Below, piece by piece: positions 1 to 64,000 of a stretch of DNA of 64,000 bases. The stretch spans positions 257 through 64,256 of IMG/VR virus record IMGVR_UViG_3300042876_000238, one strand, 5' to 3'. This stretch comes from a virus (Duplodnaviria > Caudoviricetes). How positions within the stretch are numbered: the first letter of the stretch is position 1; every line of letters begins with the position of its first letter. The position numbers and the translations under genes were made by a program. Below the pieces are notes generated by a model. The model was not told the DNA's origin, searched no databases, and saw only the letters and a program-made list of their open reading frames with translations.

Positions 1-67
1 GAGCATCCACGCTTGGTGCTCCTCCACGGGGGACAGGATATACCGCTTTAATCTTGGTTTCTTCCGT

Positions 68-715
68 TTAGCCACAGTACGTCGCGACGATCGCCGACTT
101 CGGCATCTTCGACAACGTCACGGCATCGAGGCTTACCTCATATACCTCGCCCTTCTGCGTCGGAATAGGTTCACCGATGCATTTAGTGCCGATGGGCGCG
201 GTGCCTACGGCGCGGCCGAGTTTGGCACCGTCCCAGCGGTCGGGCAGGACTTCGTAGACGAGGCGAACCGTCGTACTCAGTACCGGCGGGTTCGGGTTGG
301 GCCACGGCACGATGTTCGAGACGACCCCAGAGGCCCGTGACTCCCCACCGCCCGCGGCTGCGGTAGCACGAGAGAAGCCACGATAGCACCACGTACCGGG
401 GGCGACGTCGATGGTCGTGGCCGCGGTCGGTGCCGGGACGATCTTCTCGCCCTGCTTGGTGCCGAAGACGCCGGGCGAGCTACAGGTACCCACCTCGATG
501 CGGGTCTGCGCAAGCTGCGTGATCGTGAGCGGCGTGCCGTCCTCGAACTGCGTCGGGTGGGTCCACGTGACCTCGACCGTGGCGGCGAGCGAACTGACCG
601 CGAAGGCGAGCACGCCCACCACGATCAGCATGAGCGAGCCCAACGCGTACAGCGCGCCGCGCTGCGGGTTGACCTCGTACCAGTTCAGCAGTCGATCGAG
701 CATTTTGTGACTCAT
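68..715 (-). CDS. Exported or membrane-anchored protein with fibronectin type III-like domain
   Basis: N-terminal hydrophobic helix, then FN3-like pattern (VTWTHPTQFEDGTPL...PGTWCY...GESRAS); AGGAG RBS. Confidence 0.6.
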   Translation of the reverse strand: MSHKMLDRLLNWYEVNPQRGALYALGSLMLIVVGVLAFAVSSLAATVEVTWTHPTQFEDGTPLTITQLAQTRIEVGTCSSPGVFGTKQGEKIVPAPTAATTIDVAPGTWCYRGFSRATAAAGGGESRASGVVSNIVPWPNPNPPVLSTTVRLVYEVLPDRWDGAKLGRAVGTAPIGTKCIGEPIPTQKGEVYEVSLDAVTLSKMPKSAIVATYCG

Positions 716-763
716 GGGGGGAGCACTCCTTGAAGCGGAAAACCAGTGTCAGACACCCCCTAC

Positions 764-791
764 AGCGTACTCCCAGCACGTGTTATGTCAA
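764..791 (-). promoter_or_regulatory. Sigma70-like leftward promoter
   Basis: TTGACA-16 nt-TACGCT on the - strand upstream of 68..715. Confidence 0.55.
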
Positions 792-1015
792 GTTTCGGGA
801 AATTTTTGTGGTGGGGTTTTTACGTGTGCTTAGTGCGCACATGGTGGAGTTTTTGCGGGATACGGGGCCGAGGGACCTAAAGCGTACCCCCACCCCCCTC
901 CCCCCGTGGCCCGGTACCCCGGTGGGCCGTCGTGCTTCGGTACAGGTGCGCCGCTGGCTTTCCCCACGCGCGGTATATGAGGGAAGCACACCGCAACCCT
1001 TACGCCGCACTGGCG

Positions 1016-1029
1016 TTACACCGGTGTAA
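1016..1029. repeat. Palindrome TTACACCGGTGTAA copy 1
   Basis: Perfect 14-bp palindrome just before the AGGAG RBS. Confidence 0.95.
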
Positions 1030-1046
1030 TTCATAGGAGCAATCAC

Positions 1047-1625
1047 ATGGCTAAGGCCAAGACGACACAGACCCCCGCAGTTGCCACGCTCACGCAGGCA
1101 AAGGCCGAGCGCATCGCGCGCATCTGGATCGCTGGTGACGCAGCGCTCGCGAAGGCGGGCGGCGAACTCGCTACGCGCATCGCGCAGGAAGCGTCCGCAG
1201 TGTTCGAGCGCAACGCGACGCCGGGCAAGCCGGACGCGGACCTCGTCACGAAGATCGTCGGCAAGTCGCGCGGCTGGAGCGCAGCGTCGCTGAACGTCCG
1301 CTCGTCGGAGATCCTCGCGATCATGCGCGCTCGCACCGGGCTGCCGAAGGGTGTCGCCGCGATCGAGAAGGCGTTTGCTGGTACGTGCCGCTGGAATGAC
1401 GCGGTCAACGCGGCCCGAGCGATCAACGACGGCAAGGACCCCGTTCGCTTCGTGAAGGGCAAGCGCAAGGGCGCGGGCGAGGAGCCGAAGGACGCGGAAG
1501 CCGTGAAGAAGTCCATCGCGATCGCCGTGAAGAAGTGGCTGGAGTGGAGCGCGACGCCGCGTGCGCTCAAGACGTCGCTGCGCCAGATGTGCGGCGAGCA
1601 CCGCATCAACATCGGCAAGGCGTAA
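1047..1625 (+). CDS. Hypothetical early protein (basic, Ala/Lys-rich)
   Basis: AGGAG RBS, strongly biased codon usage. Confidence 0.8.
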   Translation: MAKAKTTQTPAVATLTQAKAERIARIWIAGDAALAKAGGELATRIAQEASAVFERNATPGKPDADLVTKIVGKSRGWSAASLNVRSSEILAIMRARTGLPKGVAAIEKAFAGTCRWNDAVNAARAINDGKDPVRFVKGKRKGAGEEPKDAEAVKKSIAIAVKKWLEWSATPRALKTSLRQMCGEHRINIGKA

Positions 1626-1631
1626 TCGCAA

Positions 1632-1645
1632 TTACACCGGTGTAA
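1632..1645. repeat. Palindrome copy 2
   Basis: TTACACCGGTGTAA between a stop codon and the next RBS. Confidence 0.95.
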
Positions 1646-1665
1646 CTCACCGAGGGAGAACGACG

Positions 1666-1842
1666 ATGCGAGTCGCACTGTTTGAGTTCGACGGCACGCT
1701 GGACGCGCAGGAGAAGATCCTGCGGGAACGCGTGGAGCGAAAGCGCAAGGGCTGGGATCGCCGCACCGCGGAGGATCACCAGCGCTTGCTCGATGTGCAG
1801 CGGGAGAAGGCCCGCCGCATGAAGCGCGAGGCGGGCCGCTAG
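1666..1842 (+). CDS. Small charged hypothetical protein
   Basis: GAGGGAG RBS, ATG at 1666. Confidence 0.65.
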   Translation: MRVALFEFDGTLDAQEKILRERVERKRKGWDRRTAEDHQRLLDVQREKARRMKREAGR

Positions 1843-1856
1843 GCTCGTAGCACGTG

Positions 1857-1894
1857 GGGCCGGAGGGCGTTGAGCCTTCCGGCCCTTTTGCTTT
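1857..1894 (+). terminator. Rho-independent terminator
   Basis: GGGCCGGAGGGC/GCCTTCCGGCCC stem followed by TTTTGCTTT. Confidence 0.8.
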
Positions 1895-1908
1895 GCCCGC
1901 ATGAGTCA

Positions 1909-1922
1909 TTACACCCGTGTAA
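1909..1922. repeat. Palindrome copy 3 (TTACACCCGTGTAA)
   Basis: One central mismatch; extends to ATTACAC..GTGTAAT. Confidence 0.9.
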
Positions 1923-2053
1923 TCTCATATCACGATGTCTCAAAATACCGTGTTACCAGATGTACATCATTCATACGTGTGCGTGGATCGGCGGGCTCTC
2001 GGGCCGAGGGGCCGTTATCATAGGCACGTACATTGGCGCGACGGCGAGGCTGG

Positions 2054-2325
2054 CAATGTGGATATGATGTTTTCGACAAAACCGTTGCAGCGCAAGGGTT
2101 CTACTATTCATTACCATCATATCCACATTGTTTAGAGATACCCTGTGTTTTCAATCGCAGTCCGGGGCATGTGTGTCTTTGGGGGCTGAGTGAATGTTAT
2201 AGGTTACTCGTCCGCAAAAGTGTGGATATGATGGTAATGACCTGAAAACCCTTGCGGCACTAAGGCACCTTGGCACATACTGCGCAGGATATGATGGAAA
2301 TGACCTGTCAATATGATGGTAATGA
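2054..2325. repeat. Iteron-like repeats (GG)ATATGATGGTAATGA x5, candidate replication origin
   Basis: Copies at 2054-2069, 2108-2130 (inverted), 2221-2240, 2287-2307 and 2311-2325 in AT-rich non-coding DNA. Confidence 0.75.
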
Positions 2326-2334
2326 GGGGGTAAG

Positions 2335-2691
2335 ATGCTCGAACGCACCGCCAAATTCACTCCGAAACAGTTTCGCCTGCTCTGTGAGGCCCTTCGGCAC
2401 CACGGCACGAAACTGCGCGCCGACCGCAATCATGAGGCACTTCGTGTGCTGACCATGTTCGTCCGCACCCTCCCAACGTGTGCGCCTTACGATGTGACCA
2501 TCAGCACGCGCGAGTGGCCCATCGTCAGCCGGGCACTGCGGCCCGAGGGCATGAAGCCCACGCCGGGCTCGGACGCCGCCCGCTGGCTGGCGCTATACCA
2601 GTGGATGATCCTGCCACAGAACTTCTATGGCATGCGCTCGTTATCATCCCGCACGCAGCGCGAACAGGACCGCAAGCTCCCCACGCTCTGA
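2335..2691 (+). CDS. Hypothetical protein
   Basis: GAGGGGG RBS, ATG; stop abuts the palindrome. Confidence 0.65.
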   Translation: MLERTAKFTPKQFRLLCEALRHHGTKLRADRNHEALRVLTMFVRTLPTCAPYDVTISTREWPIVSRALRPEGMKPTPGSDAARWLALYQWMILPQNFYGMRSLSSRTQREQDRKLPTL

Positions 2692-2705
2692 TTACACCCG
2701 TGTAA
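2692..2705. repeat. Palindrome copy 4 (TTACACCCGTGTAA)
   Basis: Starts immediately after TGA. Confidence 0.9.
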
Positions 2706-2710
2706 TCCGA

Positions 2711-2801
2711 CGCTGTATCAGACAGCACCCTGTCTTCTCCTACGCTCCCGTCCTGCTCCTTCGGGGGCGCGGGGGCGGGCAGGGTGCTGCCTGATGCAAC
2801 G
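2711..2801 (+). other. Long intergenic RNA hairpin (possible RNase III site or ncRNA)
   Basis: TGTATCAG-A-CAGCACCCTG pairs with CAGGGTGCTG-C-CTGATGCA; inner cTTCGg tetraloop. Confidence 0.6.
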
Positions 2802-2825
2802 TGCATCGCACAGAAGGAGCAACCA

Positions 2826-3599
2826 ATGACTGACATCAAGATCACCAACGAACTGTACCAGCACGTGCTGGGCGTGCTGCTGCGTACACACGGTACGCTG
2901 GAGCGGCAGATGAACGGCACCGCGCAGGACACCTACGAGGTGTGGGAGATGTGCGCCCAAGCGTACGACAAGCTCCATGCCTTGCAGCCCACGGTGCCGC
3001 AGGCCGAAGGGCAGCAGGGCACGAAGCGCTGGGGATGGGATCGGTCCACGCTCGAAGAGATCTTCTTGGCGATGGAAGAGGCGGGCGAGGAGTCGAACTC
3101 GTGGGCGGCACGGCTGCGCAAGCTGTTCGATGAGGTGCAGCACGAGACGAAGGGCAAGCAGATCGCTGGCAAGCTGCGTGCGCTGTCGTACGCATACAAG
3201 TACGACTCGAAGCCTGCGCGTACGTTGTGCGAGGCGGCCGACATCGTCGAGTCGATGTCGATGGACACAGCCCAGTACAAGGCAGCCGGTAAGGCAGCCG
3301 TCGACTCGATCGCGCAGCGTGCGTTCATGCAGGAGGCTGAGGAAGCGGGCGTTATCATGTCGCACCCGGACGCAGCCGAGGCACAGCGCATCGGCGAACA
3401 GGTTGCGCAGAAACTGAACGCCACGCCAGTGCCAAAGACGCGTTGGTTCGTACGCATCATCTCACGCAAGCAGAATGCATTGATCCAGCAGATCGGTGCA
3501 CGCGACTACGCTGACGCGAAGGCGATTTACACCGGTGTAATGGGCAAGCTCGACCTGTCGCGCTTCAAGGTGAAGCTGGTCAGCGAGGTCGAAGAGTGA
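2826..3599 (+). CDS. Hypothetical protein
   Basis: AAGGAG RBS before ATG 2826. Confidence 0.75.
   Translation: MTDIKITNELYQHVLGVLLRTHGTLERQMNGTAQDTYEVWEMCAQAYDKLHALQPTVPQAEGQQGTKRWGWDRSTLEEIFLAMEEAGEESNSWAARLRKLFDEVQHETKGKQIAGKLRALSYAYKYDSKPARTLCEAADIVESMSMDTAQYKAAGKAAVDSIAQRAFMQEAEEAGVIMSHPDAAEAQRIGEQVAQKLNATPVPKTRWFVRIISRKQNALIQQIGARDYADAKAIYTGVMGKLDLSRFKVKLVSEVEE
3527..3540. repeat. Palindrome copy 5 (intragenic)
   Basis: TTACACCGGTGTAA inside the CDS, about 60 nt before the stop. Confidence 0.9.
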
Positions 3600-3730
3600 A
3601 TAAGCTGCACCTGATCTTCGGCCTGTTGTTCAGCGCTGTCGGCATCTGGGCCTACGATCACACAGGTATGGGATTCTCGATCTTCCTGATGATCACAGGC
3701 GCGGCCCACATTCACAGCATATGGAGGTGA
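3596..3730 (+). CDS. 44-aa two-TM membrane protein (not in ORF track)
   Basis: GTGA overlap with upstream stop; MNKLHLIFGLLFSAVGIWAY...FSIFLMITGAA. Confidence 0.6.
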   Translation: MNKLHLIFGLLFSAVGIWAYDHTGMGFSIFLMITGAAHIHSIWR

Positions 3731-4107
3731 GCGTGATCCGCAAGCACATCTTCACCGTGCGCTGGGAACGCAGGGGATGGGAGGCCGTGCCGACGTTCGA
3801 GCGTTACACGTTCTGCGACTGGCCCGAAGACATGCCAGACAACGACGCGCTGCCTGCGATCGGCGTACTCACCGGCCGGGACCCGCACGAGTACATGACG
3901 TCGCTCCTGCCACAGGACTGCAAGGAAGCGCTCTCCGTACTGGCAGGCATGGAGGTCCGTTGCCGCTACAGCAACGACACCAAGGGGCCGTACATCATCG
4001 ACGACCCCGAGTCCCTGTTCGATGAGGATCTCCTGCTGATGGTGGTTGCACACGCATCGGACAAGGAGTTGGATGGCTATCACATGCGAAGGAGAAAGAG
4101 AGTATGA
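3721..4107 (+). CDS. Hypothetical protein
   Basis: ORF in operon; start may be GTG 3733 after GGAGG. Confidence 0.65.
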   Translation: MEVSVIRKHIFTVRWERRGWEAVPTFERYTFCDWPEDMPDNDALPAIGVLTGRDPHEYMTSLLPQDCKEALSVLAGMEVRCRYSNDTKGPYIIDDPESLFDEDLLLMVVAHASDKELDGYHMRRRKRV

Positions 4108-4565
4108 AGAAGCGCAAAGTTCCCCTCACACGAGGGGCGAAGAAGGCCGTGCAACAGGACATGTTCCCGGCACGCAAGAAGCTAGCCGAGGCGGCGCGCA
4201 TCGGGCAGCTAGGTCCGCCTTCCAAGTCCCGCGACCCGAGCGAGTGGCCTGTCATCGCCTTGCAGGGCGAATACAAGCGGCTCGATAAGAAAATCACGGA
4301 TCTGGATGCACGCGTGCAGAGTCTCGCCCATGCCGTCGAGTTGCTGGCCGAAGTCACGAAGCGTGCGGTACCACCGAGACCGGCGAAGGTCTGGTCGTCT
4401 GAAGAGTACATCCGTCTGAGTGGCGAGCATGACCTGATGCTGCGCGTGGATGGAGAGGTGGACTACGAAGTCCTGATGGATGTACACCGGTGTAGCTGGG
4501 ATGAACTCAAGCTGGCACTCAGGCACATCGGCAAGGAGTGGGCAGATGAACAAAAGACTGTCTGA
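4104..4565 (+). CDS. Hypothetical coiled-coil protein
   Basis: ATGA overlap, heptad segment. Confidence 0.65.
   Translation: MKKRKVPLTRGAKKAVQQDMFPARKKLAEAARIGQLGPPSKSRDPSEWPVIALQGEYKRLDKKITDLDARVQSLAHAVELLAEVTKRAVPPRPAKVWSSEEYIRLSGEHDLMLRVDGEVDYEVLMDVHRCSWDELKLALRHIGKEWADEQKTV
4483..4494. repeat. Palindrome copy 6 (12-bp core TACACCGGTGTA, intragenic)
   Basis: Core intact, outer bases differ. Confidence 0.75.
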
Positions 4566-4641
4566 CGCGATCGTTATCATCGCCTGTCTCGCCGCGTTCG
4601 CAGTGTTCGTAGTGATGTGGTGGATCGAACTCACTGATTGA
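4546..4641 (+). CDS. 31-aa single-TM protein (not in ORF track)
   Basis: AAGGAG RBS; MNKRLSDAIVIIACLAAFAVFVVMWWIELTD. Confidence 0.6.
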   Translation: MNKRLSDAIVIIACLAAFAVFVVMWWIELTD

Positions 4642-4651
4642 AGGAGCAACA

Positions 4652-5032
4652 ATGAAACTGACACCTGAACAGGTTTCCCATGTCATGCATGGGCTCAACA
4701 TACTGGCCCAGTCCGTCGGACCGAACACGGCCCGCGAGATCGAGGCGCTGCTCAACACCATCGAGACCAACGAGGTGCACCTGATGCGGCGCGGGCTGCT
4801 GGAAGACGTCAACGCGAAGTTCAATGAACTCTGCGTGCTGCACGACAAGATGCGCGTGACCGTCAACACGTACATCGAGCACGTGCAGAGGGTGTGCACG
4901 CACCAGTTCTGGAAGCCCGACCCGAACGACAGGCATCGCGTCTATCCACGCCGCATCAAGCTCGATAGCTGCCGCCTGTGTGGCAAGGCTGCCGAGCCCG
5001 TGACCGATACGTTGCGCGTCTCCAGTGACTGA
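4652..5032 (+). CDS. Hypothetical protein with C-terminal Zn-finger-like motif
   Basis: AAGGAG RBS; CTHQF...CRLC. Confidence 0.7.
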   Translation: MKLTPEQVSHVMHGLNILAQSVGPNTAREIEALLNTIETNEVHLMRRGLLEDVNAKFNELCVLHDKMRVTVNTYIEHVQRVCTHQFWKPDPNDRHRVYPRRIKLDSCRLCGKAAEPVTDTLRVSSD

Positions 5033-5579
5033 TTACACCGGTGTAAAGGTCGAGGAAGCCGTGCTCGTATGTCAGGGCAGGTATGTCGACCAGTTCGCCG
5101 ACGACCGCAACTACACTGAAGAATTTCACTGGTACACCAACGTGTCACAACTGATCATTCCCGATACATCGATCGAACAGCCGAGCGACAGCTTCATTTG
5201 GTGTACGCCGATCCCGGCGCGTGACTGGAACACGCTCGTGGGGCTGGCAGTGCAGTTCAAGTGCGTCACTCCGAATGGAGTTCTGTACGTGCATCGCATC
5301 GGAGCCCGCAGGCAGCGGATCATCATCGTGCCGTGGCATCCCGCCGGTACGGACACGAAGGACTTGCATAGGGAGAGGGGCAAGGGACACTCGAAGGAGG
5401 AGATCGAGCAGGAGTGTGCATGGCTGCGCTTGATCAAGAACTTCCAGCATCCGATCTACGTGGTGCCGCACGGCGTCACGCTCACGACGAAAGAGATCAT
5501 CCAGCGTTCGATGAACGTGTCGCCGTACCTGCTGCAGAGCCTCGACTCACTGAAGGATGTGCCGGATGATCCATCCTAG
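5025..5579 (+). CDS. Hypothetical protein
   Basis: ORF in operon; start uncertain (5025 or GTG 5061). Confidence 0.6.
   Translation: MTDYTGVKVEEAVLVCQGRYVDQFADDRNYTEEFHWYTNVSQLIIPDTSIEQPSDSFIWCTPIPARDWNTLVGLAVQFKCVTPNGVLYVHRIGARRQRIIIVPWHPAGTDTKDLHRERGKGHSKEEIEQECAWLRLIKNFQHPIYVVPHGVTLTTKEIIQRSMNVSPYLLQSLDSLKDVPDDPS
5033..5046. repeat. Palindrome copy 7
   Basis: Starts immediately after TGA at 5032. Confidence 0.95.
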
Positions 5580-5979
5580 GAAGCGCAGCAAGGAGAAGTG
5601 GCACGACCTGAATATGAAGGATCTCACCGAAGAGGAGCGTGCGTGGGCTGCGATCTACACGCTCCGCTTCGGCATTGATCAATGGGCAAGGGGATTCTGC
5701 GAAGGAGAAGAAGACTTCTTCAATGAGATGTCGCTTGCGCTGTACGGAGAAGTCAAAAGCCCAGCGGCCCATCAGGACAGGATTTGCTGTGCGATGGACG
5801 TCATCATCTGCGCATACAACCATAGAGATACGGAGGGTAGGAACAATGGCAATACCGAAAGGAACGAAGAAGAACTTCGAGACCCTGCAGCTAGCAATGG
5901 CCGCAGGGCACGTGTGCGTGATGGAAGTGCTCGACGGCAAGACCGGCGAGGTGGTCGACGCGATCTGCATGATCAATAA
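5566..5979 (+). CDS. Hypothetical protein, WxAxYxLxFGxD paralog 1
   Basis: Shares motif with 6788 and 7235. Confidence 0.6.
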   Translation: MIHPRKRSKEKWHDLNMKDLTEEERAWAAIYTLRFGIDQWARGFCEGEEDFFNEMSLALYGEVKSPAAHQDRICCAMDVIICAYNHRDTEGRNNGNTERNEEELRDPAASNGRRARVRDGSARRQDRRGGRRDLHDQ

Positions 5980-6100
5980 GGTCGACGACATGTACCAGAT
6001 GGCTCCGATTGCGTTCATGCCGAGGGAGAATCCGTACGACCGGTTCTCGCCGCCGGACCCGAACAACCCGGAGATGTTCGCCACTGGGGAGAAGCACTGA
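5846..6100 (+). CDS. DUF6117-like protein
   Basis: GGAGG RBS; MAIP...NFETL...D.KTGE...IC...NPYD...PP pattern as recalled for DUF6117. Confidence 0.6.
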   Translation: MAIPKGTKKNFETLQLAMAAGHVCVMEVLDGKTGEVVDAICMINKVDDMYQMAPIAFMPRENPYDRFSPPDPNNPEMFATGEKH

Positions 6101-6504
6101 TGCCGTGGAATCAGAAGAACGCACGGTTCTATTGCGAGGTCTACTCTGCGCGCAGGACAAAGGAGGTCATCCTGTCCGATGCGTACAAGGGGCTCGTTAT
6201 CATCGCGGCAGGAGAGCAGGGCATGTTGCGCGTCACGCTGCGGGCTGACGGCATCGAGGAGAAGACCCGAACCGGTCCGCGTGGTGGCATCCACGTGGAG
6301 TCCAGACGGCATCTCGATAAGTTCATGGTCGAGTTCTGCCCGTGGCGCTCGTGCGAAGCGGAGGGCGACCCTGTCGTGATTGCTTCCGGCCCCTTGGACT
6401 TCGATCGCGTGAAGCACGGCGAGGCGATGGTGCGCTTCGACGATCAGGCAATCGAGGTGTACCGGACGATGCGGGCGATCGAGATCATCAAGGAGACTTC
6501 CTGA
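6100..6504 (+). CDS. Hypothetical protein
   Basis: TGATG overlap. Confidence 0.65.
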   Translation: MPWNQKNARFYCEVYSARRTKEVILSDAYKGLVIIAAGEQGMLRVTLRADGIEEKTRTGPRGGIHVESRRHLDKFMVEFCPWRSCEAEGDPVVIASGPLDFDRVKHGEAMVRFDDQAIEVYRTMRAIEIIKETS

Positions 6505-6791
6505 TGCGCGCGTCACCGCACGGCTGGTACGGAGGGACGAGCGGAACTTCCGAGTCATCTCTCGTGTATCCGGACAAGCGCAAGGTCGGCCCTGTCCGGC
6601 CAAGCGCTTCGCCGTACACGGCCCGTGCTCGCACGATCAACGAGATGAACTCTCACACGAGGTTCTATAAGTACTGCATCGTCGACCGCCACAACATCCC
6701 GATCTTCCTGTTCACGACGATCACTGAGGCTGAGTTCGTCGCCGAGAAGATCAATCTCAATATGGCGAAAGCCGTCCTCAGTGCGCCATGA
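6504..6791 (+). CDS. Hypothetical protein, YxxxDRH paralog 1
   Basis: TGATG overlap, AGGAG RBS. Confidence 0.6.
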   Translation: MRASPHGWYGGTSGTSESSLVYPDKRKVGPVRPSASPYTARARTINEMNSHTRFYKYCIVDRHNIPIFLFTTITEAEFVAEKINLNMAKAVLSAP

Positions 6792-7072
6792 GACGAAAGC
6801 CAACCATCGTGATCAAGCAAGGGTTGGCCGAGTTCGATGATGAAGTGATCGAAGAATGGTGGGCGCAGTACTGCCTATGCTTCGGTCCAGACGCGTTCTA
6901 TGGCAAGGCAGTGCCGGGTGAGTACGAGTTCTACGAGCGCATGGCGAAAGCCTTGGGCGTGTCACGCTGGGTAGCCCGGCAACTGCTGAAGCCGTTCGCC
7001 GGGCTGCTGCCAGACTCTTACGGGCACGAGCCGACATCATGCCAGACAAAGACGTTGCGACCTACCCGATGA
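6788..7072 (+). CDS. Hypothetical protein, WxAxYxLxFGxD paralog 2
   Basis: ATGA overlap. Confidence 0.65.
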   Translation: MRRKPTIVIKQGLAEFDDEVIEEWWAQYCLCFGPDAFYGKAVPGEYEFYERMAKALGVSRWVARQLLKPFAGLLPDSYGHEPTSCQTKTLRPTR

Positions 7073-7242
7073 TCGCTAATATCCGTAAACGTGCCCCGTT
7101 CAAGGTCTGGGGATTCTGCAACGTGTACGACCTCATCGATCGGCACGGGAACTTCGTCATCCTTGGTGTAAGCAAGAAGAGGGCAGAGGAGATCTGCGAA
7201 CTCTGGAACACCGAGGCAGCAAAGGAGATTCTGCGTGGCTAA
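7039..7242 (+). CDS. Hypothetical protein, YxxxDRH paralog 2
   Basis: Similar to the C-terminus of 6504; start may be 7069. Confidence 0.55.
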   Translation: MPDKDVATYPMIANIRKRAPFKVWGFCNVYDLIDRHGNFVILGVSKKRAEEICELWNTEAAKEILRG

Positions 7243-7486
7243 ACACACGTTACAGGAATGGTGGGCAATCTACTGCCTGCGCTTCGGCCCAGACGCACTG
7301 AACGATGTGTACGCGAAGGGGGAACGTGAGTTCCTGTTGGAAGTTGCCGACGATCTGGAAGTCCCGCCTCTCAGCGATCTCGGCCTGAGAGACTCAGCTA
7401 ACCCCCGTGCAGGGCATCGTATCGCCGTCATTGCCTTGTTTTCTGATCTACGTATGAGGGAGAAAATAGCGGCCCGCAAGCCGTAA
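7235..7486 (+). CDS. Hypothetical protein, WxAxYxLxFGxD paralog 3
   Basis: AAGGAG RBS, GTG start. Confidence 0.65.
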   Translation: MAKHTLQEWWAIYCLRFGPDALNDVYAKGEREFLLEVADDLEVPPLSDLGLRDSANPRAGHRIAVIALFSDLRMREKIAARKP

Positions 7487-7492
7487 GACTTA

Positions 7493-7540
7493 TTGAGTTT
7501 GTGACACATGTTCGTTATCATGTCCATTACACCGGTGTAA
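7493..7540 (+). promoter_or_regulatory. Sigma70-like promoter with palindrome copy 8 over the predicted start site
   Basis: TTGAGT(7493)-17 nt-TATCAT(7516), then TTACACCGGTGTAA at 7527-7540. Confidence 0.75.
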
Positions 7541-7559
7541 CCGGAGGAGCAAAGAAACT

Positions 7560-8618
7560 ATGAACCTGAAGGAAGCGAAGAACCTCATCAAGACCGTCTT
7601 CAAGACCCAGATCGAAACCGGCGTGCGGTTCGCCATCGAACTGTCGTCCGGCCCCGGCTTGGGCAAGTCCGAGGGTTGTGAACAGGTGGTCGACGAACTC
7701 AGCAAGGAGTTCGGCGAGCCCGTCGCGTTCATCCCCTACTTCCTCTCCACGCTCGAAGCCCCGGACGTCGGCGGCTTCAAGATCCCGACCAAGGACACCG
7801 ACGGCACGCCGATCACGGTCTCCTCTCGCGCCCCGTGGATGCCCCGAGCGAACGCGCCGAAGTACGGCCTCATCCTGCTCGACGAGTTCCGACAGGCGTC
7901 CCACGATGTGCAGAAGCCCGCGGCCGAGTTGCTGCTCAACGGGCGGGTGGGTGAGTCGCAGTTGCCCATCACGTACTTCGTGTTGGCAGCGTCGAACCGG
8001 GAGAAGGATCGGTCAGGTGTGCAGCGCGAACTGGCGTTCATCGCCAACCGCCGCATGCTCATCACGGTCGACCCCAACCTCGACGCGTGGGTGGAGTGGG
8101 CGGAGCGCAAGAACATCCATCACGCTGCCATCTCGTTCGCCAAGTCGCATCCGGGCAAGGTGTTCCAGACGGAGATCCCGGACAAGCCGGGTCCCTTCTG
8201 CACTCCTCGCACGTTGGTGAAGACGTCGTACCTGATCGGCAAGCTCGACATGGCCTCGTTCACCGAGGCTGCGATGGGCTACATGGGTGAAGGCACGGCG
8301 GCCGAGTTCGTCGCGCACTTGCGGGTGGTCGATGAGTTGCCGGACTACGAAGAGATCGTCGCTGCGCCCAACAAGGTGACGGTCCCGACGCGCCCGGACG
8401 CTTGCTACGCAGTAATGCAGATGATCGCCCATCGGGTCGACGGCCCGACGGCATCGGCTGCGTTCACCTACCTCAAGCGGCTGGGGCGTGAGTTCCAGAT
8501 CGCGGGGCTGAAGGCGACGGTGCGGCGTTCGTCCGTACTGATGCAGACGCCTGAGTTCGGGGCGTGGATTCGCGAGAACAAGGACATCGTCCTCGCCGCG
8601 AACCTCGTGAAGAAGTGA
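7560..8618 (+). CDS. MoxR-like AAA+ ATPase
   Basis: Walker A SGPGLGKS, Walker B ILLDE, AASNR, NR motif, TPRT sensor. Confidence 0.9.
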   Translation: MNLKEAKNLIKTVFKTQIETGVRFAIELSSGPGLGKSEGCEQVVDELSKEFGEPVAFIPYFLSTLEAPDVGGFKIPTKDTDGTPITVSSRAPWMPRANAPKYGLILLDEFRQASHDVQKPAAELLLNGRVGESQLPITYFVLAASNREKDRSGVQRELAFIANRRMLITVDPNLDAWVEWAERKNIHHAAISFAKSHPGKVFQTEIPDKPGPFCTPRTLVKTSYLIGKLDMASFTEAAMGYMGEGTAAEFVAHLRVVDELPDYEEIVAAPNKVTVPTRPDACYAVMQMIAHRVDGPTASAAFTYLKRLGREFQIAGLKATVRRSSVLMQTPEFGAWIRENKDIVLAANLVKK

Positions 8619-8755
8619 TCGGCAGCTTCACGAAGCTTTCCCACACTGTGCGGATGATGTTGTTCTGGGCACTCATGCTCATCAACATCATCCTGCTCAG
8701 TGCTGCCGGTTGGTTAGTTGTCAAATACGAGGAAGGAGACAAAGAACATGGCTAA
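8615..8755 (+). CDS. Small single-TM protein
   Basis: GTGA overlap; MMLFWALMLINIILLSAAGWLVV. Confidence 0.55.
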   Translation: MIGSFTKLSHTVRMMLFWALMLINIILLSAAGWLVVKYEEGDKEHG

Positions 8756-9296
8756 GAAGAGAAAGGCTCAGTTCAAGACCCAGACGACGTCCATCGAGAG
8801 TGCCGTCAGCGACGCGTACTCCGGCATGGAGGAACTCAAGGACGAGTTGCAGAACTGGTACGACAACCTGCCCGAGAGTTTCCAGAACGGCTCGAAGGGC
8901 GATGCGTTGCAGAGCGCGATCGACCAGATCGACTGCGCGTCCGAGATCACGGTGCCCGACTGCCTGTGCAACGGCCCGGACTTGCCGGAGGTTTCCTACG
9001 ACGAGTCGGTGAAGACCTCTCGTAGCGCGCGTAGGGATACTTGTGTGTCCATGCTGAATGGCGCAGCCGATGCCGCCCGCGACTACATCGACACGCTCAA
9101 CGAGTTGGAGTTCGACGAGGACGGCAATCGCAAGCGCACACTCACGGAGGGGGACGACGATGTCGAAGAAGACGGGTATCCGACGACCGAAGACGAGCGT
9201 GACTCGTGGGTCAGCGAGATCGAAGACTTTGCCAACGAGTGCGAGAACAACGTCGGCGAGTACGAAGCCGTCGAGTTCCCCGGAATGTACGGCTGA
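8748..9296 (+). CDS. Acidic helical hypothetical protein
   Basis: AAGGAG RBS; ELQNWYDNLPESFQ motif. Confidence 0.75.
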   Translation: MAKKRKAQFKTQTTSIESAVSDAYSGMEELKDELQNWYDNLPESFQNGSKGDALQSAIDQIDCASEITVPDCLCNGPDLPEVSYDESVKTSRSARRDTCVSMLNGAADAARDYIDTLNELEFDEDGNRKRTLTEGDDDVEEDGYPTTEDERDSWVSEIEDFANECENNVGEYEAVEFPGMYG

Positions 9297-9383
9297 TCTT
9301 CCGTACATCTGCGACAACTTCCTTGGCACGGCGCGTGACCCGCGCCGCTGCCACATCTGTCTCAACTTGAGAGAGGTACACAC

Positions 9384-10751
9384 ATGAGCGAAGAGTTTGA
9401 CGAGATCCAAGACATCCTTGCAGGCATCCTTGGCGACAAGCCGAAAGCCCCGGCAGCGGCTCCGCCGCCGAAGGCGGCAGCGAGGGTGGCGACACCCGAG
9501 CCCGACGAGGACTTCCTCAATCTGGATGAGTTCACCCCGGCCCCGGTCGTTATCACGACGACGATCGACAAAAGCGGTGAGCGCAAGCACGCGCTGACGA
9601 GCGGCGTCCTGCCGAAGGGCATGGCACTGCCGGGCAGCGACGAGGACGTCATGTCCATCTTCGACAACCGAGACGACGACTACGGCTCCGACCCCACGGA
9701 AGACGCGCGAATCGAAGCAAGCCTCCCGAAGGGCGACGTCACGGTGGCGATCGACACGAGCGGGTCGGTCTCCGACGAGATGTCGAAGATGTTCGCGGAC
9801 AGCGTCGAGCAGTCCCACATCAAGGTGCCAGTCCCGACGTTCACTTCTGCAGACATGATGCAGTCGTTCGACATCCGCAACTTCGCTACGCTGGTGACGT
9901 TGCAGACGAACCGTTGGCACGCGAAGGTGAAGGACCGGCAGGCGTCGAAGGATGCGGCGAAGGCCAACTCTGCCGACGAGCGTGCGTTCGAGACCCGCAA
10001 GAAGTTGCTGGTCGGTGCTGACAGCATGTTGGTGGCGATCCACAAGGCGATCGACGCCGCACGCATCGAGCACTACGCGATGACCCTGCCGTGGTCGACG
10101 ACTGGACTCGACGACACCGGGCGTCGGACGGGCGGTCGCCTCCTGATGAACACGCTGTTCTTCGAGTACACGCAGAAGATGGCGAAGTACCGGAAGGAGA
10201 TGGAGGACGCGCTCAACGCGTTCGAGCCCGAGTATCCGAACCTGATTGCCATTGCGAAGACCAAGCTGGGCAAGCGGTTCGATCCTCGTGAGTACCCGAA
10301 CCCGTCGGCGATCCGTACGCACTTCAACCTGTCGTTCGACTTCCAGCCGATCCCCAAGGGCGAGGATTTCATGGGGCTGCCGAAACAGCAGTTGGACAAG
10401 CTGGCGCAGCACCTGAACAACCAGACCCAGACGATGCTGGAGAACGCGATGCAGGAGAACTGGGTGCGGATGCGCGAGGTGATCGCAGCGATGGTCGAGC
10501 GGCTGTCGTCGCCCGACAAGCGGTTCCACTCCACGCTGGTGGAGAACGTGCGCGAAGCGGTGCGCCTGACTGCGCATCTCAACGCTACGAAGGACAAGCG
10601 CATCGAGGCGGTTCGCCAGTACGCCGACAAGCACCTGTGCCAGCACGACGCCGAGGAACTGCGGAAGAACCCGACCCTGCGCGTGCAGGTTGCCGGGCAT
10701 GCGCAGTCGGCGATCGACATGATGGACAAGACGGCCCTGAAGAAGCACTGA
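9384..10751 (+). CDS. DUF3150-like protein with acidic N-terminal extension
   Basis: TRKKLL...TLPW...RFDPREYP...IR..F helical domain; sits between the AAA and vWA genes. Confidence 0.7.
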   Translation: MSEEFDEIQDILAGILGDKPKAPAAAPPPKAAARVATPEPDEDFLNLDEFTPAPVVITTTIDKSGERKHALTSGVLPKGMALPGSDEDVMSIFDNRDDDYGSDPTEDARIEASLPKGDVTVAIDTSGSVSDEMSKMFADSVEQSHIKVPVPTFTSADMMQSFDIRNFATLVTLQTNRWHAKVKDRQASKDAAKANSADERAFETRKKLLVGADSMLVAIHKAIDAARIEHYAMTLPWSTTGLDDTGRRTGGRLLMNTLFFEYTQKMAKYRKEMEDALNAFEPEYPNLIAIAKTKLGKRFDPREYPNPSAIRTHFNLSFDFQPIPKGEDFMGLPKQQLDKLAQHLNNQTQTMLENAMQENWVRMREVIAAMVERLSSPDKRFHSTLVENVREAVRLTAHLNATKDKRIEAVRQYADKHLCQHDAEELRKNPTLRVQVAGHAQSAIDMMDKTALKKH

Positions 10752-10765
10752 TTACATCGGTGTAA
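10752..10765. repeat. Palindrome copy 9 (TTACATCGGTGTAA)
   Basis: Between TGA and the GGAGGT RBS. Confidence 0.9.
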
Positions 10766-10778
10766 TGGAGGTAGGAAG

Positions 10779-11981
10779 ATGACAGACTCTGTGAAGCTGA
10801 CGACGTTGAAGACGGCCATGCTCCTGTATGTGCCGTTCTTCGCGTCACTGATGATCGACATTCTGGAGTTGAAGGTGGGCAAGTTCCCCGAGGTATTCGG
10901 GGGACACAAGCCCACGGCAGCGACGGATGGCAAGACGGTGTGGTTCGACGAGGACTTTCTCGACTCGTTGAAGCTGCCTGAAGCGGTTGCCCTGCTGTGT
11001 CACGAGATCGGGCATGTCATGTGGATGCACATGGCCCGAGGCAAGACGTATCAGGACACCGGCTTCGAGGGCGCGCCGTTCGATGCGAGCATCTGGAACA
11101 TGGCGGGGGACTACATCATCAACGATATGTTGGTGGTATCGCAGATCGGTGACTTGCCGAAGGGCGGCTTGCACGATCCGAGGCGTTTCCCGCACACGAT
11201 GTCCGCTGAGGATGTGTACCGTGAGTTGATCAAGAATCCGCCGCAAGGCATGGGCGGCGGTACACCTGACCAGCACGGCAACACGGGTGTCACTCTCGAC
11301 AAGCACATCCTGTCCCCGCAGGCAGTGACGGATCAGGAGATGCGCCGGGCGGTGAAGACGGCGAGCGAAGCAGCCAAGGCGATGGGCTCGATGCCTGCCG
11401 CACTGGAGCGTTTCGTCAACGAACTCATGAATCCGCAGGTGCCGTGGCAGGAAAAGCTGCGCTTCCACGTGGCTCGAAACATCGGCCGAGACTGCAAGAC
11501 ATGGCGCTCGCCCAACCGGCGTAGACTCGTGCTGCAGAAGATCTACATGCCGAGTTACGTGGGGTATCAGGCAGGTGAAGTGGTCGTCGCTATCGACACA
11601 TCCGGGTCGATCGGCCAGAAGGAACTCGATACGTTCCTGTCGGAACTGTCGGGCATCCTCGACGACTGCAAGCCCGAGCGGGTGTGGGTGCTGGCGATCG
11701 ACGCCGCGGTGGCGTCGGTTACTGAACTCGAATCCGGAGCGGACATCGCTTCCAATCCACCTGCGCTGAAGGGTGGCGGCGGTACGTCGTTCATTCCGGC
11801 GTTCGAGTGGTGCCAAGAGAACGGCATCGAGCCCGCGTCGCTCATCTACTTCACCGACATGATGGGTAGCTTCCCGAAGGAAGCTCCATCGTATCCGGTG
11901 ATCTGGTGTGCGACGTACGACTCTCCGCCGCCGTGGGGCGAGTACATCCGCATCAACGTGGGAGGTCGCGATGATCGTTAA
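10779..11981 (+). CDS. DUF2201-type metallopeptidase plus vWA domain protein
   Basis: TAATDG, HEIGH...H, WNMAGDYIIN; vWA VAIDTSGS, GGGGTSF, IYFTD. Confidence 0.9.
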   Translation: MTDSVKLTTLKTAMLLYVPFFASLMIDILELKVGKFPEVFGGHKPTAATDGKTVWFDEDFLDSLKLPEAVALLCHEIGHVMWMHMARGKTYQDTGFEGAPFDASIWNMAGDYIINDMLVVSQIGDLPKGGLHDPRRFPHTMSAEDVYRELIKNPPQGMGGGTPDQHGNTGVTLDKHILSPQAVTDQEMRRAVKTASEAAKAMGSMPAALERFVNELMNPQVPWQEKLRFHVARNIGRDCKTWRSPNRRRLVLQKIYMPSYVGYQAGEVVVAIDTSGSIGQKELDTFLSELSGILDDCKPERVWVLAIDAAVASVTELESGADIASNPPALKGGGGTSFIPAFEWCQENGIEPASLIYFTDMMGSFPKEAPSYPVIWCATYDSPPPWGEYIRINVGGRDDR

Positions 11982-12585
11982 TCCGGGCGCTGATGCCATG
12001 CGCGCAATCATCAAGCGAGATCCGACTACAGTCCTGTCCCGGCTTATCGATCGATTGGAGCTAACGGTTCCGTTCCCGATAGATATCAGAGCGTTCCACC
12101 TCTCGCTGTTCCCGGAACAGTTCATCGCTGCAGTGCACGAGCATGCAGCCTACTCGCAGAACATGCGTGCGGTGTTGACGACGTCACATCAGGTGACTGT
12201 GCACTTAGGGTACGACCGCTTCATTAGACTGTCTCTGGAGTATGGCTCTCTGTCGCCGAAAGAGGAATTTCTGCAGTGTATGAACCATCCACGGCAGGAG
12301 GAGCTAGTCGAATGGCACGAAAAAGCGACGACCTACAACGTCATACTGACGGAGATGCAGGAGACGATGGCCGCCGTCCTGCTCGACTCACACGCGTTGG
12401 GAGCTTGGCCCGAGCTAGCACATGCTGTCGGCATCACGAGACTGCCCAGAAGCAGTACCGCTGCGTTACAGCGGCATCTGGAGGGTACTCAGGGCAAGGC
12501 GAAGCTGGATGCGTTGCTGGCCCAAGCCTCCCTCCTGCCAGACATCAGGGCCCCACACGCGTGGGTCGGGCTGATAGGCAGGTGA
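11971..12585 (+). CDS. Hypothetical protein (WPE motif, possibly Nmad5-like)
   Basis: GGAGG RBS; similar to the next gene. Confidence 0.6.
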   Translation: MIVNPGADAMRAIIKRDPTTVLSRLIDRLELTVPFPIDIRAFHLSLFPEQFIAAVHEHAAYSQNMRAVLTTSHQVTVHLGYDRFIRLSLEYGSLSPKEEFLQCMNHPRQEELVEWHEKATTYNVILTEMQETMAAVLLDSHALGAWPELAHAVGITRLPRSSTAALQRHLEGTQGKAKLDALLAQASLLPDIRAPHAWVGLIGR

Positions 12586-12588
12586 CAT

Positions 12589-13263
12589 ATGGGGCGTAGA
12601 CGATATGGCCCTCGCGTCAAACAAGTCCTCACCAAGATCGATCGTGACGTCAACCGGCAAGTAGTCCTAAGTCGTGTATACAAACTCATGCGACACCGGC
12701 TGTTTGCGATGACGCCGTTTCCTTTCCCCTATCAGGAGGTGTTTGATTTCGTGTGGGGAGAGGAGCGGCTGGCACACATCGTCGCACTACCACGGGACTT
12801 ATTCAGTTACGATCGTAGGTTTCGGTTTGACTACAAGCTATCTGCTGGCGAAGCTAGAAAGGTTACGCTGACCTTTGACGAGCCCGTAATAGTTCTGCGC
12901 AACTTCCAAGTCCTATCAGGAGATCATCTACCTGACTCTATGAAGACAAGCATCGAGGACTGGGTAGTACGGCGCAGGATGGCGACACACGACTATGGAG
13001 TAGTTAACGAGGCCGTGAAGAAGTTACTGGAGACTGCGCGCACATACCGGCAGTTGAAAGGCTTCTGGCCCACGTTCAGTAAGTTCCTAGAGCCGGGGGC
13101 GCGTTACGAGTTCGATAGCGTAGCTCCGACCAAGCCATCGACGTTACTTCTCAACACGTGGGCACAAAGCACAGTGTTAACTCCTGACGAGGTCGATACG
13201 ATGTTGAGCGAGGCGATGCTGCTCGAAGACTTGCCGATGGATGAGTCGGCGACGTACGACTAA
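12589..13263 (+). CDS. Hypothetical protein (TYRQLKGFWP, possibly Nmad5-like)
   Basis: ORF ending before a terminator. Confidence 0.65.
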   Translation: MGRRRYGPRVKQVLTKIDRDVNRQVVLSRVYKLMRHRLFAMTPFPFPYQEVFDFVWGEERLAHIVALPRDLFSYDRRFRFDYKLSAGEARKVTLTFDEPVIVLRNFQVLSGDHLPDSMKTSIEDWVVRRRMATHDYGVVNEAVKKLLETARTYRQLKGFWPTFSKFLEPGARYEFDSVAPTKPSTLLLNTWAQSTVLTPDEVDTMLSEAMLLEDLPMDESATYD

Positions 13264-13283
13264 CACGTAGATCGAAACCTACT

Positions 13284-13320
13284 GGCCCCCGGCGCTTCGG
13301 CGTCGGGGGCCTTTCTTTTT
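13284..13320 (+). terminator. Rho-independent terminator
   Basis: GGCCCCCGGCGC-TTCG-GCGTCGGGGGCC followed by TTTCTTTTT. Confidence 0.9.
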
Positions 13321-13337
13321 GCCCAAAATCGGTCCTG

Positions 13338-13395
13338 TTGACTTCGGCGTTATCATGGGCCACTATTGCGATAAGTCGGTTTTACACCGGTGTAA
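13338..13395 (+). promoter_or_regulatory. Promoter of replication operon with palindrome copy 10
   Basis: TTGACT-17 nt-CACTAT; TTACACCGGTGTAA at 13382-13395 before the GAGGT RBS. Confidence 0.65.
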
Positions 13396-13408
13396 GTGAG
13401 GTGATCGC

Positions 13409-13672
13409 ATGGCAGTCAAGACGAGTAACCCGAAGATGGGCCGCCCAGTGACCAACAAGCATAAGGTCGGCACTCGCCTCTGGGACAAGTGGAGCAACAC
13501 GGCAAAGCGGGTCTTCAACAAGACGTTCGAGCGCATGCTGCGCAACCAGTCGGTGTTCATGCATCCAAAGGCACCGCCGATGTCGAAGGTGCACTGGCGC
13601 ACCGTGGCATGGAACGCAGCGGTCATCGCTGCCTGCGCCGCAGACGACGTCATTTTCGTGGTGCGCAAGTGA
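13409..13672 (+). CDS. Small basic hypothetical protein
   Basis: GAGGT RBS. Confidence 0.7.
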   Translation: MAVKTSNPKMGRPVTNKHKVGTRLWDKWSNTAKRVFNKTFERMLRNQSVFMHPKAPPMSKVHWRTVAWNAAVIAACAADDVIFVVRK

Positions 13673-13989
13673 AGCCTGAGCGCATCCTGAAGGAGGCTGC
13701 GCTCACGTTGCAGCAGCGCGGCGTGGAGCGAGACACCCCGAACGGTGAACGCTCCATGCAGCGTGCAGTCGAGATCTTCCGTGCGATCACGGATATCGAC
13801 CTAACTGAGCGGCAGGGGTGGACGTTCATGCTCGCACTGAAGATGGCGCGCATGACCCGTGGCAAGCCGAACCCGGATCACTTCGTGGATCTGGCAGGCT
13901 ACGCGGCACTGTTGGGGGAGTGTGCATTGGAGGGACGCTTCGATGAAGCCGCCGAAAGCACTGCGACAGATAGTGCAAACCGCGCTTGA
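13669..13989 (+). CDS. DUF6378-like protein
   Basis: EA...RG..D...ERSM...MLALKMAR...DHFVDLAGYAAL. Confidence 0.75.
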   Translation: MKPERILKEAALTLQQRGVERDTPNGERSMQRAVEIFRAITDIDLTERQGWTFMLALKMARMTRGKPNPDHFVDLAGYAALLGECALEGRFDEAAESTATDSANRA

Positions 13990-14140
13990 TAGCGGCTGGA
14001 CCGTGACGAAGACGAAGCGCAGTCACATCAAGCTGCGCGCTCCCTCCGGCGCGATCGTCTTTGCCAGCGGCACGCCGAGCGACGTTCGAGCCGTGCATAA
14101 CCTGAAGGCCATGCTGCGCCGAAACGGGCTTGACGTATGA
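13943..14140 (+). CDS. HicA-like toxin-fold protein
   Basis: GWTVTKTKRSHIKL..PSG....GTPSD.RA..N pattern; GGAGG RBS. Confidence 0.7.
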   Translation: MKPPKALRQIVQTALDSGWTVTKTKRSHIKLRAPSGAIVFASGTPSDVRAVHNLKAMLRRNGLDV

Positions 14141-16011
14141 AGTGTTGTGTCGTCGATTTCGAGACGTATTACGCCAGCGACTACTCCCTGTCGCGCATGT
14201 CGACAGAGGACTACGTCAACGACCCGCGCTTCGAGATCATCTTGGTCGGGCTCACGTGGTCTGATGGCACGAAGTGCTGGACTACCGGCACGAAGGCGCA
14301 GATCGGCGCATGGCTCGAAGCACAGGGCGTGTTCGACGCGTTCGTCATCGCACACAACGGCTTCTTCGACTTCCTGATCCTCGCCGTGCACTTCGGCAAG
14401 GTACCGAAGATGATGTGCTGCACGCTGAAGATGGCCTACGTCTTCCTTCGGCCGCACGTGATCTCCTGTTCGCTGGAGAACTGCCTGAAAGAACTCGGCT
14501 CGCCTGTTCAAAAAGGCGACGAAGTCAAAAACATGATCGGACGCACCCGGCAGTCGCTCTCCAAACCTGAGATGGCAAACTACGCGAAGTACTGTCTCGA
14601 CGACTGCGACGGGACGATGTACATCTTCAAGACCCTCGCGTCCCAATTCCCCAAAGAAGAGTTCCAGATCATCGACATGACGCTGCGCATGTGGACGCAG
14701 CCGCAACTCCTGCTCGATGCCAAACTGCTGGCAGAGAACCTCGCAGAAGTCCGCGCCAAGAAAGCGCAGCAGATGGCCCAGCTTCCGCCTTCGATCACGG
14801 CGACTGACCTCCGCTCCAACCCGCGTTTCGCCAAGTTGCTGCAGTCGTACGGCATCGAGCCGCCGATGAAGATCTCCAAGACGACGAAGGAGGAGACCTT
14901 CGCGTTTGCTAAGACGGACACCGGCTGGAAAGACCTCGAAGAGAAGTGGGGCGACCACCCCGAGCTTGGTCCCATTCTGGCAGCACGTGTTGGGGCAAAG
15001 AGTACGATCGAGGAGTCCCGCTCTGCTCGCCTGCTGGACATCGCCAAGCGCTATAAGAAGTTCCGTATCCCCCTGATGTATTACGGGGCGCATACGGGGC
15101 GCTATGGCGGGCGCGAGGGCATCAACGCCCAGAACCTGCCTCGCATCGACAAGTCGCGCATGCGCTTCGCTGTGAAGGCCCCGAGGGGCTGCGTGGTGTT
15201 GGCTGCCGACCTCGCCCAGATCGAGGCGCGCATCACCGCATGGCTGGCGGGGGCGAAGGATCTCGTCGAGGGCTTCCGCCGCGGCGAAGACCTGTACTCG
15301 CGTTTCGCAACACGTGTGTTCAACGTCGAAGTACCCCCCGGCAAGGAGGCCCGCAACGCCGAGGACAAGATGCGCCGGTTCGTCGGCAAGACATGCATCT
15401 TGGGACTCGGGTTTGGAATGGGCGGCGAGCGCCTCAAGACGACGCTGCGCAAGGACAACCTGAAGTTCACCATCCAGCAGACGAGTGCGATGGTGCAGCT
15501 TTATAGACACGAGTACTGGCAGATTCCGGAACTGTGGAAGCGATTTGACAGTGCCATCCACGTGATCGCGGACGGTGCGCGTGGACAGGTGGCGATCGGT
15601 CCAGTCACGATCGGCAAGAACACCATCGTTTTGCCCAACGGCATGCCACTCACTTACCCCCGTTGTTTCCTACGTGAGGTGGAGAACGAGCTTGGGCGCA
15701 GGCAGATGCGCTGGAGCTACCGTTACGGAACGGAGATACGGTACCTGTGGGGCGGCACGCTTACGGAGAATGTGGTGCAGTCGCTGGCACGGATCGTGGT
15801 CATGCGCAACATGGTCGCGATCAAGAAAGAGCTTGGGTTACGTCCTGCTCTGCAGCAGCACGACGAACTTGACTATGTCCTGTTCGAGGAAGATGCTGAG
15901 GAAGTGTCGAAAGTGATCGCGCAGATCATGAGTACACCCCCGGAATGGGCACCAGACTTGCCTGTTGCGGTCGAAGTCGCGTACGGAAAAACACTGGGAG
16001 ACTGCAAGTGA
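14137..16011 (+). CDS. polA: Family A DNA polymerase with 3'-5' exonuclease
   Basis: DFET exo I, HTGRYGG, NAQNLP, ADLAQIEAR motif A, RxxGKxxxLGLGFG motif B, HDE motif C. Confidence 0.95.
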   Translation: MKCCVVDFETYYASDYSLSRMSTEDYVNDPRFEIILVGLTWSDGTKCWTTGTKAQIGAWLEAQGVFDAFVIAHNGFFDFLILAVHFGKVPKMMCCTLKMAYVFLRPHVISCSLENCLKELGSPVQKGDEVKNMIGRTRQSLSKPEMANYAKYCLDDCDGTMYIFKTLASQFPKEEFQIIDMTLRMWTQPQLLLDAKLLAENLAEVRAKKAQQMAQLPPSITATDLRSNPRFAKLLQSYGIEPPMKISKTTKEETFAFAKTDTGWKDLEEKWGDHPELGPILAARVGAKSTIEESRSARLLDIAKRYKKFRIPLMYYGAHTGRYGGREGINAQNLPRIDKSRMRFAVKAPRGCVVLAADLAQIEARITAWLAGAKDLVEGFRRGEDLYSRFATRVFNVEVPPGKEARNAEDKMRRFVGKTCILGLGFGMGGERLKTTLRKDNLKFTIQQTSAMVQLYRHEYWQIPELWKRFDSAIHVIADGARGQVAIGPVTIGKNTIVLPNGMPLTYPRCFLREVENELGRRQMRWSYRYGTEIRYLWGGTLTENVVQSLARIVVMRNMVAIKKELGLRPALQQHDELDYVLFEEDAEEVSKVIAQIMSTPPEWAPDLPVAVEVAYGKTLGDCK

Positions 16012-16238
16012 GCAAAGACAACGAACATTTACCGTCGCCCCGCAATAGCGGCAAGGCGTGGACAAAAGACGAAGACGAAATCGTCATTCAGTTAATGAAG
16101 GATGGTAAGTCGTTGTTCGAGATTGCAGGGGAATTGGAACGTACCCCCGGTGCCGTCGTCGCTCGCGTGGAACATCACATCATGTTGATTGCGCAGTTCG
16201 AGAGGTTCCGCAAGATCATCAGCACGGGGGTCATGTAA
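16008..16238 (+). CDS. Myb/HTH-like DNA-binding protein
   Basis: GKAWTKDED...SLFEIAGELERTPGAVVAR. Confidence 0.75.
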   Translation: MSKDNEHLPSPRNSGKAWTKDEDEIVIQLMKDGKSLFEIAGELERTPGAVVARVEHHIMLIAQFERFRKIISTGVM

Positions 16239-16474
16239 TGCCTTTCACATCCGTCCCTGCGCCAGCTTATATACCCCCAATGCCACGCGAGGAAATTCCG
16301 AACGAGGCAGCTATATTCCTGACAGAGCGCGGCTGGAAGATGACTACCAACAACCCATGCAACGGTGAGCCTCTATACCAGCATTCGCGCTATTCGGGTG
16401 GCGACTACTACCGTTGGTACGAAGCCGTGGCAATGGAAACGATCGGACTGATGAGGATCGGCCATGACTGCTAA
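16238..16474 (+). CDS. Hypothetical protein
   Basis: TAATG overlap. Confidence 0.6.
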   Translation: MPFTSVPAPAYIPPMPREEIPNEAAIFLTERGWKMTTNNPCNGEPLYQHSRYSGGDYYRWYEAVAMETIGLMRIGHDC

Positions 16475-17135
16475 GGAACTCGCATGGTCATTCTCGGCGC
16501 TCGTCCGCTACGAGACTTGCCCCAAGCAGTACTACCACCTGAACGTCATCAAGGACTTTCAGGACACTGGCAGTGAGGCATCGAACGACGGCAATCTCGT
16601 GCACGAGGCGCTCGCCAAGCGCATCGCCAAGAAGGTCCCGTTGCCTCTGGAGCAACGTCATCTGGAAGGCATGGCTGTGAAGTTCGCTTCCTTGCCGGGC
16701 ACCAACAAGGTCGAAATGAAGCTGGCGGTCAACCGCAAGCTGGAACCCGTGGATTACTTCGCCAACGACGTCTGGGTGCGCGTGGTAGTCGACTTTCTCA
16801 ACGTGCAGGATGACGTCGCACTGATGATCGACTGGAAGACTGGCAAGCGTAAGCCGGACTTCACGCAGCTAGGGCTCTCTGCCGCAGTGCTGGCGCGCTG
16901 GATGCCGGAACTGCAACTGATCAAGACGGCCTATGTCTGGACGCGCGACCGTGCCATCGATCCGAAGAATTACTCGCTGTCGAAGTTGACCGCAGTGTGG
17001 GACGAACTCCTCCCACGTGTGAACAAGATGGAGGAGGCTCGCAAGACGACGTCATTCCCGGCGAAACCCTCTGGTCTGTGCAAGAAGTACTGCGTGGTGA
17101 AGTCATGCCCGTATCACGGAATCGGCAATCGCTGA
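16464..17135 (+). CDS. PD-(D/E)XK (RecB/Cas4-like) exonuclease
   Basis: WSFS...CP, G..VH, D...IDWKTGK, Q motif, C-terminal Cys cluster. Confidence 0.9.
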   Translation: MTAKELAWSFSALVRYETCPKQYYHLNVIKDFQDTGSEASNDGNLVHEALAKRIAKKVPLPLEQRHLEGMAVKFASLPGTNKVEMKLAVNRKLEPVDYFANDVWVRVVVDFLNVQDDVALMIDWKTGKRKPDFTQLGLSAAVLARWMPELQLIKTAYVWTRDRAIDPKNYSLSKLTAVWDELLPRVNKMEEARKTTSFPAKPSGLCKKYCVVKSCPYHGIGNR

Positions 17136-17176
17136 TTGCCCCGGACGCAGAGTTCGCCCCGGCATTGGAGCGCGGG

Positions 17177-17392
17177 ATGCGTGGCTATACGCAGACGCTG
17201 GAAGCAGTCCTAATGGCGTGGCTGAACCGCAATCTCTCGTTCGAGGTGAAGAGATTGGAGATCGATCCGATCACGCACGAACTCGCAGTGCAATTCAAGA
17301 ATGGGCACACTGCACGCACGACGTTGGAGAAGGCGAAGACCGACGAGTTCCTCGCCTTGTGCGTTATCATCTACGACCTTCCTTCGCCGTGA
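17177..17392 (+). CDS. Hypothetical protein
   Basis: GGAG RBS. Confidence 0.55.
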   Translation: MRGYTQTLEAVLMAWLNRNLSFEVKRLEIDPITHELAVQFKNGHTARTTLEKAKTDEFLALCVIIYDLPSP

Positions 17393-17700
17393 CTCCCGAA
17401 GGCAAGGTCAAGAAGCGAGTGAAGCGGATGCTCGCCGTGTTCCAGCCTAAGCTGTGGGCACACTGGCCCGTGCAGGCAGGCTACGGCGCACCCACTCTCG
17501 ACTGCACCGGAGCCATCAGCGGTCATGCGTTTGCGATCGAGACTAAGGCCCCCGGCGAGCATCCGACGAAGCGTCAGCAACTGACGATCGAGGAGATGCG
17601 GGCTGCGGGCATTCAGGTATTCGTGATTGGAGAAGAGATTGTCGACGGCTATTACAGCGGGGAACTGGAGCTATGGAATTGGCTGAAAAAGCACTTGTGA
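17389..17700 (+). CDS. VRR-NUC nuclease / Holliday junction resolvase
   Basis: TPEGKVK...D...AIETKAPG..PT.RQ. Confidence 0.85.
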   Translation: MTPEGKVKKRVKRMLAVFQPKLWAHWPVQAGYGAPTLDCTGAISGHAFAIETKAPGEHPTKRQQLTIEEMRAAGIQVFVIGEEIVDGYYSGELELWNWLKKHL

Positions 17701-19235
17701 GTGCGAAGCACCGCCGCTTCGCCCTACCGTTCGATCCGGCTCTGGCGAACATGGTGCCCGGTGCGTTGAAGCACGAGGGACGAGTGATCCTTCCACACAC
17801 GATCGAGACGACCCGACTGGCCCGCAATCTCGGCCACCGCGTACCTGCCCCGATCATGTCCCAGTACGACTGGGTTGGCACGACGCCATTCAAGACGCAG
17901 CGCATCACTGCGGCGATGTTGACGATGAACCGCCGTGCCTACGTGTTGTCGGAGATGGGCACTGGCAAGACTCGCGCTTCGTGTTTCGCGTTCGACTGGC
18001 TCATGCGGGAAGAGGTGATCCGCAAGGTACTGATCGTCGCCCCGCTCTCGACTCTGTCGCTCGTCTGGGGACGAGAACTGTCGCTCTACTTCCCCCACAT
18101 CACGCACGGAATCTTGCATAACAGCGATCGCAAGAAGCGGCTCAAGGTGCTGGACACCGACTACGACTGCTACATCATCAATCACGATGGTGTGAAGACC
18201 ATCCTGCCGGAACTGAAGGCCCGTAATGACTTCGATCTCATCCTGATCGACGAGATCGCTACCTTCAGGAATGGCAGCACGGAGCGCTGGAAGGCGCTGA
18301 ATACGCTCGTTCAGGGCAAGCCGTACGCATGGGGGCTCACCGGCTCGCCCGCGCCTAACGACCCTACGGACGCTTGGGCGCAATGCCGCCTACTCACCCC
18401 GAACTCAGTGCCGAAGTTCTTCGGTCGCTTCAAACGTATGACGATGCGACAGGTGAGCCAGTTCACGTGGGTACCGCAGCCGGACGCCCTAGACAAAGTC
18501 TACGAGGCCATGCAGCCCGCGGTGCGGTTCAAGCGTGACGACTGCGTCGAACTGCCGCCCATCAGCTACGTGGGTCGCCTGACCCCCCTGTCGGCTTATC
18601 AGGAACGTGTATACAAAACCCTGATGAAGGAACTACGGGTCAGCTTCCAGAAGGGCGAGGTCACGGCTGCCAACGAAGGCGTCCTGTTCTCCAAACTCCT
18701 GCAGATAGGATCTGGGTTTGTATACACGAAGGACAAGGGGGTAATCGACCTTGACCCCAAGCCCCGGCTCGAAGAACTGATGGCCGTGATCGACCAGTCG
18801 GTCGGCAAGGTGATCGTGTTCGTGGACTTCATCCATGCAGTGCAGCATGTGACTGCTGTCCTGAAAGCCAATAAGTACTCTCCGGCACTCGTGACCGGAG
18901 AGACTGGCAAGGGAGAGCGCGACCGCATATTCGGCGCTTTCCAGAACGAAGCGAAGCCGCGTATTCTTGTCGCCCACCCCAAGTGCATGGCGCACGGACT
19001 TACCCTCACTGCCGCCAGTACGATCGTGTGGTACACACCGACGACGTCGCTGGAGACTTATGAGCAAGCGTGTGCGCGTATCACTCGGCCCGGCCAGAAG
19101 CAAAAAAGTTTGATTGTGCACTTGACTGGGACGCCAATCGAAGCGAAGCTTTACAAGAGGCTGCAGAAGAGGGCAAAGCTCCAAGGCAGTCTGCTCGAAA
19201 TGTTTGAGGAAGGAGACAAAGAATGGCAAGTGTGA
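17673..19235 (+). CDS. SNF2-family helicase
   Basis: MGTGKT, LIDE, LTGSP, HGLTLT, Q...RI.RPGQ. Confidence 0.93.
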   Translation: MELAEKALVSAKHRRFALPFDPALANMVPGALKHEGRVILPHTIETTRLARNLGHRVPAPIMSQYDWVGTTPFKTQRITAAMLTMNRRAYVLSEMGTGKTRASCFAFDWLMREEVIRKVLIVAPLSTLSLVWGRELSLYFPHITHGILHNSDRKKRLKVLDTDYDCYIINHDGVKTILPELKARNDFDLILIDEIATFRNGSTERWKALNTLVQGKPYAWGLTGSPAPNDPTDAWAQCRLLTPNSVPKFFGRFKRMTMRQVSQFTWVPQPDALDKVYEAMQPAVRFKRDDCVELPPISYVGRLTPLSAYQERVYKTLMKELRVSFQKGEVTAANEGVLFSKLLQIGSGFVYTKDKGVIDLDPKPRLEELMAVIDQSVGKVIVFVDFIHAVQHVTAVLKANKYSPALVTGETGKGERDRIFGAFQNEAKPRILVAHPKCMAHGLTLTAASTIVWYTPTTSLETYEQACARITRPGQKQKSLIVHLTGTPIEAKLYKRLQKRAKLQGSLLEMFEEGDKEWQV

Positions 19236-19609
19236 CTATTGCTGAGAAAGTCAAACAGTACATTCGACTGCGGGACCACAAGCGTGCCGCCGACGAAGAG
19301 TTCAAGAAGTCGATGGAGCGGGTCAACCAAGCCATGAAGGTGTTGGAGTCCGAACTCCACGAAGAACTGATCAAGACCGGGGCCGATCACATTGGTTGCG
19401 AGACCGGTACGGTCTACCTGAAGGAGGAACTCTCCTGCACGGTCGAAGACCGCGACGCGTACTTGGAGTATTGCGTCAATCACGAAGAATGGGACGCGCT
19501 CGACGTAAAGGCCAACAAGACCTTTGTGCGCGAGCTAATGAACAAGGGCGAAACGCTCCCGCCCGGCGTCAAGGTGAGCACGTTTCAGACAGTTGGGATT
19601 CGGAGGTAA
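19223..19609 (+). CDS. Conserved phage replication-module protein
   Basis: AAGGAG RBS; coiled coil and C-terminal PPGV motif. Confidence 0.75.
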   Translation: MASVTIAEKVKQYIRLRDHKRAADEEFKKSMERVNQAMKVLESELHEELIKTGADHIGCETGTVYLKEELSCTVEDRDAYLEYCVNHEEWDALDVKANKTFVRELMNKGETLPPGVKVSTFQTVGIRR

Positions 19610-19614
19610 CTAGA

Positions 19615-20742
19615 ATGGGCAACATCGTGAAGGTGCAGGCTTCGCAGCTTCCTGCTGCGTTCGCACCGTTTGTGGGGAAGACGGCGAACAAGGAACTCAC
19701 CGATGGCGTGACTTCCGGATTCCCGATCATCTCGTTCCGCGGCAAGGTCTGGCGGGTCCGCAAGAGCGGCACCGAGGAGAACTACGTCAACGACGAAGGC
19801 GAGGCGATGCCGTCGATCGAACTCGTCCTCATCCGCGCCAACCCGCACCCGGCGAAGACGTTCTACGACTCGGCGTTCGAGGAAGGTTCCAACGAGCCGC
19901 CGCGCTGCTTCTCGGCCGACGGCATCAAGCCGGATGCTTCCGTGCAGGAGCCGATCTCGCGCACCTGCGCTGCCTGCCCGAAGAACGTGTGGGGCTCGAA
20001 GCTCACGCCGTCCGGGGCGAAGAGCCGCGCGTGCTCCGACGTCCGCCGCATGGCGGTGGTTTTCGCACACGAGTTGGAGGAGAAGGGCAAGGAGGCGACG
20101 CTGCTCCTGCTGCGCGTGCCGCCCGCCTCCCTCAACCCGCTGAAGGACTATGCCGAGAAGATGCTGGAGCCCCGCGGGCTGCAGTACTTCATGCTGGTGA
20201 CAAAGGTCGGCTTCGATGCCAACGTCGCGCATCCGAAGCTCACGTTCAAGCCGAAGCGTCTCCTCAACGAAGAGGAAGCGGAGGCAGTGGTTGCACTGCG
20301 GGACAGCGAGGACGCTCGCCGTATTCTCGCGGAGGCAGCGGAGTTCGAGGCGGCGGGATCTACCGAGGGAAGCGAGGCATCCGCAACGTCGGATGAAGCG
20401 ACCCCGGCTCCCGCCGCTTCGAGCCCGTCTCGCAAGCCGAAGACGCGCCCGGCTGAGGAAGAGGACTTCGAGGACGAGCCCGCGCCGCCCAAGAAGGCCA
20501 AGCCCGCCCCGGCTCCCGCTGCGGACGATGACGACGACGAGCCCCCGGCTCCCAAGCCGAAGGGCAAGAAGGCGAAGCCCGCCCCGGCACCCGCCGCGGA
20601 CGATGACGACGATGACGGCGCAATCCCCGCGCCTAAGCCCGCCAAGGCAGCCAAGGCTGCGCCGCCCCCGGCCGCGGCGGACGACGACGAGGACAGCTTC
20701 GAGGGCATGCTGGACGCGATCCTGAAGCCCGTGAAGGGCTGA
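19615..20742 (+). CDS. Putative single-stranded DNA-binding/annealing protein with Pro/Ala/Asp-rich tail
   Basis: GGAGG RBS; CxxC...C core; acidic low-complexity C-terminus; location between helicase and primase. Confidence 0.65.
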   Translation: MGNIVKVQASQLPAAFAPFVGKTANKELTDGVTSGFPIISFRGKVWRVRKSGTEENYVNDEGEAMPSIELVLIRANPHPAKTFYDSAFEEGSNEPPRCFSADGIKPDASVQEPISRTCAACPKNVWGSKLTPSGAKSRACSDVRRMAVVFAHELEEKGKEATLLLLRVPPASLNPLKDYAEKMLEPRGLQYFMLVTKVGFDANVAHPKLTFKPKRLLNEEEAEAVVALRDSEDARRILAEAAEFEAAGSTEGSEASATSDEATPAPAASSPSRKPKTRPAEEEDFEDEPAPPKKAKPAPAPAADDDDDEPPAPKPKGKKAKPAPAPAADDDDDDGAIPAPKPAKAAKAAPPPAAADDDEDSFEGMLDAILKPVKG

Positions 20743-20756
20743 CGGTCTGGTGAGTC

Positions 20757-20789
20757 GAGCCCGGCGGGGTTGCAGCCCTGCCGGGCTCT
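20757..20789 (+). other. Intergenic hairpin upstream of primase
   Basis: GAGCCCGGCGGGG/CCCTGCCGGGCTC, no U tract. Confidence 0.55.
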
Positions 20790-20804
20790 GTCGCGGGGAC
20801 GGGA

Positions 20805-23693
20805 ATGGATCTATTACACTTTCTGAACACGATCGTCCCAAGCGGTCGGGTTGTGGTGGGGCGACGGGTGGAGCGCCGGGACGCGCCCGGCGAGTACACT
20901 ATTGCCCACACGTGTTACAAGCTTCATTCGGAGGCTGCCGCGGCAATCGAGCGGATGGCCGCTGGGCAGGAGGACGTCTATTACGCCCTCGCCACCTATC
21001 AGCAGGGGTTCCACCAGAACCCCAAGACCGGCAAGAAGCAGATTCGCGTCCGGGACAACGTCGAGGCGCTGAAGGCCCTCTGGTTCGATATCGACTTCAA
21101 AGGCGCGTATCCCGACGCCAAGACCGCGGTGCTGGCGCTGCGTGCGTTTGCGCAGGCCACGACGCTGCCTCCTCCAGCCACGCTGGTGGGCTCTGGGAAC
21201 GGTCTGCACGCCTACTGGCCGATGACCGAGGCTGTGCCGCCCGATCGCTGGCAGCGCCTCGCAGACGCGCTTAAGAGCGCCGCCAAGGACAAGGGGCTGG
21301 CGGTCGATCTGGTCTGCACCGGCGACTCCTGCCGGGTCCTCCGGCCGCCGGGCACCTTCAACTGGAAGGACCCCGCCAACCCGAAGCCGGTAGAGATTCT
21401 GTACACGAGTGGGAAGACTTTTGAGTACGAGCGGCTGGAGGCCGCCCTCATGCCGTGGATGCCCTCCCGGCGTCCTACCCCCCGTCTCTCCACACCTGTT
21501 ACGGGAGCGAACTCCGACCTGACCGGCGGGCTGGCCCCGCGGGAGGTCGTCGCCACTCGGTTCGACGAGATCGTCAAGCACTGCGGCGTCATGCGCCATA
21601 TCGCCGAGGTGCACGGCAAGGACTCCCTAGAGCCTGAATGGAAAGACACCCTGCAGTTGCTGAAGCACTGCGAGGATGGCGAACTCTGGGTGCATGCGGT
21701 ATCAGACGGACACCCCGGCTACAGGCCAGACGCCACTGACAGGAAGTGGCAGCAGCGCCTCGCGAACACCGCCGGGCCAACCCTGTGCAGCACGTTCGAG
21801 GGCTATCGCCCGGCACTCTGCTTGAAGTGTCCGCACAACGGCTTCGTGAAGACGCCTGCGCAGCTTGGCGTCGAGGGCGTTCAAGCGGTCGACGGCCTGC
21901 CGAACGGCTGGCGTGTCGCCGAGAAGAAGTCCGGCGTCGAGCGCCTCATGATCGTCGATCAGGGAGAAGGCAAGACGGAGAAGGAGTGGGTCCGCGTCCT
22001 GCGTTACATCCCTGCCAACCTGCGGGTGACGCGCTCGATCGTGAGCGGGCGTTACGAACTGATGTTCGACGTCGAGATGCAGAACTCGAAGGCTTGGTCG
22101 GTCTCCATCCCCGGCGGCACGCTGGGCAATGTGCGCAAGCTGTGCGAGACCTTGGCAGACTCCGGACTCGTGTTCAAAGGGCGTGAGCCAAAGGACTTCG
22201 TGGATCTTATGGCTTCGTGGCTACAGAAAATTCAGGCGGCGCGTCGCGTCGCAGACGTAACCGAGCAGCTTGGCTGGCTGGCAGACGGCGAGAAGGTCGT
22301 GGGATTTTCCACGGGACCGACGACGTTCTATACCGATGGCCGTGTTCGTAACGACGTTCGCGCAGCGCGCGAGTTCGTGGCGATCAGTCGCTTCTATGAG
22401 GCGCGTGGAGGTATAGAGCCGTGGAAAAAAGTGGCGAGTTTTATTGCCGAGCAGAACAACCCAGCCTTTACAGCGATTCTTGCGTCCGCTTTTGGGTCGC
22501 CACTGTTAAAGTTCACGGGGTTGAGCGGCGGGATTCTGGCAATCGTTTCTACTGCCAGCGGTGTAGGAAAATCTTCAGCTTTGAAGACAAGTCAAGCCGT
22601 GTGGGGCAGCCCGACGCACGGGGTGAATGCGGTTGACGACACACCGAAGTCGGTGGCCCGCAAGCTGGGGTTCCTCAATAACCTGCCAGCCTTCTGGGAC
22701 GAACTTCGCGGACGCAAGACGGTCGAGGACTTCCTGACACTCGCGTTCCAGATCACGCAGGGCAAGGAGAAGTCGCGGCTCGATTCGAGCGCGCAGCTTC
22801 GCGAGTCGGCCACGTGGGAGACGATGTTGATCGTCGCCTCGAACGAATCGATCTTCGATGCGATGGGTCGCGGCACGGCGGGCTCAGACGCCGGTGTGGT
22901 CCGCACCTTCGAGATCTTCGTCGAACCGTTCAAGAGTGAGCGCAACCGCGCCGAGATATCACTGCTGTTCGAGCAGTTGAACCAGAACTACGGGCACGCT
23001 GGCCGTGTGTACGCTCAGTACCTCGCCACGCACTACACGGAAGTCTCGACACGCGTGCAGGATGTCTTCAAGCAGCTTGCGATGGTCGGCAAGATGGAGG
23101 CGCAAGAGCGCTTTTGGTTTGCGATCATGGCCTCACTCGTGGTGGGAGCGGAGATCGCCGACAAGCTCGACCTCGTCAAGATCGATCGCCGCAAGCTCCT
23201 CGCCTTCCTGATGTCCACCCTCAACCGGCTGCGCGGGCGCTCAGGCGAAACGCTGCACGCGACGGAACCGGCAGAAGTGGCGGCGGCGTTCATGCAGGCG
23301 TATCAGGATCGCGGCCTGACGGTGGATCGGTTTCCGCAGCCGCGGCAGAACACCGCGACGTATCTGCCGCAGATCCTTGGCGGCTCGCCGAAGGCCGACA
23401 AGATTGCGTATCACGTGAGCCAAGAAGAGCGGCTGCTCCGCGTCCCGGTCAACGAGTTCATGCGGTGGATCGACCACCGCGGCTTGCCGCCGTTCACGAT
23501 CATGAAGCGGCTGAAGGACGATGCTGGCGTGAAGACGTTACGCTGCAGGCTGGGCATCGGCACGAAGTGGGAACTCCCTGCGCAACGCTGCCTGCAGTTC
23601 TCCCTCGATGCCGTGGAAGCGGCTAAATCGGGCGATTCTTCGCGTCCCGCCGATAGCCCCGATTCACTCCCCGAGGCTGGACCCGCAGATTAG
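20805..23693 (+). CDS. Primase (AEP/RepB-like) fused to DUF927 helicase
   Basis: WFDID, SGNGLHAYW, RVLRPPGT.N.K; Cys cluster; Walker A SGVGKSS, WDE. Confidence 0.9.
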   Translation: MDLLHFLNTIVPSGRVVVGRRVERRDAPGEYTIAHTCYKLHSEAAAAIERMAAGQEDVYYALATYQQGFHQNPKTGKKQIRVRDNVEALKALWFDIDFKGAYPDAKTAVLALRAFAQATTLPPPATLVGSGNGLHAYWPMTEAVPPDRWQRLADALKSAAKDKGLAVDLVCTGDSCRVLRPPGTFNWKDPANPKPVEILYTSGKTFEYERLEAALMPWMPSRRPTPRLSTPVTGANSDLTGGLAPREVVATRFDEIVKHCGVMRHIAEVHGKDSLEPEWKDTLQLLKHCEDGELWVHAVSDGHPGYRPDATDRKWQQRLANTAGPTLCSTFEGYRPALCLKCPHNGFVKTPAQLGVEGVQAVDGLPNGWRVAEKKSGVERLMIVDQGEGKTEKEWVRVLRYIPANLRVTRSIVSGRYELMFDVEMQNSKAWSVSIPGGTLGNVRKLCETLADSGLVFKGREPKDFVDLMASWLQKIQAARRVADVTEQLGWLADGEKVVGFSTGPTTFYTDGRVRNDVRAAREFVAISRFYEARGGIEPWKKVASFIAEQNNPAFTAILASAFGSPLLKFTGLSGGILAIVSTASGVGKSSALKTSQAVWGSPTHGVNAVDDTPKSVARKLGFLNNLPAFWDELRGRKTVEDFLTLAFQITQGKEKSRLDSSAQLRESATWETMLIVASNESIFDAMGRGTAGSDAGVVRTFEIFVEPFKSERNRAEISLLFEQLNQNYGHAGRVYAQYLATHYTEVSTRVQDVFKQLAMVGKMEAQERFWFAIMASLVVGAEIADKLDLVKIDRRKLLAFLMSTLNRLRGRSGETLHATEPAEVAAAFMQAYQDRGLTVDRFPQPRQNTATYLPQILGGSPKADKIAYHVSQEERLLRVPVNEFMRWIDHRGLPPFTIMKRLKDDAGVKTLRCRLGIGTKWELPAQRCLQFSLDAVEAAKSGDSSRPADSPDSLPEAGPAD

Positions 23694-23880
23694 AGTCGTC
23701 GTTCGAGCCGCCGCGCGACAGCGGCTTCTTGTGGTCGATGTCCTTGCCGTCGCCCTTGCGAACCAGCCCCTTCTTCTCGAACTCGGAGCGAGCCGCGTTG
23801 CGCATGGCCCGCTCCTTCTTCGCTTTCGGAGAAGCGTGGTACCGCTCGTAGTATTCCTTCGTCGATTCGCGTGTCGCCAT
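23623..23880 (-). CDS. HNH endonuclease
   Basis: DIDHKKPLSRGGSN..SNLR......NR. Confidence 0.85.
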   Translation of the reverse strand: MATRESTKEYYERYHASPKAKKERAMRNAARSEFEKKGLVRKGDGKDIDHKKPLSRGGSNDDSNLRVQPRGVNRGYRRDAKNRPI

Positions 23881-23889
23881 TGTCATCCC

Positions 23890-24093
23890 CTAGTGGACCG
23901 TGTACCCGTACTGGGCAAGTTCGCACATGGCATCCCACGCCCGCTGCGTGCAGCGAAGTGTCTCCATGCGCAGTGAAAGTTCCGGATGTCGTTTCAGGTA
24001 TTTCTCGACGATCGCTTTGTTGGTGGCGTAGTACCTTGGCTCGCCTGTGCTGGACTCGACGACGTAGAGTTCAAGCTCGTGCTCATTCGTCAT
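23890..24093 (-). CDS. Hypothetical protein
   Basis: GGAG RBS; overlaps end of the giant gene. Confidence 0.55.
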   Translation of the reverse strand: MTNEHELELYVVESSTGEPRYYATNKAIVEKYLKRHPELSLRMETLRCTQRAWDAMCELAQYGYTVH

Positions 24094-27000
24094 ACTCGTA
24101 CGGATCTCCCTCTTCAGCGAGGAGGACGTTACGACCCCTGAGATCTGCGCCGAACTCCGCGATGCGCGCGTTGCGATCATAGCGGCGGCGCATGTACTTG
24201 AGGATATCCGAACGCGTGACGGGATTGGTAGCCGACTTGGAAAACTCGCGGATGGCTTCGAGCGCCTCCGCCCTTTCGGCGTCGGAGTCCGCGTTCACGA
24301 ACCGGCGCATGAGCTTCGCACGCTTGGCTTTCTGGACGTCTTCCCGGACACGGATCGCCTCACCCTTGGCAAACGACTCCGAGGCCCGCATGGTGCCGAA
24401 GCCGAGCCCCTGCCGGACGGTGTCGCCGAAGGTGATCTTGTCCGGACTCACGTAGACAGTACCGTCACGGCCCGTGATACCTTCGTCGGCCATCCGCGCA
24501 GCCTTGAATACGTCCTTGACGAACTTGGGCGTGATGGCCTCGACCGCCTTCGACACATCGCCCTCAGCGAGGTACTTAGGCGCGTTGAGTGCCGTCATGC
24601 CGATGTTCAGCGCCGGGCCGCCGAACGAGGCCACGAGGGAGCCCAGCAGCGACTCGGTGTTCTCCGCGTTCAGGTCGAGGAAGTACAGCGTGCCGAGGGA
24701 CATGCGTGTGGAGAGATCGACTCCCAACATTGCACCGACAGGCCCCTTACTGACTGCGCGGCCGAGGTCGTCTCCCAACGCGTTGTAGGCGAACTCGCGG
24801 ACGGAGCGGTCGTACTTCGCGCCGGAGATGACGTCCTGTGCACGGTCGTCTTCGTCATCGAGTCCCGCGATGATCATGCCGAGCGCCCACTTGAACGGCT
24901 GCAGCGTCCAGCCGAGGATGCCGCCGACGGCAAGGTGAGTGGCAGAGATGCCGCCCAGAATCTTCAGGGCCTCCCTGCGCTCAGTCGGGTTGCGCAGCGC
25001 CCGGAACACCTGCCGGATCATCAGCGCGTACATATGCTGCGGGTACTTCATGAACTGGAACAGCAGCGGACCCGCCTTACCCAGCGGTCCGCCCTGCTGG
25101 AACAGCCGCGGCGCGTTGGCACCGGAGTAGTTGAACTGCGTGCGCTCGACCGCGCCTTCGGCTTCCTTGATTGCCTGCTCGTGCGTGAGGCCGCGATCGA
25201 GTGCGAGGTCGTACGCCGCCACCGCCGTGAGGATGCGGTTATTCACTTCGGTCAGGTGCGACATGATGCGCGAGGCATCGAGGGTACGCTGCCACTTCGT
25301 GTTGACGTTGCTGCCGTCGGCGATCTGCCGCAGTTCCGCAACGAGCGACAGGTCGATGATCGACTGCCGCTGCAGCTTCGTCAGCATGTCGAGGTAGTCG
25401 TTGCTCCGTGCACCGCCGTTGCGCCGGATCGTGTCCTTGACGTCGTCGAGGACGGAGAACGCATTCTCGGCCGCGGCCTTGCTGCCGAGGGCCTTGAGGC
25501 CCAGCCACGACGCCTTCGCTTCGTCCTTAATAGGCTTGAAGATCAGCGACTGTGCGCGACTGAGGGCCTTGGCTGCGTTCGCCTGCCCGTATTTCGCGCC
25601 GAGGTACGGCAGCGTCACCATCCACGGCTGCGTCAGGTTGATCGCCCAGTAAGAGACCGACGTCAGCAGCATGAACTGCGTGATCTCGTTGGCCTTCATC
25701 ACGCCCGGCGACATTTCCTCCGGGTCGATCGACATGTCGTCGCGCAACTTGATCTCGCGCGCCACCTGTCCTGCACGCACGCCGCGCTGCTCCGCAAGGT
25801 TCTTGATGTCGGCCCGAGCGTCCGCCATCTTCCAGCCATAGCGAAGCTGCGACATGTAGTACGCCGCGGCCTTGGAGTAGGATGCGAACGTGCGGTGCTG
25901 CTCCGTCTCAGGGAACCCGCGCGTGTTCTTGCGGCGGGCTTCGCGCTTGCGGAACGAGGTGTCGGCGAGCGAGGCAAGGTAGAAGTTCTTGATCGCCGCC
26001 TGTGCCGCCGCGTTGCCTTCCAGCCGGTCGAGGATGCTGCGCAGTCCACGCGTGCCAGCAATCGCCGCGCCGTCAGTGAACGCGTCACGCTTGATGTTGA
26101 CCGGGCGCGCACCCTGCTCCGTGGCAGGGTCGAACTTACCGTAGAGGGCGACCATCTCGTCGTACGCACGCTGGGCTTCCGACGGCGTCTCGGCCATGCG
26201 GAACTCGACTTCCCAAACTTCGAGCGACAGGTTGTCGCTACCACGCTTGAACTGCAGCGTCGGGTCGTCACTCAGCAGCGCCTCACGGTACGCGTTGAGT
26301 TCCTTGGTCGTACCGAAGGTCTTCGTCTCCCTGAGCTTCTCTGCGTACACGGCGTACTTGCCAAAACGCTGCACGGGGAAGTACGGGCCGTCGGACATCG
26401 TCCGCAGTGCGCCGAGTCGCGCCATGCTGGCGACGGCATTCTGGGTCAGGGCTCCCTCTTCGATCAGGCTGGCGAACTCCTTTTCCAGTCCCTTCTTCGT
26501 ATTGAGGCCCTTCTTCAGTACGTTGTCTTCGTTGTACTTGGCCTCGAATTCGGCGAGCTTCATCGGCGCGTTCTTGCCGATCGTGAGGTAAGCACGCAGT
26601 GCGTTCAGCACGGCCAGCGCCTGCTGCTTCTCGTGCGTCTCGGCGTAATACTTCTTGACCGCCTGATAGTGGTCTTTCCACTCCTGCGGCAAGGCGGCAT
26701 ACGCCCTCGACAGTTCGGCGTGCTTCGCGCGCTTGCCGTCGGTCTTGATGTGCTCGTTGTTGGCGTGCGAGAGCGGGACGTCCGGGTGCACGCCGTGCAC
26801 CGTCGCCTGCGTCATGATGCGCGAGGTGTTCGCCTCGTTGTCGCGATCCTTCTCCTTAAGCGTCGACCAGACCCGCGAGCGGCGATCGACTTCCTCCATG
26901 TTCGCTGAGTTGTCGGCGTTACGGGCCGCGAACGCCCGATACCAGTTACTCAGCGGGTTGCCGGTCTCCGTCTCGAACAGCTTCTTGAACGAGTCTTCGA

Positions 27001-30000
27001 TCTGCGACACGGTCATGGCAGAGAGGACGCCGGAGTGAGTGGCCTCCTTCGATTGCACGGCGAAGTCGTACGTGCGCCCACGCCACGCTGCGGTGGAGCG
27101 GAAGCGATCGATCAGGTCGTCGGCGACATCGACGCCCGTATAACGCCGGTAGGCAAGCTTGCGCCCTTCCGACAGGTTCTGATACTTCGCGTTTTCGCGA
27201 GCCGTGAACTCGCGTCCGGAGAACGTCTGGTCACGCAGCGAGATTGCGATGTCCAGCAGATTGTCGTACTCCGGCGACATTCCGAGCAGCCGACGTACAA
27301 GCTCGACGACACGCTCCCAGAGCGTGCCGTTGATAGACTGGACCCGCGCCGCTTTCATCTCATCCTGAAGGGACTTGTTCGAGAACACCTCCGCCACGAA
27401 CTCGAATACGTCTTCGTCGCCATACATGAGCGCGTCGCGGTTAGCGACAAACTTCGAGTTGATGCGGTTGTAAGTCATGCGGCGAAGCTGCTGCCACGCG
27501 CCCCGCAACGAAGCATTGTTGAGAAGTTCCGTGGTGCTCGCCGCATGCACTGCCTCGTGCAACACGACATGTATGAACTCGTTCGGATACCGCATGAACG
27601 GCGCGTTCATGTTGAGCGCTATGAACGGCCGACCGCCCGGCTCGTTCGGAGCGAACAACTGTCCGCCGTCAGCGTTGTCCGCAAAGTCCCACGAAGGAAT
27701 GACTTCGAGAGTATTCATGTTAGGCAGGCGCAGAAGTGCCTTCACCGTATTGCGGTACGGGCTGTCAGCGGGCAGGTGCGTATCGAGGATACGTAGCACC
27801 TGTCCGAGCTTCGGCAGCGTAGACTCCTCGAAGCCACCAACGTAGCTCGCCAACCGCTCCATCGCCTCCGAATGTGTGCCGTCGAGTTCAGATGCGACGA
27901 TGGGGGAGACTACCCGCACCTTCAGTCCGCGCTTGCGCGCATCGAGGCGTGCAGCACGAATCCTGTCACGCTCCTCTTTCGGCAACGCACGGAACTGTTC
28001 CGACGTTACGTCGGGGCGAGTTGGGTCGAATGAAGTGAGGGCCTCGACGTTCTGCACGTTCGCGCGGGGGTTGTCGAGCAGCATGCGTGCCTGACGGATC
28101 GTGGCCCGCTCTTCCGCTGGCAGGGCGCGGAACTGCGAAGCCGTAAGATCCTTGCGTGCCTGCTTGATAAGCGCCAGACGCGCAGTACGGATGCGTGCGC
28201 GCTCTTCTTGCGGGAGCACCCTGAACTGCGCCGCAGTGAGATCCGGCCGATGCGGAAGCAGTTCAGGCCGTACGTCCGTTTCCGACTCAGACGGCAGTGC
28301 CGAAGTCCGCCTGAACTCGGCGATGCGCGCAGCGCGCACCTTTGCCTGCATTTCCTTCGACAGGTTGCGAAACTCGGTCGGGGAGACGTTGAGGTACTCC
28401 TGAACGTCCAAGCGTTCGGCGGCCCGGCGGGCTTCCGGCGTCATGTTGGCGCGACGCTTGGCTTCTGCCACACGTGCAGCGCGAATAGCCTCGCGCCGGG
28501 CCTCCGGCAACCTGCGAAACTCGGCTTCTGTGATGTCGGGCCGATACGGCAACAGCGAAGCCGTGGTCGGCGTGACGCTATCAATCACGAGCTTGGTGTC
28601 GGCCTTCGGCTTTCCGAGATCGAGGAATGTATCCCGAAGCTCCTGCTTTGCCTGTCGCGCAGTAATCTCCTTGCGGGCGAGACGCGGCCCAACGCGCCGA
28701 TTGTACGAACGTGCGTCGGACGAAAGCAGATCGCCGATACCGTCCCGCTGCCACACGCCAATCTTGCGCAGGCTGTCGTAGAACTTCTGTTCTGCAAGCG
28801 AGATGTCGGCGTTTACAACCGCCCTGTCGAGCACATCCATCAGCTTGTTGACGGCAGTATCGTATTGCTCCATCTGGCGAGCACGTACTTCCTCGCGCGT
28901 CGGTGCTGGAGGAGCGGGCGGGGGCTCTTCGACGCGTTGCGGGAGTTCGGCCTCTGCCGCACGTTGCTCCTTGATTTCAGGCCGCGTCCAGCCGATGACG
29001 TTACCGTCCTCGTCGATATCAAAGCCGAGCCCCTCCAGCCGACGAAGTAGCGGGGCTTCGATCATATCCATTACGGGCTCCGCGGCTTCCTGTAGCCGCA
29101 TGGACCCGCGGGCAAAGCGACGATCTCCAAAGTCTGCCCACACGTTCGTACGCAGCTTATCGAGCCCACGTGCGACGGTAGCGACCGCTACGTCGCTGAC
29201 TGTCCCGCCCCGCCGCGCAAGCATCATGATCGGCTGAATGTCACGCCGATACACTTCTTGCGCAGCATCCATCCACTGCCGGTACGCATTCTGCAGATCG
29301 TCAAGCGCCTTGACGCTCGCCTCTTGCTGCGGCCCAGTACGCCACTTGACGCCGCGCAGGTAATTCATCTGATCGACAGTCATCTGGCGTAGCAAGTTAC
29401 CGAGCGCGTCGGACTTACCATCTACCCACGCATCGAACGCCTTGAGTAGCTCGTTACGATCGAGCTTAATAGCCGGAGCGTCAGAAAGTATCCTTGGGTC
29501 AGAGCGCACGGCCAACCGCACGTTCTCGCGCGTCTGGGCACGCCCAAGCGCGGCAAGCCTTGCCGCCAGCTTGTCTTCTGGCGCGCTAGACAGGGACGTC
29601 AGTAGGTCTGAGATCTCGTCGGCCATCTTGGCTGCGGCGAGCGTGCGGTTGCCGCTACGCAGGAGCGCGATAGCGAGCTTGTGCATGCTGCGCAGGTAAG
29701 CCCGGCCGTAGGCTGCGTCGTAGTTGTCGGTGACTATGCTATGCATGCGCACCATAAGACGTTCTGCCGCCTGAGTCGCCTTGGAAAGTGCGCGCATCGA
29801 CGCGTTTGCTTTCTCGACGTTAGCCTTGCGTTGCTCTGCGCTGACTTCGCGCTCCTTGGCCGATACGTCTTCGCGGAACAGCGGCGACAAGTCGAGGGTG
29901 CCGCCTTTCGCCCCGCGACGTTCAGACTTGACGGCTTTCGGCGAACGCCCCATCACGCCGGACTCGCGCTGACTCAGCAACGCCTGTGCACGACGGATGA

Positions 30001-33000
30001 TCTTGAGCTTCTCGGAAGGCGTGGTGTAGTCGGCGACGTACTGATCGACCGTACGCCCAGACGCCATACCTTGCGACATGTCTGCGATGGACGGATCGAT
30101 CGAAACATCGGCTTCCTGCAGCGCGTCGGCACGGCGCTCGAAGTCACGGGCACGGGCAGGGCGCAGCCCCGACAGGAAGTTCGCGGCCTTAAGGAACTCC
30201 TGTTCGAGACGTCCGCCTTTGAGGTTGTCGACCTCTTCCGGCGTCATCGGCGTTAGCGTGCCGATTTCAGGCGTCTCGACGCGTGTCACCCGATCGTTGT
30301 AACGCGTGGCACGGCGCGCTTCAGTGCTATCGACCTCGATGGCGGCGCGCGACAGGTCTCCTGCCACGGTCTCGATGGTGTAAGACTGAAGCAGCGCACG
30401 CAGACCTTGCTCGACATCGTCAATATCGGAATCGATATCAGAGATGGCTTTCTCTGCTGCGGCTTTGCGCTCGCGCACGGCGTCGAGCCGCTTCTGATAT
30501 GCAGGAGTGTTCTGCCCGCGCTCGTTGCGCAGGGTCGACGTCTGTGGCGTCTTCAGTAGCTCGCCTTCTTCCTCGAAAGCAGCGTCGAGTTCGTCCTGCT
30601 GATTACGACGTTCGTCCAGCAGCGTGCTCCGCTTCTCGTGGAGAGTGGCGTATCGCTCGTTCGCATCTTCCGAGCGCTGAGTCCGTGCCGCAGCGATCTC
30701 TTCTTTCGTCCGCTTCCGTGTGCGGGACTTAGCCCACTCTCCCTGCTCCCGCCGCTGCGTGATGCGCTGCGCTTCGTAACTTGCTCTCGCCTTGCGAGCT
30801 TCGTCGCGCGCAGCCTTGGCTGTGGCAGTAGCGGCATCACGGGTGCTCTCGCTCGCACGACGCGCAGCCTTCTCCAGCTTCGCCGCACGAGCGCTGAGAC
30901 GCTCCGCCTGCTTCTTGACTCCCCGCAATGCCTTGCGCCGCTCGCGCCACGACTGAAGTTCTTCCTCCGGCGCTTCCACGACGGTGTCCGAAACGTCCGC
31001 ACGCGAAGCGAGGCGAATATCTCTCGGTGCGGGAATGCCGCTGCTTCCGGCACGCATCCGCCGTTCTGCCTCTGCCTGCAGCGCGGCATCGGTGAGGCGC
31101 TGGGCCGCGACACGCTGATTGCCCTCAGTGAAGTTGGCCGTGGCGACCTTCTTGGCCTGTTCGGCAACCTGCGGGTCGCCGACGCGCTCAAGGGCTTTCG
31201 ACACCCTCTTGGTCGTGCGACCAACGTCACGCTCTTCGCCCAGTGCTTCGTCTTCGGCGGCGACGATGCGCGCACGCCGGGAAAGCGCAGCACGCGGATC
31301 GAGGATCACCGTCTCGCGCGCCGGATCTTCGCGATCCCACTGCGCAGCGAGGGCGTCAGCTTCTGCCTCGTCGCGAACCAGCGATTCGCGCGTGACACTG
31401 CCAGTCGCCGGATCACGCTGCTGGACGACGACGCGCCCGTCAGCAGGCTTGCCCGAACCCGCGCCCGTAGCGAGCCCGAGGATCTCCTGCATCGGTACGC
31501 CCTGCTTGCGCATCGCCAGCAGTTCGTCAGCGACCTTGCGGTTCTTCGCGATCAGCGTGCCGCCACGGAGATCGAAATTCATCAGTGGTACGCCGTTGCG
31601 GCGCACACGCTCCAGAACGCCCCGCTGCCGCAAGCTGGCTACGTTGTCCCGAGACAGGTAGAGACCAAGCCGCGGGCTGTCAGGGTCAGCCAGATCGATG
31701 CTCTGAGTGAGGATGTCCTGCAGTGGCTCCGCTGTCGGCTGGTCAGGTGCCTGACGCTCCCGTCCCGCGAGTACGGAGACCGGCTCGACCGTCCACAACG
31801 TGTCGTCGCTCGTCAGTTCTCCCTGCTCGTTGAGGGAGTACTCGTCCACGAGCGCCTGTCCCTCTTCACGGCTCGCAACGTCCTGCGTGAAGCGGACCGT
31901 CCCGTCCGGGGCGCGACCGGTGACGGTGAAGCCGAGTAGCTGACGCCCCGACGGCACGGACGGACCGGCGGGGGGTTCGCCGGGGCCGCCGTCCGCCGGG
32001 GCGTCGAACATGTCGATCTGGTTCTCGTCCCTGACCGTGCCACCGTAGGCAGGCATCAGGAGCGGGTTGGCGATGTCACTGCCCTCGCGCGTGCGCTGCT
32101 GCGCCGCCCGGATGACATCGGCGCGCGTCGGCCGCCGCCCGGCCGGGTCGGTGTTGACCGGCAGGCGCTCGTTGGAGAACTCCGGCGGCACGCTCTGGTC
32201 GGCCATCGGGTCCTGTGCTGCCACGCCGGGCGTGGGAGTGATAATGGGTGCGCCCATCCCCCGCTCGCGCGGGCCGCGGAGCCCGAGCGACTGCTGGATC
32301 GGCTCCGCCGGGACGAGCGCGGTCGACGGCGGCGTCGGCGGCTCCCCGTACGTGTACTGAAACTGGTTCTGGCGTAGCGCGAACCCGGCCGGGTCCGTGC
32401 CGCCGAACGCCATCGGCTCTTCCGTCGTGAAGTCCCGTTGGATGAGGCCGCGGTCCATCTCCCCGCCGCGACGGTTGGCGTACGCCACCGCATCGACCAA
32501 GGCAGGGTTGTTTCCGCCGCCGACCCGCGCCATAGCTACGTCGCGAGGCGGGTCTGGCGCGAGGATGTCGGGCTGCCCCGGCGGCGGGCCGAACATCTCG
32601 CCCTGCCCGTAAGACATCGTCGGCTGGGCGGCAAGGTCTGCCTCCTGCAGCGACTGGAGGTCGGAGTTCTTGATCGCCGCAGCGACCGCCGGGTCCACGA
32701 ACTGCTCCGTGGGGGTCGTCTGGGGGACAGGAGGCGCAGGTTCGCGCCGCTGCCGCTGCCCAAGGGCCGCAGAGAAGCCGCCGCCCATGAGGCCACCAAT
32801 GACGCCACCCTCGACCGTCGCCTCGCCTACGCCTTCGTAGGGGCTCCTGTCGGTGTCGTAGATCTGGGCGGCGATGTTCTGTGCCGCCTGCTCCGCCGCG
32901 CTCTGGGCGGCCTCCTGTGGGGCTTCTGCGGCGAAGCCCGTGAGCGCCCGGCGGCTGAGGGACATCCCGCCCTCCCGGACGAACACCGGTTCGAGGTAGC

Positions 33001-33844
33001 GGCCCGCGACGGCCGAGATCGCGCCGACGGTCGCGCCGCCGATCAGCGGGGCCGCGCCCTGAGCCTCTTGGATCAGACGCTGTCTCGCTTCACCTGCTGG
33101 GAGACCTTCCCGGAGCATCTGCTGGTAACGGGGAGACTCAGTCTGGAGTTCCTCCTCCGTCATCCCCTCGATCTCCTGCGCCACGCCGTTGGCGATGCCG
33201 CCCATCGAGAGTGCGCCTTCGGAGGCTCCGAGGTAGGTGATTGCCCCCGGCGTCATGCCTGCCTTGAACAGGCGCGCCGCAGGGAGAAGCGTGACGAGCG
33301 TGGAGGGAAGCGCCCGGCCGAGCTTGTAGCCCACGGCGGAGAGGAACTCGCCCGGTCCCCCCTGCCAGATGCGCTGCTCAGGGTCGAGCGTCAGCCACTG
33401 CCGGGCAAGGCGCTCCTGCGCCTCCGGACTCATGCTGGCAGTGATGTCTTCGGCGACCCCCGAGAGGCCGCGCCGCCCGGCCGCGAGCCGGTCGGTGACG
33501 AACGAGTTGTTCTCGTCTCCCAGCAACTGCCGGGAGCCGTATTCGAGCGCGCCGGTCGCCATCGCGCCGGTCTCGGCGAGCGCCGCGCCGATGTTCTTGA
33601 TCGAGTCGCCCCACTTGGTCTCCCCCGTCGCCTTGGGAGCGACGGGCGTACCCATCAGCGCGTCGAGGTCGGCCTCGAACTGGTTCAGGTCGAACCCGGC
33701 ACCGCCGTCGGTGGGGAGTGCACGGCGCGTCGCGGCACCCAGTGAACTGCCGAACGACTGCGTACCCAAGGCGCGCGGCTTGTTCGGGTCGATCTCCGAG
33801 AGGCGTGGATCGCCGTACGGGAACAACTCGTTGTAGGTAGCCAA
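24083..33844 (-). CDS. Giant (3253 aa) internal virion / large polyvalent protein
   Basis: TTG start with GGAG RBS; zincin HEAVH...EFVAE; YFPVQRFG (PLxRFG-like); helical C-terminus; last of three ejection-type genes. Confidence 0.85.
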   Translation of the reverse strand: MATYNELFPYGDPRLSEIDPNKPRALGTQSFGSSLGAATRRALPTDGGAGFDLNQFEADLDALMGTPVAPKATGETKWGDSIKNIGAALAETGAMATGALEYGSRQLLGDENNSFVTDRLAAGRRGLSGVAEDITASMSPEAQERLARQWLTLDPEQRIWQGGPGEFLSAVGYKLGRALPSTLVTLLPAARLFKAGMTPGAITYLGASEGALSMGGIANGVAQEIEGMTEEELQTESPRYQQMLREGLPAGEARQRLIQEAQGAAPLIGGATVGAISAVAGRYLEPVFVREGGMSLSRRALTGFAAEAPQEAAQSAAEQAAQNIAAQIYDTDRSPYEGVGEATVEGGVIGGLMGGGFSAALGQRQRREPAPPVPQTTPTEQFVDPAVAAAIKNSDLQSLQEADLAAQPTMSYGQGEMFGPPPGQPDILAPDPPRDVAMARVGGGNNPALVDAVAYANRRGGEMDRGLIQRDFTTEEPMAFGGTDPAGFALRQNQFQYTYGEPPTPPSTALVPAEPIQQSLGLRGPRERGMGAPIITPTPGVAAQDPMADQSVPPEFSNERLPVNTDPAGRRPTRADVIRAAQQRTREGSDIANPLLMPAYGGTVRDENQIDMFDAPADGGPGEPPAGPSVPSGRQLLGFTVTGRAPDGTVRFTQDVASREEGQALVDEYSLNEQGELTSDDTLWTVEPVSVLAGRERQAPDQPTAEPLQDILTQSIDLADPDSPRLGLYLSRDNVASLRQRGVLERVRRNGVPLMNFDLRGGTLIAKNRKVADELLAMRKQGVPMQEILGLATGAGSGKPADGRVVVQQRDPATGSVTRESLVRDEAEADALAAQWDREDPARETVILDPRAALSRRARIVAAEDEALGEERDVGRTTKRVSKALERVGDPQVAEQAKKVATANFTEGNQRVAAQRLTDAALQAEAERRMRAGSSGIPAPRDIRLASRADVSDTVVEAPEEELQSWRERRKALRGVKKQAERLSARAAKLEKAARRASESTRDAATATAKAARDEARKARASYEAQRITQRREQGEWAKSRTRKRTKEEIAAARTQRSEDANERYATLHEKRSTLLDERRNQQDELDAAFEEEGELLKTPQTSTLRNERGQNTPAYQKRLDAVRERKAAAEKAISDIDSDIDDVEQGLRALLQSYTIETVAGDLSRAAIEVDSTEARRATRYNDRVTRVETPEIGTLTPMTPEEVDNLKGGRLEQEFLKAANFLSGLRPARARDFERRADALQEADVSIDPSIADMSQGMASGRTVDQYVADYTTPSEKLKIIRRAQALLSQRESGVMGRSPKAVKSERRGAKGGTLDLSPLFREDVSAKEREVSAEQRKANVEKANASMRALSKATQAAERLMVRMHSIVTDNYDAAYGRAYLRSMHKLAIALLRSGNRTLAAAKMADEISDLLTSLSSAPEDKLAARLAALGRAQTRENVRLAVRSDPRILSDAPAIKLDRNELLKAFDAWVDGKSDALGNLLRQMTVDQMNYLRGVKWRTGPQQEASVKALDDLQNAYRQWMDAAQEVYRRDIQPIMMLARRGGTVSDVAVATVARGLDKLRTNVWADFGDRRFARGSMRLQEAAEPVMDMIEAPLLRRLEGLGFDIDEDGNVIGWTRPEIKEQRAAEAELPQRVEEPPPAPPAPTREEVRARQMEQYDTAVNKLMDVLDRAVVNADISLAEQKFYDSLRKIGVWQRDGIGDLLSSDARSYNRRVGPRLARKEITARQAKQELRDTFLDLGKPKADTKLVIDSVTPTTASLLPYRPDITEAEFRRLPEARREAIRAARVAEAKRRANMTPEARRAAERLDVQEYLNVSPTEFRNLSKEMQAKVRAARIAEFRRTSALPSESETDVRPELLPHRPDLTAAQFRVLPQEERARIRTARLALIKQARKDLTASQFRALPAEERATIRQARMLLDNPRANVQNVEALTSFDPTRPDVTSEQFRALPKEERDRIRAARLDARKRGLKVRVVSPIVASELDGTHSEAMERLASYVGGFEESTLPKLGQVLRILDTHLPADSPYRNTVKALLRLPNMNTLEVIPSWDFADNADGGQLFAPNEPGGRPFIALNMNAPFMRYPNEFIHVVLHEAVHAASTTELLNNASLRGAWQQLRRMTYNRINSKFVANRDALMYGDEDVFEFVAEVFSNKSLQDEMKAARVQSINGTLWERVVELVRRLLGMSPEYDNLLDIAISLRDQTFSGREFTARENAKYQNLSEGRKLAYRRYTGVDVADDLIDRFRSTAAWRGRTYDFAVQSKEATHSGVLSAMTVSQIEDSFKKLFETETGNPLSNWYRAFAARNADNSANMEEVDRRSRVWSTLKEKDRDNEANTSRIMTQATVHGVHPDVPLSHANNEHIKTDGKRAKHAELSRAYAALPQEWKDHYQAVKKYYAETHEKQQALAVLNALRAYLTIGKNAPMKLAEFEAKYNEDNVLKKGLNTKKGLEKEFASLIEEGALTQNAVASMARLGALRTMSDGPYFPVQRFGKYAVYAEKLRETKTFGTTKELNAYREALLSDDPTLQFKRGSDNLSLEVWEVEFRMAETPSEAQRAYDEMVALYGKFDPATEQGARPVNIKRDAFTDGAAIAGTRGLRSILDRLEGNAAAQAAIKNFYLASLADTSFRKREARRKNTRGFPETEQHRTFASYSKAAAYYMSQLRYGWKMADARADIKNLAEQRGVRAGQVAREIKLRDDMSIDPEEMSPGVMKANEITQFMLLTSVSYWAINLTQPWMVTLPYLGAKYGQANAAKALSRAQSLIFKPIKDEAKASWLGLKALGSKAAAENAFSVLDDVKDTIRRNGGARSNDYLDMLTKLQRQSIIDLSLVAELRQIADGSNVNTKWQRTLDASRIMSHLTEVNNRILTAVAAYDLALDRGLTHEQAIKEAEGAVERTQFNYSGANAPRLFQQGGPLGKAGPLLFQFMKYPQHMYALMIRQVFRALRNPTERREALKILGGISATHLAVGGILGWTLQPFKWALGMIIAGLDDEDDRAQDVISGAKYDRSVREFAYNALGDDLGRAVSKGPVGAMLGVDLSTRMSLGTLYFLDLNAENTESLLGSLVASFGGPALNIGMTALNAPKYLAEGDVSKAVEAITPKFVKDVFKAARMADEGITGRDGTVYVSPDKITFGDTVRQGLGFGTMRASESFAKGEAIRVREDVQKAKRAKLMRRFVNADSDAERAEALEAIREFSKSATNPVTRSDILKYMRRRYDRNARIAEFGADLRGRNVLLAEEGDPYEYDE

Positions 33845-33847
33845 GAG

Positions 33848-35668
33848 TTACTCCTGAGCGTCGTTACCCAGCACGCGCTTCATCACATGTTCGATGATCA
33901 GGTTGTCCGGAGCACTGGGGTACTGCAGCTTCATCTGGCTCATGATCGACGCGAGCCGATCGGCTTCCGCTTCGTTGGTCATGCCCATCATCATGAGCCG
34001 GTCGCGAAACACCTTCTCCGAGTTGCGGAACCCAGCGCCGCCGCTGCCACCGCCACCACCGGCCGCGCCAAGGGTCGCGCCGGTCTGCGCGTCCAGCATG
34101 CGCGCCTGCGATCCGAGCATGTTGGCAGAGGCATTGGTGAGCATCGCGGAGCCCTGCGCTTCGGAGAGCGGCTTCTCCATCTCCAGATACTTCTTCAGCG
34201 TCAACTGGAAGTCGCGCTGGTCCTTGGCGTACTCGTTCCACGCGCCGGGCTTGTTCGCCTGATCGACGAGCGAGAGGATCGACTCCGGCGTGATCGCGAT
34301 CGGCTGGCCCGTGGGCTTGCCGGTCTCCTCGTCGATCGTGATGCCGTAGATCTGGCCGTTGTAGGTGCCGAGCTTCACATCGTCACCGGACGGGAACATC
34401 TGGTAGGCGGCCTTGATCGCCGCCATCGCGCCCTTCTCGTTGCCAGCACGCATGAGCGACGCAGCCTGCATCGCGAAGTGGTTGAAGCCCTGCTGCTGCA
34501 TGCGGACCACCTGCGAGTCCACCTGCTCCGCCGCCTGCGCGAGCGGCATGCCGCGGGCCACGAGGCCGTCGAGCGCCTTCTCGCGGAAGTCGCTCCAGTC
34601 ACGCGTGCGGAAGTCCGGGATGGACTCAGGGCCAACGTCCGAGACGTTGATCTTGGTGATGTCCATCATGTCCTGCGGAGCCGGGGCTGCAGATGCCGTC
34701 GCGCCGGTCGCCGAGCGAGCGACACGCGTACCGGCCGAAGGCTTCGCCGCCGGTGCAGGTGTCGGCGCAGGTGTCGGCGTCGGAGCGGCGGCCGGTGCCG
34801 CCGGGGCAGGCGCACTGGCGTTCTGCTTGTCGCGGAAGAACCGCCCAGCCTGCCCGAACGTCAGGACGTTACCGAGGTCAGACGCCGCCCCCAGTGCGCG
34901 CAGCAGGAACTGCGACTGCAGACGCGGATCGACGTCATCTCCCGGAGCGAAACGCTCCTGATAATCTTCCGTCGGCGTCGAGGCAACGGTAGCCGCCGTC
35001 GCGGCGAGTGCGCCCAACGTGCCGAGCTTGCCAGCCTTCGACGATGCCCCACGGTCGATCGCACGGCGCGCATTGTGCGTGCTGCTGGGGCCGCCGACGC
35101 GCCCCTTGCCCTGCGTGTCGACGTTGCCGAGTGAATTGGCGGTCGCACCGCGCACGGGCTTCTTCACGTTCTCGGTGGCGTTGTCGACGCGGCGACTGCC
35201 CTTCGTGCCTTCGCGCTCCTGTGCCGCGCGCTCCAGCACTTCTTCGTCGTAGGTCCGGCCGTCGGCGAACCCGAGCGCCGAGCGGCGCGGCCTGCCGCCG
35301 TCGGCATATATCTCCTCTTCGGGCAGTGACGGAGCCGGGCCGTCATAGATCTGCTCCGGCGTCATGCCGTCAAACGTCGGGTCCTCCATCGCAAGCGCGA
35401 CGCGGCCTGCGGGAGGACGCGACATCTTGCCCGCGCCCCAGCCCTTCGCGAAGCTGAAGAACTTGTCCATCCACGGATTCTTCAGCCCCCACGATGACGG
35501 CGTGAGCCCACGCTCCTCCATCTCCAGCCGGTGTGCACCTTCGGCGTCTTTGCCGCTGCGGATGAGGATGTCGCGGATCTCCTCGTCCTGACGATTTGCG
35601 CGCCAGCGCTGCGTCGCATCCATGCCCCGCATGAAGCTGTTGAATGCACCACCCTGTTCGTACGACAT
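33848..35668 (-). CDS. Internal virion (ejection) protein
   Basis: AAGGAG RBS; Ala/Gln-rich; position. Confidence 0.7.
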   Translation of the reverse strand: MSYEQGGAFNSFMRGMDATQRWRANRQDEEIRDILIRSGKDAEGAHRLEMEERGLTPSSWGLKNPWMDKFFSFAKGWGAGKMSRPPAGRVALAMEDPTFDGMTPEQIYDGPAPSLPEEEIYADGGRPRRSALGFADGRTYDEEVLERAAQEREGTKGSRRVDNATENVKKPVRGATANSLGNVDTQGKGRVGGPSSTHNARRAIDRGASSKAGKLGTLGALAATAATVASTPTEDYQERFAPGDDVDPRLQSQFLLRALGAASDLGNVLTFGQAGRFFRDKQNASAPAPAAPAAAPTPTPAPTPAPAAKPSAGTRVARSATGATASAAPAPQDMMDITKINVSDVGPESIPDFRTRDWSDFREKALDGLVARGMPLAQAAEQVDSQVVRMQQQGFNHFAMQAASLMRAGNEKGAMAAIKAAYQMFPSGDDVKLGTYNGQIYGITIDEETGKPTGQPIAITPESILSLVDQANKPGAWNEYAKDQRDFQLTLKKYLEMEKPLSEAQGSAMLTNASANMLGSQARMLDAQTGATLGAAGGGGGSGGAGFRNSEKVFRDRLMMMGMTNEAEADRLASIMSQMKLQYPSAPDNLIIEHVMKRVLGNDAQE

Positions 35669-35677
35669 GTTCGCTCC

Positions 35678-36760
35678 TTACGCCGGAAGTGCGCGGCGCA
35701 TCTCAGCGCGCTGCTGGGTAGCCGGGGTGTGGTACTTCTCGACGAGCTTGTCGAAGAACTCGACGCCCTTCTTGCGTACGACGTCGGCCGGGATGATGTA
35801 CTCCTCCGTCGACACGCGCGCTTCGTCGTGCACTTCGCCCGTCTTCGGGTTGATGATCTGCATCGGCACCTGATCGTCGATGCCGGAGCCGTCGCCCGGA
35901 CCGTCGGCGATGTAGCCCGGCGTCGGCAGTGCGCGGCGTGCACGGCCACCATCGGCGAGCCCGGCGACCATGCCGACGCCGCCCATGATGTTGCTCCACA
36001 TGTTCGCGCTGTTCTGGTTCGCCATCTGCTGCGAAGCCATCTGGTTCTGGAACCCCTGCGATGTGATGTTGGCCGCGCCGCCGTAGCCCGCCTGTGCCAT
36101 CTGCCCCCACTGCCCCGGACTGCCTGCGAGCCCGCCCGAGGTCGCCGAGGTCTGGTTCGCACCACCCACGCCCGAGTTGCCTGCGGCCACCGCCTGTCCG
36201 TAGGAGGAGGCGACGTTGGAGAGCGAGCCGCGACCCAAGTTGACCGCGTCGGCACGCAGGGCGCGAGCCTTGTCCTCGACGTTGCGCGTGGCGTTGGTCA
36301 TCGCGCCTGCGGTCGCTGCCGCCTGCTGCGAACGCACGCCGATGTCGAGCGCGGCATTGCGGGTCTGCGAGGGGTCGACGCCGTAGCTCTCCAGTCGCTG
36401 CAGCGCGTTGCGCCGGGCGGCGTCGAACGACGTCGTCATGTCGGCTGCCGCACGACCGCGCTCCATCGCGCGACGCTCCGGCGAGTCGAACGACTGGAAG
36501 TCGGCGATCAGGTCATCTTCGAGCGGACGGAAGACGTTCTCGTAACGAGAGCGATCTTCCCGCGCGTTCGCAGCCTGCTCTTCCATTGCTGGAAGCTGGA
36601 TGCCGAGTACGCGATCGAGGATCGCGCGGTTCTTGACGTCCTGCTCGCGAGCCCATGCAAGCTGCTCTTGCGAGATGCGCTCCGCGGACTCGCCGCTCGC
36701 CATCATCGCGTCGGCGTACGGTCGCATGTTGGGAGCCTTGACTGTGCCTTTACCGCCCAT
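35678..36760 (-). CDS. Internal virion (pilot/ejection) protein
   Basis: MGGKG start; G/A/Q/N-rich; C-terminal ADGG...GPG.G..D...S..EYIIPADVV. Confidence 0.75.
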   Translation of the reverse strand: MGGKGTVKAPNMRPYADAMMASGESAERISQEQLAWAREQDVKNRAILDRVLGIQLPAMEEQAANAREDRSRYENVFRPLEDDLIADFQSFDSPERRAMERGRAAADMTTSFDAARRNALQRLESYGVDPSQTRNAALDIGVRSQQAAATAGAMTNATRNVEDKARALRADAVNLGRGSLSNVASSYGQAVAAGNSGVGGANQTSATSGGLAGSPGQWGQMAQAGYGGAANITSQGFQNQMASQQMANQNSANMWSNIMGGVGMVAGLADGGRARRALPTPGYIADGPGDGSGIDDQVPMQIINPKTGEVHDEARVSTEEYIIPADVVRKKGVEFFDKLVEKYHTPATQQRAEMRRALPA

Positions 36761-37175
36761 GTGCGTAGCCCTTTATCCAGCGACAATCGTCGCGATGCAT
36801 GGTGAGGATGTGGATGCCGCCGTCCGGATGTGCTTCCGGCAGGTGGAGGCGATCCTTGAAGCCGAGCTTGCGATCGATCCTGAGTGCGATCTCGTTATCG
36901 CCCGTGACGCGGCCGATGACCATCAGCAAGCCAAGCTGTACGAACGGGTAGTAGAACGCGCGGTAGATGAACTCGCGCGTCATCCAGCCCGGATCGCCCG
37001 CCATGTGCATCTCGCACGAGGTGGGCGTGAAGCCGCAGTATCCGACGACACCAACCAGATCGTTACCAATCACGCGCCCGAGGGCGCAGAAGTCCGTGCT
37101 CCACGGAAGCTGTACTCGCTTGGCGAGCCACTCGTAGAGCACCATCACGGGCTCATTTACGAAAAAGGTGTTCAT
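36750..37175 (-). CDS. GNAT-fold acetyltransferase-like virion-module protein
   Basis: F.YPF.QLG...N..AL....KLGF; start may be 37145. Confidence 0.8.
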   Translation of the reverse strand: MNTFFVNEPVMVLYEWLAKRVQLPWSTDFCALGRVIGNDLVGVVGYCGFTPTSCEMHMAGDPGWMTREFIYRAFYYPFVQLGLLMVIGRVTGDNEIALRIDRKLGFKDRLHLPEAHPDGGIHILTMHRDDCRWIKGYAHGR

Positions 37176-37452
37176 CGCCTGACTGGATCGTGCTCTTCAG
37201 GTCCCTGAAGTCACCACGCAAGTCGTTCTGGTTGGCGAGTACGGCAGCCAGCTTCTCCTCGATGCGCGCAATGCGCTCCGCCGTCACCTGTTGTGATTCG
37301 AGTGCTGCGACACGAGCCTCGACACGGTTGACGATCGTTGTCCCTAAGACTAGGAAGATTCCAGTCTGGATAGCCATCGTGACGATGAACTCTGCCGACA
37401 AGAAGAACGTCTGTCGGCGGCGAGTGATGTCAGGCTCATTCGCTTCGGTCAT
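37153..37452 (-). CDS. Membrane protein with coiled coil
   Basis: One TM segment, RIARIEEKL. Confidence 0.65.
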   Translation of the reverse strand: MTEANEPDITRRRQTFFLSAEFIVTMAIQTGIFLVLGTTIVNRVEARVAALESQQVTAERIARIEEKLAAVLANQNDLRGDFRDLKSTIQSGDEHLFRK

Positions 37453-37518
37453 GCTCCGCTCCTTCTAGGCTTGCGGTCTTCCCGGCGTAGGAGCCTGCCG
37501 GGGCGTATCGTACGGTCT

Positions 37519-37758
37519 CTAATCACGTGTGTCGAGAGGGGTCGCCAACGCCGCCTTCCGGCAGGAGTGGTACAGGCTGTACATCTCCATGAGGGCGTTG
37601 GTCGTGTCCCCGAAGTCCTTGTGGGGGATGGCCCCTAGCTCAGGGCACTCCGCGACCACCGTCGGGCTGGGCTTGCACGCGGCCTCCCGCACGGGCTTGG
37701 TCGAGCAGCCCAGTAACGGCAGGGTCATGCACGCAATCGCGATAGACAGGTACTTCAC
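37519..37758 (-). CDS. o-spanin (Rz1-like lipoprotein)
   Basis: Lipobox LLGC; overlaps the i-spanin 3' end in another frame. Confidence 0.8.
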   Translation of the reverse strand: MKYLSIAIACMTLPLLGCSTKPVREAACKPSPTVVAECPELGAIPHKDFGDTTNALMEMYSLYHSCRKAALATPLDTRD

Positions 37759-37987
37759 GGGTGAGGGTCTCCACCTTGCGGTTGATGGTCTGCTGCACGA
37801 CCTTGATCTTGGCGATCTCGGCCGCCGCCCCTGCCTGCGCACGGGACTCGACGGCGGCGATGAGCTTCTGTTGCTCCGCCTGCTCCAACTGGGCGCTCTC
37901 GATCCCGAGGTTGCGCCCGTAGAAGAACGCGCCGATCCCGCTAGCGAGGTAGACCACCAGCAGGATGAGCGGGACGTACGGGTTCAT
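37640..37987 (-). CDS. i-spanin (Rz-like)
   Basis: N-terminal TM, coiled coil, PVYRDC. Confidence 0.8.
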   Translation of the reverse strand: MNPYVPLILLVVYLASGIGAFFYGRNLGIESAQLEQAEQQKLIAAVESRAQAGAAAEIAKIKVVQQTINRKVETLTREVPVYRDCVHDPAVTGLLDQARAGGRVQAQPDGGRGVP

Positions 37988-38190
37988 GCCTTGTCCGCCA
38001 GCGACTGCGTCGTGTAGAAGCGCAGGCCGATATTGATCAGCGCGCCCACCATCACCGTCGCTGCGGCCACCTTGGGGCCGAACATGGTCGTCACGTGCGA
38101 CCCCATCAGTTCGAGTCCGGCGAGGACCGTCAGGGCCGTGTTGACCCAGATGACCTTGGACTTCTTCGCGCCACGCAGTGTTTCGTTCAT
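37984..38190 (-). CDS. Holin (2 TM)
   Basis: KSK.IW.N...NIGLRFYT; between endolysin and spanins. Confidence 0.75.
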   Translation of the reverse strand: MNETLRGAKKSKVIWVNTALTVLAGLELMGSHVTTMFGPKVAAATVMVGALINIGLRFYTTQSLADKA

Positions 38191-38191
38191 G

Positions 38192-38662
38192 TCACTTCTC
38201 CACATCGACGAAGCCGGGAAGGTACACAGTCGTCGGACCCTTGGACTTGGTCGCGGTCACTTTCTGCTGCCGCGGCTTCTGCCCGTCCACCTGTACGGAG
38301 ATGTGGGTCCAGACTCCGAACTCGTGTATGCACTGATTGTAGGGCAAGTCCTTCAGGAAAGGCTCCAGCTTTCTGACGACCTCGATAGGCCGCATGCCCT
38401 GCACAAGGAAGTCGCAGGCCCTTCCCACCATATGCTCCGAAGTCGCGCTGCCGCCAACCATCTTGTTGAGCCACGGCGGCCGGTACCCTGACAGCACCGT
38501 GATCGGGCGGCCAAGATGGTCGCGGATCGGCTGCATGATGAGAGAGACGAGCCGCTGTAACTGGATGGTCGTCTCGGTCGTCGGCTCGATGATCCTGCCC
38601 TTGCGGGCCGCGGTCTCGGAGCGATGGAACTCGTGAAGCCAGAAATTCTTGGATAGCTGCAT
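38192..38662 (-). CDS. Endolysin, peptidase M15A family
   Basis: LSKNF.L.EF; SGYR...N..VGG...S.H..G.ACD; WTHIS. Confidence 0.9.
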   Translation of the reverse strand: MQLSKNFWLHEFHRSETAARKGRIIEPTTETTIQLQRLVSLIMQPIRDHLGRPITVLSGYRPPWLNKMVGGSATSEHMVGRACDFLVQGMRPIEVVRKLEPFLKDLPYNQCIHEFGVWTHISVQVDGQKPRQQKVTATKSKGPTTVYLPGFVDVEK

Positions 38663-38671
38663 ATGCCCTCC

Positions 38672-39670
38672 CTACGGAACCTGCCGTGCGACTATGAATG
38701 ACCCTTTCATCACCGTCGTATTGTTGACGGCGTCGAGGGCGTTCGGCCCCCATGCGATGTTGAGCGTCGGTGCGTTCGCGCCGGTATCGACTATAGCCAT
38801 GATCCGAACGGCGAACTGCGCGTTGACGAAGTTGCCGTTAAGCACTGGTATCGTGCCGCTCGCGCCGGGCTGGTGAATCTGTATTCCGCAAGTCACTGGC
38901 CCTTGTGAGGTATCACTGCCTCCGGTCGCAGCCATGCCAGTACTTTGGGTGATGACGAGCACGTTCGACTCTTGGAACGCGTTGAAAGACGCATTAAAGT
39001 CCTGATCGGAGTCGAGACGGAACTTGAAGTCCGGCGTCGTAGACGTCTGCACCAGCAGGCAGACTTCAAGCAGGTATTGGGTATTGGCGGCGAGTAGGAG
39101 GCTAAGGTCTGTATCGGCGGTCAGCGCGGTCGTATTGACCCGCGCCTCGTCGTTCGGTTTCTGTATGTAGAGGACCGTCTCCGCTTCAGCAGCATCCACG
39201 CGCTCTACTGCGAGCCAAGACCCCTGTTTAATAATCGCCTGCTGTCCAGCAGTATTACTGAGCGTATTCTGCGCGTGTCTGATGGAGATGGTACCTGCTG
39301 TATCCGTCCAAACAATACATTCGCAAAACACAAAACCGCGGTGGCTTGTCGTAGCACTGCCGTTAATGAGGAACCCTGTGCCGTTGAATGCAGCGACATC
39401 GCTGGAGGATAGGTTTGAAGTAGGCGCGGTCAGCGAAGTTATAGTGCCGACGCCTTTATGGAACCGCATACCAGCGCAGTGAGCCAACGTACCCGAATAA
39501 TGCATGTCGTACGCAACGTCGCCCGTCGTGCCGCCGTACACGTTTACGCAGAACAGCAGCCGATAGATCGCCCCCGCAGCTAGGTCCGCCTGCAGTACAG
39601 GATCTGCAACGCGAGTAACAGAATTGAGAATACTGTTGTCGGAAGTGCGACGTTTGATGACGAGCGGCAT
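38672..39670 (-). CDS. Tail fibre-associated protein with two tandem similar domains
   Basis: Two halves, each K.....N.....D..L...L.A...Y.L and ending K.GS(W/F). Confidence 0.6.
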   Translation of the reverse strand: MPLVIKRRTSDNSILNSVTRVADPVLQADLAAGAIYRLLFCVNVYGGTTGDVAYDMHYSGTLAHCAGMRFHKGVGTITSLTAPTSNLSSSDVAAFNGTGFLINGSATTSHRGFVFCECIVWTDTAGTISIRHAQNTLSNTAGQQAIIKQGSWLAVERVDAAEAETVLYIQKPNDEARVNTTALTADTDLSLLLAANTQYLLEVCLLVQTSTTPDFKFRLDSDQDFNASFNAFQESNVLVITQSTGMAATGGSDTSQGPVTCGIQIHQPGASGTIPVLNGNFVNAQFAVRIMAIVDTGANAPTLNIAWGPNALDAVNNTTVMKGSFIVARQVP

Positions 39671-40164
39671 CAGTTCAACTTCCGTAGAAGGGCAAACAGT
39701 TTTACCGTCTGTGCTACAGCCGAATAGTCACGAAGCTGGAACTTCAGAACCTGCGGCGCACCACCCACTTGGATGACGAAACTGCCGCCCAGACTTGCAG
39801 TACGGCTTGCCGCACCGCTGCTCGAACTATGCCCGAACGTAATCGGCGAGCCGTCACCGCACATCGTATAGAAGAACGGCCCTACGCCAGCGGGGAATCC
39901 AAGCGAGTTGACTGGAATCAGTTCGTGCCCGTGCCCATATCCTCCCATGTTGTCGCTGGTGCAGAAGATACGAACGAGGTGATCTGCGACACCAAGCGCG
40001 CCTTGGATACGGCAGAAGTACTGCATGTAGTAGTCGCCATTGGCGTCGAGCGTGATCGACCCGACATCGATGAAAGTCGAGTTGTTGACTGCGGGCAGGG
40101 TCGTGAACGTATTGATGTACGGCAGGCTAGCCCCAACCGCTGCGAACATCTGCAAGATGCTCAC
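39670..40164 (-). CDS. Tail fibre-associated hypothetical protein
   Basis: GTGA and TGATG overlaps. Confidence 0.6.
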   Translation of the reverse strand: MSILQMFAAVGASLPYINTFTTLPAVNNSTFIDVGSITLDANGDYYMQYFCRIQGALGVADHLVRIFCTSDNMGGYGHGHELIPVNSLGFPAGVGPFFYTMCGDGSPITFGHSSSSGAASRTASLGGSFVIQVGGAPQVLKFQLRDYSAVAQTVKLFALLRKLN

Positions 40165-43100
40165 GACAGCCCCACCCCGAAGCAAACCCACACGGTGCTG
40201 GTGACTTTGCGGCAGGTGATGACACCGTACTGGGCGACGGTGCGGGTTCCCGTCACACCGGTCGGCAGCCAGTACATCGTGTCCGAAGTGATCGCAACGG
40301 ACACCGCGCTGGAGTCGATATTGCAGACAGAGAACGTGAATCCGATCGGGAGTGCCACGGAAGCGTTCGCCGGGATTGTGTAGATATCCCCCGCGCCGTC
40401 GCCTACCAGATGGTCGATCGAGCGCCCATTGTCAGTAAGCTGGATCGTGTAGTTGCCAGTCTGGTTATTCTGCGGGATACCAATGCGAAGGTTGTTATGC
40501 AGAACCTTCTTCATTTCAGCCGCAGAAGTGTCGTACGAGAGCAGGAAGTCAGCCTGCTCGTCAGGCAAAGTGTCCGCCGTAAAGCTGTCGACGGTGATCT
40601 GTTCGATGTCTCCGCTTCCAGCAGTGACTCGTCCGAGAAGCCTGTTCGTGTTGACGGCTTGCATCTTCGAGAAATTCACTGCGCGCGGATCTATCGTCCA
40701 CACGCGACCGGCGTTCGATACAGTGATGTCGCCTTTGTCCCCGTCGCTGAGTCGTGGTATGGCTCCGGGGAAGAATCCACCCAGAGTGTCGTACGGCTCT
40801 ACGCCTTCCGGAGTCGGGTAGGCGAACGGTCCAGAAAGATTGAACGTCAACTCTACGTCGGGGCGGCTATCGCTCGTAGCCTCAGCAAACGCCCACATCG
40901 GTTCGAGGGCGTACTCGCCACCAGTACTGTAGTCGTTCAATAGCGCGATAGACTCATCGAGTACGCCGTTACGATATACACGTACGTAACCTTCGGCATA
41001 GTCAACTAAGAAGCCGACGATATCGTTGTCGAGTATGACTAGCGAGTCTGAGCCAGTAGAGCCGTTGTCGTTGAAAAGTGCATCGATATCAAAACTTGCG
41101 CGATAATATGAACCAGCCTCGAACAGGCACGATCCGCCACCTAAAGAAGCGACACCTATCTGGATGCCGGAATCGTCACCCGTAGTGCCGCTGACCGACA
41201 CCTCGAAATACCTGCGTTGCAGATTGCCGTTGGCGTCTTTCGGCATGATCGGGCGCGTCGCGCGGGCAACACCGTTATTGAACCTGTTACTTGCGCGGGG
41301 GCGATACCGCACGGTTAGTTTGTCGGGCGCAATACCGACGTCTCCGTCTGCCAAACTCGCTCCACCGATATCCAGCGTCGTAAACGGAAGTGTTGCCCTG
41401 CCGTTGATCTGGAGCCGCATATGGAGGGTGTTGCCGGGACTATCCTCAAAACCGTTGTAGTGCCAGCCAAAGCCATCCGCACGCCGCATATCGTTACCGC
41501 CGTAGACCGGCCCGACGGGCGTCCAGACAATTCCCGGCGTATGAAATCCTGCGCGGAACAGTACGTGTGATACGAGCAGTGGTGCAGTGGTGTCGCCGTT
41601 CGCCCAAGTCACTGCGCCGCCGCTGTCTGCTTCTGCCGCGTAGATACGGAACTTATGAATGCCGTCAGCCTGCGCAGTGAAGTGAATGACTACCCAGCCT
41701 CCAGTATCAGCCGGAATGCCGCTCTCTCCCATCTTGACTGCGGTCAGCCGCCATACCGATCCGTGATCGGTGAGAGGGTCACGACGGTCAGATACAGACT
41801 CTTCCCATGAAGGCGTACCGGTGCTGCGGTACAGTCCGCCACGTTCGTTACTCGACGGATCGACATAAGTCACGCCGATGGGCTGCCTCGTAGAAGTCGT
41901 CCTGCCGCGTGTCAATACGGCGAACGTGTACTTCTGCCCGTTCACGAGCAGGAAGCTTTGCTCTATGTAACGGTCAGTAACCGTCGAAGATGCCGCTCGT
42001 AGCTCCGTTGTCGCCGTCCCAGCGGGACGAGTAATGGTCAATCCACTATTGACCCAAGCCGGTCCCTGACAGGATGAGTCGTCAGTCTCGCCGCCGACCC
42101 AGTTTTCGTCGCCGTTATAGTCGACGCCCACAGAAGCAAGGTGCCAGTAGTAGTCACCAATCTGTTTGGTGACGACCGCCGACGGACTTGGGTGGAGGCC
42201 GATCTCAGGTTCCGTCGTGATCGGCCAGCCAGTACCAGATGACTTATAGTGCCGCCGAACGCTCAGGATGTGCCCGGACTCAGCATCCAGCGGCATAGGG
42301 TGTGACCACATGACGTTGGAGTGCCGGTATAGGTCTCGTTCCCAACTGCATGCACCAAACGGCGCTTCAGTGTTGTAGTTGCGATACAGGAACGCCGCGG
42401 AACAGACCGTACCGCTGGCCTTACCGCGAGACACAGTGAACGTGGTGGAGAGATCCGCTTCCTGCAGCACTTTGTAGATGATCATCTCGGCTGCGCCGGG
42501 GGAGACTGTCGTGTTCTCCTTCTCCAGATAGATCATTTCCCAGCTAGAAGGCTTAATCATGAAGCGTTCGCTGCTATATACAATTCCGCTGAACGAACTC
42601 ATGACACTGACCCAGACACACAGATCTCCTGCCTGTGCGCCTGTCAAGTTGATGGACGGCGTAAGCGTCGTCTCCGTGCCGCAACCGAGGTCTGCGACAT
42701 CGATAAGCGTGGGCGGTCCTACGTCAGCCCCATCGCCAGTACTCAGGTCGATCTCGTTGTCAGTCTGATTGATCGTGATGGAACTGTCGTTGCTGGTGAT
42801 CGAGCGAAAGCGATGAACGCGCGGATTAGCGCCAGTGATTGTGTCGCGATATACGTCAGCACCAGCACCTAGATTGGAGCCTATGTAGTCGGCTCCATTG
42901 AAGTTGTTAACTGTGTTCGACTCACCCGCCTGAAAGCCGCCAAGCACATCCTCCAACTCGTAGAGTCGGACGAAGCTGTCGAGCGCGGCTTTGGAGTTAC
43001 GACGTTCGTGCGTCTCGATCGCCTCGCGCATTGCACGGAGCGCGTTCGTGTGCGAAGTGATTGAGTCGTCGATCGTCGGGATGGCAGGGTACTGCCGGTT

Positions 43101-43175
43101 CCCGTCGAAGCTGATGCCACGGTTGCGAAGACGACGGATGACTTCCTTGACGTCCCGGATGAGCTTGTTCGCCAT
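40161..43175 (-). CDS. Tail fibre / receptor-binding protein with SPRY-like (ConA) domain
   Basis: N-terminal anchor; YFEV...DIVGFLVDY..G....YRNG; C-terminal TVWVCFGVGLS; lower GC. Confidence 0.7.
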   Translation of the reverse strand: MANKLIRDVKEVIRRLRNRGISFDGNRQYPAIPTIDDSITSHTNALRAMREAIETHERRNSKAALDSFVRLYELEDVLGGFQAGESNTVNNFNGADYIGSNLGAGADVYRDTITGANPRVHRFRSITSNDSSITINQTDNEIDLSTGDGADVGPPTLIDVADLGCGTETTLTPSINLTGAQAGDLCVWVSVMSSFSGIVYSSERFMIKPSSWEMIYLEKENTTVSPGAAEMIIYKVLQEADLSTTFTVSRGKASGTVCSAAFLYRNYNTEAPFGACSWERDLYRHSNVMWSHPMPLDAESGHILSVRRHYKSSGTGWPITTEPEIGLHPSPSAVVTKQIGDYYWHLASVGVDYNGDENWVGGETDDSSCQGPAWVNSGLTITRPAGTATTELRAASSTVTDRYIEQSFLLVNGQKYTFAVLTRGRTTSTRQPIGVTYVDPSSNERGGLYRSTGTPSWEESVSDRRDPLTDHGSVWRLTAVKMGESGIPADTGGWVVIHFTAQADGIHKFRIYAAEADSGGAVTWANGDTTAPLLVSHVLFRAGFHTPGIVWTPVGPVYGGNDMRRADGFGWHYNGFEDSPGNTLHMRLQINGRATLPFTTLDIGGASLADGDVGIAPDKLTVRYRPRASNRFNNGVARATRPIMPKDANGNLQRRYFEVSVSGTTGDDSGIQIGVASLGGGSCLFEAGSYYRASFDIDALFNDNGSTGSDSLVILDNDIVGFLVDYAEGYVRVYRNGVLDESIALLNDYSTGGEYALEPMWAFAEATSDSRPDVELTFNLSGPFAYPTPEGVEPYDTLGGFFPGAIPRLSDGDKGDITVSNAGRVWTIDPRAVNFSKMQAVNTNRLLGRVTAGSGDIEQITVDSFTADTLPDEQADFLLSYDTSAAEMKKVLHNNLRIGIPQNNQTGNYTIQLTDNGRSIDHLVGDGAGDIYTIPANASVALPIGFTFSVCNIDSSAVSVAITSDTMYWLPTGVTGTRTVAQYGVITCRKVTSTVWVCFGVGLS

Positions 43176-45037
43176 CAGACCCTCTCCAACTCCTTGCCCG
43201 TCTCCGCAATCTGTACGGAGTAGACGTTGGAGTTGCTGGCAAGCTCGAACTGCCAGATGTCGCGCTTGAACCCGGTCGGCAGGCGCATGATGTCTTCGCC
43301 GGTGATCGCGTTGTCGTACACCAGTTGCCCGCCAGCCCACGCCCTGAAGCGCGTAACCGCAGGCTGCGAAGAGAGCGGCGGCGACAGGTTATAGAGTTCA
43401 CTTCCGCCGAGCGGACCGCGGTTCTGCGTCTCCGTCCATGAGAAGTACATGTCGCTGACGTTCTTCTTCATCGCACGGTTCAGCGGGCGCATGTTCAGCG
43501 TGTTGAGCGGTTGCTGGATGCGCGCGTCATTGAACGTCTGGTAGTACGCCGAGTTCGTCTGGTCCGGGACGTACGCCTGCGCCTGAGTGATGAATTTGAT
43601 CTTCACCGCACCGAAATTGACCGGCTTCGGCAGGTGGAACTCCTTCGAGCGCCATTGCCAGAACAGCCGCTCTTCGGTGTTGGGGTCCCACTCGAACACG
43701 CGTCCCGCGCGGAGGATGTAGACGTTACCGGTGTACTTGTCCGTCGTCACCGAAGTGACTTGGTCGAAGAAGTCCAGTTCGATGAGCTTGGTTTTCGGCT
43801 CCGTCGGGTTGAACACGAATCCGAAGTTCGGCGCGTTGAACGCGATGTACTGGAGTCCGAGCGGTGCAGCGAAGATGTTGCGTGGGGAATAGTCTTCCCA
43901 CTCCTCCTTCGTCAGTACGTCCGTCGTAATGACGTTGACGCCACCAGCGTTCACCATCACGAGGCCGTTGAGCGACGGGTAGTACGCGCCAGCAACTGTA
44001 GCGACCATGCCGCGCCGGGACAGGCAGGGCTCGACTGCATCCATCTTCTGCATCGTGAAGGACTGCGGCGTGACGCCCTGCCCGAGGTACGGCTGCGACT
44101 TCGTACCGATGACGAGCGCGGTCCCCCACACGACCATGCCGACAACCTCGAACTCGGTCGAGATCTGGTACTCGGTCGGCCAAGCGTGCGGGCGATACGG
44201 TTCGGAGAAGCAGATCGTCTTGCCCTTCCACCCTACGAGGTAGCCGTTCGGCATCATCACCCAACCGTCGAGGTCGTTGGGTGGCGGCTGCCAGTACACG
44301 CTTTCGAGGATGTTGTTGAGCGATACAACGTCGTCGGCGATATTGTCGACGAACGTCGTCGTGACCATGTCATTGATCTCGCCGACATAGAAGTACGACG
44401 TAGACGCGTTGCCCGTGACGGTGCGATAGATACGCCGCTTGACGACGTTACGGTTCGCAGCGTCCTCGACGCTCGTCGAGATGTTCGACAGGTTGATCGT
44501 CTCGTCGGACGGTGCGGTGACGAGCGTCGGAGTGGAAGGGGGGCCCTCCTCTCCATAGGCGGTCACGAACGTATAGACGTAAGCCTTGGTGACTTCCGTC
44601 GCCACGCCGCCGCCTGCGGGCGTACACGTGAGCGCGTTCGGAGGCTGCGGCACGCCGAGGTAGTACGGATCGAGCCCAGCGAGAATCCTGTCACGCGTGT
44701 TGTACAGGGGCCTCGCGTATGTCGCGCCGGTCCAGTAGTACCGGTCGAACGAATCGTTCAGGACGGGAGAACGGATGACGTCGGTCGTCGGATCGGCAAA
44801 GGTCTGCCAGAACTCGTGAACGTCTCCGTACGCGTCGATCCACTCCCAGCGGTACGCGCGCTTGACTTCGTACGCGAGGAGGGAGAAGTCCTGCAGCAGT
44901 CGCGGAACACGAAGTCCGCGAATCTCGCCGCTCAGGAGCTTGACGTTGCGGGCGACCGTCGCGGCTGGATTTGGCAGAAGCCGCTTCGATTGCCGCGGGA
45001 TCAGTCCGCCGAAATCTTCCAGCCGGATTGCGGTCAT
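43175..45037 (-). CDS. Tail nozzle / tubular protein B-like
   Basis: FGG.IPR, YVYTFVT.YGEEGPPS, FSEPY.PHAWP, WRSK.F. Confidence 0.8.
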   Translation of the reverse strand: MTAIRLEDFGGLIPRQSKRLLPNPAATVARNVKLLSGEIRGLRVPRLLQDFSLLAYEVKRAYRWEWIDAYGDVHEFWQTFADPTTDVIRSPVLNDSFDRYYWTGATYARPLYNTRDRILAGLDPYYLGVPQPPNALTCTPAGGGVATEVTKAYVYTFVTAYGEEGPPSTPTLVTAPSDETINLSNISTSVEDAANRNVVKRRIYRTVTGNASTSYFYVGEINDMVTTTFVDNIADDVVSLNNILESVYWQPPPNDLDGWVMMPNGYLVGWKGKTICFSEPYRPHAWPTEYQISTEFEVVGMVVWGTALVIGTKSQPYLGQGVTPQSFTMQKMDAVEPCLSRRGMVATVAGAYYPSLNGLVMVNAGGVNVITTDVLTKEEWEDYSPRNIFAAPLGLQYIAFNAPNFGFVFNPTEPKTKLIELDFFDQVTSVTTDKYTGNVYILRAGRVFEWDPNTEERLFWQWRSKEFHLPKPVNFGAVKIKFITQAQAYVPDQTNSAYYQTFNDARIQQPLNTLNMRPLNRAMKKNVSDMYFSWTETQNRGPLGGSELYNLSPPLSSQPAVTRFRAWAGGQLVYDNAITGEDIMRLPTGFKRDIWQFELASNSNVYSVQIAETGKELERV

Positions 45038-45041
45038 TGGA

Positions 45042-45932
45042 TCATCCCGTGTACATGATGTAGCACAGCGCGTAGTACGGCGGCAGCGTATCGACGGTCG
45101 CGGTGTGCGTGTGAGCGCCGTCCGAGGAGATCGTGTGGGTGTGCGCGTTGCCACTGCCAGCAGACGTCGTCGCCACCTGCCCGTCGAGGTTGGGGCTACC
45201 CTGTTCGGTAATGAAGTCTATGTCCGCTCCAGAAGAGCTTGCGTTCGACCCACGATAGCCGACGTTATGCGTATGCGCTGGCATCTGGTCGACCGTCAGA
45301 GACGTCCCGCCAGTTGCACCGGAGTGCGTGTGTGCGCCTTCTGACGAAGTCGTGATCGCGTCGGTAGCTGCGCCGCCAGTGGCGGCCGGGGCATATGCGC
45401 CACCTGCGCCGACGATGAACCGGCCGCGAAGATCCGGCGTACCGTTAGTGCCGTCGCACAGGGACCAGCCAGTCGGGATCGAGACGACCGAGCCGCTCCA
45501 CAGCATGATCATGCCGTTGATGTAGACGCTGTCGGTCGGAATCGAGACGTTCGATCCGAGCGCGCCTGAGTCAATCGTGTAGCCGCCAAGGTTCAGGTTG
45601 CCGCCGAGCGTGTCGCCTGAACGCTGCAGGAAGCGCTCCATCGTCCCCTTCGTGTCGCGAAGCTCGCAACGGGTAACGGTATTCGTGAACGCCTGCGCCA
45701 GCGTGCCCTCCTGCGCTCGCTGCACGGTGAGCAAGTCACCTGAACGCGCCGTGCACTTCATCACCTCGATGTTGGCGGTATTGTCTTCGAGCGTCAGCAT
45801 GAACCAGTCACCACCGGTGGGCGAAGGGAACAGCGCACCGTAACCCGCCTGAACCTGTACGGTCAGGTCGGAATCGATGATGCTCACCGCAAGCGTAGCG
45901 CTGGCACCGTTAGAGAAGAGTTGCTTCGCCAC
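45042..45932 (-). CDS. Tail collar / short fibre protein
   Basis: IPTGW.LCDGTNGTPDLRGRF..GAG; HTH repeats; LPPYYAL.YIM. Confidence 0.85.
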   Translation of the reverse strand: MAKQLFSNGASATLAVSIIDSDLTVQVQAGYGALFPSPTGGDWFMLTLEDNTANIEVMKCTARSGDLLTVQRAQEGTLAQAFTNTVTRCELRDTKGTMERFLQRSGDTLGGNLNLGGYTIDSGALGSNVSIPTDSVYINGMIMLWSGSVVSIPTGWSLCDGTNGTPDLRGRFIVGAGGAYAPAATGGAATDAITTSSEGAHTHSGATGGTSLTVDQMPAHTHNVGYRGSNASSSGADIDFITEQGSPNLDGQVATTSAGSGNAHTHTISSDGAHTHTATVDTLPPYYALCYIMYTG

Positions 45933-45941
45933 GACCTACTC

Positions 45942-46568
45942 CTACTTGCCGAAACGCGGGAACGACCAGTTCTGCGCGTTGTTGTGACCCTGCTTGGCGT
46001 CACCCGACGCCTGCTGGATCGATGTGCGGAAGCGGCGCAGGTGATACTCCGCGCCAGTGAGGTTCGAGTACGCCTTTGCCGGATGTGCGTAGAGCCTGCC
46101 GAGCGTACCGTCGAGCAACGCATCGTAGTACCGCTGGAACACCCAGTCAGGAAGCACCGTCGCGGTGATCGTCGGCACCAGCGAGATATGGAACCGAAGA
46201 CCATCCGCCTGATCCTGATTCGGTGTGGGCCATACCGATACCGCGCCGGGCTCAGGCGAGAACCATGCCCACGGACTGATACCTGTCGTATCCGTACCGG
46301 GCGGACGGCCAGCCAGCTTGTTGAGGGGACGACCGTTGAACTCGACAGCGTCGACCGCCAGCAGTTCGGAGTTCGTCGGGTCGGTGGGGACGGGCGTGTA
46401 CTCCGCCTGATCCGCGACCACCGCGACCGGCGGCAGGGTCTCGCGCCATGCACGGCTCTGCGAGAAGAACTCACGTGCCGCAAGGCGGAACTCGCGCGTC
46501 GCCACCGTTCGCGAGACGCCCGGCGTACGCGGCAGCAGATCCTTCAGCCAGACATTGATGTCGGTCAT
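45942..46568 (-). CDS. Tail adaptor / tubular protein A-like
   Basis: Position; AAREF...W, G...RL...P. Confidence 0.7.
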   Translation of the reverse strand: MTDINVWLKDLLPRTPGVSRTVATREFRLAAREFFSQSRAWRETLPPVAVVADQAEYTPVPTDPTNSELLAVDAVEFNGRPLNKLAGRPPGTDTTGISPWAWFSPEPGAVSVWPTPNQDQADGLRFHISLVPTITATVLPDWVFQRYYDALLDGTLGRLYAHPAKAYSNLTGAEYHLRRFRTSIQQASGDAKQGHNNAQNWSFPRFGK

Positions 46569-46918
46569 ATGCCCACCAACTCAGTCTTGAAGTTCGCGAG
46601 CAGCGCCGCCGCCCTGCCGTCGTTCGTGAACTCGTCGTCCACGATCTCAGCCCACGCCACGATGAACGAGACGAGCGGCGAGTAGAACTGCATCGGCAAC
46701 GGGAAGGTTGTATCGATCGCGGCGAGCGTCACCTCCGGGATGACGATGTCGCCGTTCGAGAAAGTGTCCCAGAACGCGTCCGGGCGGATGCGACCCATCG
46801 ATTGCAGGCCGCGGTTGAGCTTGTTGACGAGAAGGTCGTCGCTGTAGCGATACGGTTCGAGCGTATCCTGCAGAATCTCTCGGGCCTCCGTCAGAAGCGT
46901 GGCGTAAGTTTTCGCCAT
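46565..46918 (-). CDS. Head-tail adaptor-like protein
   Basis: AR..LQD....RYSD..L...N.......RPD; GGAGAGG RBS. Confidence 0.7.
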   Translation of the reverse strand: MAKTYATLLTEAREILQDTLEPYRYSDDLLVNKLNRGLQSMGRIRPDAFWDTFSNGDIVIPEVTLAAIDTTFPLPMQFYSPLVSFIVAWAEIVDDEFTNDGRAAALLANFKTELVGI

Positions 46919-46931
46919 CACCCTCTCCTTG

Positions 46932-46963
46932 AAAAATCCCCCGGAGGGCTACCTCCGGGGGAT
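46932..46963 (-). terminator. Terminator after capsid gene
   Basis: ATCCCCCGGAGG/CCTCCGGGGGAT stem with T5 on the - strand. Confidence 0.85.
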
Positions 46964-46988
46964 CGGTCTGCCCGACCGTCAGGGAAGG

Positions 46989-47978
46989 TTAGCCCTTCTC
47001 GACGAACGCGCGTCCCATCGCGACGCCGTTCACCACCCGGAAGCCGTAGACCTGAAGGCCACGGAGCAGGTTGCTGAACGAGCGCTCGCTGCGCAGGGTC
47101 TCCATCTTCGTGAACTGCGACGCGAACGTGAGCGCCGCCGTCGTGCCGAAGAAGACCGCCTTCTCTTCCGTGTAGCCGCCGCCCGACGCCGGGAGGAGGT
47201 TCGACAGGTAGAGCGTGAAGCGGTCGATCATGCCGAGACGACCGTTGCGCAGGATCGAGGTGCCGTCACCCGCGAGCGAGGCGTCGCGGAGATCCGACTT
47301 CTTGATCATCGACGCCATCCACGCCGGGATGATCATCCAGCGGCCCGACTCCGGGATGTTCTGCTCGTCGAGAACCTGACCGGCATCGACGATGAAGTCG
47401 ATGACGGACTTGTCGTTCGAGTTGCTGGAACCGTCGCCGGTACCCGCGGAAGCCTTCTGCACGAAGCAGGGTGCGCCCGGCGTACCGAGGCGGATGTCCT
47501 GCGAAATGCGTCCGGCCGTGTTGCCACGGTTGAAGGCGCTGATGTCGGTCGTGGTGCCGAGCGAGGTCAGGACCGCGGTGTCGATCGCGATCTTGAACTG
47601 CTCCGACGCCTCTTCCGCCCAGACAGACATCTGGTCGATGTCCGACTGCACGGCCATGACGTCGTCGAGGGCGACGTTGAAGTACTTGCCCTTGTCGATC
47701 TGCAGTTCGATGACATCCGAACCCGGACGCTCGACCAGCAGGTCTTGGTTGACTTCGTAGTCGCGGATCGTGATCGACGGGCGCGTGCGGATGATGACCT
47801 TGTCGCCCTGATTCTTGATCTCACCTTCGTAGTCGGTGTTCGAGATCGCGGCGAGCACGGTGGCATCGTAGAACTTCTCCAGCAACTTCCCGGACCAGAT
47901 CTCCGGGATGAACGTGCCAGAGTAGGCCGGGGTCGGGTTACTACCCGTCCACGGCGAACCTGAAATTGGATACGGCAT
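46989..47978 (-). CDS. Major capsid protein
   Basis: FIPEIWS..LL, DYEGEI...GD.V.I, NG..G.I..F, RGL.VYG; between scaffold and terminator. Confidence 0.9.
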   Translation of the reverse strand: MPYPISGSPWTGSNPTPAYSGTFIPEIWSGKLLEKFYDATVLAAISNTDYEGEIKNQGDKVIIRTRPSITIRDYEVNQDLLVERPGSDVIELQIDKGKYFNVALDDVMAVQSDIDQMSVWAEEASEQFKIAIDTAVLTSLGTTTDISAFNRGNTAGRISQDIRLGTPGAPCFVQKASAGTGDGSSNSNDKSVIDFIVDAGQVLDEQNIPESGRWMIIPAWMASMIKKSDLRDASLAGDGTSILRNGRLGMIDRFTLYLSNLLPASGGGYTEEKAVFFGTTAALTFASQFTKMETLRSERSFSNLLRGLQVYGFRVVNGVAMGRAFVEKG

Positions 47979-48003
47979 GGTGGATTACTCCTGAAGGAAC
48001 TGA

Positions 48004-49068
48004 CTAACGAATGCGTCCCTCGCGCTGCGCCGCGAAGATATCCGCCTCGATCGCAGCAGCCTTCTGCGGGTTGCCCCGGTAAAGACCCTGCTGCTTCTCG
48101 TGGTAGAACTTCCCGATCTCAGCGCGAGACCAGATCCGCTTGTTGCTAGCTCCATCCTGAGCGCCAGCCGCCCCGGCTTTCGGTGCACCGGGGACCACCA
48201 TGTCTTCGAGCCGGGGCTGCGGTAGTGCGCCGTTGGGCGCAGCCGAGTTGGCTGAAGCAGGCGGCGTTACAGCCGCGTGTTCGTTCAGATAGCCCTTGAA
48301 GAACGCAACGACGCGCGGTCCGTCGTACGCCTTGTATGCCTCGTTCAGCATCTCGCCCCGTGTGCGACCGGAGAAGGGATCGGTCTGGTCGAGCCAGCCG
48401 AGGAACCCTTCGTCAGTGTCCAACTGCTGCCAGTTGGGCACGTGCTCCGATAGCAAGCGGTGCACTGACGCCTCATCCTGCTTCACGATCCGCCGCGCGA
48501 CCGAGGTCGCCTGATTGGCGACGCTCTCGACCTTTTGCGCGACGGGCTGCACGCGCTGCTCAATGCGCCGATCCAGTTCCGGCAGGACAGCTTCCTGCGC
48601 GGCCCGGCGGACGACGTCGAGCAGATCGGCACCGTACTCACGGACTTCTTCGTCTTTGACGAGCTTCATCGGCTGAGGCGCAGCCGACGAACCAGAAGCA
48701 GGACGTTGTGCCTGCCCGCCAAGCGATGCCAGAAGTGCGTTCGTCGCAGTCACCTGCTCCTGCAACGCACGATTGGCCCCCATGAGTTCACGAATCTGAG
48801 CCTGCAGCCGCGGGATCTCCGCGTTGTACTTGCCCTGAAGGACGCGGTACTGCTGCTCGAAGTTCGGCGCTGGCTGCTGCGTCTGCTGCGTCTGCTGCGT
48901 CTGCTGCGTCTGCTGCGTCTGCTGCGTCTGCTGCGTCTGCTGCTGAACTTCACCCGTCGCAGGAGGTTGCGGCGCGTCCCCTGCGGGCTGCTGCGGGTTG
49001 TTGATCTGGTCGATTAGCTGGTTGGCGAGTTCGACCTGTTTCTTGACTTGTGCTGGGAGAGCACTCAT
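48004..49068 (-). CDS. Scaffolding protein
   Basis: YRVLQGKYNAE coiled coil; C-terminal AQREGRI; upstream of capsid. Confidence 0.8.
   Translation of the reverse strand: MSALPAQVKKQVELANQLIDQINNPQQPAGDAPQPPATGEVQQQTQQTQQTQQTQQTQQTQQTQQPAPNFEQQYRVLQGKYNAEIPRLQAQIRELMGANRALQEQVTATNALLASLGGQAQRPASGSSAAPQPMKLVKDEEVREYGADLLDVVRRAAQEAVLPELDRRIEQRVQPVAQKVESVANQATSVARRIVKQDEASVHRLLSEHVPNWQQLDTDEGFLGWLDQTDPFSGRTRGEMLNEAYKAYDGPRVVAFFKGYLNEHAAVTPPASANSAAPNGALPQPRLEDMVVPGAPKAGAAGAQDGASNKRIWSRAEIGKFYHEKQQGLYRGNPQKAAAIEADIFAAQREGRIR
48874..48943. repeat. Perfect 9-bp tandem repeat (CTGCTGCGT)x7 encoding (QQT)n
   Basis: Read directly from the sequence. Confidence 0.95.
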
Positions 49069-49080
49069 GAGTCTTCTCCG

Positions 49081-49314
49081 TTACCGCTGTTGCTTGAATT
49101 TTTCGAGCGCGGCCGGAGCTTCGATGAACGTCTTGTAGACTTCGCGCAGCTTCAGTGCGGCTCCCTGTGCGCGATAGCACTGGGTACCTTCTGAAGCGAG
49201 TGCGCGGTCGGTCTCAGTGTTCACTTCATCCACGATCGCGTTCATGAAAACCTGAAAGTCGGAGCTACTCCGCAAGCTGGCAAGTGCCGAGGCGAGTTGC
49301 GGAGTGAGCTTCAT
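49081..49314 (-). CDS. Hypothetical head-module protein
   Basis: YRAQG motif; TGATG overlap. Confidence 0.7.
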   Translation of the reverse strand: MKLTPQLASALASLRSSSDFQVFMNAIVDEVNTETDRALASEGTQCYRAQGAALKLREVYKTFIEAPAALEKFKQQR

Positions 49315-49520
49315 CAGCGACGGTTGCCGCGACCGCCGTGACCGCTGGAAACGCCACTGGTGCGATCCGGCGGAAGGTCACGGTTGCCCTTCGTGTGGCC
49401 GATGAACTTGCTCGACGGACCCTTCGAGTGGCCCTCACCCGAACCGCCACCGCCCTGCGAGCGGTTGTTGTTCAGGTCACGGTTGCCCTTCGTGTGACCG
49501 AGAAACTTACTACCCTTCAT
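49314..49520 (-). CDS. Small basic Gly-rich protein with duplicated SKFxGHTKGNRDL
   Basis: GGGAG RBS; internal repeat. Confidence 0.7.
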   Translation of the reverse strand: MKGSKFLGHTKGNRDLNNNRSQGGGGSGEGHSKGPSSKFIGHTKGNRDLPPDRTSGVSSGHGGRGNRR

Positions 49521-49545
49521 GTTTGCAAATCTCCCTGAACACGTG

Positions 49546-50391
49546 TCAGAAACCGAGGCCGAGTCTATACCAAGGCTTCGATTCGTCAACTTGTCCTACT
49601 ACGTAATAGGAAACGGCTGCTTGTCCGGCGAACAGAAAACCGCCGTTTCCCAGCGCGATTTTCTGGAAATTCATGGCTGCCTGACCCCCCATGACCAGCC
49701 CGCCGGAAGGGGTCACAGACCGGGCTCTTGTGGCGGCTGCCGCGCCAGAAACGACGATTCCGCCGGTAGCGACCGCGGCACGATGACGGGCTCTGGTGGC
49801 GGTCCCGGCAAGAGTCAGGCCACCCGACGCGGTACGCGCCGCCTGCCGTGTTTGCGCCGCAGTACCACCAAACGACGCCCCACCCTGTGAGGTCTTGACG
49901 CGATGCCGCGCGAGCGTTGCAGCTCCGCCCGTAACGAGCCCGCCCGCTCCGGCCGCGACCCGATGCCGGGCCTTATCGCTCGTGCCGCTGAAAGTGACGC
50001 CACCTGTGCCGGAATAGGAGTACGTCTGGCTCCCAGTCTGGGACGAGTATGGGAACGATCCACTGATCGTCAGCCCGCCGGAAGGTGTGACAGCGCGAGT
50101 TCTGGTCGCAGCTACGGCTCCGCCGAATACAGCGCCGCCTGACGCGACTGCACCTCTCGCCCTTGCGGCAGTCGCTGCCCCGGCAAACGTCGCGCCACCA
50201 GCCGCCTGCGCAGCCCTAGCGCGTGCGGCAGTCGCTGCCCCGGCGAACGACGCCCCACCTGCTGAAGTCTTGGTTCGATGCCGAAGTACGCCAGCAGAAC
50301 CACCGAACTGCGCACCACCCGAACCCGTGACGTTTAGGATCTGGGTAGTTGTGACTTGCTGCTGTTCTGGGACATCCCACAGGAATGTCAT
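49546..50391 (-). CDS. 20-aa repeat fibre protein
   Basis: About 12 repeats of xxGGxxFxGxAxxxRxRxxx. Confidence 0.75.
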   Translation of the reverse strand: MTFLWDVPEQQQVTTTQILNVTGSGGAQFGGSAGVLRHRTKTSAGGASFAGAATAARARAAQAAGGATFAGAATAARARGAVASGGAVFGGAVAATRTRAVTPSGGLTISGSFPYSSQTGSQTYSYSGTGGVTFSGTSDKARHRVAAGAGGLVTGGAATLARHRVKTSQGGASFGGTAAQTRQAARTASGGLTLAGTATRARHRAAVATGGIVVSGAAAATRARSVTPSGGLVMGGQAAMNFQKIALGNGGFLFAGQAAVSYYVVGQVDESKPWYRLGLGF

Positions 50392-50400
50392 GGGACCCCC

Positions 50401-50754
50401 TTACGGCGAGCGAATGCTCCACGCGATCGTGCGATCGGTGCCAGCGATCTTGTCGAGCGTCACATCCCATCCATGCATGACGGAGAACGGGATCGAGATC
50501 CAGTGCGGCGGCGACTGCGCGCCAATGAAGCGTTTCACATACACGATGCGTTGCGAACCCGCCGACTGCACCTTTTCGTAGACCTTGAGTTCGTAGTCGT
50601 CGCCGGAAGCGAGAGCGTTGAGATCCAGCCAGATCTGGATGTACCCGTCGGCGGTCTGCGAAGCAGGTACGCCAGACGTTGAGTTCAACGTGAGTGAGTA
50701 CTCAGTCGTACTGATGCTCGCGCTGTTTTCGTAAAGAGCGTTAAGCGTTGCCAT
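50401..50754 (-). CDS. Putative structural protein
   Basis: In late operon; beta-rich. Confidence 0.65.
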   Translation of the reverse strand: MATLNALYENSASISTTEYSLTLNSTSGVPASQTADGYIQIWLDLNALASGDDYELKVYEKVQSAGSQRIVYVKRFIGAQSPPHWISIPFSVMHGWDVTLDKIAGTDRTIAWSIRSP

Positions 50755-51599
50755 TATCCGATCCCGATTGCGACAGCGTTATAACCAGCGGTGGGCGCGG
50801 CGTTGCAACGGCCACGGACGTAAATCGTGGACCCCGACGGGATGTGCCAGTACCCCTCGATAAGGTTCGTGCCGAACGGAGCGTTGATCGTCTCCGCCGT
50901 ACCTGAGACGTTCAGCACCTGTCGCGCAAGAATCGTCGGCGTACCCGTATTGGCGAGCGCAATCTCGACGTACGTGTACTGAGCCGTGATCGTACCGTTA
51001 CTGATCTGCGCCGCCACCTGAATGTGGCGAAGCTCGCGATCCGTCGTACCGAGCGACACCCACGTTCCGTCGGCCGCGTTGCCGGGAGTAAACGTCACCC
51101 CCTGCGAGTTCGTGATCGTGCCAATGGTCTGGGAAGTCTGTCCCGCCCAGACAAGTTCCGGACGGCGCGGGAGGCCGTACCCCTTGATCATCACGCGGAC
51201 AGAGCCAGCCGTTGCCTGCACGCCCTGCACACGGACGCCTAGTGTCGCGCCTTTGGGAATACGGATCGGGAACCAGAACTGCTGTCCGAACCCAGTACCG
51301 ACCGGCGAAGAAAGCCCGCATACGACGTTGCTGATGATCGCCGAATATGCCGATCCCGCTGCGGGGTCGACGCCTATATCGAGCAGGTGGCTCTTGTCCG
51401 TGCCGGTCGTCGATCCGGTGTGTACCGCAACCCAAATACCGCAGAGTTCTTCCGCGAGAGTACCAAGCCCAGACGCCGTCCAGCCGCCTTCTCCGTTTGA
51501 AGCACCGGGAGTGACGGAGATCCCGTAAGTGGTACTGGGATTCGCACCCCAGTTATCCACCCGGTACTGGTAGATCGGCGGCTCAGGCGCAAGACACAT
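50754..51599 (-). CDS. Putative structural protein with internal duplication
   Basis: G...TPG....G.W...GT...EL and IP.G.T..VR each occur twice. Confidence 0.65.
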   Translation of the reverse strand: MCLAPEPPIYQYRVDNWGANPSTTYGISVTPGASNGEGGWTASGLGTLAEELCGIWVAVHTGSTTGTDKSHLLDIGVDPAAGSAYSAIISNVVCGLSSPVGTGFGQQFWFPIRIPKGATLGVRVQGVQATAGSVRVMIKGYGLPRRPELVWAGQTSQTIGTITNSQGVTFTPGNAADGTWVSLGTTDRELRHIQVAAQISNGTITAQYTYVEIALANTGTPTILARQVLNVSGTAETINAPFGTNLIEGYWHIPSGSTIYVRGRCNAAPTAGYNAVAIGIG

Positions 51600-52003
51600 C
51601 AGTCCGCCGTGATCTGGGGCGTCAGGAGGATCTTGTCACCGTTGTTCGTCGGCGTGAACGAGGTGAACGTCTCAGCCAGAATCAGGTCGAGGTCCGTCAC
51701 GCGCGTCATGTAGTAGCCGTACACGGTGCCGTTCGTGGTGAGCGGACCAGTGAAGGTATAGTCCTGCTGCGCGTACGATGCCGTTGACGGTGCCCCGCCC
51801 GTGACTGTCCAGCTTGCACCAGTGAGGGTCTTGTTGGCGTATCCGCCACCCGTAGCCTCAGTGTAGGTGCCTGCGGTATCCGTCTCCGCGGGAGTGACGT
51901 TCGTCGCAAACAGCCGCAAGACAAGATCTCGCGTCGTCGTGACTTTGTTGACGAGGAGGCTGAGAGCAACCACCTCGCCGTTGTTCACAAGTACCAATGG
52001 CAT
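51599..52003 (-). CDS. Putative virion fibre/decoration protein
   Basis: LRLF....TP.......Y.E..GGGY, VYGYY, AE.F, GD.I..TP. Confidence 0.7.
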   Translation of the reverse strand: MPLVLVNNGEVVALSLLVNKVTTTRDLVLRLFATNVTPAETDTAGTYTEATGGGYANKTLTGASWTVTGGAPSTASYAQQDYTFTGPLTTNGTVYGYYMTRVTDLDLILAETFTSFTPTNNGDKILLTPQITAD

Positions 52004-52014
52004 GGCGAGTTACC

Positions 52015-52383
52015 TCACGAATATCCGAGATTGATCGCAACGGTTGCGTCCGGGCGGCGCGGAGCGGGGATCTCCATCAGCTTCGCCTGACGTACGCCCA
52101 TGAGGGGTACCGAAATCGCGATCTTGTTTTCGCCGACTTCGTCGGTGAGCATGACCGTGGCACCGCCACCTTCGTAAACATTGGTCAGGATGCCCACGCC
52201 GTGCAGCGGGACAACGACCCACATGCCGCGGCGCACGCGATACACCTGCGCCGTCGGTCGATGGAATGTGCGATCCGCACGCTGTACGGTGTCGCTGACG
52301 ACGGGCGTAGCGTTCGCTCCCGCCCACGGTGATTCCGGCGGAAGAGAGTCGCTGCCGAGAATCTTCTTGATCTTCGAGAACAT
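52015..52383 (-). CDS. Hypothetical protein
   Basis: GGAG RBS; RRGMWV, RQAKL.EIP..RRP. Confidence 0.65.
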   Translation of the reverse strand: MFSKIKKILGSDSLPPESPWAGANATPVVSDTVQRADRTFHRPTAQVYRVRRGMWVVVPLHGVGILTNVYEGGGATVMLTDEVGENKIAISVPLMGVRQAKLMEIPAPRRPDATVAINLGYS

Positions 52384-52391
52384 GTTGGCTC

Positions 52392-52667
52392 CTAGAAGAG
52401 GCCGACCAGATTTGAGGCCGAAGTGCCGGTGAACCGCACCATCGTCGCCTCGACAGGAACGACGCCACCCGCAACCATCGTGAAGGTGACGAACTGCCCG
52501 GCGGAATTACCGACAGGCAGTACCGAGACAGTGCCAGCCGAACCGACGTAGACCGTCATGGCACGTGGCTGGTTGTCGTAGTCAAGCAGAGGAGTAATGT
52601 CAGAAGGCGTGATCGCCTTGGCGCACGCCGGAAACCCCGTCACTACGATTGGCGTGCGCGTGCGCAT
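52392..52667 (-). CDS. Head spike base protein (RcGTA Rcc01079-like)
   Basis: AITPSD...VYVG.AG.V.V...VTF..AG...PV....V..TGT.A..LV.L. Confidence 0.8.
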   Translation of the reverse strand: MRTRTPIVVTGFPACAKAITPSDITPLLDYDNQPRAMTVYVGSAGTVSVLPVGNSAGQFVTFTMVAGGVVPVEATMVRFTGTSASNLVGLF

Positions 52668-52912
52668 CAGCAGCCCTTACGCTTCTTCACCTTGCCGCCG
52701 TCAGCGTACTCGTTGAGCGCTTTCTTGCGCTTTGCGAGGACGTCGCCCATCGTGGTCGCGGCGTTTGCGACGTTCATGCGTTTCGGCGCGGCCGGTTTCG
52801 GGTTGCCGTAGCCGTCGCCGACTCCCACCCGCGCCGCGACTGCCCGCGCAAACGTGGGCTTGCCGTATTCGTTCGCCTTGCCGCCGTCGGCGTACTTGCG
52901 TACCTTCTTCAT
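52667..52912 (-). CDS. Small basic protein with two YADGGK motifs
   Basis: GGAGG RBS. Confidence 0.7.
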   Translation of the reverse strand: MKKVRKYADGGKANEYGKPTFARAVAARVGVGDGYGNPKPAAPKRMNVANAATTMGDVLAKRKKALNEYADGGKVKKRKGC

Positions 52913-52913
52913 C

Positions 52914-55007
52914 TCAGCCTCCTGAAGGGGTGCCGCTACCAGCGCGGCCGTTGTTGGCGAACTGCTGCTCGCTCCCGGACTCCTTGCGCACCTGCTCGGG
53001 ACCGTTGCGCGCGTTCTCGGGGCCGGGGATCTGCCCCATCGGAACGCCGCCGGGCGCGCCGGGAGCGAGCGGCAGTCCGCCCATCATCTGCTTGAGTGTG
53101 TCGTCGTCCGGCACGATGACTTCGCCATCGAGGCCAAGCTCGTTCGCCACCGACCGCAGTACGTTCGCGCGGCCAATCGGACCGATGAGGTTGCTGTCGA
53201 GCGGGTTGGCCGTGATCTGCAGGAACTCCAACTGGCGCATGCGGTCCTGCTCGCGCTTCTGCGCGTGGTTCACGCCCTTGACGATGATCTTCTCGTCACC
53301 GCGGAACACGCCCGGCATGGTCATCATGATCATGTCGTAGAGTTCCTGCAGCATGGGTTCCACGACGTCACGGTCGATTGACGCAGCGACGTTCTGCAGC
53401 GTCTTCGACGCATTGCCCATCAGCATCGCAAGACCGGACGCCGTACGCCCAGCGCCGCCCACCTTCTCGTTGCCGACCATGTAGCGCGGAAGTGCGCTCA
53501 CCTCGTCAGCCATCGCGTTCAGTTTCTCGTAGACGCCCAGCAAGACGTCAGCGTATGAGTTGGGCTGGAAGAACTCGATCGGTTTCGACCCGCTCGCTGC
53601 GAGCATGGGGTCGTAACGCGTATGCCAGCGCTTCCACGGGTACATGTCGTCGGTCTCGCCGGGAGCGAGTACTTCGTCGTTGATCACCACCTGCGGACCG
53701 GATGCGATCGACAGGTTGTTGACGAGTGCACGCATCGTGGCATTGCCGACCGACTGGACGTCGTCGAGCAATTCCGGAAGTGCGGTACCGGCGATCGAGC
53801 CGGGCACCTTCTCGAAACTGGAGATGTAATAGTTCGGCCGCTGCCGCGGCGACGGTGCAATCTGCACCTTGATCACGTGGCGATCGATCAGCCACGCCTG
53901 CACTTTGTACTCTTCGAGCGGGTCGGGAACCTTCATCGGGTCCATACCCCAGTCGAGTAGCGTCTTGCCGCTCACGCTGCCGTGATATTCCGCGGTGTCG
54001 ATGAGACCACCGCTCGTGCGCGGCCAGCGCTCACGTTCTTCGAGCGCCGCACGCTCCGCGTCCGTGGTGTCCCACCAGTCGCGGAACCCGCGATTGCTGA
54101 ACTGGTCGAGCACCTGATCGATCGCGACCTTGTTGTAGCCGGGAAGATCGCGGACGGAACGAAGATCTTTGCGCGTGAGGCGGATGCGCTCGACGAACTC
54201 CGCCTCCATCACATTAGATGCGCCGGGCGACCAGTACAGGTCGAACGGCGAGACGCGATACCAGTTGAGCTTCGGCTTCTGGACGACGACACACTGCCCG
54301 CCCTGCCATGTGATCTGCGGAGCCATCCGGACGACAGGACCCTTGATCACTGCGTACGGGAAGATGGGCAGATCGATCAGGAACTCGGCAAACGCCTCGT
54401 AGAAACTGCCCTCCCACAGGAGGTCGTCGACCTTCTCCGCGGCGCGAGAGACTTCCTCTTCCGCCTGCTTTTTGGCAGCGCGCTCGGCCGCCTTGCGCAG
54501 CATCTGTACCCGGTCGGCGATCTGCTGCTGATCAATTGGCATGCCAGACTGCTGCAGTGTCGCGACTTCGACGCTGACAAGCTGCTGGATCGTCTGCTCG
54601 ATGTTCTGGGGGACTTCGGGGACCGGGGTGGGGTCGATGTCCCACGGACGGTCAGGGCCGAGATAGACGTCGCGGAGGAGGGCCGTAGCGGCTCGGCATT
54701 TGGTTGCCGTGATGCGGGCGTAGACTTCACTGCCTGACGTCTTCCTGATCTCCTGCAGCTTCGCTGCATCGTACTGGCCGCGGTACGCGCGCAAGCCGTC
54801 GATCAGTTTCTGCGCGATGCCTTCCGTGTTACGGAAGTTGCGCATCTCCTGCATTCGATCCCTGATGTGGGAGACGAGTGCGGGAAGCTCCGGTTCCTGC
54901 TCCGGCTGCGGTAGGGCAGCCTGCGCCATCTCGTCCAGCCCACGATTGGTGACGACCCTGAGTAACCCGTGGCGGGTAGGAACGGAGGAGGCGGGGGGTT
55001 GGAGCAC
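52914..55007 (-). CDS. Portal protein
   Basis: 697 aa, first gene of the head operon; VSPFDLY, GAGRTASGL.MLM. Confidence 0.9.
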   Translation of the reverse strand: MLQPPASSVPTRHGLLRVVTNRGLDEMAQAALPQPEQEPELPALVSHIRDRMQEMRNFRNTEGIAQKLIDGLRAYRGQYDAAKLQEIRKTSGSEVYARITATKCRAATALLRDVYLGPDRPWDIDPTPVPEVPQNIEQTIQQLVSVEVATLQQSGMPIDQQQIADRVQMLRKAAERAAKKQAEEEVSRAAEKVDDLLWEGSFYEAFAEFLIDLPIFPYAVIKGPVVRMAPQITWQGGQCVVVQKPKLNWYRVSPFDLYWSPGASNVMEAEFVERIRLTRKDLRSVRDLPGYNKVAIDQVLDQFSNRGFRDWWDTTDAERAALEERERWPRTSGGLIDTAEYHGSVSGKTLLDWGMDPMKVPDPLEEYKVQAWLIDRHVIKVQIAPSPRQRPNYYISSFEKVPGSIAGTALPELLDDVQSVGNATMRALVNNLSIASGPQVVINDEVLAPGETDDMYPWKRWHTRYDPMLAASGSKPIEFFQPNSYADVLLGVYEKLNAMADEVSALPRYMVGNEKVGGAGRTASGLAMLMGNASKTLQNVAASIDRDVVEPMLQELYDMIMMTMPGVFRGDEKIIVKGVNHAQKREQDRMRQLEFLQITANPLDSNLIGPIGRANVLRSVANELGLDGEVIVPDDDTLKQMMGGLPLAPGAPGGVPMGQIPGPENARNGPEQVRKESGSEQQFANNGRAGSGTPSGG

Positions 55008-55034
55008 AGGCGTCCCCTTGCTAAATTTGCGCGG

Positions 55035-55064
55035 AGTGTGGGGTTTCCCCCATCATGTTGTCAA
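55035..55064 (-). promoter_or_regulatory. Candidate promoter of structural operon
   Basis: TTGACA-18 nt-CACACT in the divergent portal/terS gap. Confidence 0.45.
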
Positions 55065-55087
55065 ATCTCTCCGAACAGGGTATGGGA

Positions 55088-55582
55088 ATGGCAACCAAGC
55101 AGGCTGTCGTGCCAAGCGACAAGACCGTGGTGCCGGGGACCGACACGGAACTCGACATCTCTGATTTGAGCCCACAAATCGCTGCAGAACTCGCGGCGGG
55201 GCTGCTCGACGCCGACGGCGTTTGTGAGAAGTACGGAATCGCCGCGGCGCAGTGGGAACGCCTGCGCAAGAACCCCTCGTTTCGTGACATGCTGAAGGAA
55301 GCCGTGACCGTCTGGCGCGGCGAACTGAATGCAGGTCAGCGCATCACCAAGAAGGCGGAGATCGTACTGGAAGAGGCGATCCCGATTCTGGATACGATGA
55401 TCCACGACAGTAAGCTCCACCCTGACTCGCGCCTGAACGCGATCAAGCAGGTGGAGTCCCTCACCGGTCGCAAGGCGAAAGAGATGGGACAGGGCGGTGC
55501 GGGCATGTTCAACCTGACGATCAACATCGGAAAGGGCAAGGGCGTGACCGTGGAAGGCGTTGCGGAGCCCGTCAGTGAGTAG
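55088..55582 (+). CDS. terS: Terminase small subunit
   Basis: N-terminal HTH-like region; FNLTINIG tail; overlaps terL start. Confidence 0.7.
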   Translation: MATKQAVVPSDKTVVPGTDTELDISDLSPQIAAELAAGLLDADGVCEKYGIAAAQWERLRKNPSFRDMLKEAVTVWRGELNAGQRITKKAEIVLEEAIPILDTMIHDSKLHPDSRLNAIKQVESLTGRKAKEMGQGGAGMFNLTINIGKGKGVTVEGVAEPVSE

Positions 55583-57023
55583 TTCGCCGTGGGTAGGTCA
55601 GAACCCCGGTCCGCAACCTGCGAGCGGCCCGATCGCCTATAACGCGCCTCCGACGATCTCGCAGTTCATGCTGGACAACAGCGAGGTCCGGCTCATCCTC
55701 GGACCGTACGGCTCCGGCAAGACGACAGGCTGCATCATGGAACTTGCCCGTCGCATGCTGGAGGAGTATCCGGACACGCAGGGCGTGCGCCGTACGCGCT
55801 TCGTGATCGTCCGTAACACCGCGCAGCAGTTGCGCCAGACGATCCTCGAAGACATCCGCAAGTGGCTCGGTAGCGTGATGAGCTACAAGGTCACTGACTC
55901 GACCGTGCAGTTCAATTTCCGGCATCCGCAACTCGGCAAAATCGAGTCCGACTGGATGCTCATCCCGCTCGACAAGCCGGAAGACCAGCAGCGCCTGTTG
56001 TCGCTGAACATCACCGGCGGTTGGGTCTCGGAGTTCCGCGAGATCCCCATCAGCGTGTTGGAAGCGCTGCTGGGACGCGTCGGCCGCTACCGTCCCCTCG
56101 GTGTGGCGAAGAACGCGTGGCACGGCATCATCGGCGAATCCAACCCGCCCGACGAAGACAGTGAGTGGTACACGAAGCTGGAGATCGAGTGCCCGAAGAA
56201 CTGGAAGCTGTTCAAGCAGCCGGGCGGCATGTCTCCCGAAGCCGAGAACCGTGAGAACCTGCGTGACGGCTACTACGAGTCGTTGATCGAGTCGAACAAC
56301 GCCGACTGGGTCGACGTACACGTGCACGGAAAGTACGGCAAGAGCCTGTCAGGTCAGGCCGTGTTCCGTGCCAGCTTCAAGCCCGACTTCCATGTCACGT
56401 ACAACGACCTGAAGCCCGTGCCGGGACGTTCACTCCTGCTGGGACAGGACTTCGGTCGTACGCCCGCGAGCCTGATCGGTCAGGTCGATCCGAAGGGCCG
56501 CCTGCTCATCTTCCGTGAAGTAACGACGGCTGACATGGGCATCGAAGGCTTCTGCACATCGCTGCTCCGCCCTGAGCTTATCGAGCACTTCCCCGGCTTC
56601 GCGCACCTGATGGTGGGAGACCCGACAGGGCGGTACAAGGGCCAGTTGAATGAAGATAGCGCGTTCGATGTCCTGAGCCGCCTCGGCTTCAAGGTGCGCG
56701 GCGCGCCGACCAACGACGTCGAGCCCCGGCTGCGTGCGGTCGAGCAACTGTTCCTGCGCCAGATCGACGGCGGGCCTGCGATCCTCATCGACGGCGGGAA
56801 CTGCCCGCTGCTCGTGCAAGCACTGAAGTTCCACTATCGCTACAAGCGAAAGCAGAACAAGGAGCTTGAGGACAAGCCTGAAAAGACGCACCCGTGGTCC
56901 GACATCGTGGACTGCCTGCAGTATATGTCGCTGGCAGTCTCAGGAAATATAGTCGGGCGGTTTCTCTCCGAAAATGTTTCCCGGATCACTGCCCCCCGCC
57001 CGTCCGTGCAAGGTTGGACGTAG
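55575..57023 (+). CDS. terL: Terminase large subunit
   Basis: GPYGSGKT, VRNT..QL, SNPP, GQDFG.TP, GDP.G, D..DCLQY. Confidence 0.95.
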   Translation: MSSSPWVGQNPGPQPASGPIAYNAPPTISQFMLDNSEVRLILGPYGSGKTTGCIMELARRMLEEYPDTQGVRRTRFVIVRNTAQQLRQTILEDIRKWLGSVMSYKVTDSTVQFNFRHPQLGKIESDWMLIPLDKPEDQQRLLSLNITGGWVSEFREIPISVLEALLGRVGRYRPLGVAKNAWHGIIGESNPPDEDSEWYTKLEIECPKNWKLFKQPGGMSPEAENRENLRDGYYESLIESNNADWVDVHVHGKYGKSLSGQAVFRASFKPDFHVTYNDLKPVPGRSLLLGQDFGRTPASLIGQVDPKGRLLIFREVTTADMGIEGFCTSLLRPELIEHFPGFAHLMVGDPTGRYKGQLNEDSAFDVLSRLGFKVRGAPTNDVEPRLRAVEQLFLRQIDGGPAILIDGGNCPLLVQALKFHYRYKRKQNKELEDKPEKTHPWSDIVDCLQYMSLAVSGNIVGRFLSENVSRITAPRPSVQGWT

Positions 57024-57145
57024 CGGCTTGAATCCGAACTCGGCCAGTATCTGCGCGTCTATCTGCGCAGCCATCTGCGCCGACAGGTAGCTGAGATACT
57101 CCTCCCTGAAGTCTTTTTCTTCCGGGTTAGCGCGCTGCCACGGGC

Positions 57146-57871
57146 TTACTTGTAGTGTAGCGGTATCCAGTCGCACATTTGGAGAGCAGTGGGCGACCAA
57201 GGATCGATATGCCCCTCGAAGAACACGATGCGCGCAGTCTCGGGCAGCTTTCCAGCGTGAGGCTTGATGTCCATGCGGAAACTGAACACGCCGTCCTTCT
57301 TCGTCCATCGTGATTCGTGCGGCCCCAACTTGTAGCTGATCCAAGCCTGATCCGAACCATGATATCCGGCATTCATGGCTTTCTGCGGAGAGGTTGCCGG
57401 ATCGAAGTCGTCCCAGATTTGTCTGCGGGCACCCGCGGTCATCATCTGCATCGACCCGTTGTATGGCGTCGTCCTGAGCGTCTCTCCCCATATCACGAAC
57501 TCCTCTTTGCGGTCCCATACGGGCGTGACGTCACGGACGATCACGACATCGAGATCGAGCGACACGAACCTTTCCGCCAGCCATTCGCTCGCGTCAGCGC
57601 CATACATCGGCAGGCGGCGATAGCATGTCGGATTGAGTCCTCCATGCGGTGAGGGCAGTGCCGCAAGCTCTTTCCACTTCGGCACAAAACTCGGCGGAAT
57701 CACGCGGATGCCGGAATCGAGCCCGGCCCAGTCATCGGTGATACAGGTGAACTGGTGCGGCGACTTATAGTTGCGCTGCACCATGTTGTAGAGCGCATTC
57801 ACGTGGCTCGCATCGTGCCTGCTGCGATAGTCGCGCAGCGGCTTCCACTTCCAGCAGACGACGTTGAACAT
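57146..57871 (-). CDS. Glycosyltransferase (GT-A fold)
   Basis: VVCWKW, V..L..MV.RN, F.CITD, DLDVVI (DxD), NGS, SDQAWIS, F.G..DPW. Confidence 0.85.
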   Translation of the reverse strand: MFNVVCWKWKPLRDYRSRHDASHVNALYNMVQRNYKSPHQFTCITDDWAGLDSGIRVIPPSFVPKWKELAALPSPHGGLNPTCYRRLPMYGADASEWLAERFVSLDLDVVIVRDVTPVWDRKEEFVIWGETLRTTPYNGSMQMMTAGARRQIWDDFDPATSPQKAMNAGYHGSDQAWISYKLGPHESRWTKKDGVFSFRMDIKPHAGKLPETARIVFFEGHIDPWSPTALQMCDWIPLHYK

Positions 57872-58605
57872 CAGATCACCCGCTCCCACTTGAACCTCAG
57901 CGGGTTCTTCGCCCGCTCGTCGCCGCTGCGCCGCTTGGCGTCGAAGCGCTTGCGGTACTCGTCGCCGAACTTCCCTTCCTTGCGGGGGAGGTCCGTGTTC
58001 GCATCCGCGACGACATCTCTCTCAACACCGTAGAGCAGAACATCGTCGAGGTGGCAGCGAGGAGCAAGCACGTTAAGCTGGCGAAGGAAAGGACCGTCAC
58101 CGCCGTACGTGCCGCAGTAGTCTTCGTCATAGCCGTTCACCGCCCAGTAGACGCTGTGCTTCACGAGGAACGTGTTGCAGTGGTACTTCCTGCGCGTGCA
58201 GTCAGGGAGGAAAGTGCGCTCGAACGTGTAGTACCGCGCCGGATCGAGCTTGCGCGAAAACAGGTCGTACGCAACTTCGGGCGTGAGGATGATGTCCATG
58301 TCGGACATGAAGAGCCAGTAGTTGTCGTCCACGTGACAGGCGACGTTCGCGCCAAGATTGCGCGCCCCGTGCTGGTTCCACGGGATGTCCTCAGTGATCC
58401 GGTACAGCCGCTTCGGGATCTTGCAGTCGCGGAAGATCGGCTCCGCCGGGTACTTCTGGCTGCCGTCGTCAATCAGGATTACCCGCACGTGTTTACGCAA
58501 GTCACCGGCATAGCGATTCCAGTTGTCCACCTGCCGCGCGAGCATCTGCGGGTTCTCGTAGTACGGATACACCATCCGCACGGTGTTGAACTCAACATCC
58601 GCCAT
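57871..58605 (-). CDS. Glycosyltransferase family 2/7-like
   Basis: PYYEN, IDDGS, ARNLGA, SDMD, VNGYDEDY.G.YGGD. Confidence 0.88.
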   Translation of the reverse strand: MADVEFNTVRMVYPYYENPQMLARQVDNWNRYAGDLRKHVRVILIDDGSQKYPAEPIFRDCKIPKRLYRITEDIPWNQHGARNLGANVACHVDDNYWLFMSDMDIILTPEVAYDLFSRKLDPARYYTFERTFLPDCTRRKYHCNTFLVKHSVYWAVNGYDEDYCGTYGGDGPFLRQLNVLAPRCHLDDVLLYGVERDVVADANTDLPRKEGKFGDEYRKRFDAKRRSGDERAKNPLRFKWERVI

Positions 58606-59212
58606 CGAGCATCCCCTTCATCTGATCGAAGCTGATTTTCGGAAAGACCGAAAGCTCGCTGCGATGAGTGACGTTGTAGACGTTGATTCCCTCCACGAGT
58701 AGCTGGGCGTGGAAGCGCGAAAGCTCGACCACCCAGTCACGGAAGTGCCCCGGCTTGGTCGCGCCCGCAGGCTGCGTCCACGGATACGGCGGGTACCAGT
58801 ACGGCTCGCCGTTCGGTCCCTTGCACATGTCGAAGCCGAGCAGATAGATGTTGTCGCCGCGCTTGGAGTGCTGGTACGCGAGGTTGAGCGCGCACGCACC
58901 GGAGTTCGACCCGGCCAGCGTGCCTTCGTCCTTCTGCAGGTAGTCCGTACGCAGGTGCTTGAAGACCTTGCCGTGATGCACCTTCACGTTCTTGTCGCAG
59001 CCTTCGCGAATCCAGATGTCCATCACCTGCTTCGCCTTCAGGTACGGCCAGCGGTTCTCGAACCACAGCCGATCCATCGTGATGCAGGTGTGTACGTCGG
59101 TCCACAACGCCGCGTCGTTGATTCCGTACACGTGTGCCTGATGCGTCAGGTAACGGTGCGGGTATCCGGCGACGGTAGATCCGCCGCCGATGACGATCTT
59201 GTTAGACGACAT
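58592..59212 (-). CDS. Maf/DUF115 (MptE-like fold) putative glycosyltransferase
   Basis: IVIGGGS, INDA, D..W, SNSG..ALNLAY, IYLLGFDM, VYN. Confidence 0.7.
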   Translation of the reverse strand: MSSNKIVIGGGSTVAGYPHRYLTHQAHVYGINDAALWTDVHTCITMDRLWFENRWPYLKAKQVMDIWIREGCDKNVKVHHGKVFKHLRTDYLQKDEGTLAGSNSGACALNLAYQHSKRGDNIYLLGFDMCKGPNGEPYWYPPYPWTQPAGATKPGHFRDWVVELSRFHAQLLVEGINVYNVTHRSELSVFPKISFDQMKGMLDGGC

Positions 59213-59750
59213 CCCAAGTCCTCGACCCGGACACGACGAGTTGCGACTTCGTCTCCTTGTGCACCTTCCACTTCATCTCGCGGAACGCCGCCTGCAGCTT
59301 GGCGAACCACCAAGAGGCGGGGTGGATCGTGATGTGCGTGTTGCGCCCGTCTGGCAGCAGGCTCTTAGAGAGTGCGGTGTCGATGTTGAAGAAGATACCC
59401 CACTTGGCGAGCCGGTCGAGCGTCTCCAGCGTCGCGTCGACCTTGTCTTCCTCCACGTGCTCCATGACGTCGGTGCAGACGATGAAGTCGACGCAGTGCC
59501 ACTCCAGCTTGTCCTTGCCGCGCACGCCGGGGTCGTACTCATAGATGACCGCGTCGGGGCGGTATTCGAGCATCGTCGGCTTGAACGTACCGCGCCCGCA
59601 GCCGAAGTCGAGGATCGTGAAGCCCTCGTTGAAGCGATTCAGCAGCGGCGCGATCGTTGGAATCCACGAGGCTCCGCCGCCGCCCCACGCCTTCTGGTCG
59701 TGCTTCTGCGTGAGCAGGGCTTTGTATTCCGGGCTGATCAGGGTTTCCAT
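59202..59750 (-). CDS. Class I SAM-dependent methyltransferase
   Basis: ILDFGCGRG, YDP, CTDVMEH, LPDGRN.H. Confidence 0.9.
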   Translation of the reverse strand: METLISPEYKALLTQKHDQKAWGGGGASWIPTIAPLLNRFNEGFTILDFGCGRGTFKPTMLEYRPDAVIYEYDPGVRGKDKLEWHCVDFIVCTDVMEHVEEDKVDATLETLDRLAKWGIFFNIDTALSKSLLPDGRNTHITIHPASWWFAKLQAAFREMKWKVHKETKSQLVVSGSRTWDVV

Positions 59751-60337
59751 GCGAGCCTCACGTGCTTCTTGCCGCGATCGAGGACTTCAGGACGGCCGAA
59801 GGCGCGGACAAACTCTTCGAGCCAATCCCTCCGCGTGTGGCGAACGTCCAGCACGACGGTTGCATTCTTGTTGAGGGAAGCCTTCACCTGCGGCAGGTAG
59901 TCGCCGGGGAGGATGTGGAACCCCCACGCCGCAAAGCTGACGACCAGATCGAACTTCGTCCCGAAGTCCTGCGTGTGCGGCGGAAAGTGCGTGTGTCGTA
60001 ACACGCCGTTCTTACGTAAGAAGTCACGGGTCACTCGGGCGTCGTTAAACGGCTTCGAGTGGCTCGAAACCACTGGTGGATCGTCGAGCCCGTCGAGAGT
60101 GTGAACATGTAGATCGGGATAGCGATGAGCAAGCAGAACATCGATACCGCCCAGACCGCTGCCCACATCAAGTACGCTAGCGCACTCATCAGGAAGAGCA
60201 GAAGCGATAGAAGCCATGATCGCATCGAGCGATTCGAGGTAGGCGTCGCGCCATGCGTCGAACCCCTTCTTGTGCGCATCGCTGACTTCTCCCCGTTGGA
60301 TCAGCAGATACTTGAAGTGATCTTTCTCGATGATCAT
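59738..60337 (-). CDS. Class I SAM-dependent methyltransferase
   Basis: VLDVGSGLGGID, FDLVVS..AWGFH; ATGA overlap. Confidence 0.85.
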   Translation of the reverse strand: MIIEKDHFKYLLIQRGEVSDAHKKGFDAWRDAYLESLDAIMASIASALPDECASVLDVGSGLGGIDVLLAHRYPDLHVHTLDGLDDPPVVSSHSKPFNDARVTRDFLRKNGVLRHTHFPPHTQDFGTKFDLVVSFAAWGFHILPGDYLPQVKASLNKNATVVLDVRHTRRDWLEEFVRAFGRPEVLDRGKKHVRLAWKP

Positions 60338-60987
60338 TTGGCATACCCCCGCCAGAACATGCCAACGTGCCCAAGGTCGATCGCGTGTACGCCCTTGCGC
60401 GAGAGGCGCATGGCGAGGCACGTGGCGGTCGGCCCGGCGCAGAGGATGACGCGATCGAACTTCGATTTCAATACAGCAGTTTCGAGATCGTCGATCACGG
60501 CGTAGGCGTCGCGCCGCGGGCACTGGATGAAGGCGACTGCCGCCGCCCCGGTGTCCATCAGGAACTCGGTCTTGATCGACCGTTCCCCGCAGCCCACGAG
60601 CGCTACCTCGCGTCCCTCCCACAGCGACTGCATGCGGTCGAAGTACTCCTTGCAGTCGATCCACGGGGCACTGTCGGGGCGGGAGATGAAGGCCGAGAAG
60701 TACTCCTTCTTCGGGCTCATCTGCCGCGGATAGATGTGCTTGTAGCGCGCCCACCTGTCGTACTTCGGCCCCGCCGGGTCCATCGTCGGGATGCCGACGA
60801 GACATTGCTTGTCGTTTGCCAGCAGGATTGAGGAAAGCTCCTCGGCGAGCTTCTTGTCCGCAATCTGGGAGACGCAGGAGCCGCCCTTGGCAATCTTGAA
60901 CTCGCCGTCGCCGAAGCGCGCGATGCTGCGCCCCTTGAGGACTTCCGCGAGGGTGAGGTGTTCGTTGACGACGCGTGGATAGTGCAT
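60334..60987 (-). CDS. GT-D fold (DUF1792) glycosyltransferase
   Basis: SIARFGDGEF, FISRP, W.GR.V..V, CP..DAY, AGPTA..LA..L...G..AIDLGH. Confidence 0.88.
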   Translation of the reverse strand: MHYPRVVNEHLTLAEVLKGRSIARFGDGEFKIAKGGSCVSQIADKKLAEELSSILLANDKQCLVGIPTMDPAGPKYDRWARYKHIYPRQMSPKKEYFSAFISRPDSAPWIDCKEYFDRMQSLWEGREVALVGCGERSIKTEFLMDTGAAAVAFIQCPRRDAYAVIDDLETAVLKSKFDRVILCAGPTATCLAMRLSRKGVHAIDLGHVGMFWRGYAK

Positions 60988-61040
60988 TTACCTGCCGCCT
61001 GAGCTATATTCAAATCTTCTTTGCTTCCTTCCCCCCAATT

Positions 61041-61067
61041 TGGCCCGCCTCGTGCGGGCCACTTTTT
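61041..61067. terminator. Hairpin, possibly bidirectional terminator
   Basis: TGGCCCGC-CTCGT-GCGGGCCA with CTTTTT on the + strand. Confidence 0.5.
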
Positions 61068-61356
61068 ACGCCTTATGTATGGGAGGCGGTGGGGTCTTAT
61101 AGATCGGCAACGGGTCAACCTTGCGCCGTGCCATCTCCACGAACGGTACGTCCGCCGTCGGCAGCCACTTCATCTCCGCCATCTCGACAATATTGCCGAT
61201 GAGCGACTTGAGTGCCTCGACATCCTGCGCGACGAACGAGCAGCGTTGCGGTGGCATGTCGTGAGAATAGTTAGGGCGGTAATCCACCGCCATCACGACA
61301 AACCCGTTCTGTACACGACGAATTTCGATGTGCGTGACTTCGGCGACGACGGTCAC
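61066..61356 (-). CDS. Hypothetical protein
   Basis: IEIRRVQNGFVV; GTGA overlap. Confidence 0.65.
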   Translation of the reverse strand: MTVVAEVTHIEIRRVQNGFVVMAVDYRPNYSHDMPPQRCSFVAQDVEALKSLIGNIVEMAEMKWLPTADVPFVEMARRKVDPLPIYKTPPPPIHKA

Positions 61357-61529
61357 TTCGCCGCCCTCAGCTTCTCGGCCACATCCTGCAGATACGCCTC
61401 GATCGCGCGGCGGATGTGCTCCGAAGTGGTGATGCCGGTGCGCCGCGCGTACGCCGTGAGCGCCTTGCGGTACTGCGCCGGAACGATTACGTGCATGCGG
61501 GAACCGCGGTCGATACGTGCCTTAGCCAT
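61353..61529 (-). CDS. 58-aa ribbon-helix-helix (CopG/Arc-like) regulator (not in ORF track)
   Basis: RMHVIVP strand, ALTAYARRTG.TTSEHIRRAIEAYL helices; AAGGA RBS. Confidence 0.85.
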   Translation of the reverse strand: MAKARIDRGSRMHVIVPAQYRKALTAYARRTGITTSEHIRRAIEAYLQDVAEKLRAAK

Positions 61530-61532
61530 AAG

Positions 61533-61907
61533 TCAGTCCTTCGTCAGTATGTGAATCGTCACTGCGGAGTCGAGCGCCTGCGCCAGCGTGGCGCGAAGCT
61601 CGGTACCCTGCGAGTTAGCGCCGGGGATGTTGTTCACATTCACCTTCCAGCAGCCGTCATAGCTTACCGTGATGGAGCGCTTGCGCGAAAATAGCTGCTT
61701 GAACACCTTCTCTTCGCTGGCCGTCATCTCGGAAACTTCCATCGGCCCCGACACGGCGGCGATCAGAGCCGTCGCGATCAGGTAAGCGTCCACGTTCTCC
61801 TCGCGACGCTTCTCAAGCTCCACGCTCAAGTTGTGCGCCACCTTCACCATCTCGGCAAAGGGGAGGGAGCGGATCTGTTTCGTCAAGTTAGTGAGGTGTG
61901 CGCTCAT
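61533..61907 (-). CDS. Hypothetical protein
   Basis: GGAG RBS; ATGA overlap. Confidence 0.65.
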   Translation of the reverse strand: MSAHLTNLTKQIRSLPFAEMVKVAHNLSVELEKRREENVDAYLIATALIAAVSGPMEVSEMTASEEKVFKQLFSRKRSITVSYDGCWKVNVNNIPGANSQGTELRATLAQALDSAVTIHILTKD

Positions 61908-62305
61908 GTGACTGCTCCGGGCTTATCAGCGGCTCTCGCAGCATCTATGGCCGCGTCTAGTTGCTCCGCGCTGCCCCCCTGTAAGAACCGGGGCAGATAC
62001 CAGTACAAGCCGGGGCCGTTACGATCACGGAAAGTCGCATTGCCCCGCATCCACCGATAGCGCAGGGCGTCGGTGAGCAACGTGCTGCCCTCGTCCTCGC
62101 AATGCTTGCAGATAGCGGCTGACGGTTGATCAGTAGTTGCGCCGTCTATCGCTTCGCGGATGCGCTCATGCAGGCGAGTCGGCCAGTCGGGGACAAACTG
62201 GCGCATGTCCTGCACCAGCCCGCGCAGGCGTTCGTTTTCCTCGTGCAGCCGGATAGCGGCTTCGCCCGCCGCCTTGATCGCACTTAGCAGTTCGGCGTTC
62301 TTCAT
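61904..62305 (-). CDS. Hypothetical protein (DAxRYRW.R...LDAAIDA, Ead/Ea22-like tail)
   Basis: Motif common in phage early proteins. Confidence 0.65.
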   Translation of the reverse strand: MKNAELLSAIKAAGEAAIRLHEENERLRGLVQDMRQFVPDWPTRLHERIREAIDGATTDQPSAAICKHCEDEGSTLLTDALRYRWMRGNATFRDRNGPGLYWYLPRFLQGGSAEQLDAAIDAARAADKPGAVT

Positions 62306-62403
62306 CAGCGGCTCCACGGGTTGCGAAGGGCATAGGCCAGCACGACAAAGCCGACAAGCAAGCCGACACCCAAGCCGATCAGGATTCCCCAGAAAAGCGT
62401 CAT
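62305..62403 (-). CDS. 32-aa single-TM peptide (not in ORF track)
   Basis: MTLFWGILIGLGVGLLVGFVVLAYALRNPWSR; GGAGG RBS; coupled on both sides. Confidence 0.7.
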   Translation of the reverse strand: MTLFWGILIGLGVGLLVGFVVLAYALRNPWSR

Positions 62404-62717
62404 CGCGGTTCCTCCGCTGACTGTGGTTCGGCGGTCGGTTGAACAGTGTCGTCAAGCACGGCACGCGCCTTGTCGCACGGGAATCCAGCCGCCTCGCACA
62501 GAGCAACAAGTCCCTGCAACGCCCCGCGCAGGCATTCGATCTCAGCGCTCTTCTCCGCAATGATGCGGTTGCGCTCAATGATCTCGCGGTCGTGGTGCGC
62601 GATCGCCTTCTCGTGATCCTCGACGTACATGAACGCGCCGGGGATCTCGGCGTCAGGCGGAGTCTCGACCATGCGCCGGTCGAGCGGGTCCGTACCGTCG
62701 AGATAGAAGCGTTTCAT
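62400..62717 (-). CDS. Hypothetical coiled-coil protein
   Basis: ATGA overlaps. Confidence 0.6.
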   Translation of the reverse strand: MKRFYLDGTDPLDRRMVETPPDAEIPGAFMYVEDHEKAIAHHDREIIERNRIIAEKSAEIECLRGALQGLVALCEAAGFPCDKARAVLDDTVQPTAEPQSAEEPR

Positions 62718-62791
62718 AGCGACAGGATCAGGTAGATGATTGCCGCAGCCAGCGCCAGCAGGAAGGCGGCGAACAGGACTTTCGCGTTCAT
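62714..62791 (-). CDS. 25-aa single-TM peptide (not in ORF track)
   Basis: MNAKVLFAAFLLALAAAIIYLILSL; ATGA overlaps on both sides. Confidence 0.65.
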   Translation of the reverse strand: MNAKVLFAAFLLALAAAIIYLILSL

Positions 62792-63003
62792 CCGAGCCCC
62801 GGAGGCGGCGAGGTGTAGCACGTGTTCTGGATGCCGTGCTGGTTGCGCACCTTATCGAGCCAGTCGTTGAGCCCCGGATGGTCGAGGAACGACGTATCCG
62901 CACGCGAGTCGAGCTTGCGCTGCCCGGACAGCGCCTTCTGGCGCATGTCGAAGTACAGGGCCATGCGGATGAGCGTCGGCTCGTCCGGAACCGGGAACTT
63001 CAT
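62788..63003 (-). CDS. Hypothetical protein
   Basis: GGAGG RBS. Confidence 0.6.
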   Translation of the reverse strand: MKFPVPDEPTLIRMALYFDMRQKALSGQRKLDSRADTSFLDHPGLNDWLDKVRNQHGIQNTCYTSPPPGLG

Positions 63004-63245
63004 ATCGCCTCCGCTGCCAGCCTGATCTTCTCTTGCTTCGAGTACCATGTTTCATACCCCTCGTAAATTACGTCCACAATCGTCCTTTCCTTCGCCACGA
63101 ACAGCGCCGTAAGGAACAGTTGCCTGTTGAACTCGTCCTCGCACGGGCGACCAAGTTCATGCCACAGGTTGATCAGCCGAAGCCTGTACGTGTAAAGCTG
63201 GATGGGCCGCGGCTCCGCAGGCTTTGCCACCTTGCCTCCCACCAT
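63000..63245 (-). CDS. Hypothetical protein (start uncertain)
   Basis: ATGA overlap at the 3' end. Confidence 0.5.
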   Translation of the reverse strand: MVGGKVAKPAEPRPIQLYTYRLRLINLWHELGRPCEDEFNRQLFLTALFVAKERTIVDVIYEGYETWYSKQEKIRLAAEAI

Positions 63246-63292
63246 CGTGCCGGACGAGATGCCGGAGTGATCGACGGGTAGCGGACCGAGTG

Positions 63293-63496
63293 CTAGCGCC
63301 GCGGCAGCGAAGAAATCTTCTTTTTCCAAAACCTGTACGCTCCCTTGATCGTGCGCGGGTCGACCTCAACCCTCTTGTCGTTGCGCCCTTGCGGCACGAC
63401 GTAGGATGAGGGTTGCACGGCTAGCCCGTCGCTTGCCATCTCCGCTGCCCGTGCGCGCAACAGCTTGCGCAGCCTTTTTGCCCTTTTCGAGTTCAC
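63293..63496 (-). CDS. Small basic protein (MNSKRAKRLRK)
   Basis: GGAAG RBS, GTG start; N-terminus typical of small phage proteins. Confidence 0.6.
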   Translation of the reverse strand: MNSKRAKRLRKLLRARAAEMASDGLAVQPSSYVVPQGRNDKRVEVDPRTIKGAYRFWKKKISSLPRR

Positions 63497-63827
63497 CTTC
63501 CATCACCTTCAGTTTGCCGTGGACTTCGTCCCGCTCCATCCGTGCTTGGTTTGCCGCAAGCTCCGCCTTGACGCAGCGCTCCTCCATCTCGGACGTCTTC
63601 CGCGCGATGTTGTCGAGCGCACGCATGTAGGCGACGAAGTTGCGAAGCTCCGCGGCGGTCATCGTGAGCGGGACCGGCATGTCGGGGGGAGAGTCGGCGA
63701 TCAGGCTCTCGGTACCCTCGATCGCGGAGCAGGCGCTGCGCAGCAGCTTGTCGTCCACGCGCACCACTTCGCGCCCTTTCAGCAGCGTGGCGAACTTCTT
63801 CACGTGAGCCCTGATCTGGATGAGCAT
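63366..63827 (-). CDS. Hypothetical coiled-coil protein
   Basis: Good codon usage; follows a promoter. Confidence 0.6.
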   Translation of the reverse strand: MLIQIRAHVKKFATLLKGREVVRVDDKLLRSACSAIEGTESLIADSPPDMPVPLTMTAAELRNFVAYMRALDNIARKTSEMEERCVKAELAANQARMERDEVHGKLKVMEGELEKGKKAAQAVARTGSGDGKRRASRATLILRRAARAQRQEG

Positions 63828-63834
63828 GTGGGCC

Positions 63835-63863
63835 AGACTGACACACGATGATGTGCGTGTCAA
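63835..63863 (-). promoter_or_regulatory. Sigma70-like promoter
   Basis: TTGACA-17 nt-CAGTCT directly after a terminator. Confidence 0.55.
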
Positions 63864-63870
63864 GCCCACC

Positions 63871-63895
63871 AAAAAGAAGCCCCCTTGCGGGGGCT
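63871..63895 (-). terminator. Rho-independent terminator
   Basis: AGCCCCC-GCAA-GGGGGCT followed by TCTTTTT on the - strand. Confidence 0.85.
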
Positions 63896-64000
63896 AGGTG
63901 GCTGGCTGCCGAAAGTAGAGCGTCGCCGAAAATTCCCACGTTGGCAAGGGCGTCGCGTCAACGTGCATCGACCTTCCGGCGACGCGAAGTTCGCGTCGCC

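Follow-up and report, generated by a model that had tools for sequence, protein, structure and literature searches.

A palindrome repeated along one early arm of an uncultured soil phage: a candidate multi-site operator network

One arm of the genome of an uncultured soil phage carries ten copies of a 14-base palindrome, TTACACCGGTGTAA, which we propose, with slightly better than even confidence, to be operators or roadblocks at which a symmetric DNA-binding protein of the phage represses the transcription of the rightward early arm by the host polymerase. The stretch analysed (the window, 64,000 nucleotides) is taken from a 64-kb record of 64,256 bases in full. With up to 2 mismatches allowed, all 10 matches in the window fell within 1016-13395 (Table 1) and none in the other 50.6 kb, as an earlier note on this DNA had described, whereas 100 dinucleotide-preserving shuffles of the window gave a mean of 0.08 matches and a maximum of 2. 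When both 5-base arms were required to be exact, 9 matches were found against 0.02 expected, and the same 9 in the full record. Six of the 10 copies are perfect 14-bp palindromes, and the nine full copies differ from one another at positions 6-9 only (CCGG, CCCG or TCGG), just as the note had it. The remaining copy had been listed as a 12-bp core at 4483; that core is present, but the full 14-mer starts at 4482 and both of its outermost bases differ.

The sites are far from randomly placed with respect to genes. Eight of the ten are fully intergenic, although on the analysis's own gene map intergenic sequence makes up 1014 of the 12,380 bases of the span (8.2%; binomial P ~8e-8), and the other two (3527 and 4482) lie inside CDSs. 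Three copies directly follow a TGA stop codon (2692, 5033 and 10752). Copy 8 begins 6 nt after the -10 hexamer of a predicted sigma-70-like promoter and so covers the expected start site. On the two CDS copies, the three TGA junctions and copy 8 the earlier description was accurate. It had also counted five copies directly before a ribosome-binding site (RBS); the placement is right but the number is six, each ending 13-20 nt upstream of a start codon with a Shine-Dalgarno-like word, a word that the start following copy 3 (1909) does not have. The distance from palindrome to start codon ranges from 4 to 156 nt, and the sites, which are fully symmetric, have no conserved flank that could set a direction.

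Table 1. Palindrome copies and associated features (positions in the window)
Feature	Position	Strand	Context
Copy 1, exact	1016..1029		In 330-bp divergent control region; ends 17 nt 5' of first rightward gene
Copy 2, exact	1632..1645		Begins 7 nt past first gene's end; ends 20 nt 5' of start at 1666
Copy 3, centre CCCG	1909..1922		22 nt past strong terminator 1856-1886; 12 nt 5' of ATG without Shine-Dalgarno word
Copy 4, centre CCCG	2692..2705		Directly 3' of TGA; ~45 nt downstream of extended -10-like 8-mer at 2640
Copy 5, exact	3527..3540		Within 3' end of CDS terminating at 3599; next start 55 nt on
Copy 6, degenerate, both outermost bases altered	4482..4495		Within CDS 4104-4565
Copy 7, exact	5033..5046		Directly 3' of TGA; ends 14 nt 5' of GTG start at 5061
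Copy 8, exact	7527..7540		6 nt past sigma-70-like -10 hexamer; ends 19 nt 5' of ATPase gene
Copy 9, centre TCGG	10752..10765		Directly 3' of TGA; ends 13 nt 5' of DUF2201 gene
Copy 10, exact	13382..13395		71 nt past strong terminator 13284-13311; 25 nt past extended -10-like 8-mer
Sigma-70-like promoter (TTGAGT, 17-nt spacer, TATCAT)	7493..7521	+	Directly 5' of copy 8
Intrinsic terminator, 13-pair stem	1856..1886	+	Precedes copy 3
Intrinsic terminator, 12-pair stem	13284..13311	+	Precedes copy 10
Divergent control region	716..1046		Between leftward gene 68-715 and rightward arm
gpA, first rightward early gene, 192 aa	1047..1625	+	Between copies 1 and 2; all-helical, no known fold
Ribbon-helix-helix protein, 58 aa	61353..61529	-	Leftward arm; Pfam RHH_1 27.1 bits (cut-off 20.5), RHH_3 26.6 bits (cut-off 21.6)

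In the model that we favour, which was the first of three put forward in the earlier note, host RNA polymerase would transcribe the rightward early arm from host-type promoters until a phage-encoded symmetric protein, dimeric or a dimer of dimers, had accumulated sufficiently to fill all ten sites as double-stranded DNA operators. At sites that overlap or abut a promoter (7527, 13382 and 2692) the protein would block initiation or promoter escape, and in stop-to-RBS junctions (5033, 10752 and 1632) it would act as a roadblock to elongation, so that early gene expression would be turned down jointly with entry into the replication block, whose first gene lies 13 nt beyond copy 10. We infer both that a protein binds here and that its effect is repression rather than activation. 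The symmetry of the sites, the half-sites of a distant relative, the varied placement relative to promoters and the lineage-specific versions of the sequence, described below, all favour this reading.

With regard to promoters, the + strand of the window has 8 occurrences of an extended -10-like 8-mer, in varying reading frames, and the - strand has none (simulation mean 0.26), and the copies at 13382 and 2692 fall ~20-50 nt downstream of such elements. In the distant relative G003, two sites lie 83 and 138 nt downstream of near-consensus promoters and another lies inside a promoter-like spacer. Such varied placement with respect to host-type promoters fits repression, and not a fixed promoter element. 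The phage proteins gave no match to a sigma-70 region 2 domain, and a search for a T7-type RNA polymerase (PF00940) was blank, as was its control. The note's statement that neither an integrase nor a CI protein is visible held up: no tyrosine or serine recombinase of the integrase and resolvase families was matched in the complete record, in searches whose controls were positive, nor any CI-like protein among the phage proteins scanned. Three palindromes are close to terminators, either after or before them, an arrangement that a pure roadblock model does not require.

As judged by sequence comparison, the palindrome is a clade trait with a lineage-specific sequence. The scan of related genomes that the earlier note had suggested revealed a motif both conserved and unevenly distributed: six relatives (23-54% protein identity) each have their own related palindrome, restricted in every case to the same early arm. 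There are 7 sites in 9.3 kb of the 63.9 kb of G007, 7 in 10.4 kb of the 62.7 kb of G008 and 8 in 12.4 kb of the 46.7 kb of G006, with none elsewhere in these genomes. In G002 and G004 the variant has positions 5 and 10 changed symmetrically (4 copies), and three further loci (L120, L157 and L193) each have their own version; where the palindrome is odd-centred, the central base is C or G, in either orientation. The genome of G003 is complete, and its core proteins are 23-37% identical to those of the window. Its palindrome has the same consensus as that of the window, and 12 of 13 arm-pattern matches lie at 232-15750. Eleven of its copies are imperfect, yet every one retains one perfect half-site, and the deviations, in one arm or the other, are at positions that mirror each other (2/13 and 5/10), which points to symmetric recognition. 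Furthermore, G007 and G008, whose early arms have 66-81% DNA identity, carry their own palindrome versions at orthologous positions, even within a CDS where the encoded residues differ. Such concerted replacement of all copies within each lineage points to a reader acting in trans.

What might this reader be? Its most likely identity, judging from family and genomic neighbourhood, is the 58-aa ribbon-helix-helix (RHH) protein encoded at 61353-61529, in which case the regulator would be a product of the leftward arm. Of the three binders suggested in the earlier note this is the best candidate; the product of the gene at 1047 (gpA) is possible, either as a second candidate binder or merely as the first regulated gene, and the helix-turn-helix protein at 16008 found no support. 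Homologues of the RHH protein are present in G006, G007 and G008, and in relatives they adjoin the palindrome-bearing arm. When 29 of the 55 RHH loci returned by a survey were examined, 13 encoded the same subfamily (strand G-x-R-x-H-x-I/M). In 9 of these 13, a palindrome with an ACA or AAC core recurs upstream of the RHH gene, in 3-9 copies; of the remaining four, three have 1.4 kb of sequence or less on that side. By comparison, 0 of the 16 examined loci with other RHH types had at least 4 palindrome copies. This association is confounded by shared ancestry.

Finer comparisons cut both ways. Between loci L222 and L226 each half-site changes by one base, and the residue directly ahead of the invariant strand arginine of the RHH protein is H in one and R in the other, although the two proteins differ at other residues too. 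However, the presumed DNA-facing strand residues (R, H and I) are constant in all lineages while the half-site sequence and spacing change, and the N-termini of the G007 and G008 proteins are nearly identical, yet their site spacing differs by one base. In the complete genome of G003, no RHH protein of this family was found at E<=1, nor a gpA homologue. Since G003 has the same palindrome, either a different protein binds it there or the RHH protein is not the binder.

RHH repressors of phages and plasmids, such as Arc and Mnt of P22, CopG and MetJ, act at one or two operators. As in the Arc, MetJ and CopG systems, a small RHH protein is encoded here (RHH_1 above cut-off), and two RHH dimers would be well accommodated by short symmetric operators whose half-sites are spaced by about one turn of the helix. 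Unlike those of Arc, Mnt, CopG and MetJ, the sites here number ten, and the RHH protein is a candidate binder. To our knowledge, no ten-site network has been described for an RHH protein.

The comparison with stoperators made in the earlier note is apt as an analogy. In the passages cited, Cluster A stoperators are, as here, many copies of one short site, located both at promoters and in the short gaps between genes of operons that the host polymerase transcribes; they are proposed to halt both initiation and elongation, with a specificity particular to each phage lineage (PMC9283540). The placement of the palindromes is of this type, with eight of ten sites intergenic, one on a predicted start site and three in stop-to-RBS junctions. 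On the same source, however, a stoperator is an asymmetric 13-mer that a monomer reads and that is active in one orientation only relative to transcription; there are >20 across the whole genome, on both arms, and they belong to the immunity repressor (L5 gp71-type) of temperate phages (PMC9283540). The sites studied here are palindromic, ten in number and confined to one arm (1016-13395) of a genome without an integrase. If our reading is correct, this would be a stoperator-like network, but symmetric, on one arm only, and in a phage that lacks an integrase. Early expression tuned at a few repeated sites in phages without working lysogeny is also described, in the portions cited, for two sequence-specific proteins: for Gp36 of D29, which binds GC-rich direct repeats (PMC12266134), and for SrpA, a host protein that binds a loose palindrome at three sites of phage K5 (PMC5945682); among these systems, as far as those portions extend, a ten-site array at gene junctions is found only in the phage studied here.

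The strongest alternative, itself unlikely, is that the phage exploits the sites of a host transcription factor or nucleoid protein, and that lineages differ as their hosts differ. The window and the distant G003 (core proteins 23-37% identical) do have the same consensus while closer relatives (~50% identical) have other versions, and G003 lacks both phage candidates; there is also precedent in the binding of host SrpA to palindromes in Pseudomonas phage K5, as given in the part of PMC5945682 cited. However, one form common to the outgroups G003 and G002 and to the window fits vertical inheritance with later drift elsewhere, relatives as close as G007 and G008 have different versions at orthologous places, and the repeated palindromes occur together with a phage RHH subfamily that is syntenic.

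It is likewise improbable that the palindrome acts in RNA, as a short hairpin 5' of the RBS that is either a translational operator or a site governing the processing or stability of early mRNAs. Such a role would suit the six sites that end 13-20 nt 5' of a start codon having a Shine-Dalgarno word and the three that abut the stop before them; pairing survives the symmetric replacement of A/T by G/C in G002, and the versions in G006, L120 and L193 would form longer stems. However, of 8 contexts that were folded, the minimum-energy structure contained the palindrome's own hairpin in only 2, z-scores range from -2.7 to +0.4, and there was a single context in which fewer than 5 of 200 shuffles folded equally well. 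In addition, internal pairs of the 5-bp stem are lost in the imperfect copies of G003, G007 and G008 each have only 1 site of 7 near a start codon, and the window had no Rfam match. The RNA hairpins offered as part of the note's third option fared poorly. The six window sites beside an RBS would also fit a translational operator, and with a perfect palindrome the strand cannot separate a function in DNA from one in RNA. The other part of that option, sites on the first-injected DNA, found no support: in the complete G007 genome (123-bp terminal repeats), the site-bearing arm begins ~11 kb from a genome end.

We give little credence to the remaining proposal of the note, that the palindromes are junctions for recombinational exchange of accessory gene cassettes, in the manner of PeSL elements, the mobile promoter cassettes of T4-type phages. 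It is true that the sites lie at gene junctions and that relatives do not share the small early genes in between, and G007 and G008 differ by palindromes gained, lost or moved. Yet in an alignment of this single genome pair just 1 of 16 block ends falls on a palindrome (one block starts exactly there), 14 bp is short for homologous exchange, recombinases of the integrase and resolvase families were not found in the complete record, and the copies within each lineage are replaced in concert.

Scarcely credible, finally, is that the palindromes are compact early promoters, or ones extruded into hairpins or cruciforms, for a cryptic RNA polymerase of the phage that might lie, for example, in the 3253-aa injected protein. 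Were it so, a second, unrelated podophage lineage would have the N4 strategy of a self-transcribing early arm. In the passages cited, the hairpin promoters of N4-like phages, including LUZ7, are also inverted repeats of the early region only, several per genome and 5' of early genes, and the enzyme that uses them is a virion RNA polymerase or RNAPII; their stem measures 4-7 bp or more, their loop 3 nt (3-4 nt in the middle promoters of LUZ7), and transcription starts 11-15 nt downstream, or 11-14 nt when counted from the hairpin centre (PMC9163698, PMC4496689). The palindromes differ from these in their 4-nt even centre, full symmetry and variable distance to the gene, and the searches of the phage proteins brought up neither of the two enzymes. 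Copy 3 sits in a 48-nt gap between terminator and ATG, where a host promoter would hardly fit, and residues 176-375 of the 3253-aa protein resemble the N-terminal part of a virion RNA polymerase PHROG (E 8e-15). However, the polymerase part of that PHROG had no match in the protein, the remainder of which matches the DarB-like and LPD39 families, and a PDB sequence search with it returned no polymerase; the sites have no directional flank and lie at 4 to 156 nt from the start codon, host-type promoters are present and two copies are inside genes. By its family matches the 3253-aa protein is most probably a DarB-like polyvalent virion protein and not an N4-type polymerase.

The divergent control region that holds copy 1 also contains a C-rich block (~880-935), which is conserved at the DNA level in G006, G007 and G008.

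We scanned the window for the 14-mer TTACACCGGTGTAA and obtained ten copies at up to two mismatches, nine of them with both 5-base arms exact; 100 shuffles of the window gave a mean of 0.08 copies and a maximum of 2. No match was present in the other 50.6 kb of the window, and the full 64,256-base record, of which the window covers bases 257-64256, added none. On our own gene map, drawn from open reading frames and third-position GC, eight of the ten copies are wholly intergenic, within a span in which 1014 of 12,380 bases are intergenic (P ~8e-8). Three copies are immediately preceded by TGA. Six end 13-20 nt ahead of a start codon that has a Shine-Dalgarno word; one more of the ten ends 12 nt ahead of an ATG that lacks such a word. 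Scan, shuffles and gene map thus bear out, in all essentials, the earlier note's description of ten copies confined to the early arm (the rightward genes that carry them) and placed mostly at gene junctions. Among DNA contigs from three metagenome runs, a ~95%-identical variant shows six differences in the stretch around copy 3, none of them inside the site. In the subsurface metagenome run X3, a ~95%-identical variant has 33 nt swapped for 70 other letters just 3' of copy 1, where the first early gene has its ribosome-binding site and start.

A search of IMG/VR for the exact 14-mer gave 84 stretches with one copy apiece, and five of these come from distant relatives. In G003, a complete genome with core proteins 23-37% identical to those of the window, 12 of the 13 matches to the arm pattern (at most one mismatch) lie at 232-15750, and the reversed pattern, used as a control, gave 0 matches. 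The relatives G002 and G004 carry four copies of a version with positions 5 and 10 changed together. A profile search with DUF2201 yielded closer relatives (~50% identical), in each of which the corresponding arm, and no other part, bears a palindrome particular to that relative (Table); the G006, G007 and G008 records lack their own palindrome outside the intervals listed. Further versions occur in the loci L120, L157 and L193. The early arms of G007 and G008 share 66-81% DNA identity and carry differing palindrome versions at orthologous places; one of these sites lies within the first gene, and there the two proteins differ in the corresponding residues. The concerted change of all copies in a genome is explained only by a phage-encoded reader or by a change of host. 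Overall we lean, by a modest degree, towards the palindromes being operators of a phage DNA-binding protein; that a host factor binds them appears improbable.

Table. Coordinates of the palindromes and of the other features discussed.
Feature	Sequence	Position	Strand	Remark
Palindrome, ten copies	window	1016, 1632, 1909, 2692, 3527, 4482, 5033, 7527, 10752, 13382		
Palindrome TTACACAG-S-CTGTGTAA	G006	20949-33352		8 matches
Palindrome ACACACA-S-TGTGTGT	G007	43290-52617		7 sites
Palindrome TCACAC-NN-GTGTGA	G008	20253-30674		7 sites
8-mer GTTATCAT	window	2014, 2640, 3351, 4573, 6196, 7514, 13349, 17363	+	n=8
Divergent control region	window	716-1046	.	leftward gene 68-715 on one side, rightward arm on the other
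C-rich block	window	~880-935		non-coding
Replaced stretch in X3 variant	window	1041-1075		
21-nt direct repeats	window	2224-2329		3 copies, spacing 63 and 22 nt
Myb/GcrA-like HTH	window	16008-16238		
Tandem 75-78-nt repeats	window	20490-20717		three, within CDS 19396-20742
3253-aa ORF	window	24083-33844	-	
RHH protein	window	61353-61529	-	
Duplicated modules	L104 (G003)	2923-3075, 3445-3650		
CxxC protein, ~53 aa	L117	~14562-14723		
CxxC protein, ~53 aa	L119	~14821-15096		
CxxC protein, ~53 aa	L126	6801-6962		

Several features bear on whether the palindromes act as DNA or as RNA. In the window, the sequence on either side of the copies shows no conservation, so that no direction is set for them. 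The imperfect copies in G003 each keep one perfect half-site, with deviations on either arm at mirror positions; these deviations break a 5-bp stem, and the pattern is what a symmetric DNA-binding protein would leave among its degenerate sites. RNA folding returned the palindrome's own hairpin in the minimum-energy fold of only two of eight contexts (z-scores -2.7 to +0.4), and the window has no Rfam match at gathering scores. Proximity to a ribosome-binding site is not conserved across relatives, being seen for one of seven sites in G007, one of seven in G008 and three of seven in G006.

Host-type promoters occur alongside the palindromes. In the window, a sigma-70-like promoter ends 6 nt 5' of copy 8. 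In G003, two near-consensus promoters that are duplicates of each other carry an extended -10 and are followed 83 and 138 nt downstream by palindromes, and another of its palindromes sits in a promoter-like spacer. The position of sites relative to promoter-like elements varies (+1, ~+20 to +50, further downstream), which is more in keeping with putative operators or roadblocks than with an activator site or a promoter element at a set place. The G003 promoters, which are of sigma-70 type, belong to two duplicated modules, each continuing with a similar structured leader of ~70 nt, the palindrome, a ribosome-binding site and a gene. The 8-mer GTTATCAT, present on the + strand of the window only (0 copies on the - strand; simulated mean 0.26), falls in different reading frames, with two copies intergenic, and looks like the extended -10 of a host-type promoter that lacks a -35. 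Twelve copies of it, one of them with T for C, are present in G006, all on the early-gene strand.

Which phage protein might read the sites? The three proteins named in the earlier note were each examined. The 58-aa ribbon-helix-helix (RHH) protein has homologues in G006, G007, G008 and 55 IMG/VR loci. We examined 29 of the 55, of which 13 encode the same RHH subfamily. A repeated palindrome (ACA or AAC core, 3-9 copies) lies on the upstream side of the RHH gene in nine of these 13, an association confounded by ancestry; in three of the remaining four, that side extends for no more than 1.4 kb. Among the 16 examined loci with other RHH types, none has four or more palindrome copies. Between loci L222 and L226 each half-site differs by one base, and their RHH proteins differ, among other residues, by H versus R beside an invariant strand arginine. 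Three points count against RHH: a profile built from a four-row alignment detected no such protein in G003 at E<=1, R, H and I of the strand are invariant across lineages, and site spacing differs between lineages with nearly identical RHH N-termini. RHH is therefore best regarded as a possible binder, put forward tentatively.

Sites also flank gpA (1047-1625), the first rightward early gene, in the window, G006, G007 and G008, the only places where a local profile search found it; it was not found in G003 or G002 by that search, and gpA scans of IMG/VR gave no match. Its family comprises at least 151 sequence cluster representatives of 180-195 aa and has no Pfam or PHROG entry. The predicted structure is all-helical and confident (pLDDT 93.3), with no match in the PDB by Foldseek (best E 0.89) and a best Z of 6.6 in full-library structural alignment, a value that helical proteins reach as noise. 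A weak likeness to sigma region 2 in residues 97-144 of the model (Z 4.6-5.4) is given no weight here. The Myb/GcrA-like HTH, common to the window and G003 only, was rejected as binder because none of 13 other homologue loci in IMG/VR has such repeated palindromes.

[quoted passage not shown] We dropped this identity because the match to that PHROG is N-terminal only and the ORF otherwise matches DarB-like and LPD39 polyvalent-protein families, the DarB-like match being the C-terminal half of this polyvalent virion protein. The ORF has no sequence relative among solved polymerases, and a PHROG scan of 30 proteins of the early and middle regions showed no RNAPII-like gene. Compared with PMC9163698 and PMC4496689, the palindromes are probably not an N4-type promoter set. 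The earlier note's suggestion of sites on the first-injected DNA is disfavoured because in G007, a complete genome with 123-bp terminal repeats, the site-bearing arm starts ~11 kb from a genome end. Restriction-site avoidance around the ACCGGT core is not seen, with 18 copies observed against 21 expected.

The operator reading finds its closest counterpart in logic in the operator/stoperator network of Cluster A mycobacteriophages, as described in PMC9283540. Of the four features that define the stoperator family, three are absent from the window's palindromes: asymmetric sites that depend on orientation, a spread over the whole genome, and a reader that is an immunity repressor. By analogy, the network would work like stoperators but is not a member of that family.

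The genome has no integrase, and lysogeny genes were not recognised among the proteins scanned. Searches of the genome for a sigma factor domain, a tyrosine recombinase and a serine recombinase found none, with positive controls for all three; the T7-type polymerase family also gave no match, but this blank is weak because its control search was blank too. The sole named relatives of the clade are Pseudomonas phage KPP25 and Rhizobium phage RHph_TM3_14A, whose DNA polymerases share 34-36% identity with the window's, and the window has its gene order in common with RHph_TM3_14A. No named phage matched the early arm by megablast, and a single-protein scan of IMG/VR returned no match. The sequencing runs associated with the phage are rhizosphere metagenomes. 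Between 1047 and 23.7 kb the genes are rightward, comprising the small early genes, the ATPase, DUF2201 and the replication genes, and the remainder are leftward; the gap 5' of the early arm is a divergent control region because the gene on its other side runs leftward.

To our knowledge, multi-site operator networks of such kind have so far been described for temperate phages and plasmids only, and we found no published account, supplements aside, of this palindrome repeat family or of regulation in the clade. If the palindromes are operators, a broad, nearly unstudied clade of soil and water podophages regulates its early genes by a ten-site network. At least ten lineages have related yet distinct palindromes beside a tiny RHH protein, and would then amount to a naturally occurring series of orthogonal repressor-operator pairs, of use in studying the joint evolution of DNA-binding specificity and site spacing and as parts for synthetic circuits. 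The palindromes also provide a simple marker of the early arm in uncultured genomes of the clade.

Other repeats and conserved elements were noted. A different palindrome of 16-18 bp, GTTACC-N6-GGTAAC, has 28 copies in the 48.9 kb of RHph_TM3_14A (L112) and 18 in 40 kb of the relative G005 (L107/L108), spread over the whole sequence and mostly intragenic; it has the TTAC half-site start in common with the window's palindrome but not the distribution, and we treat it as a separate phenomenon. In the divergent control region, a C-rich block, in which TGGCCCGGTACCCCGGTG follows a run of C, shows conservation as DNA in G006, G007 and G008 despite only ~50% protein identity; it has no Rfam match, and it stands 10-12 nt 5' of the first palindrome of G007 and of G008. 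The 21-nt direct repeats, in the gap ahead of gene 2335-2691, look like iterons or sites of a second regulator. The product of the tandem 75-78-nt repeats is a stretch rich in proline, alanine, lysine and aspartate. Finally, a small protein with two CxxC pairs (zinc-ribbon-like) is conserved after the DNA polymerase in G007, G008 and G010, a position occupied in the window by the Myb-like HTH instead.
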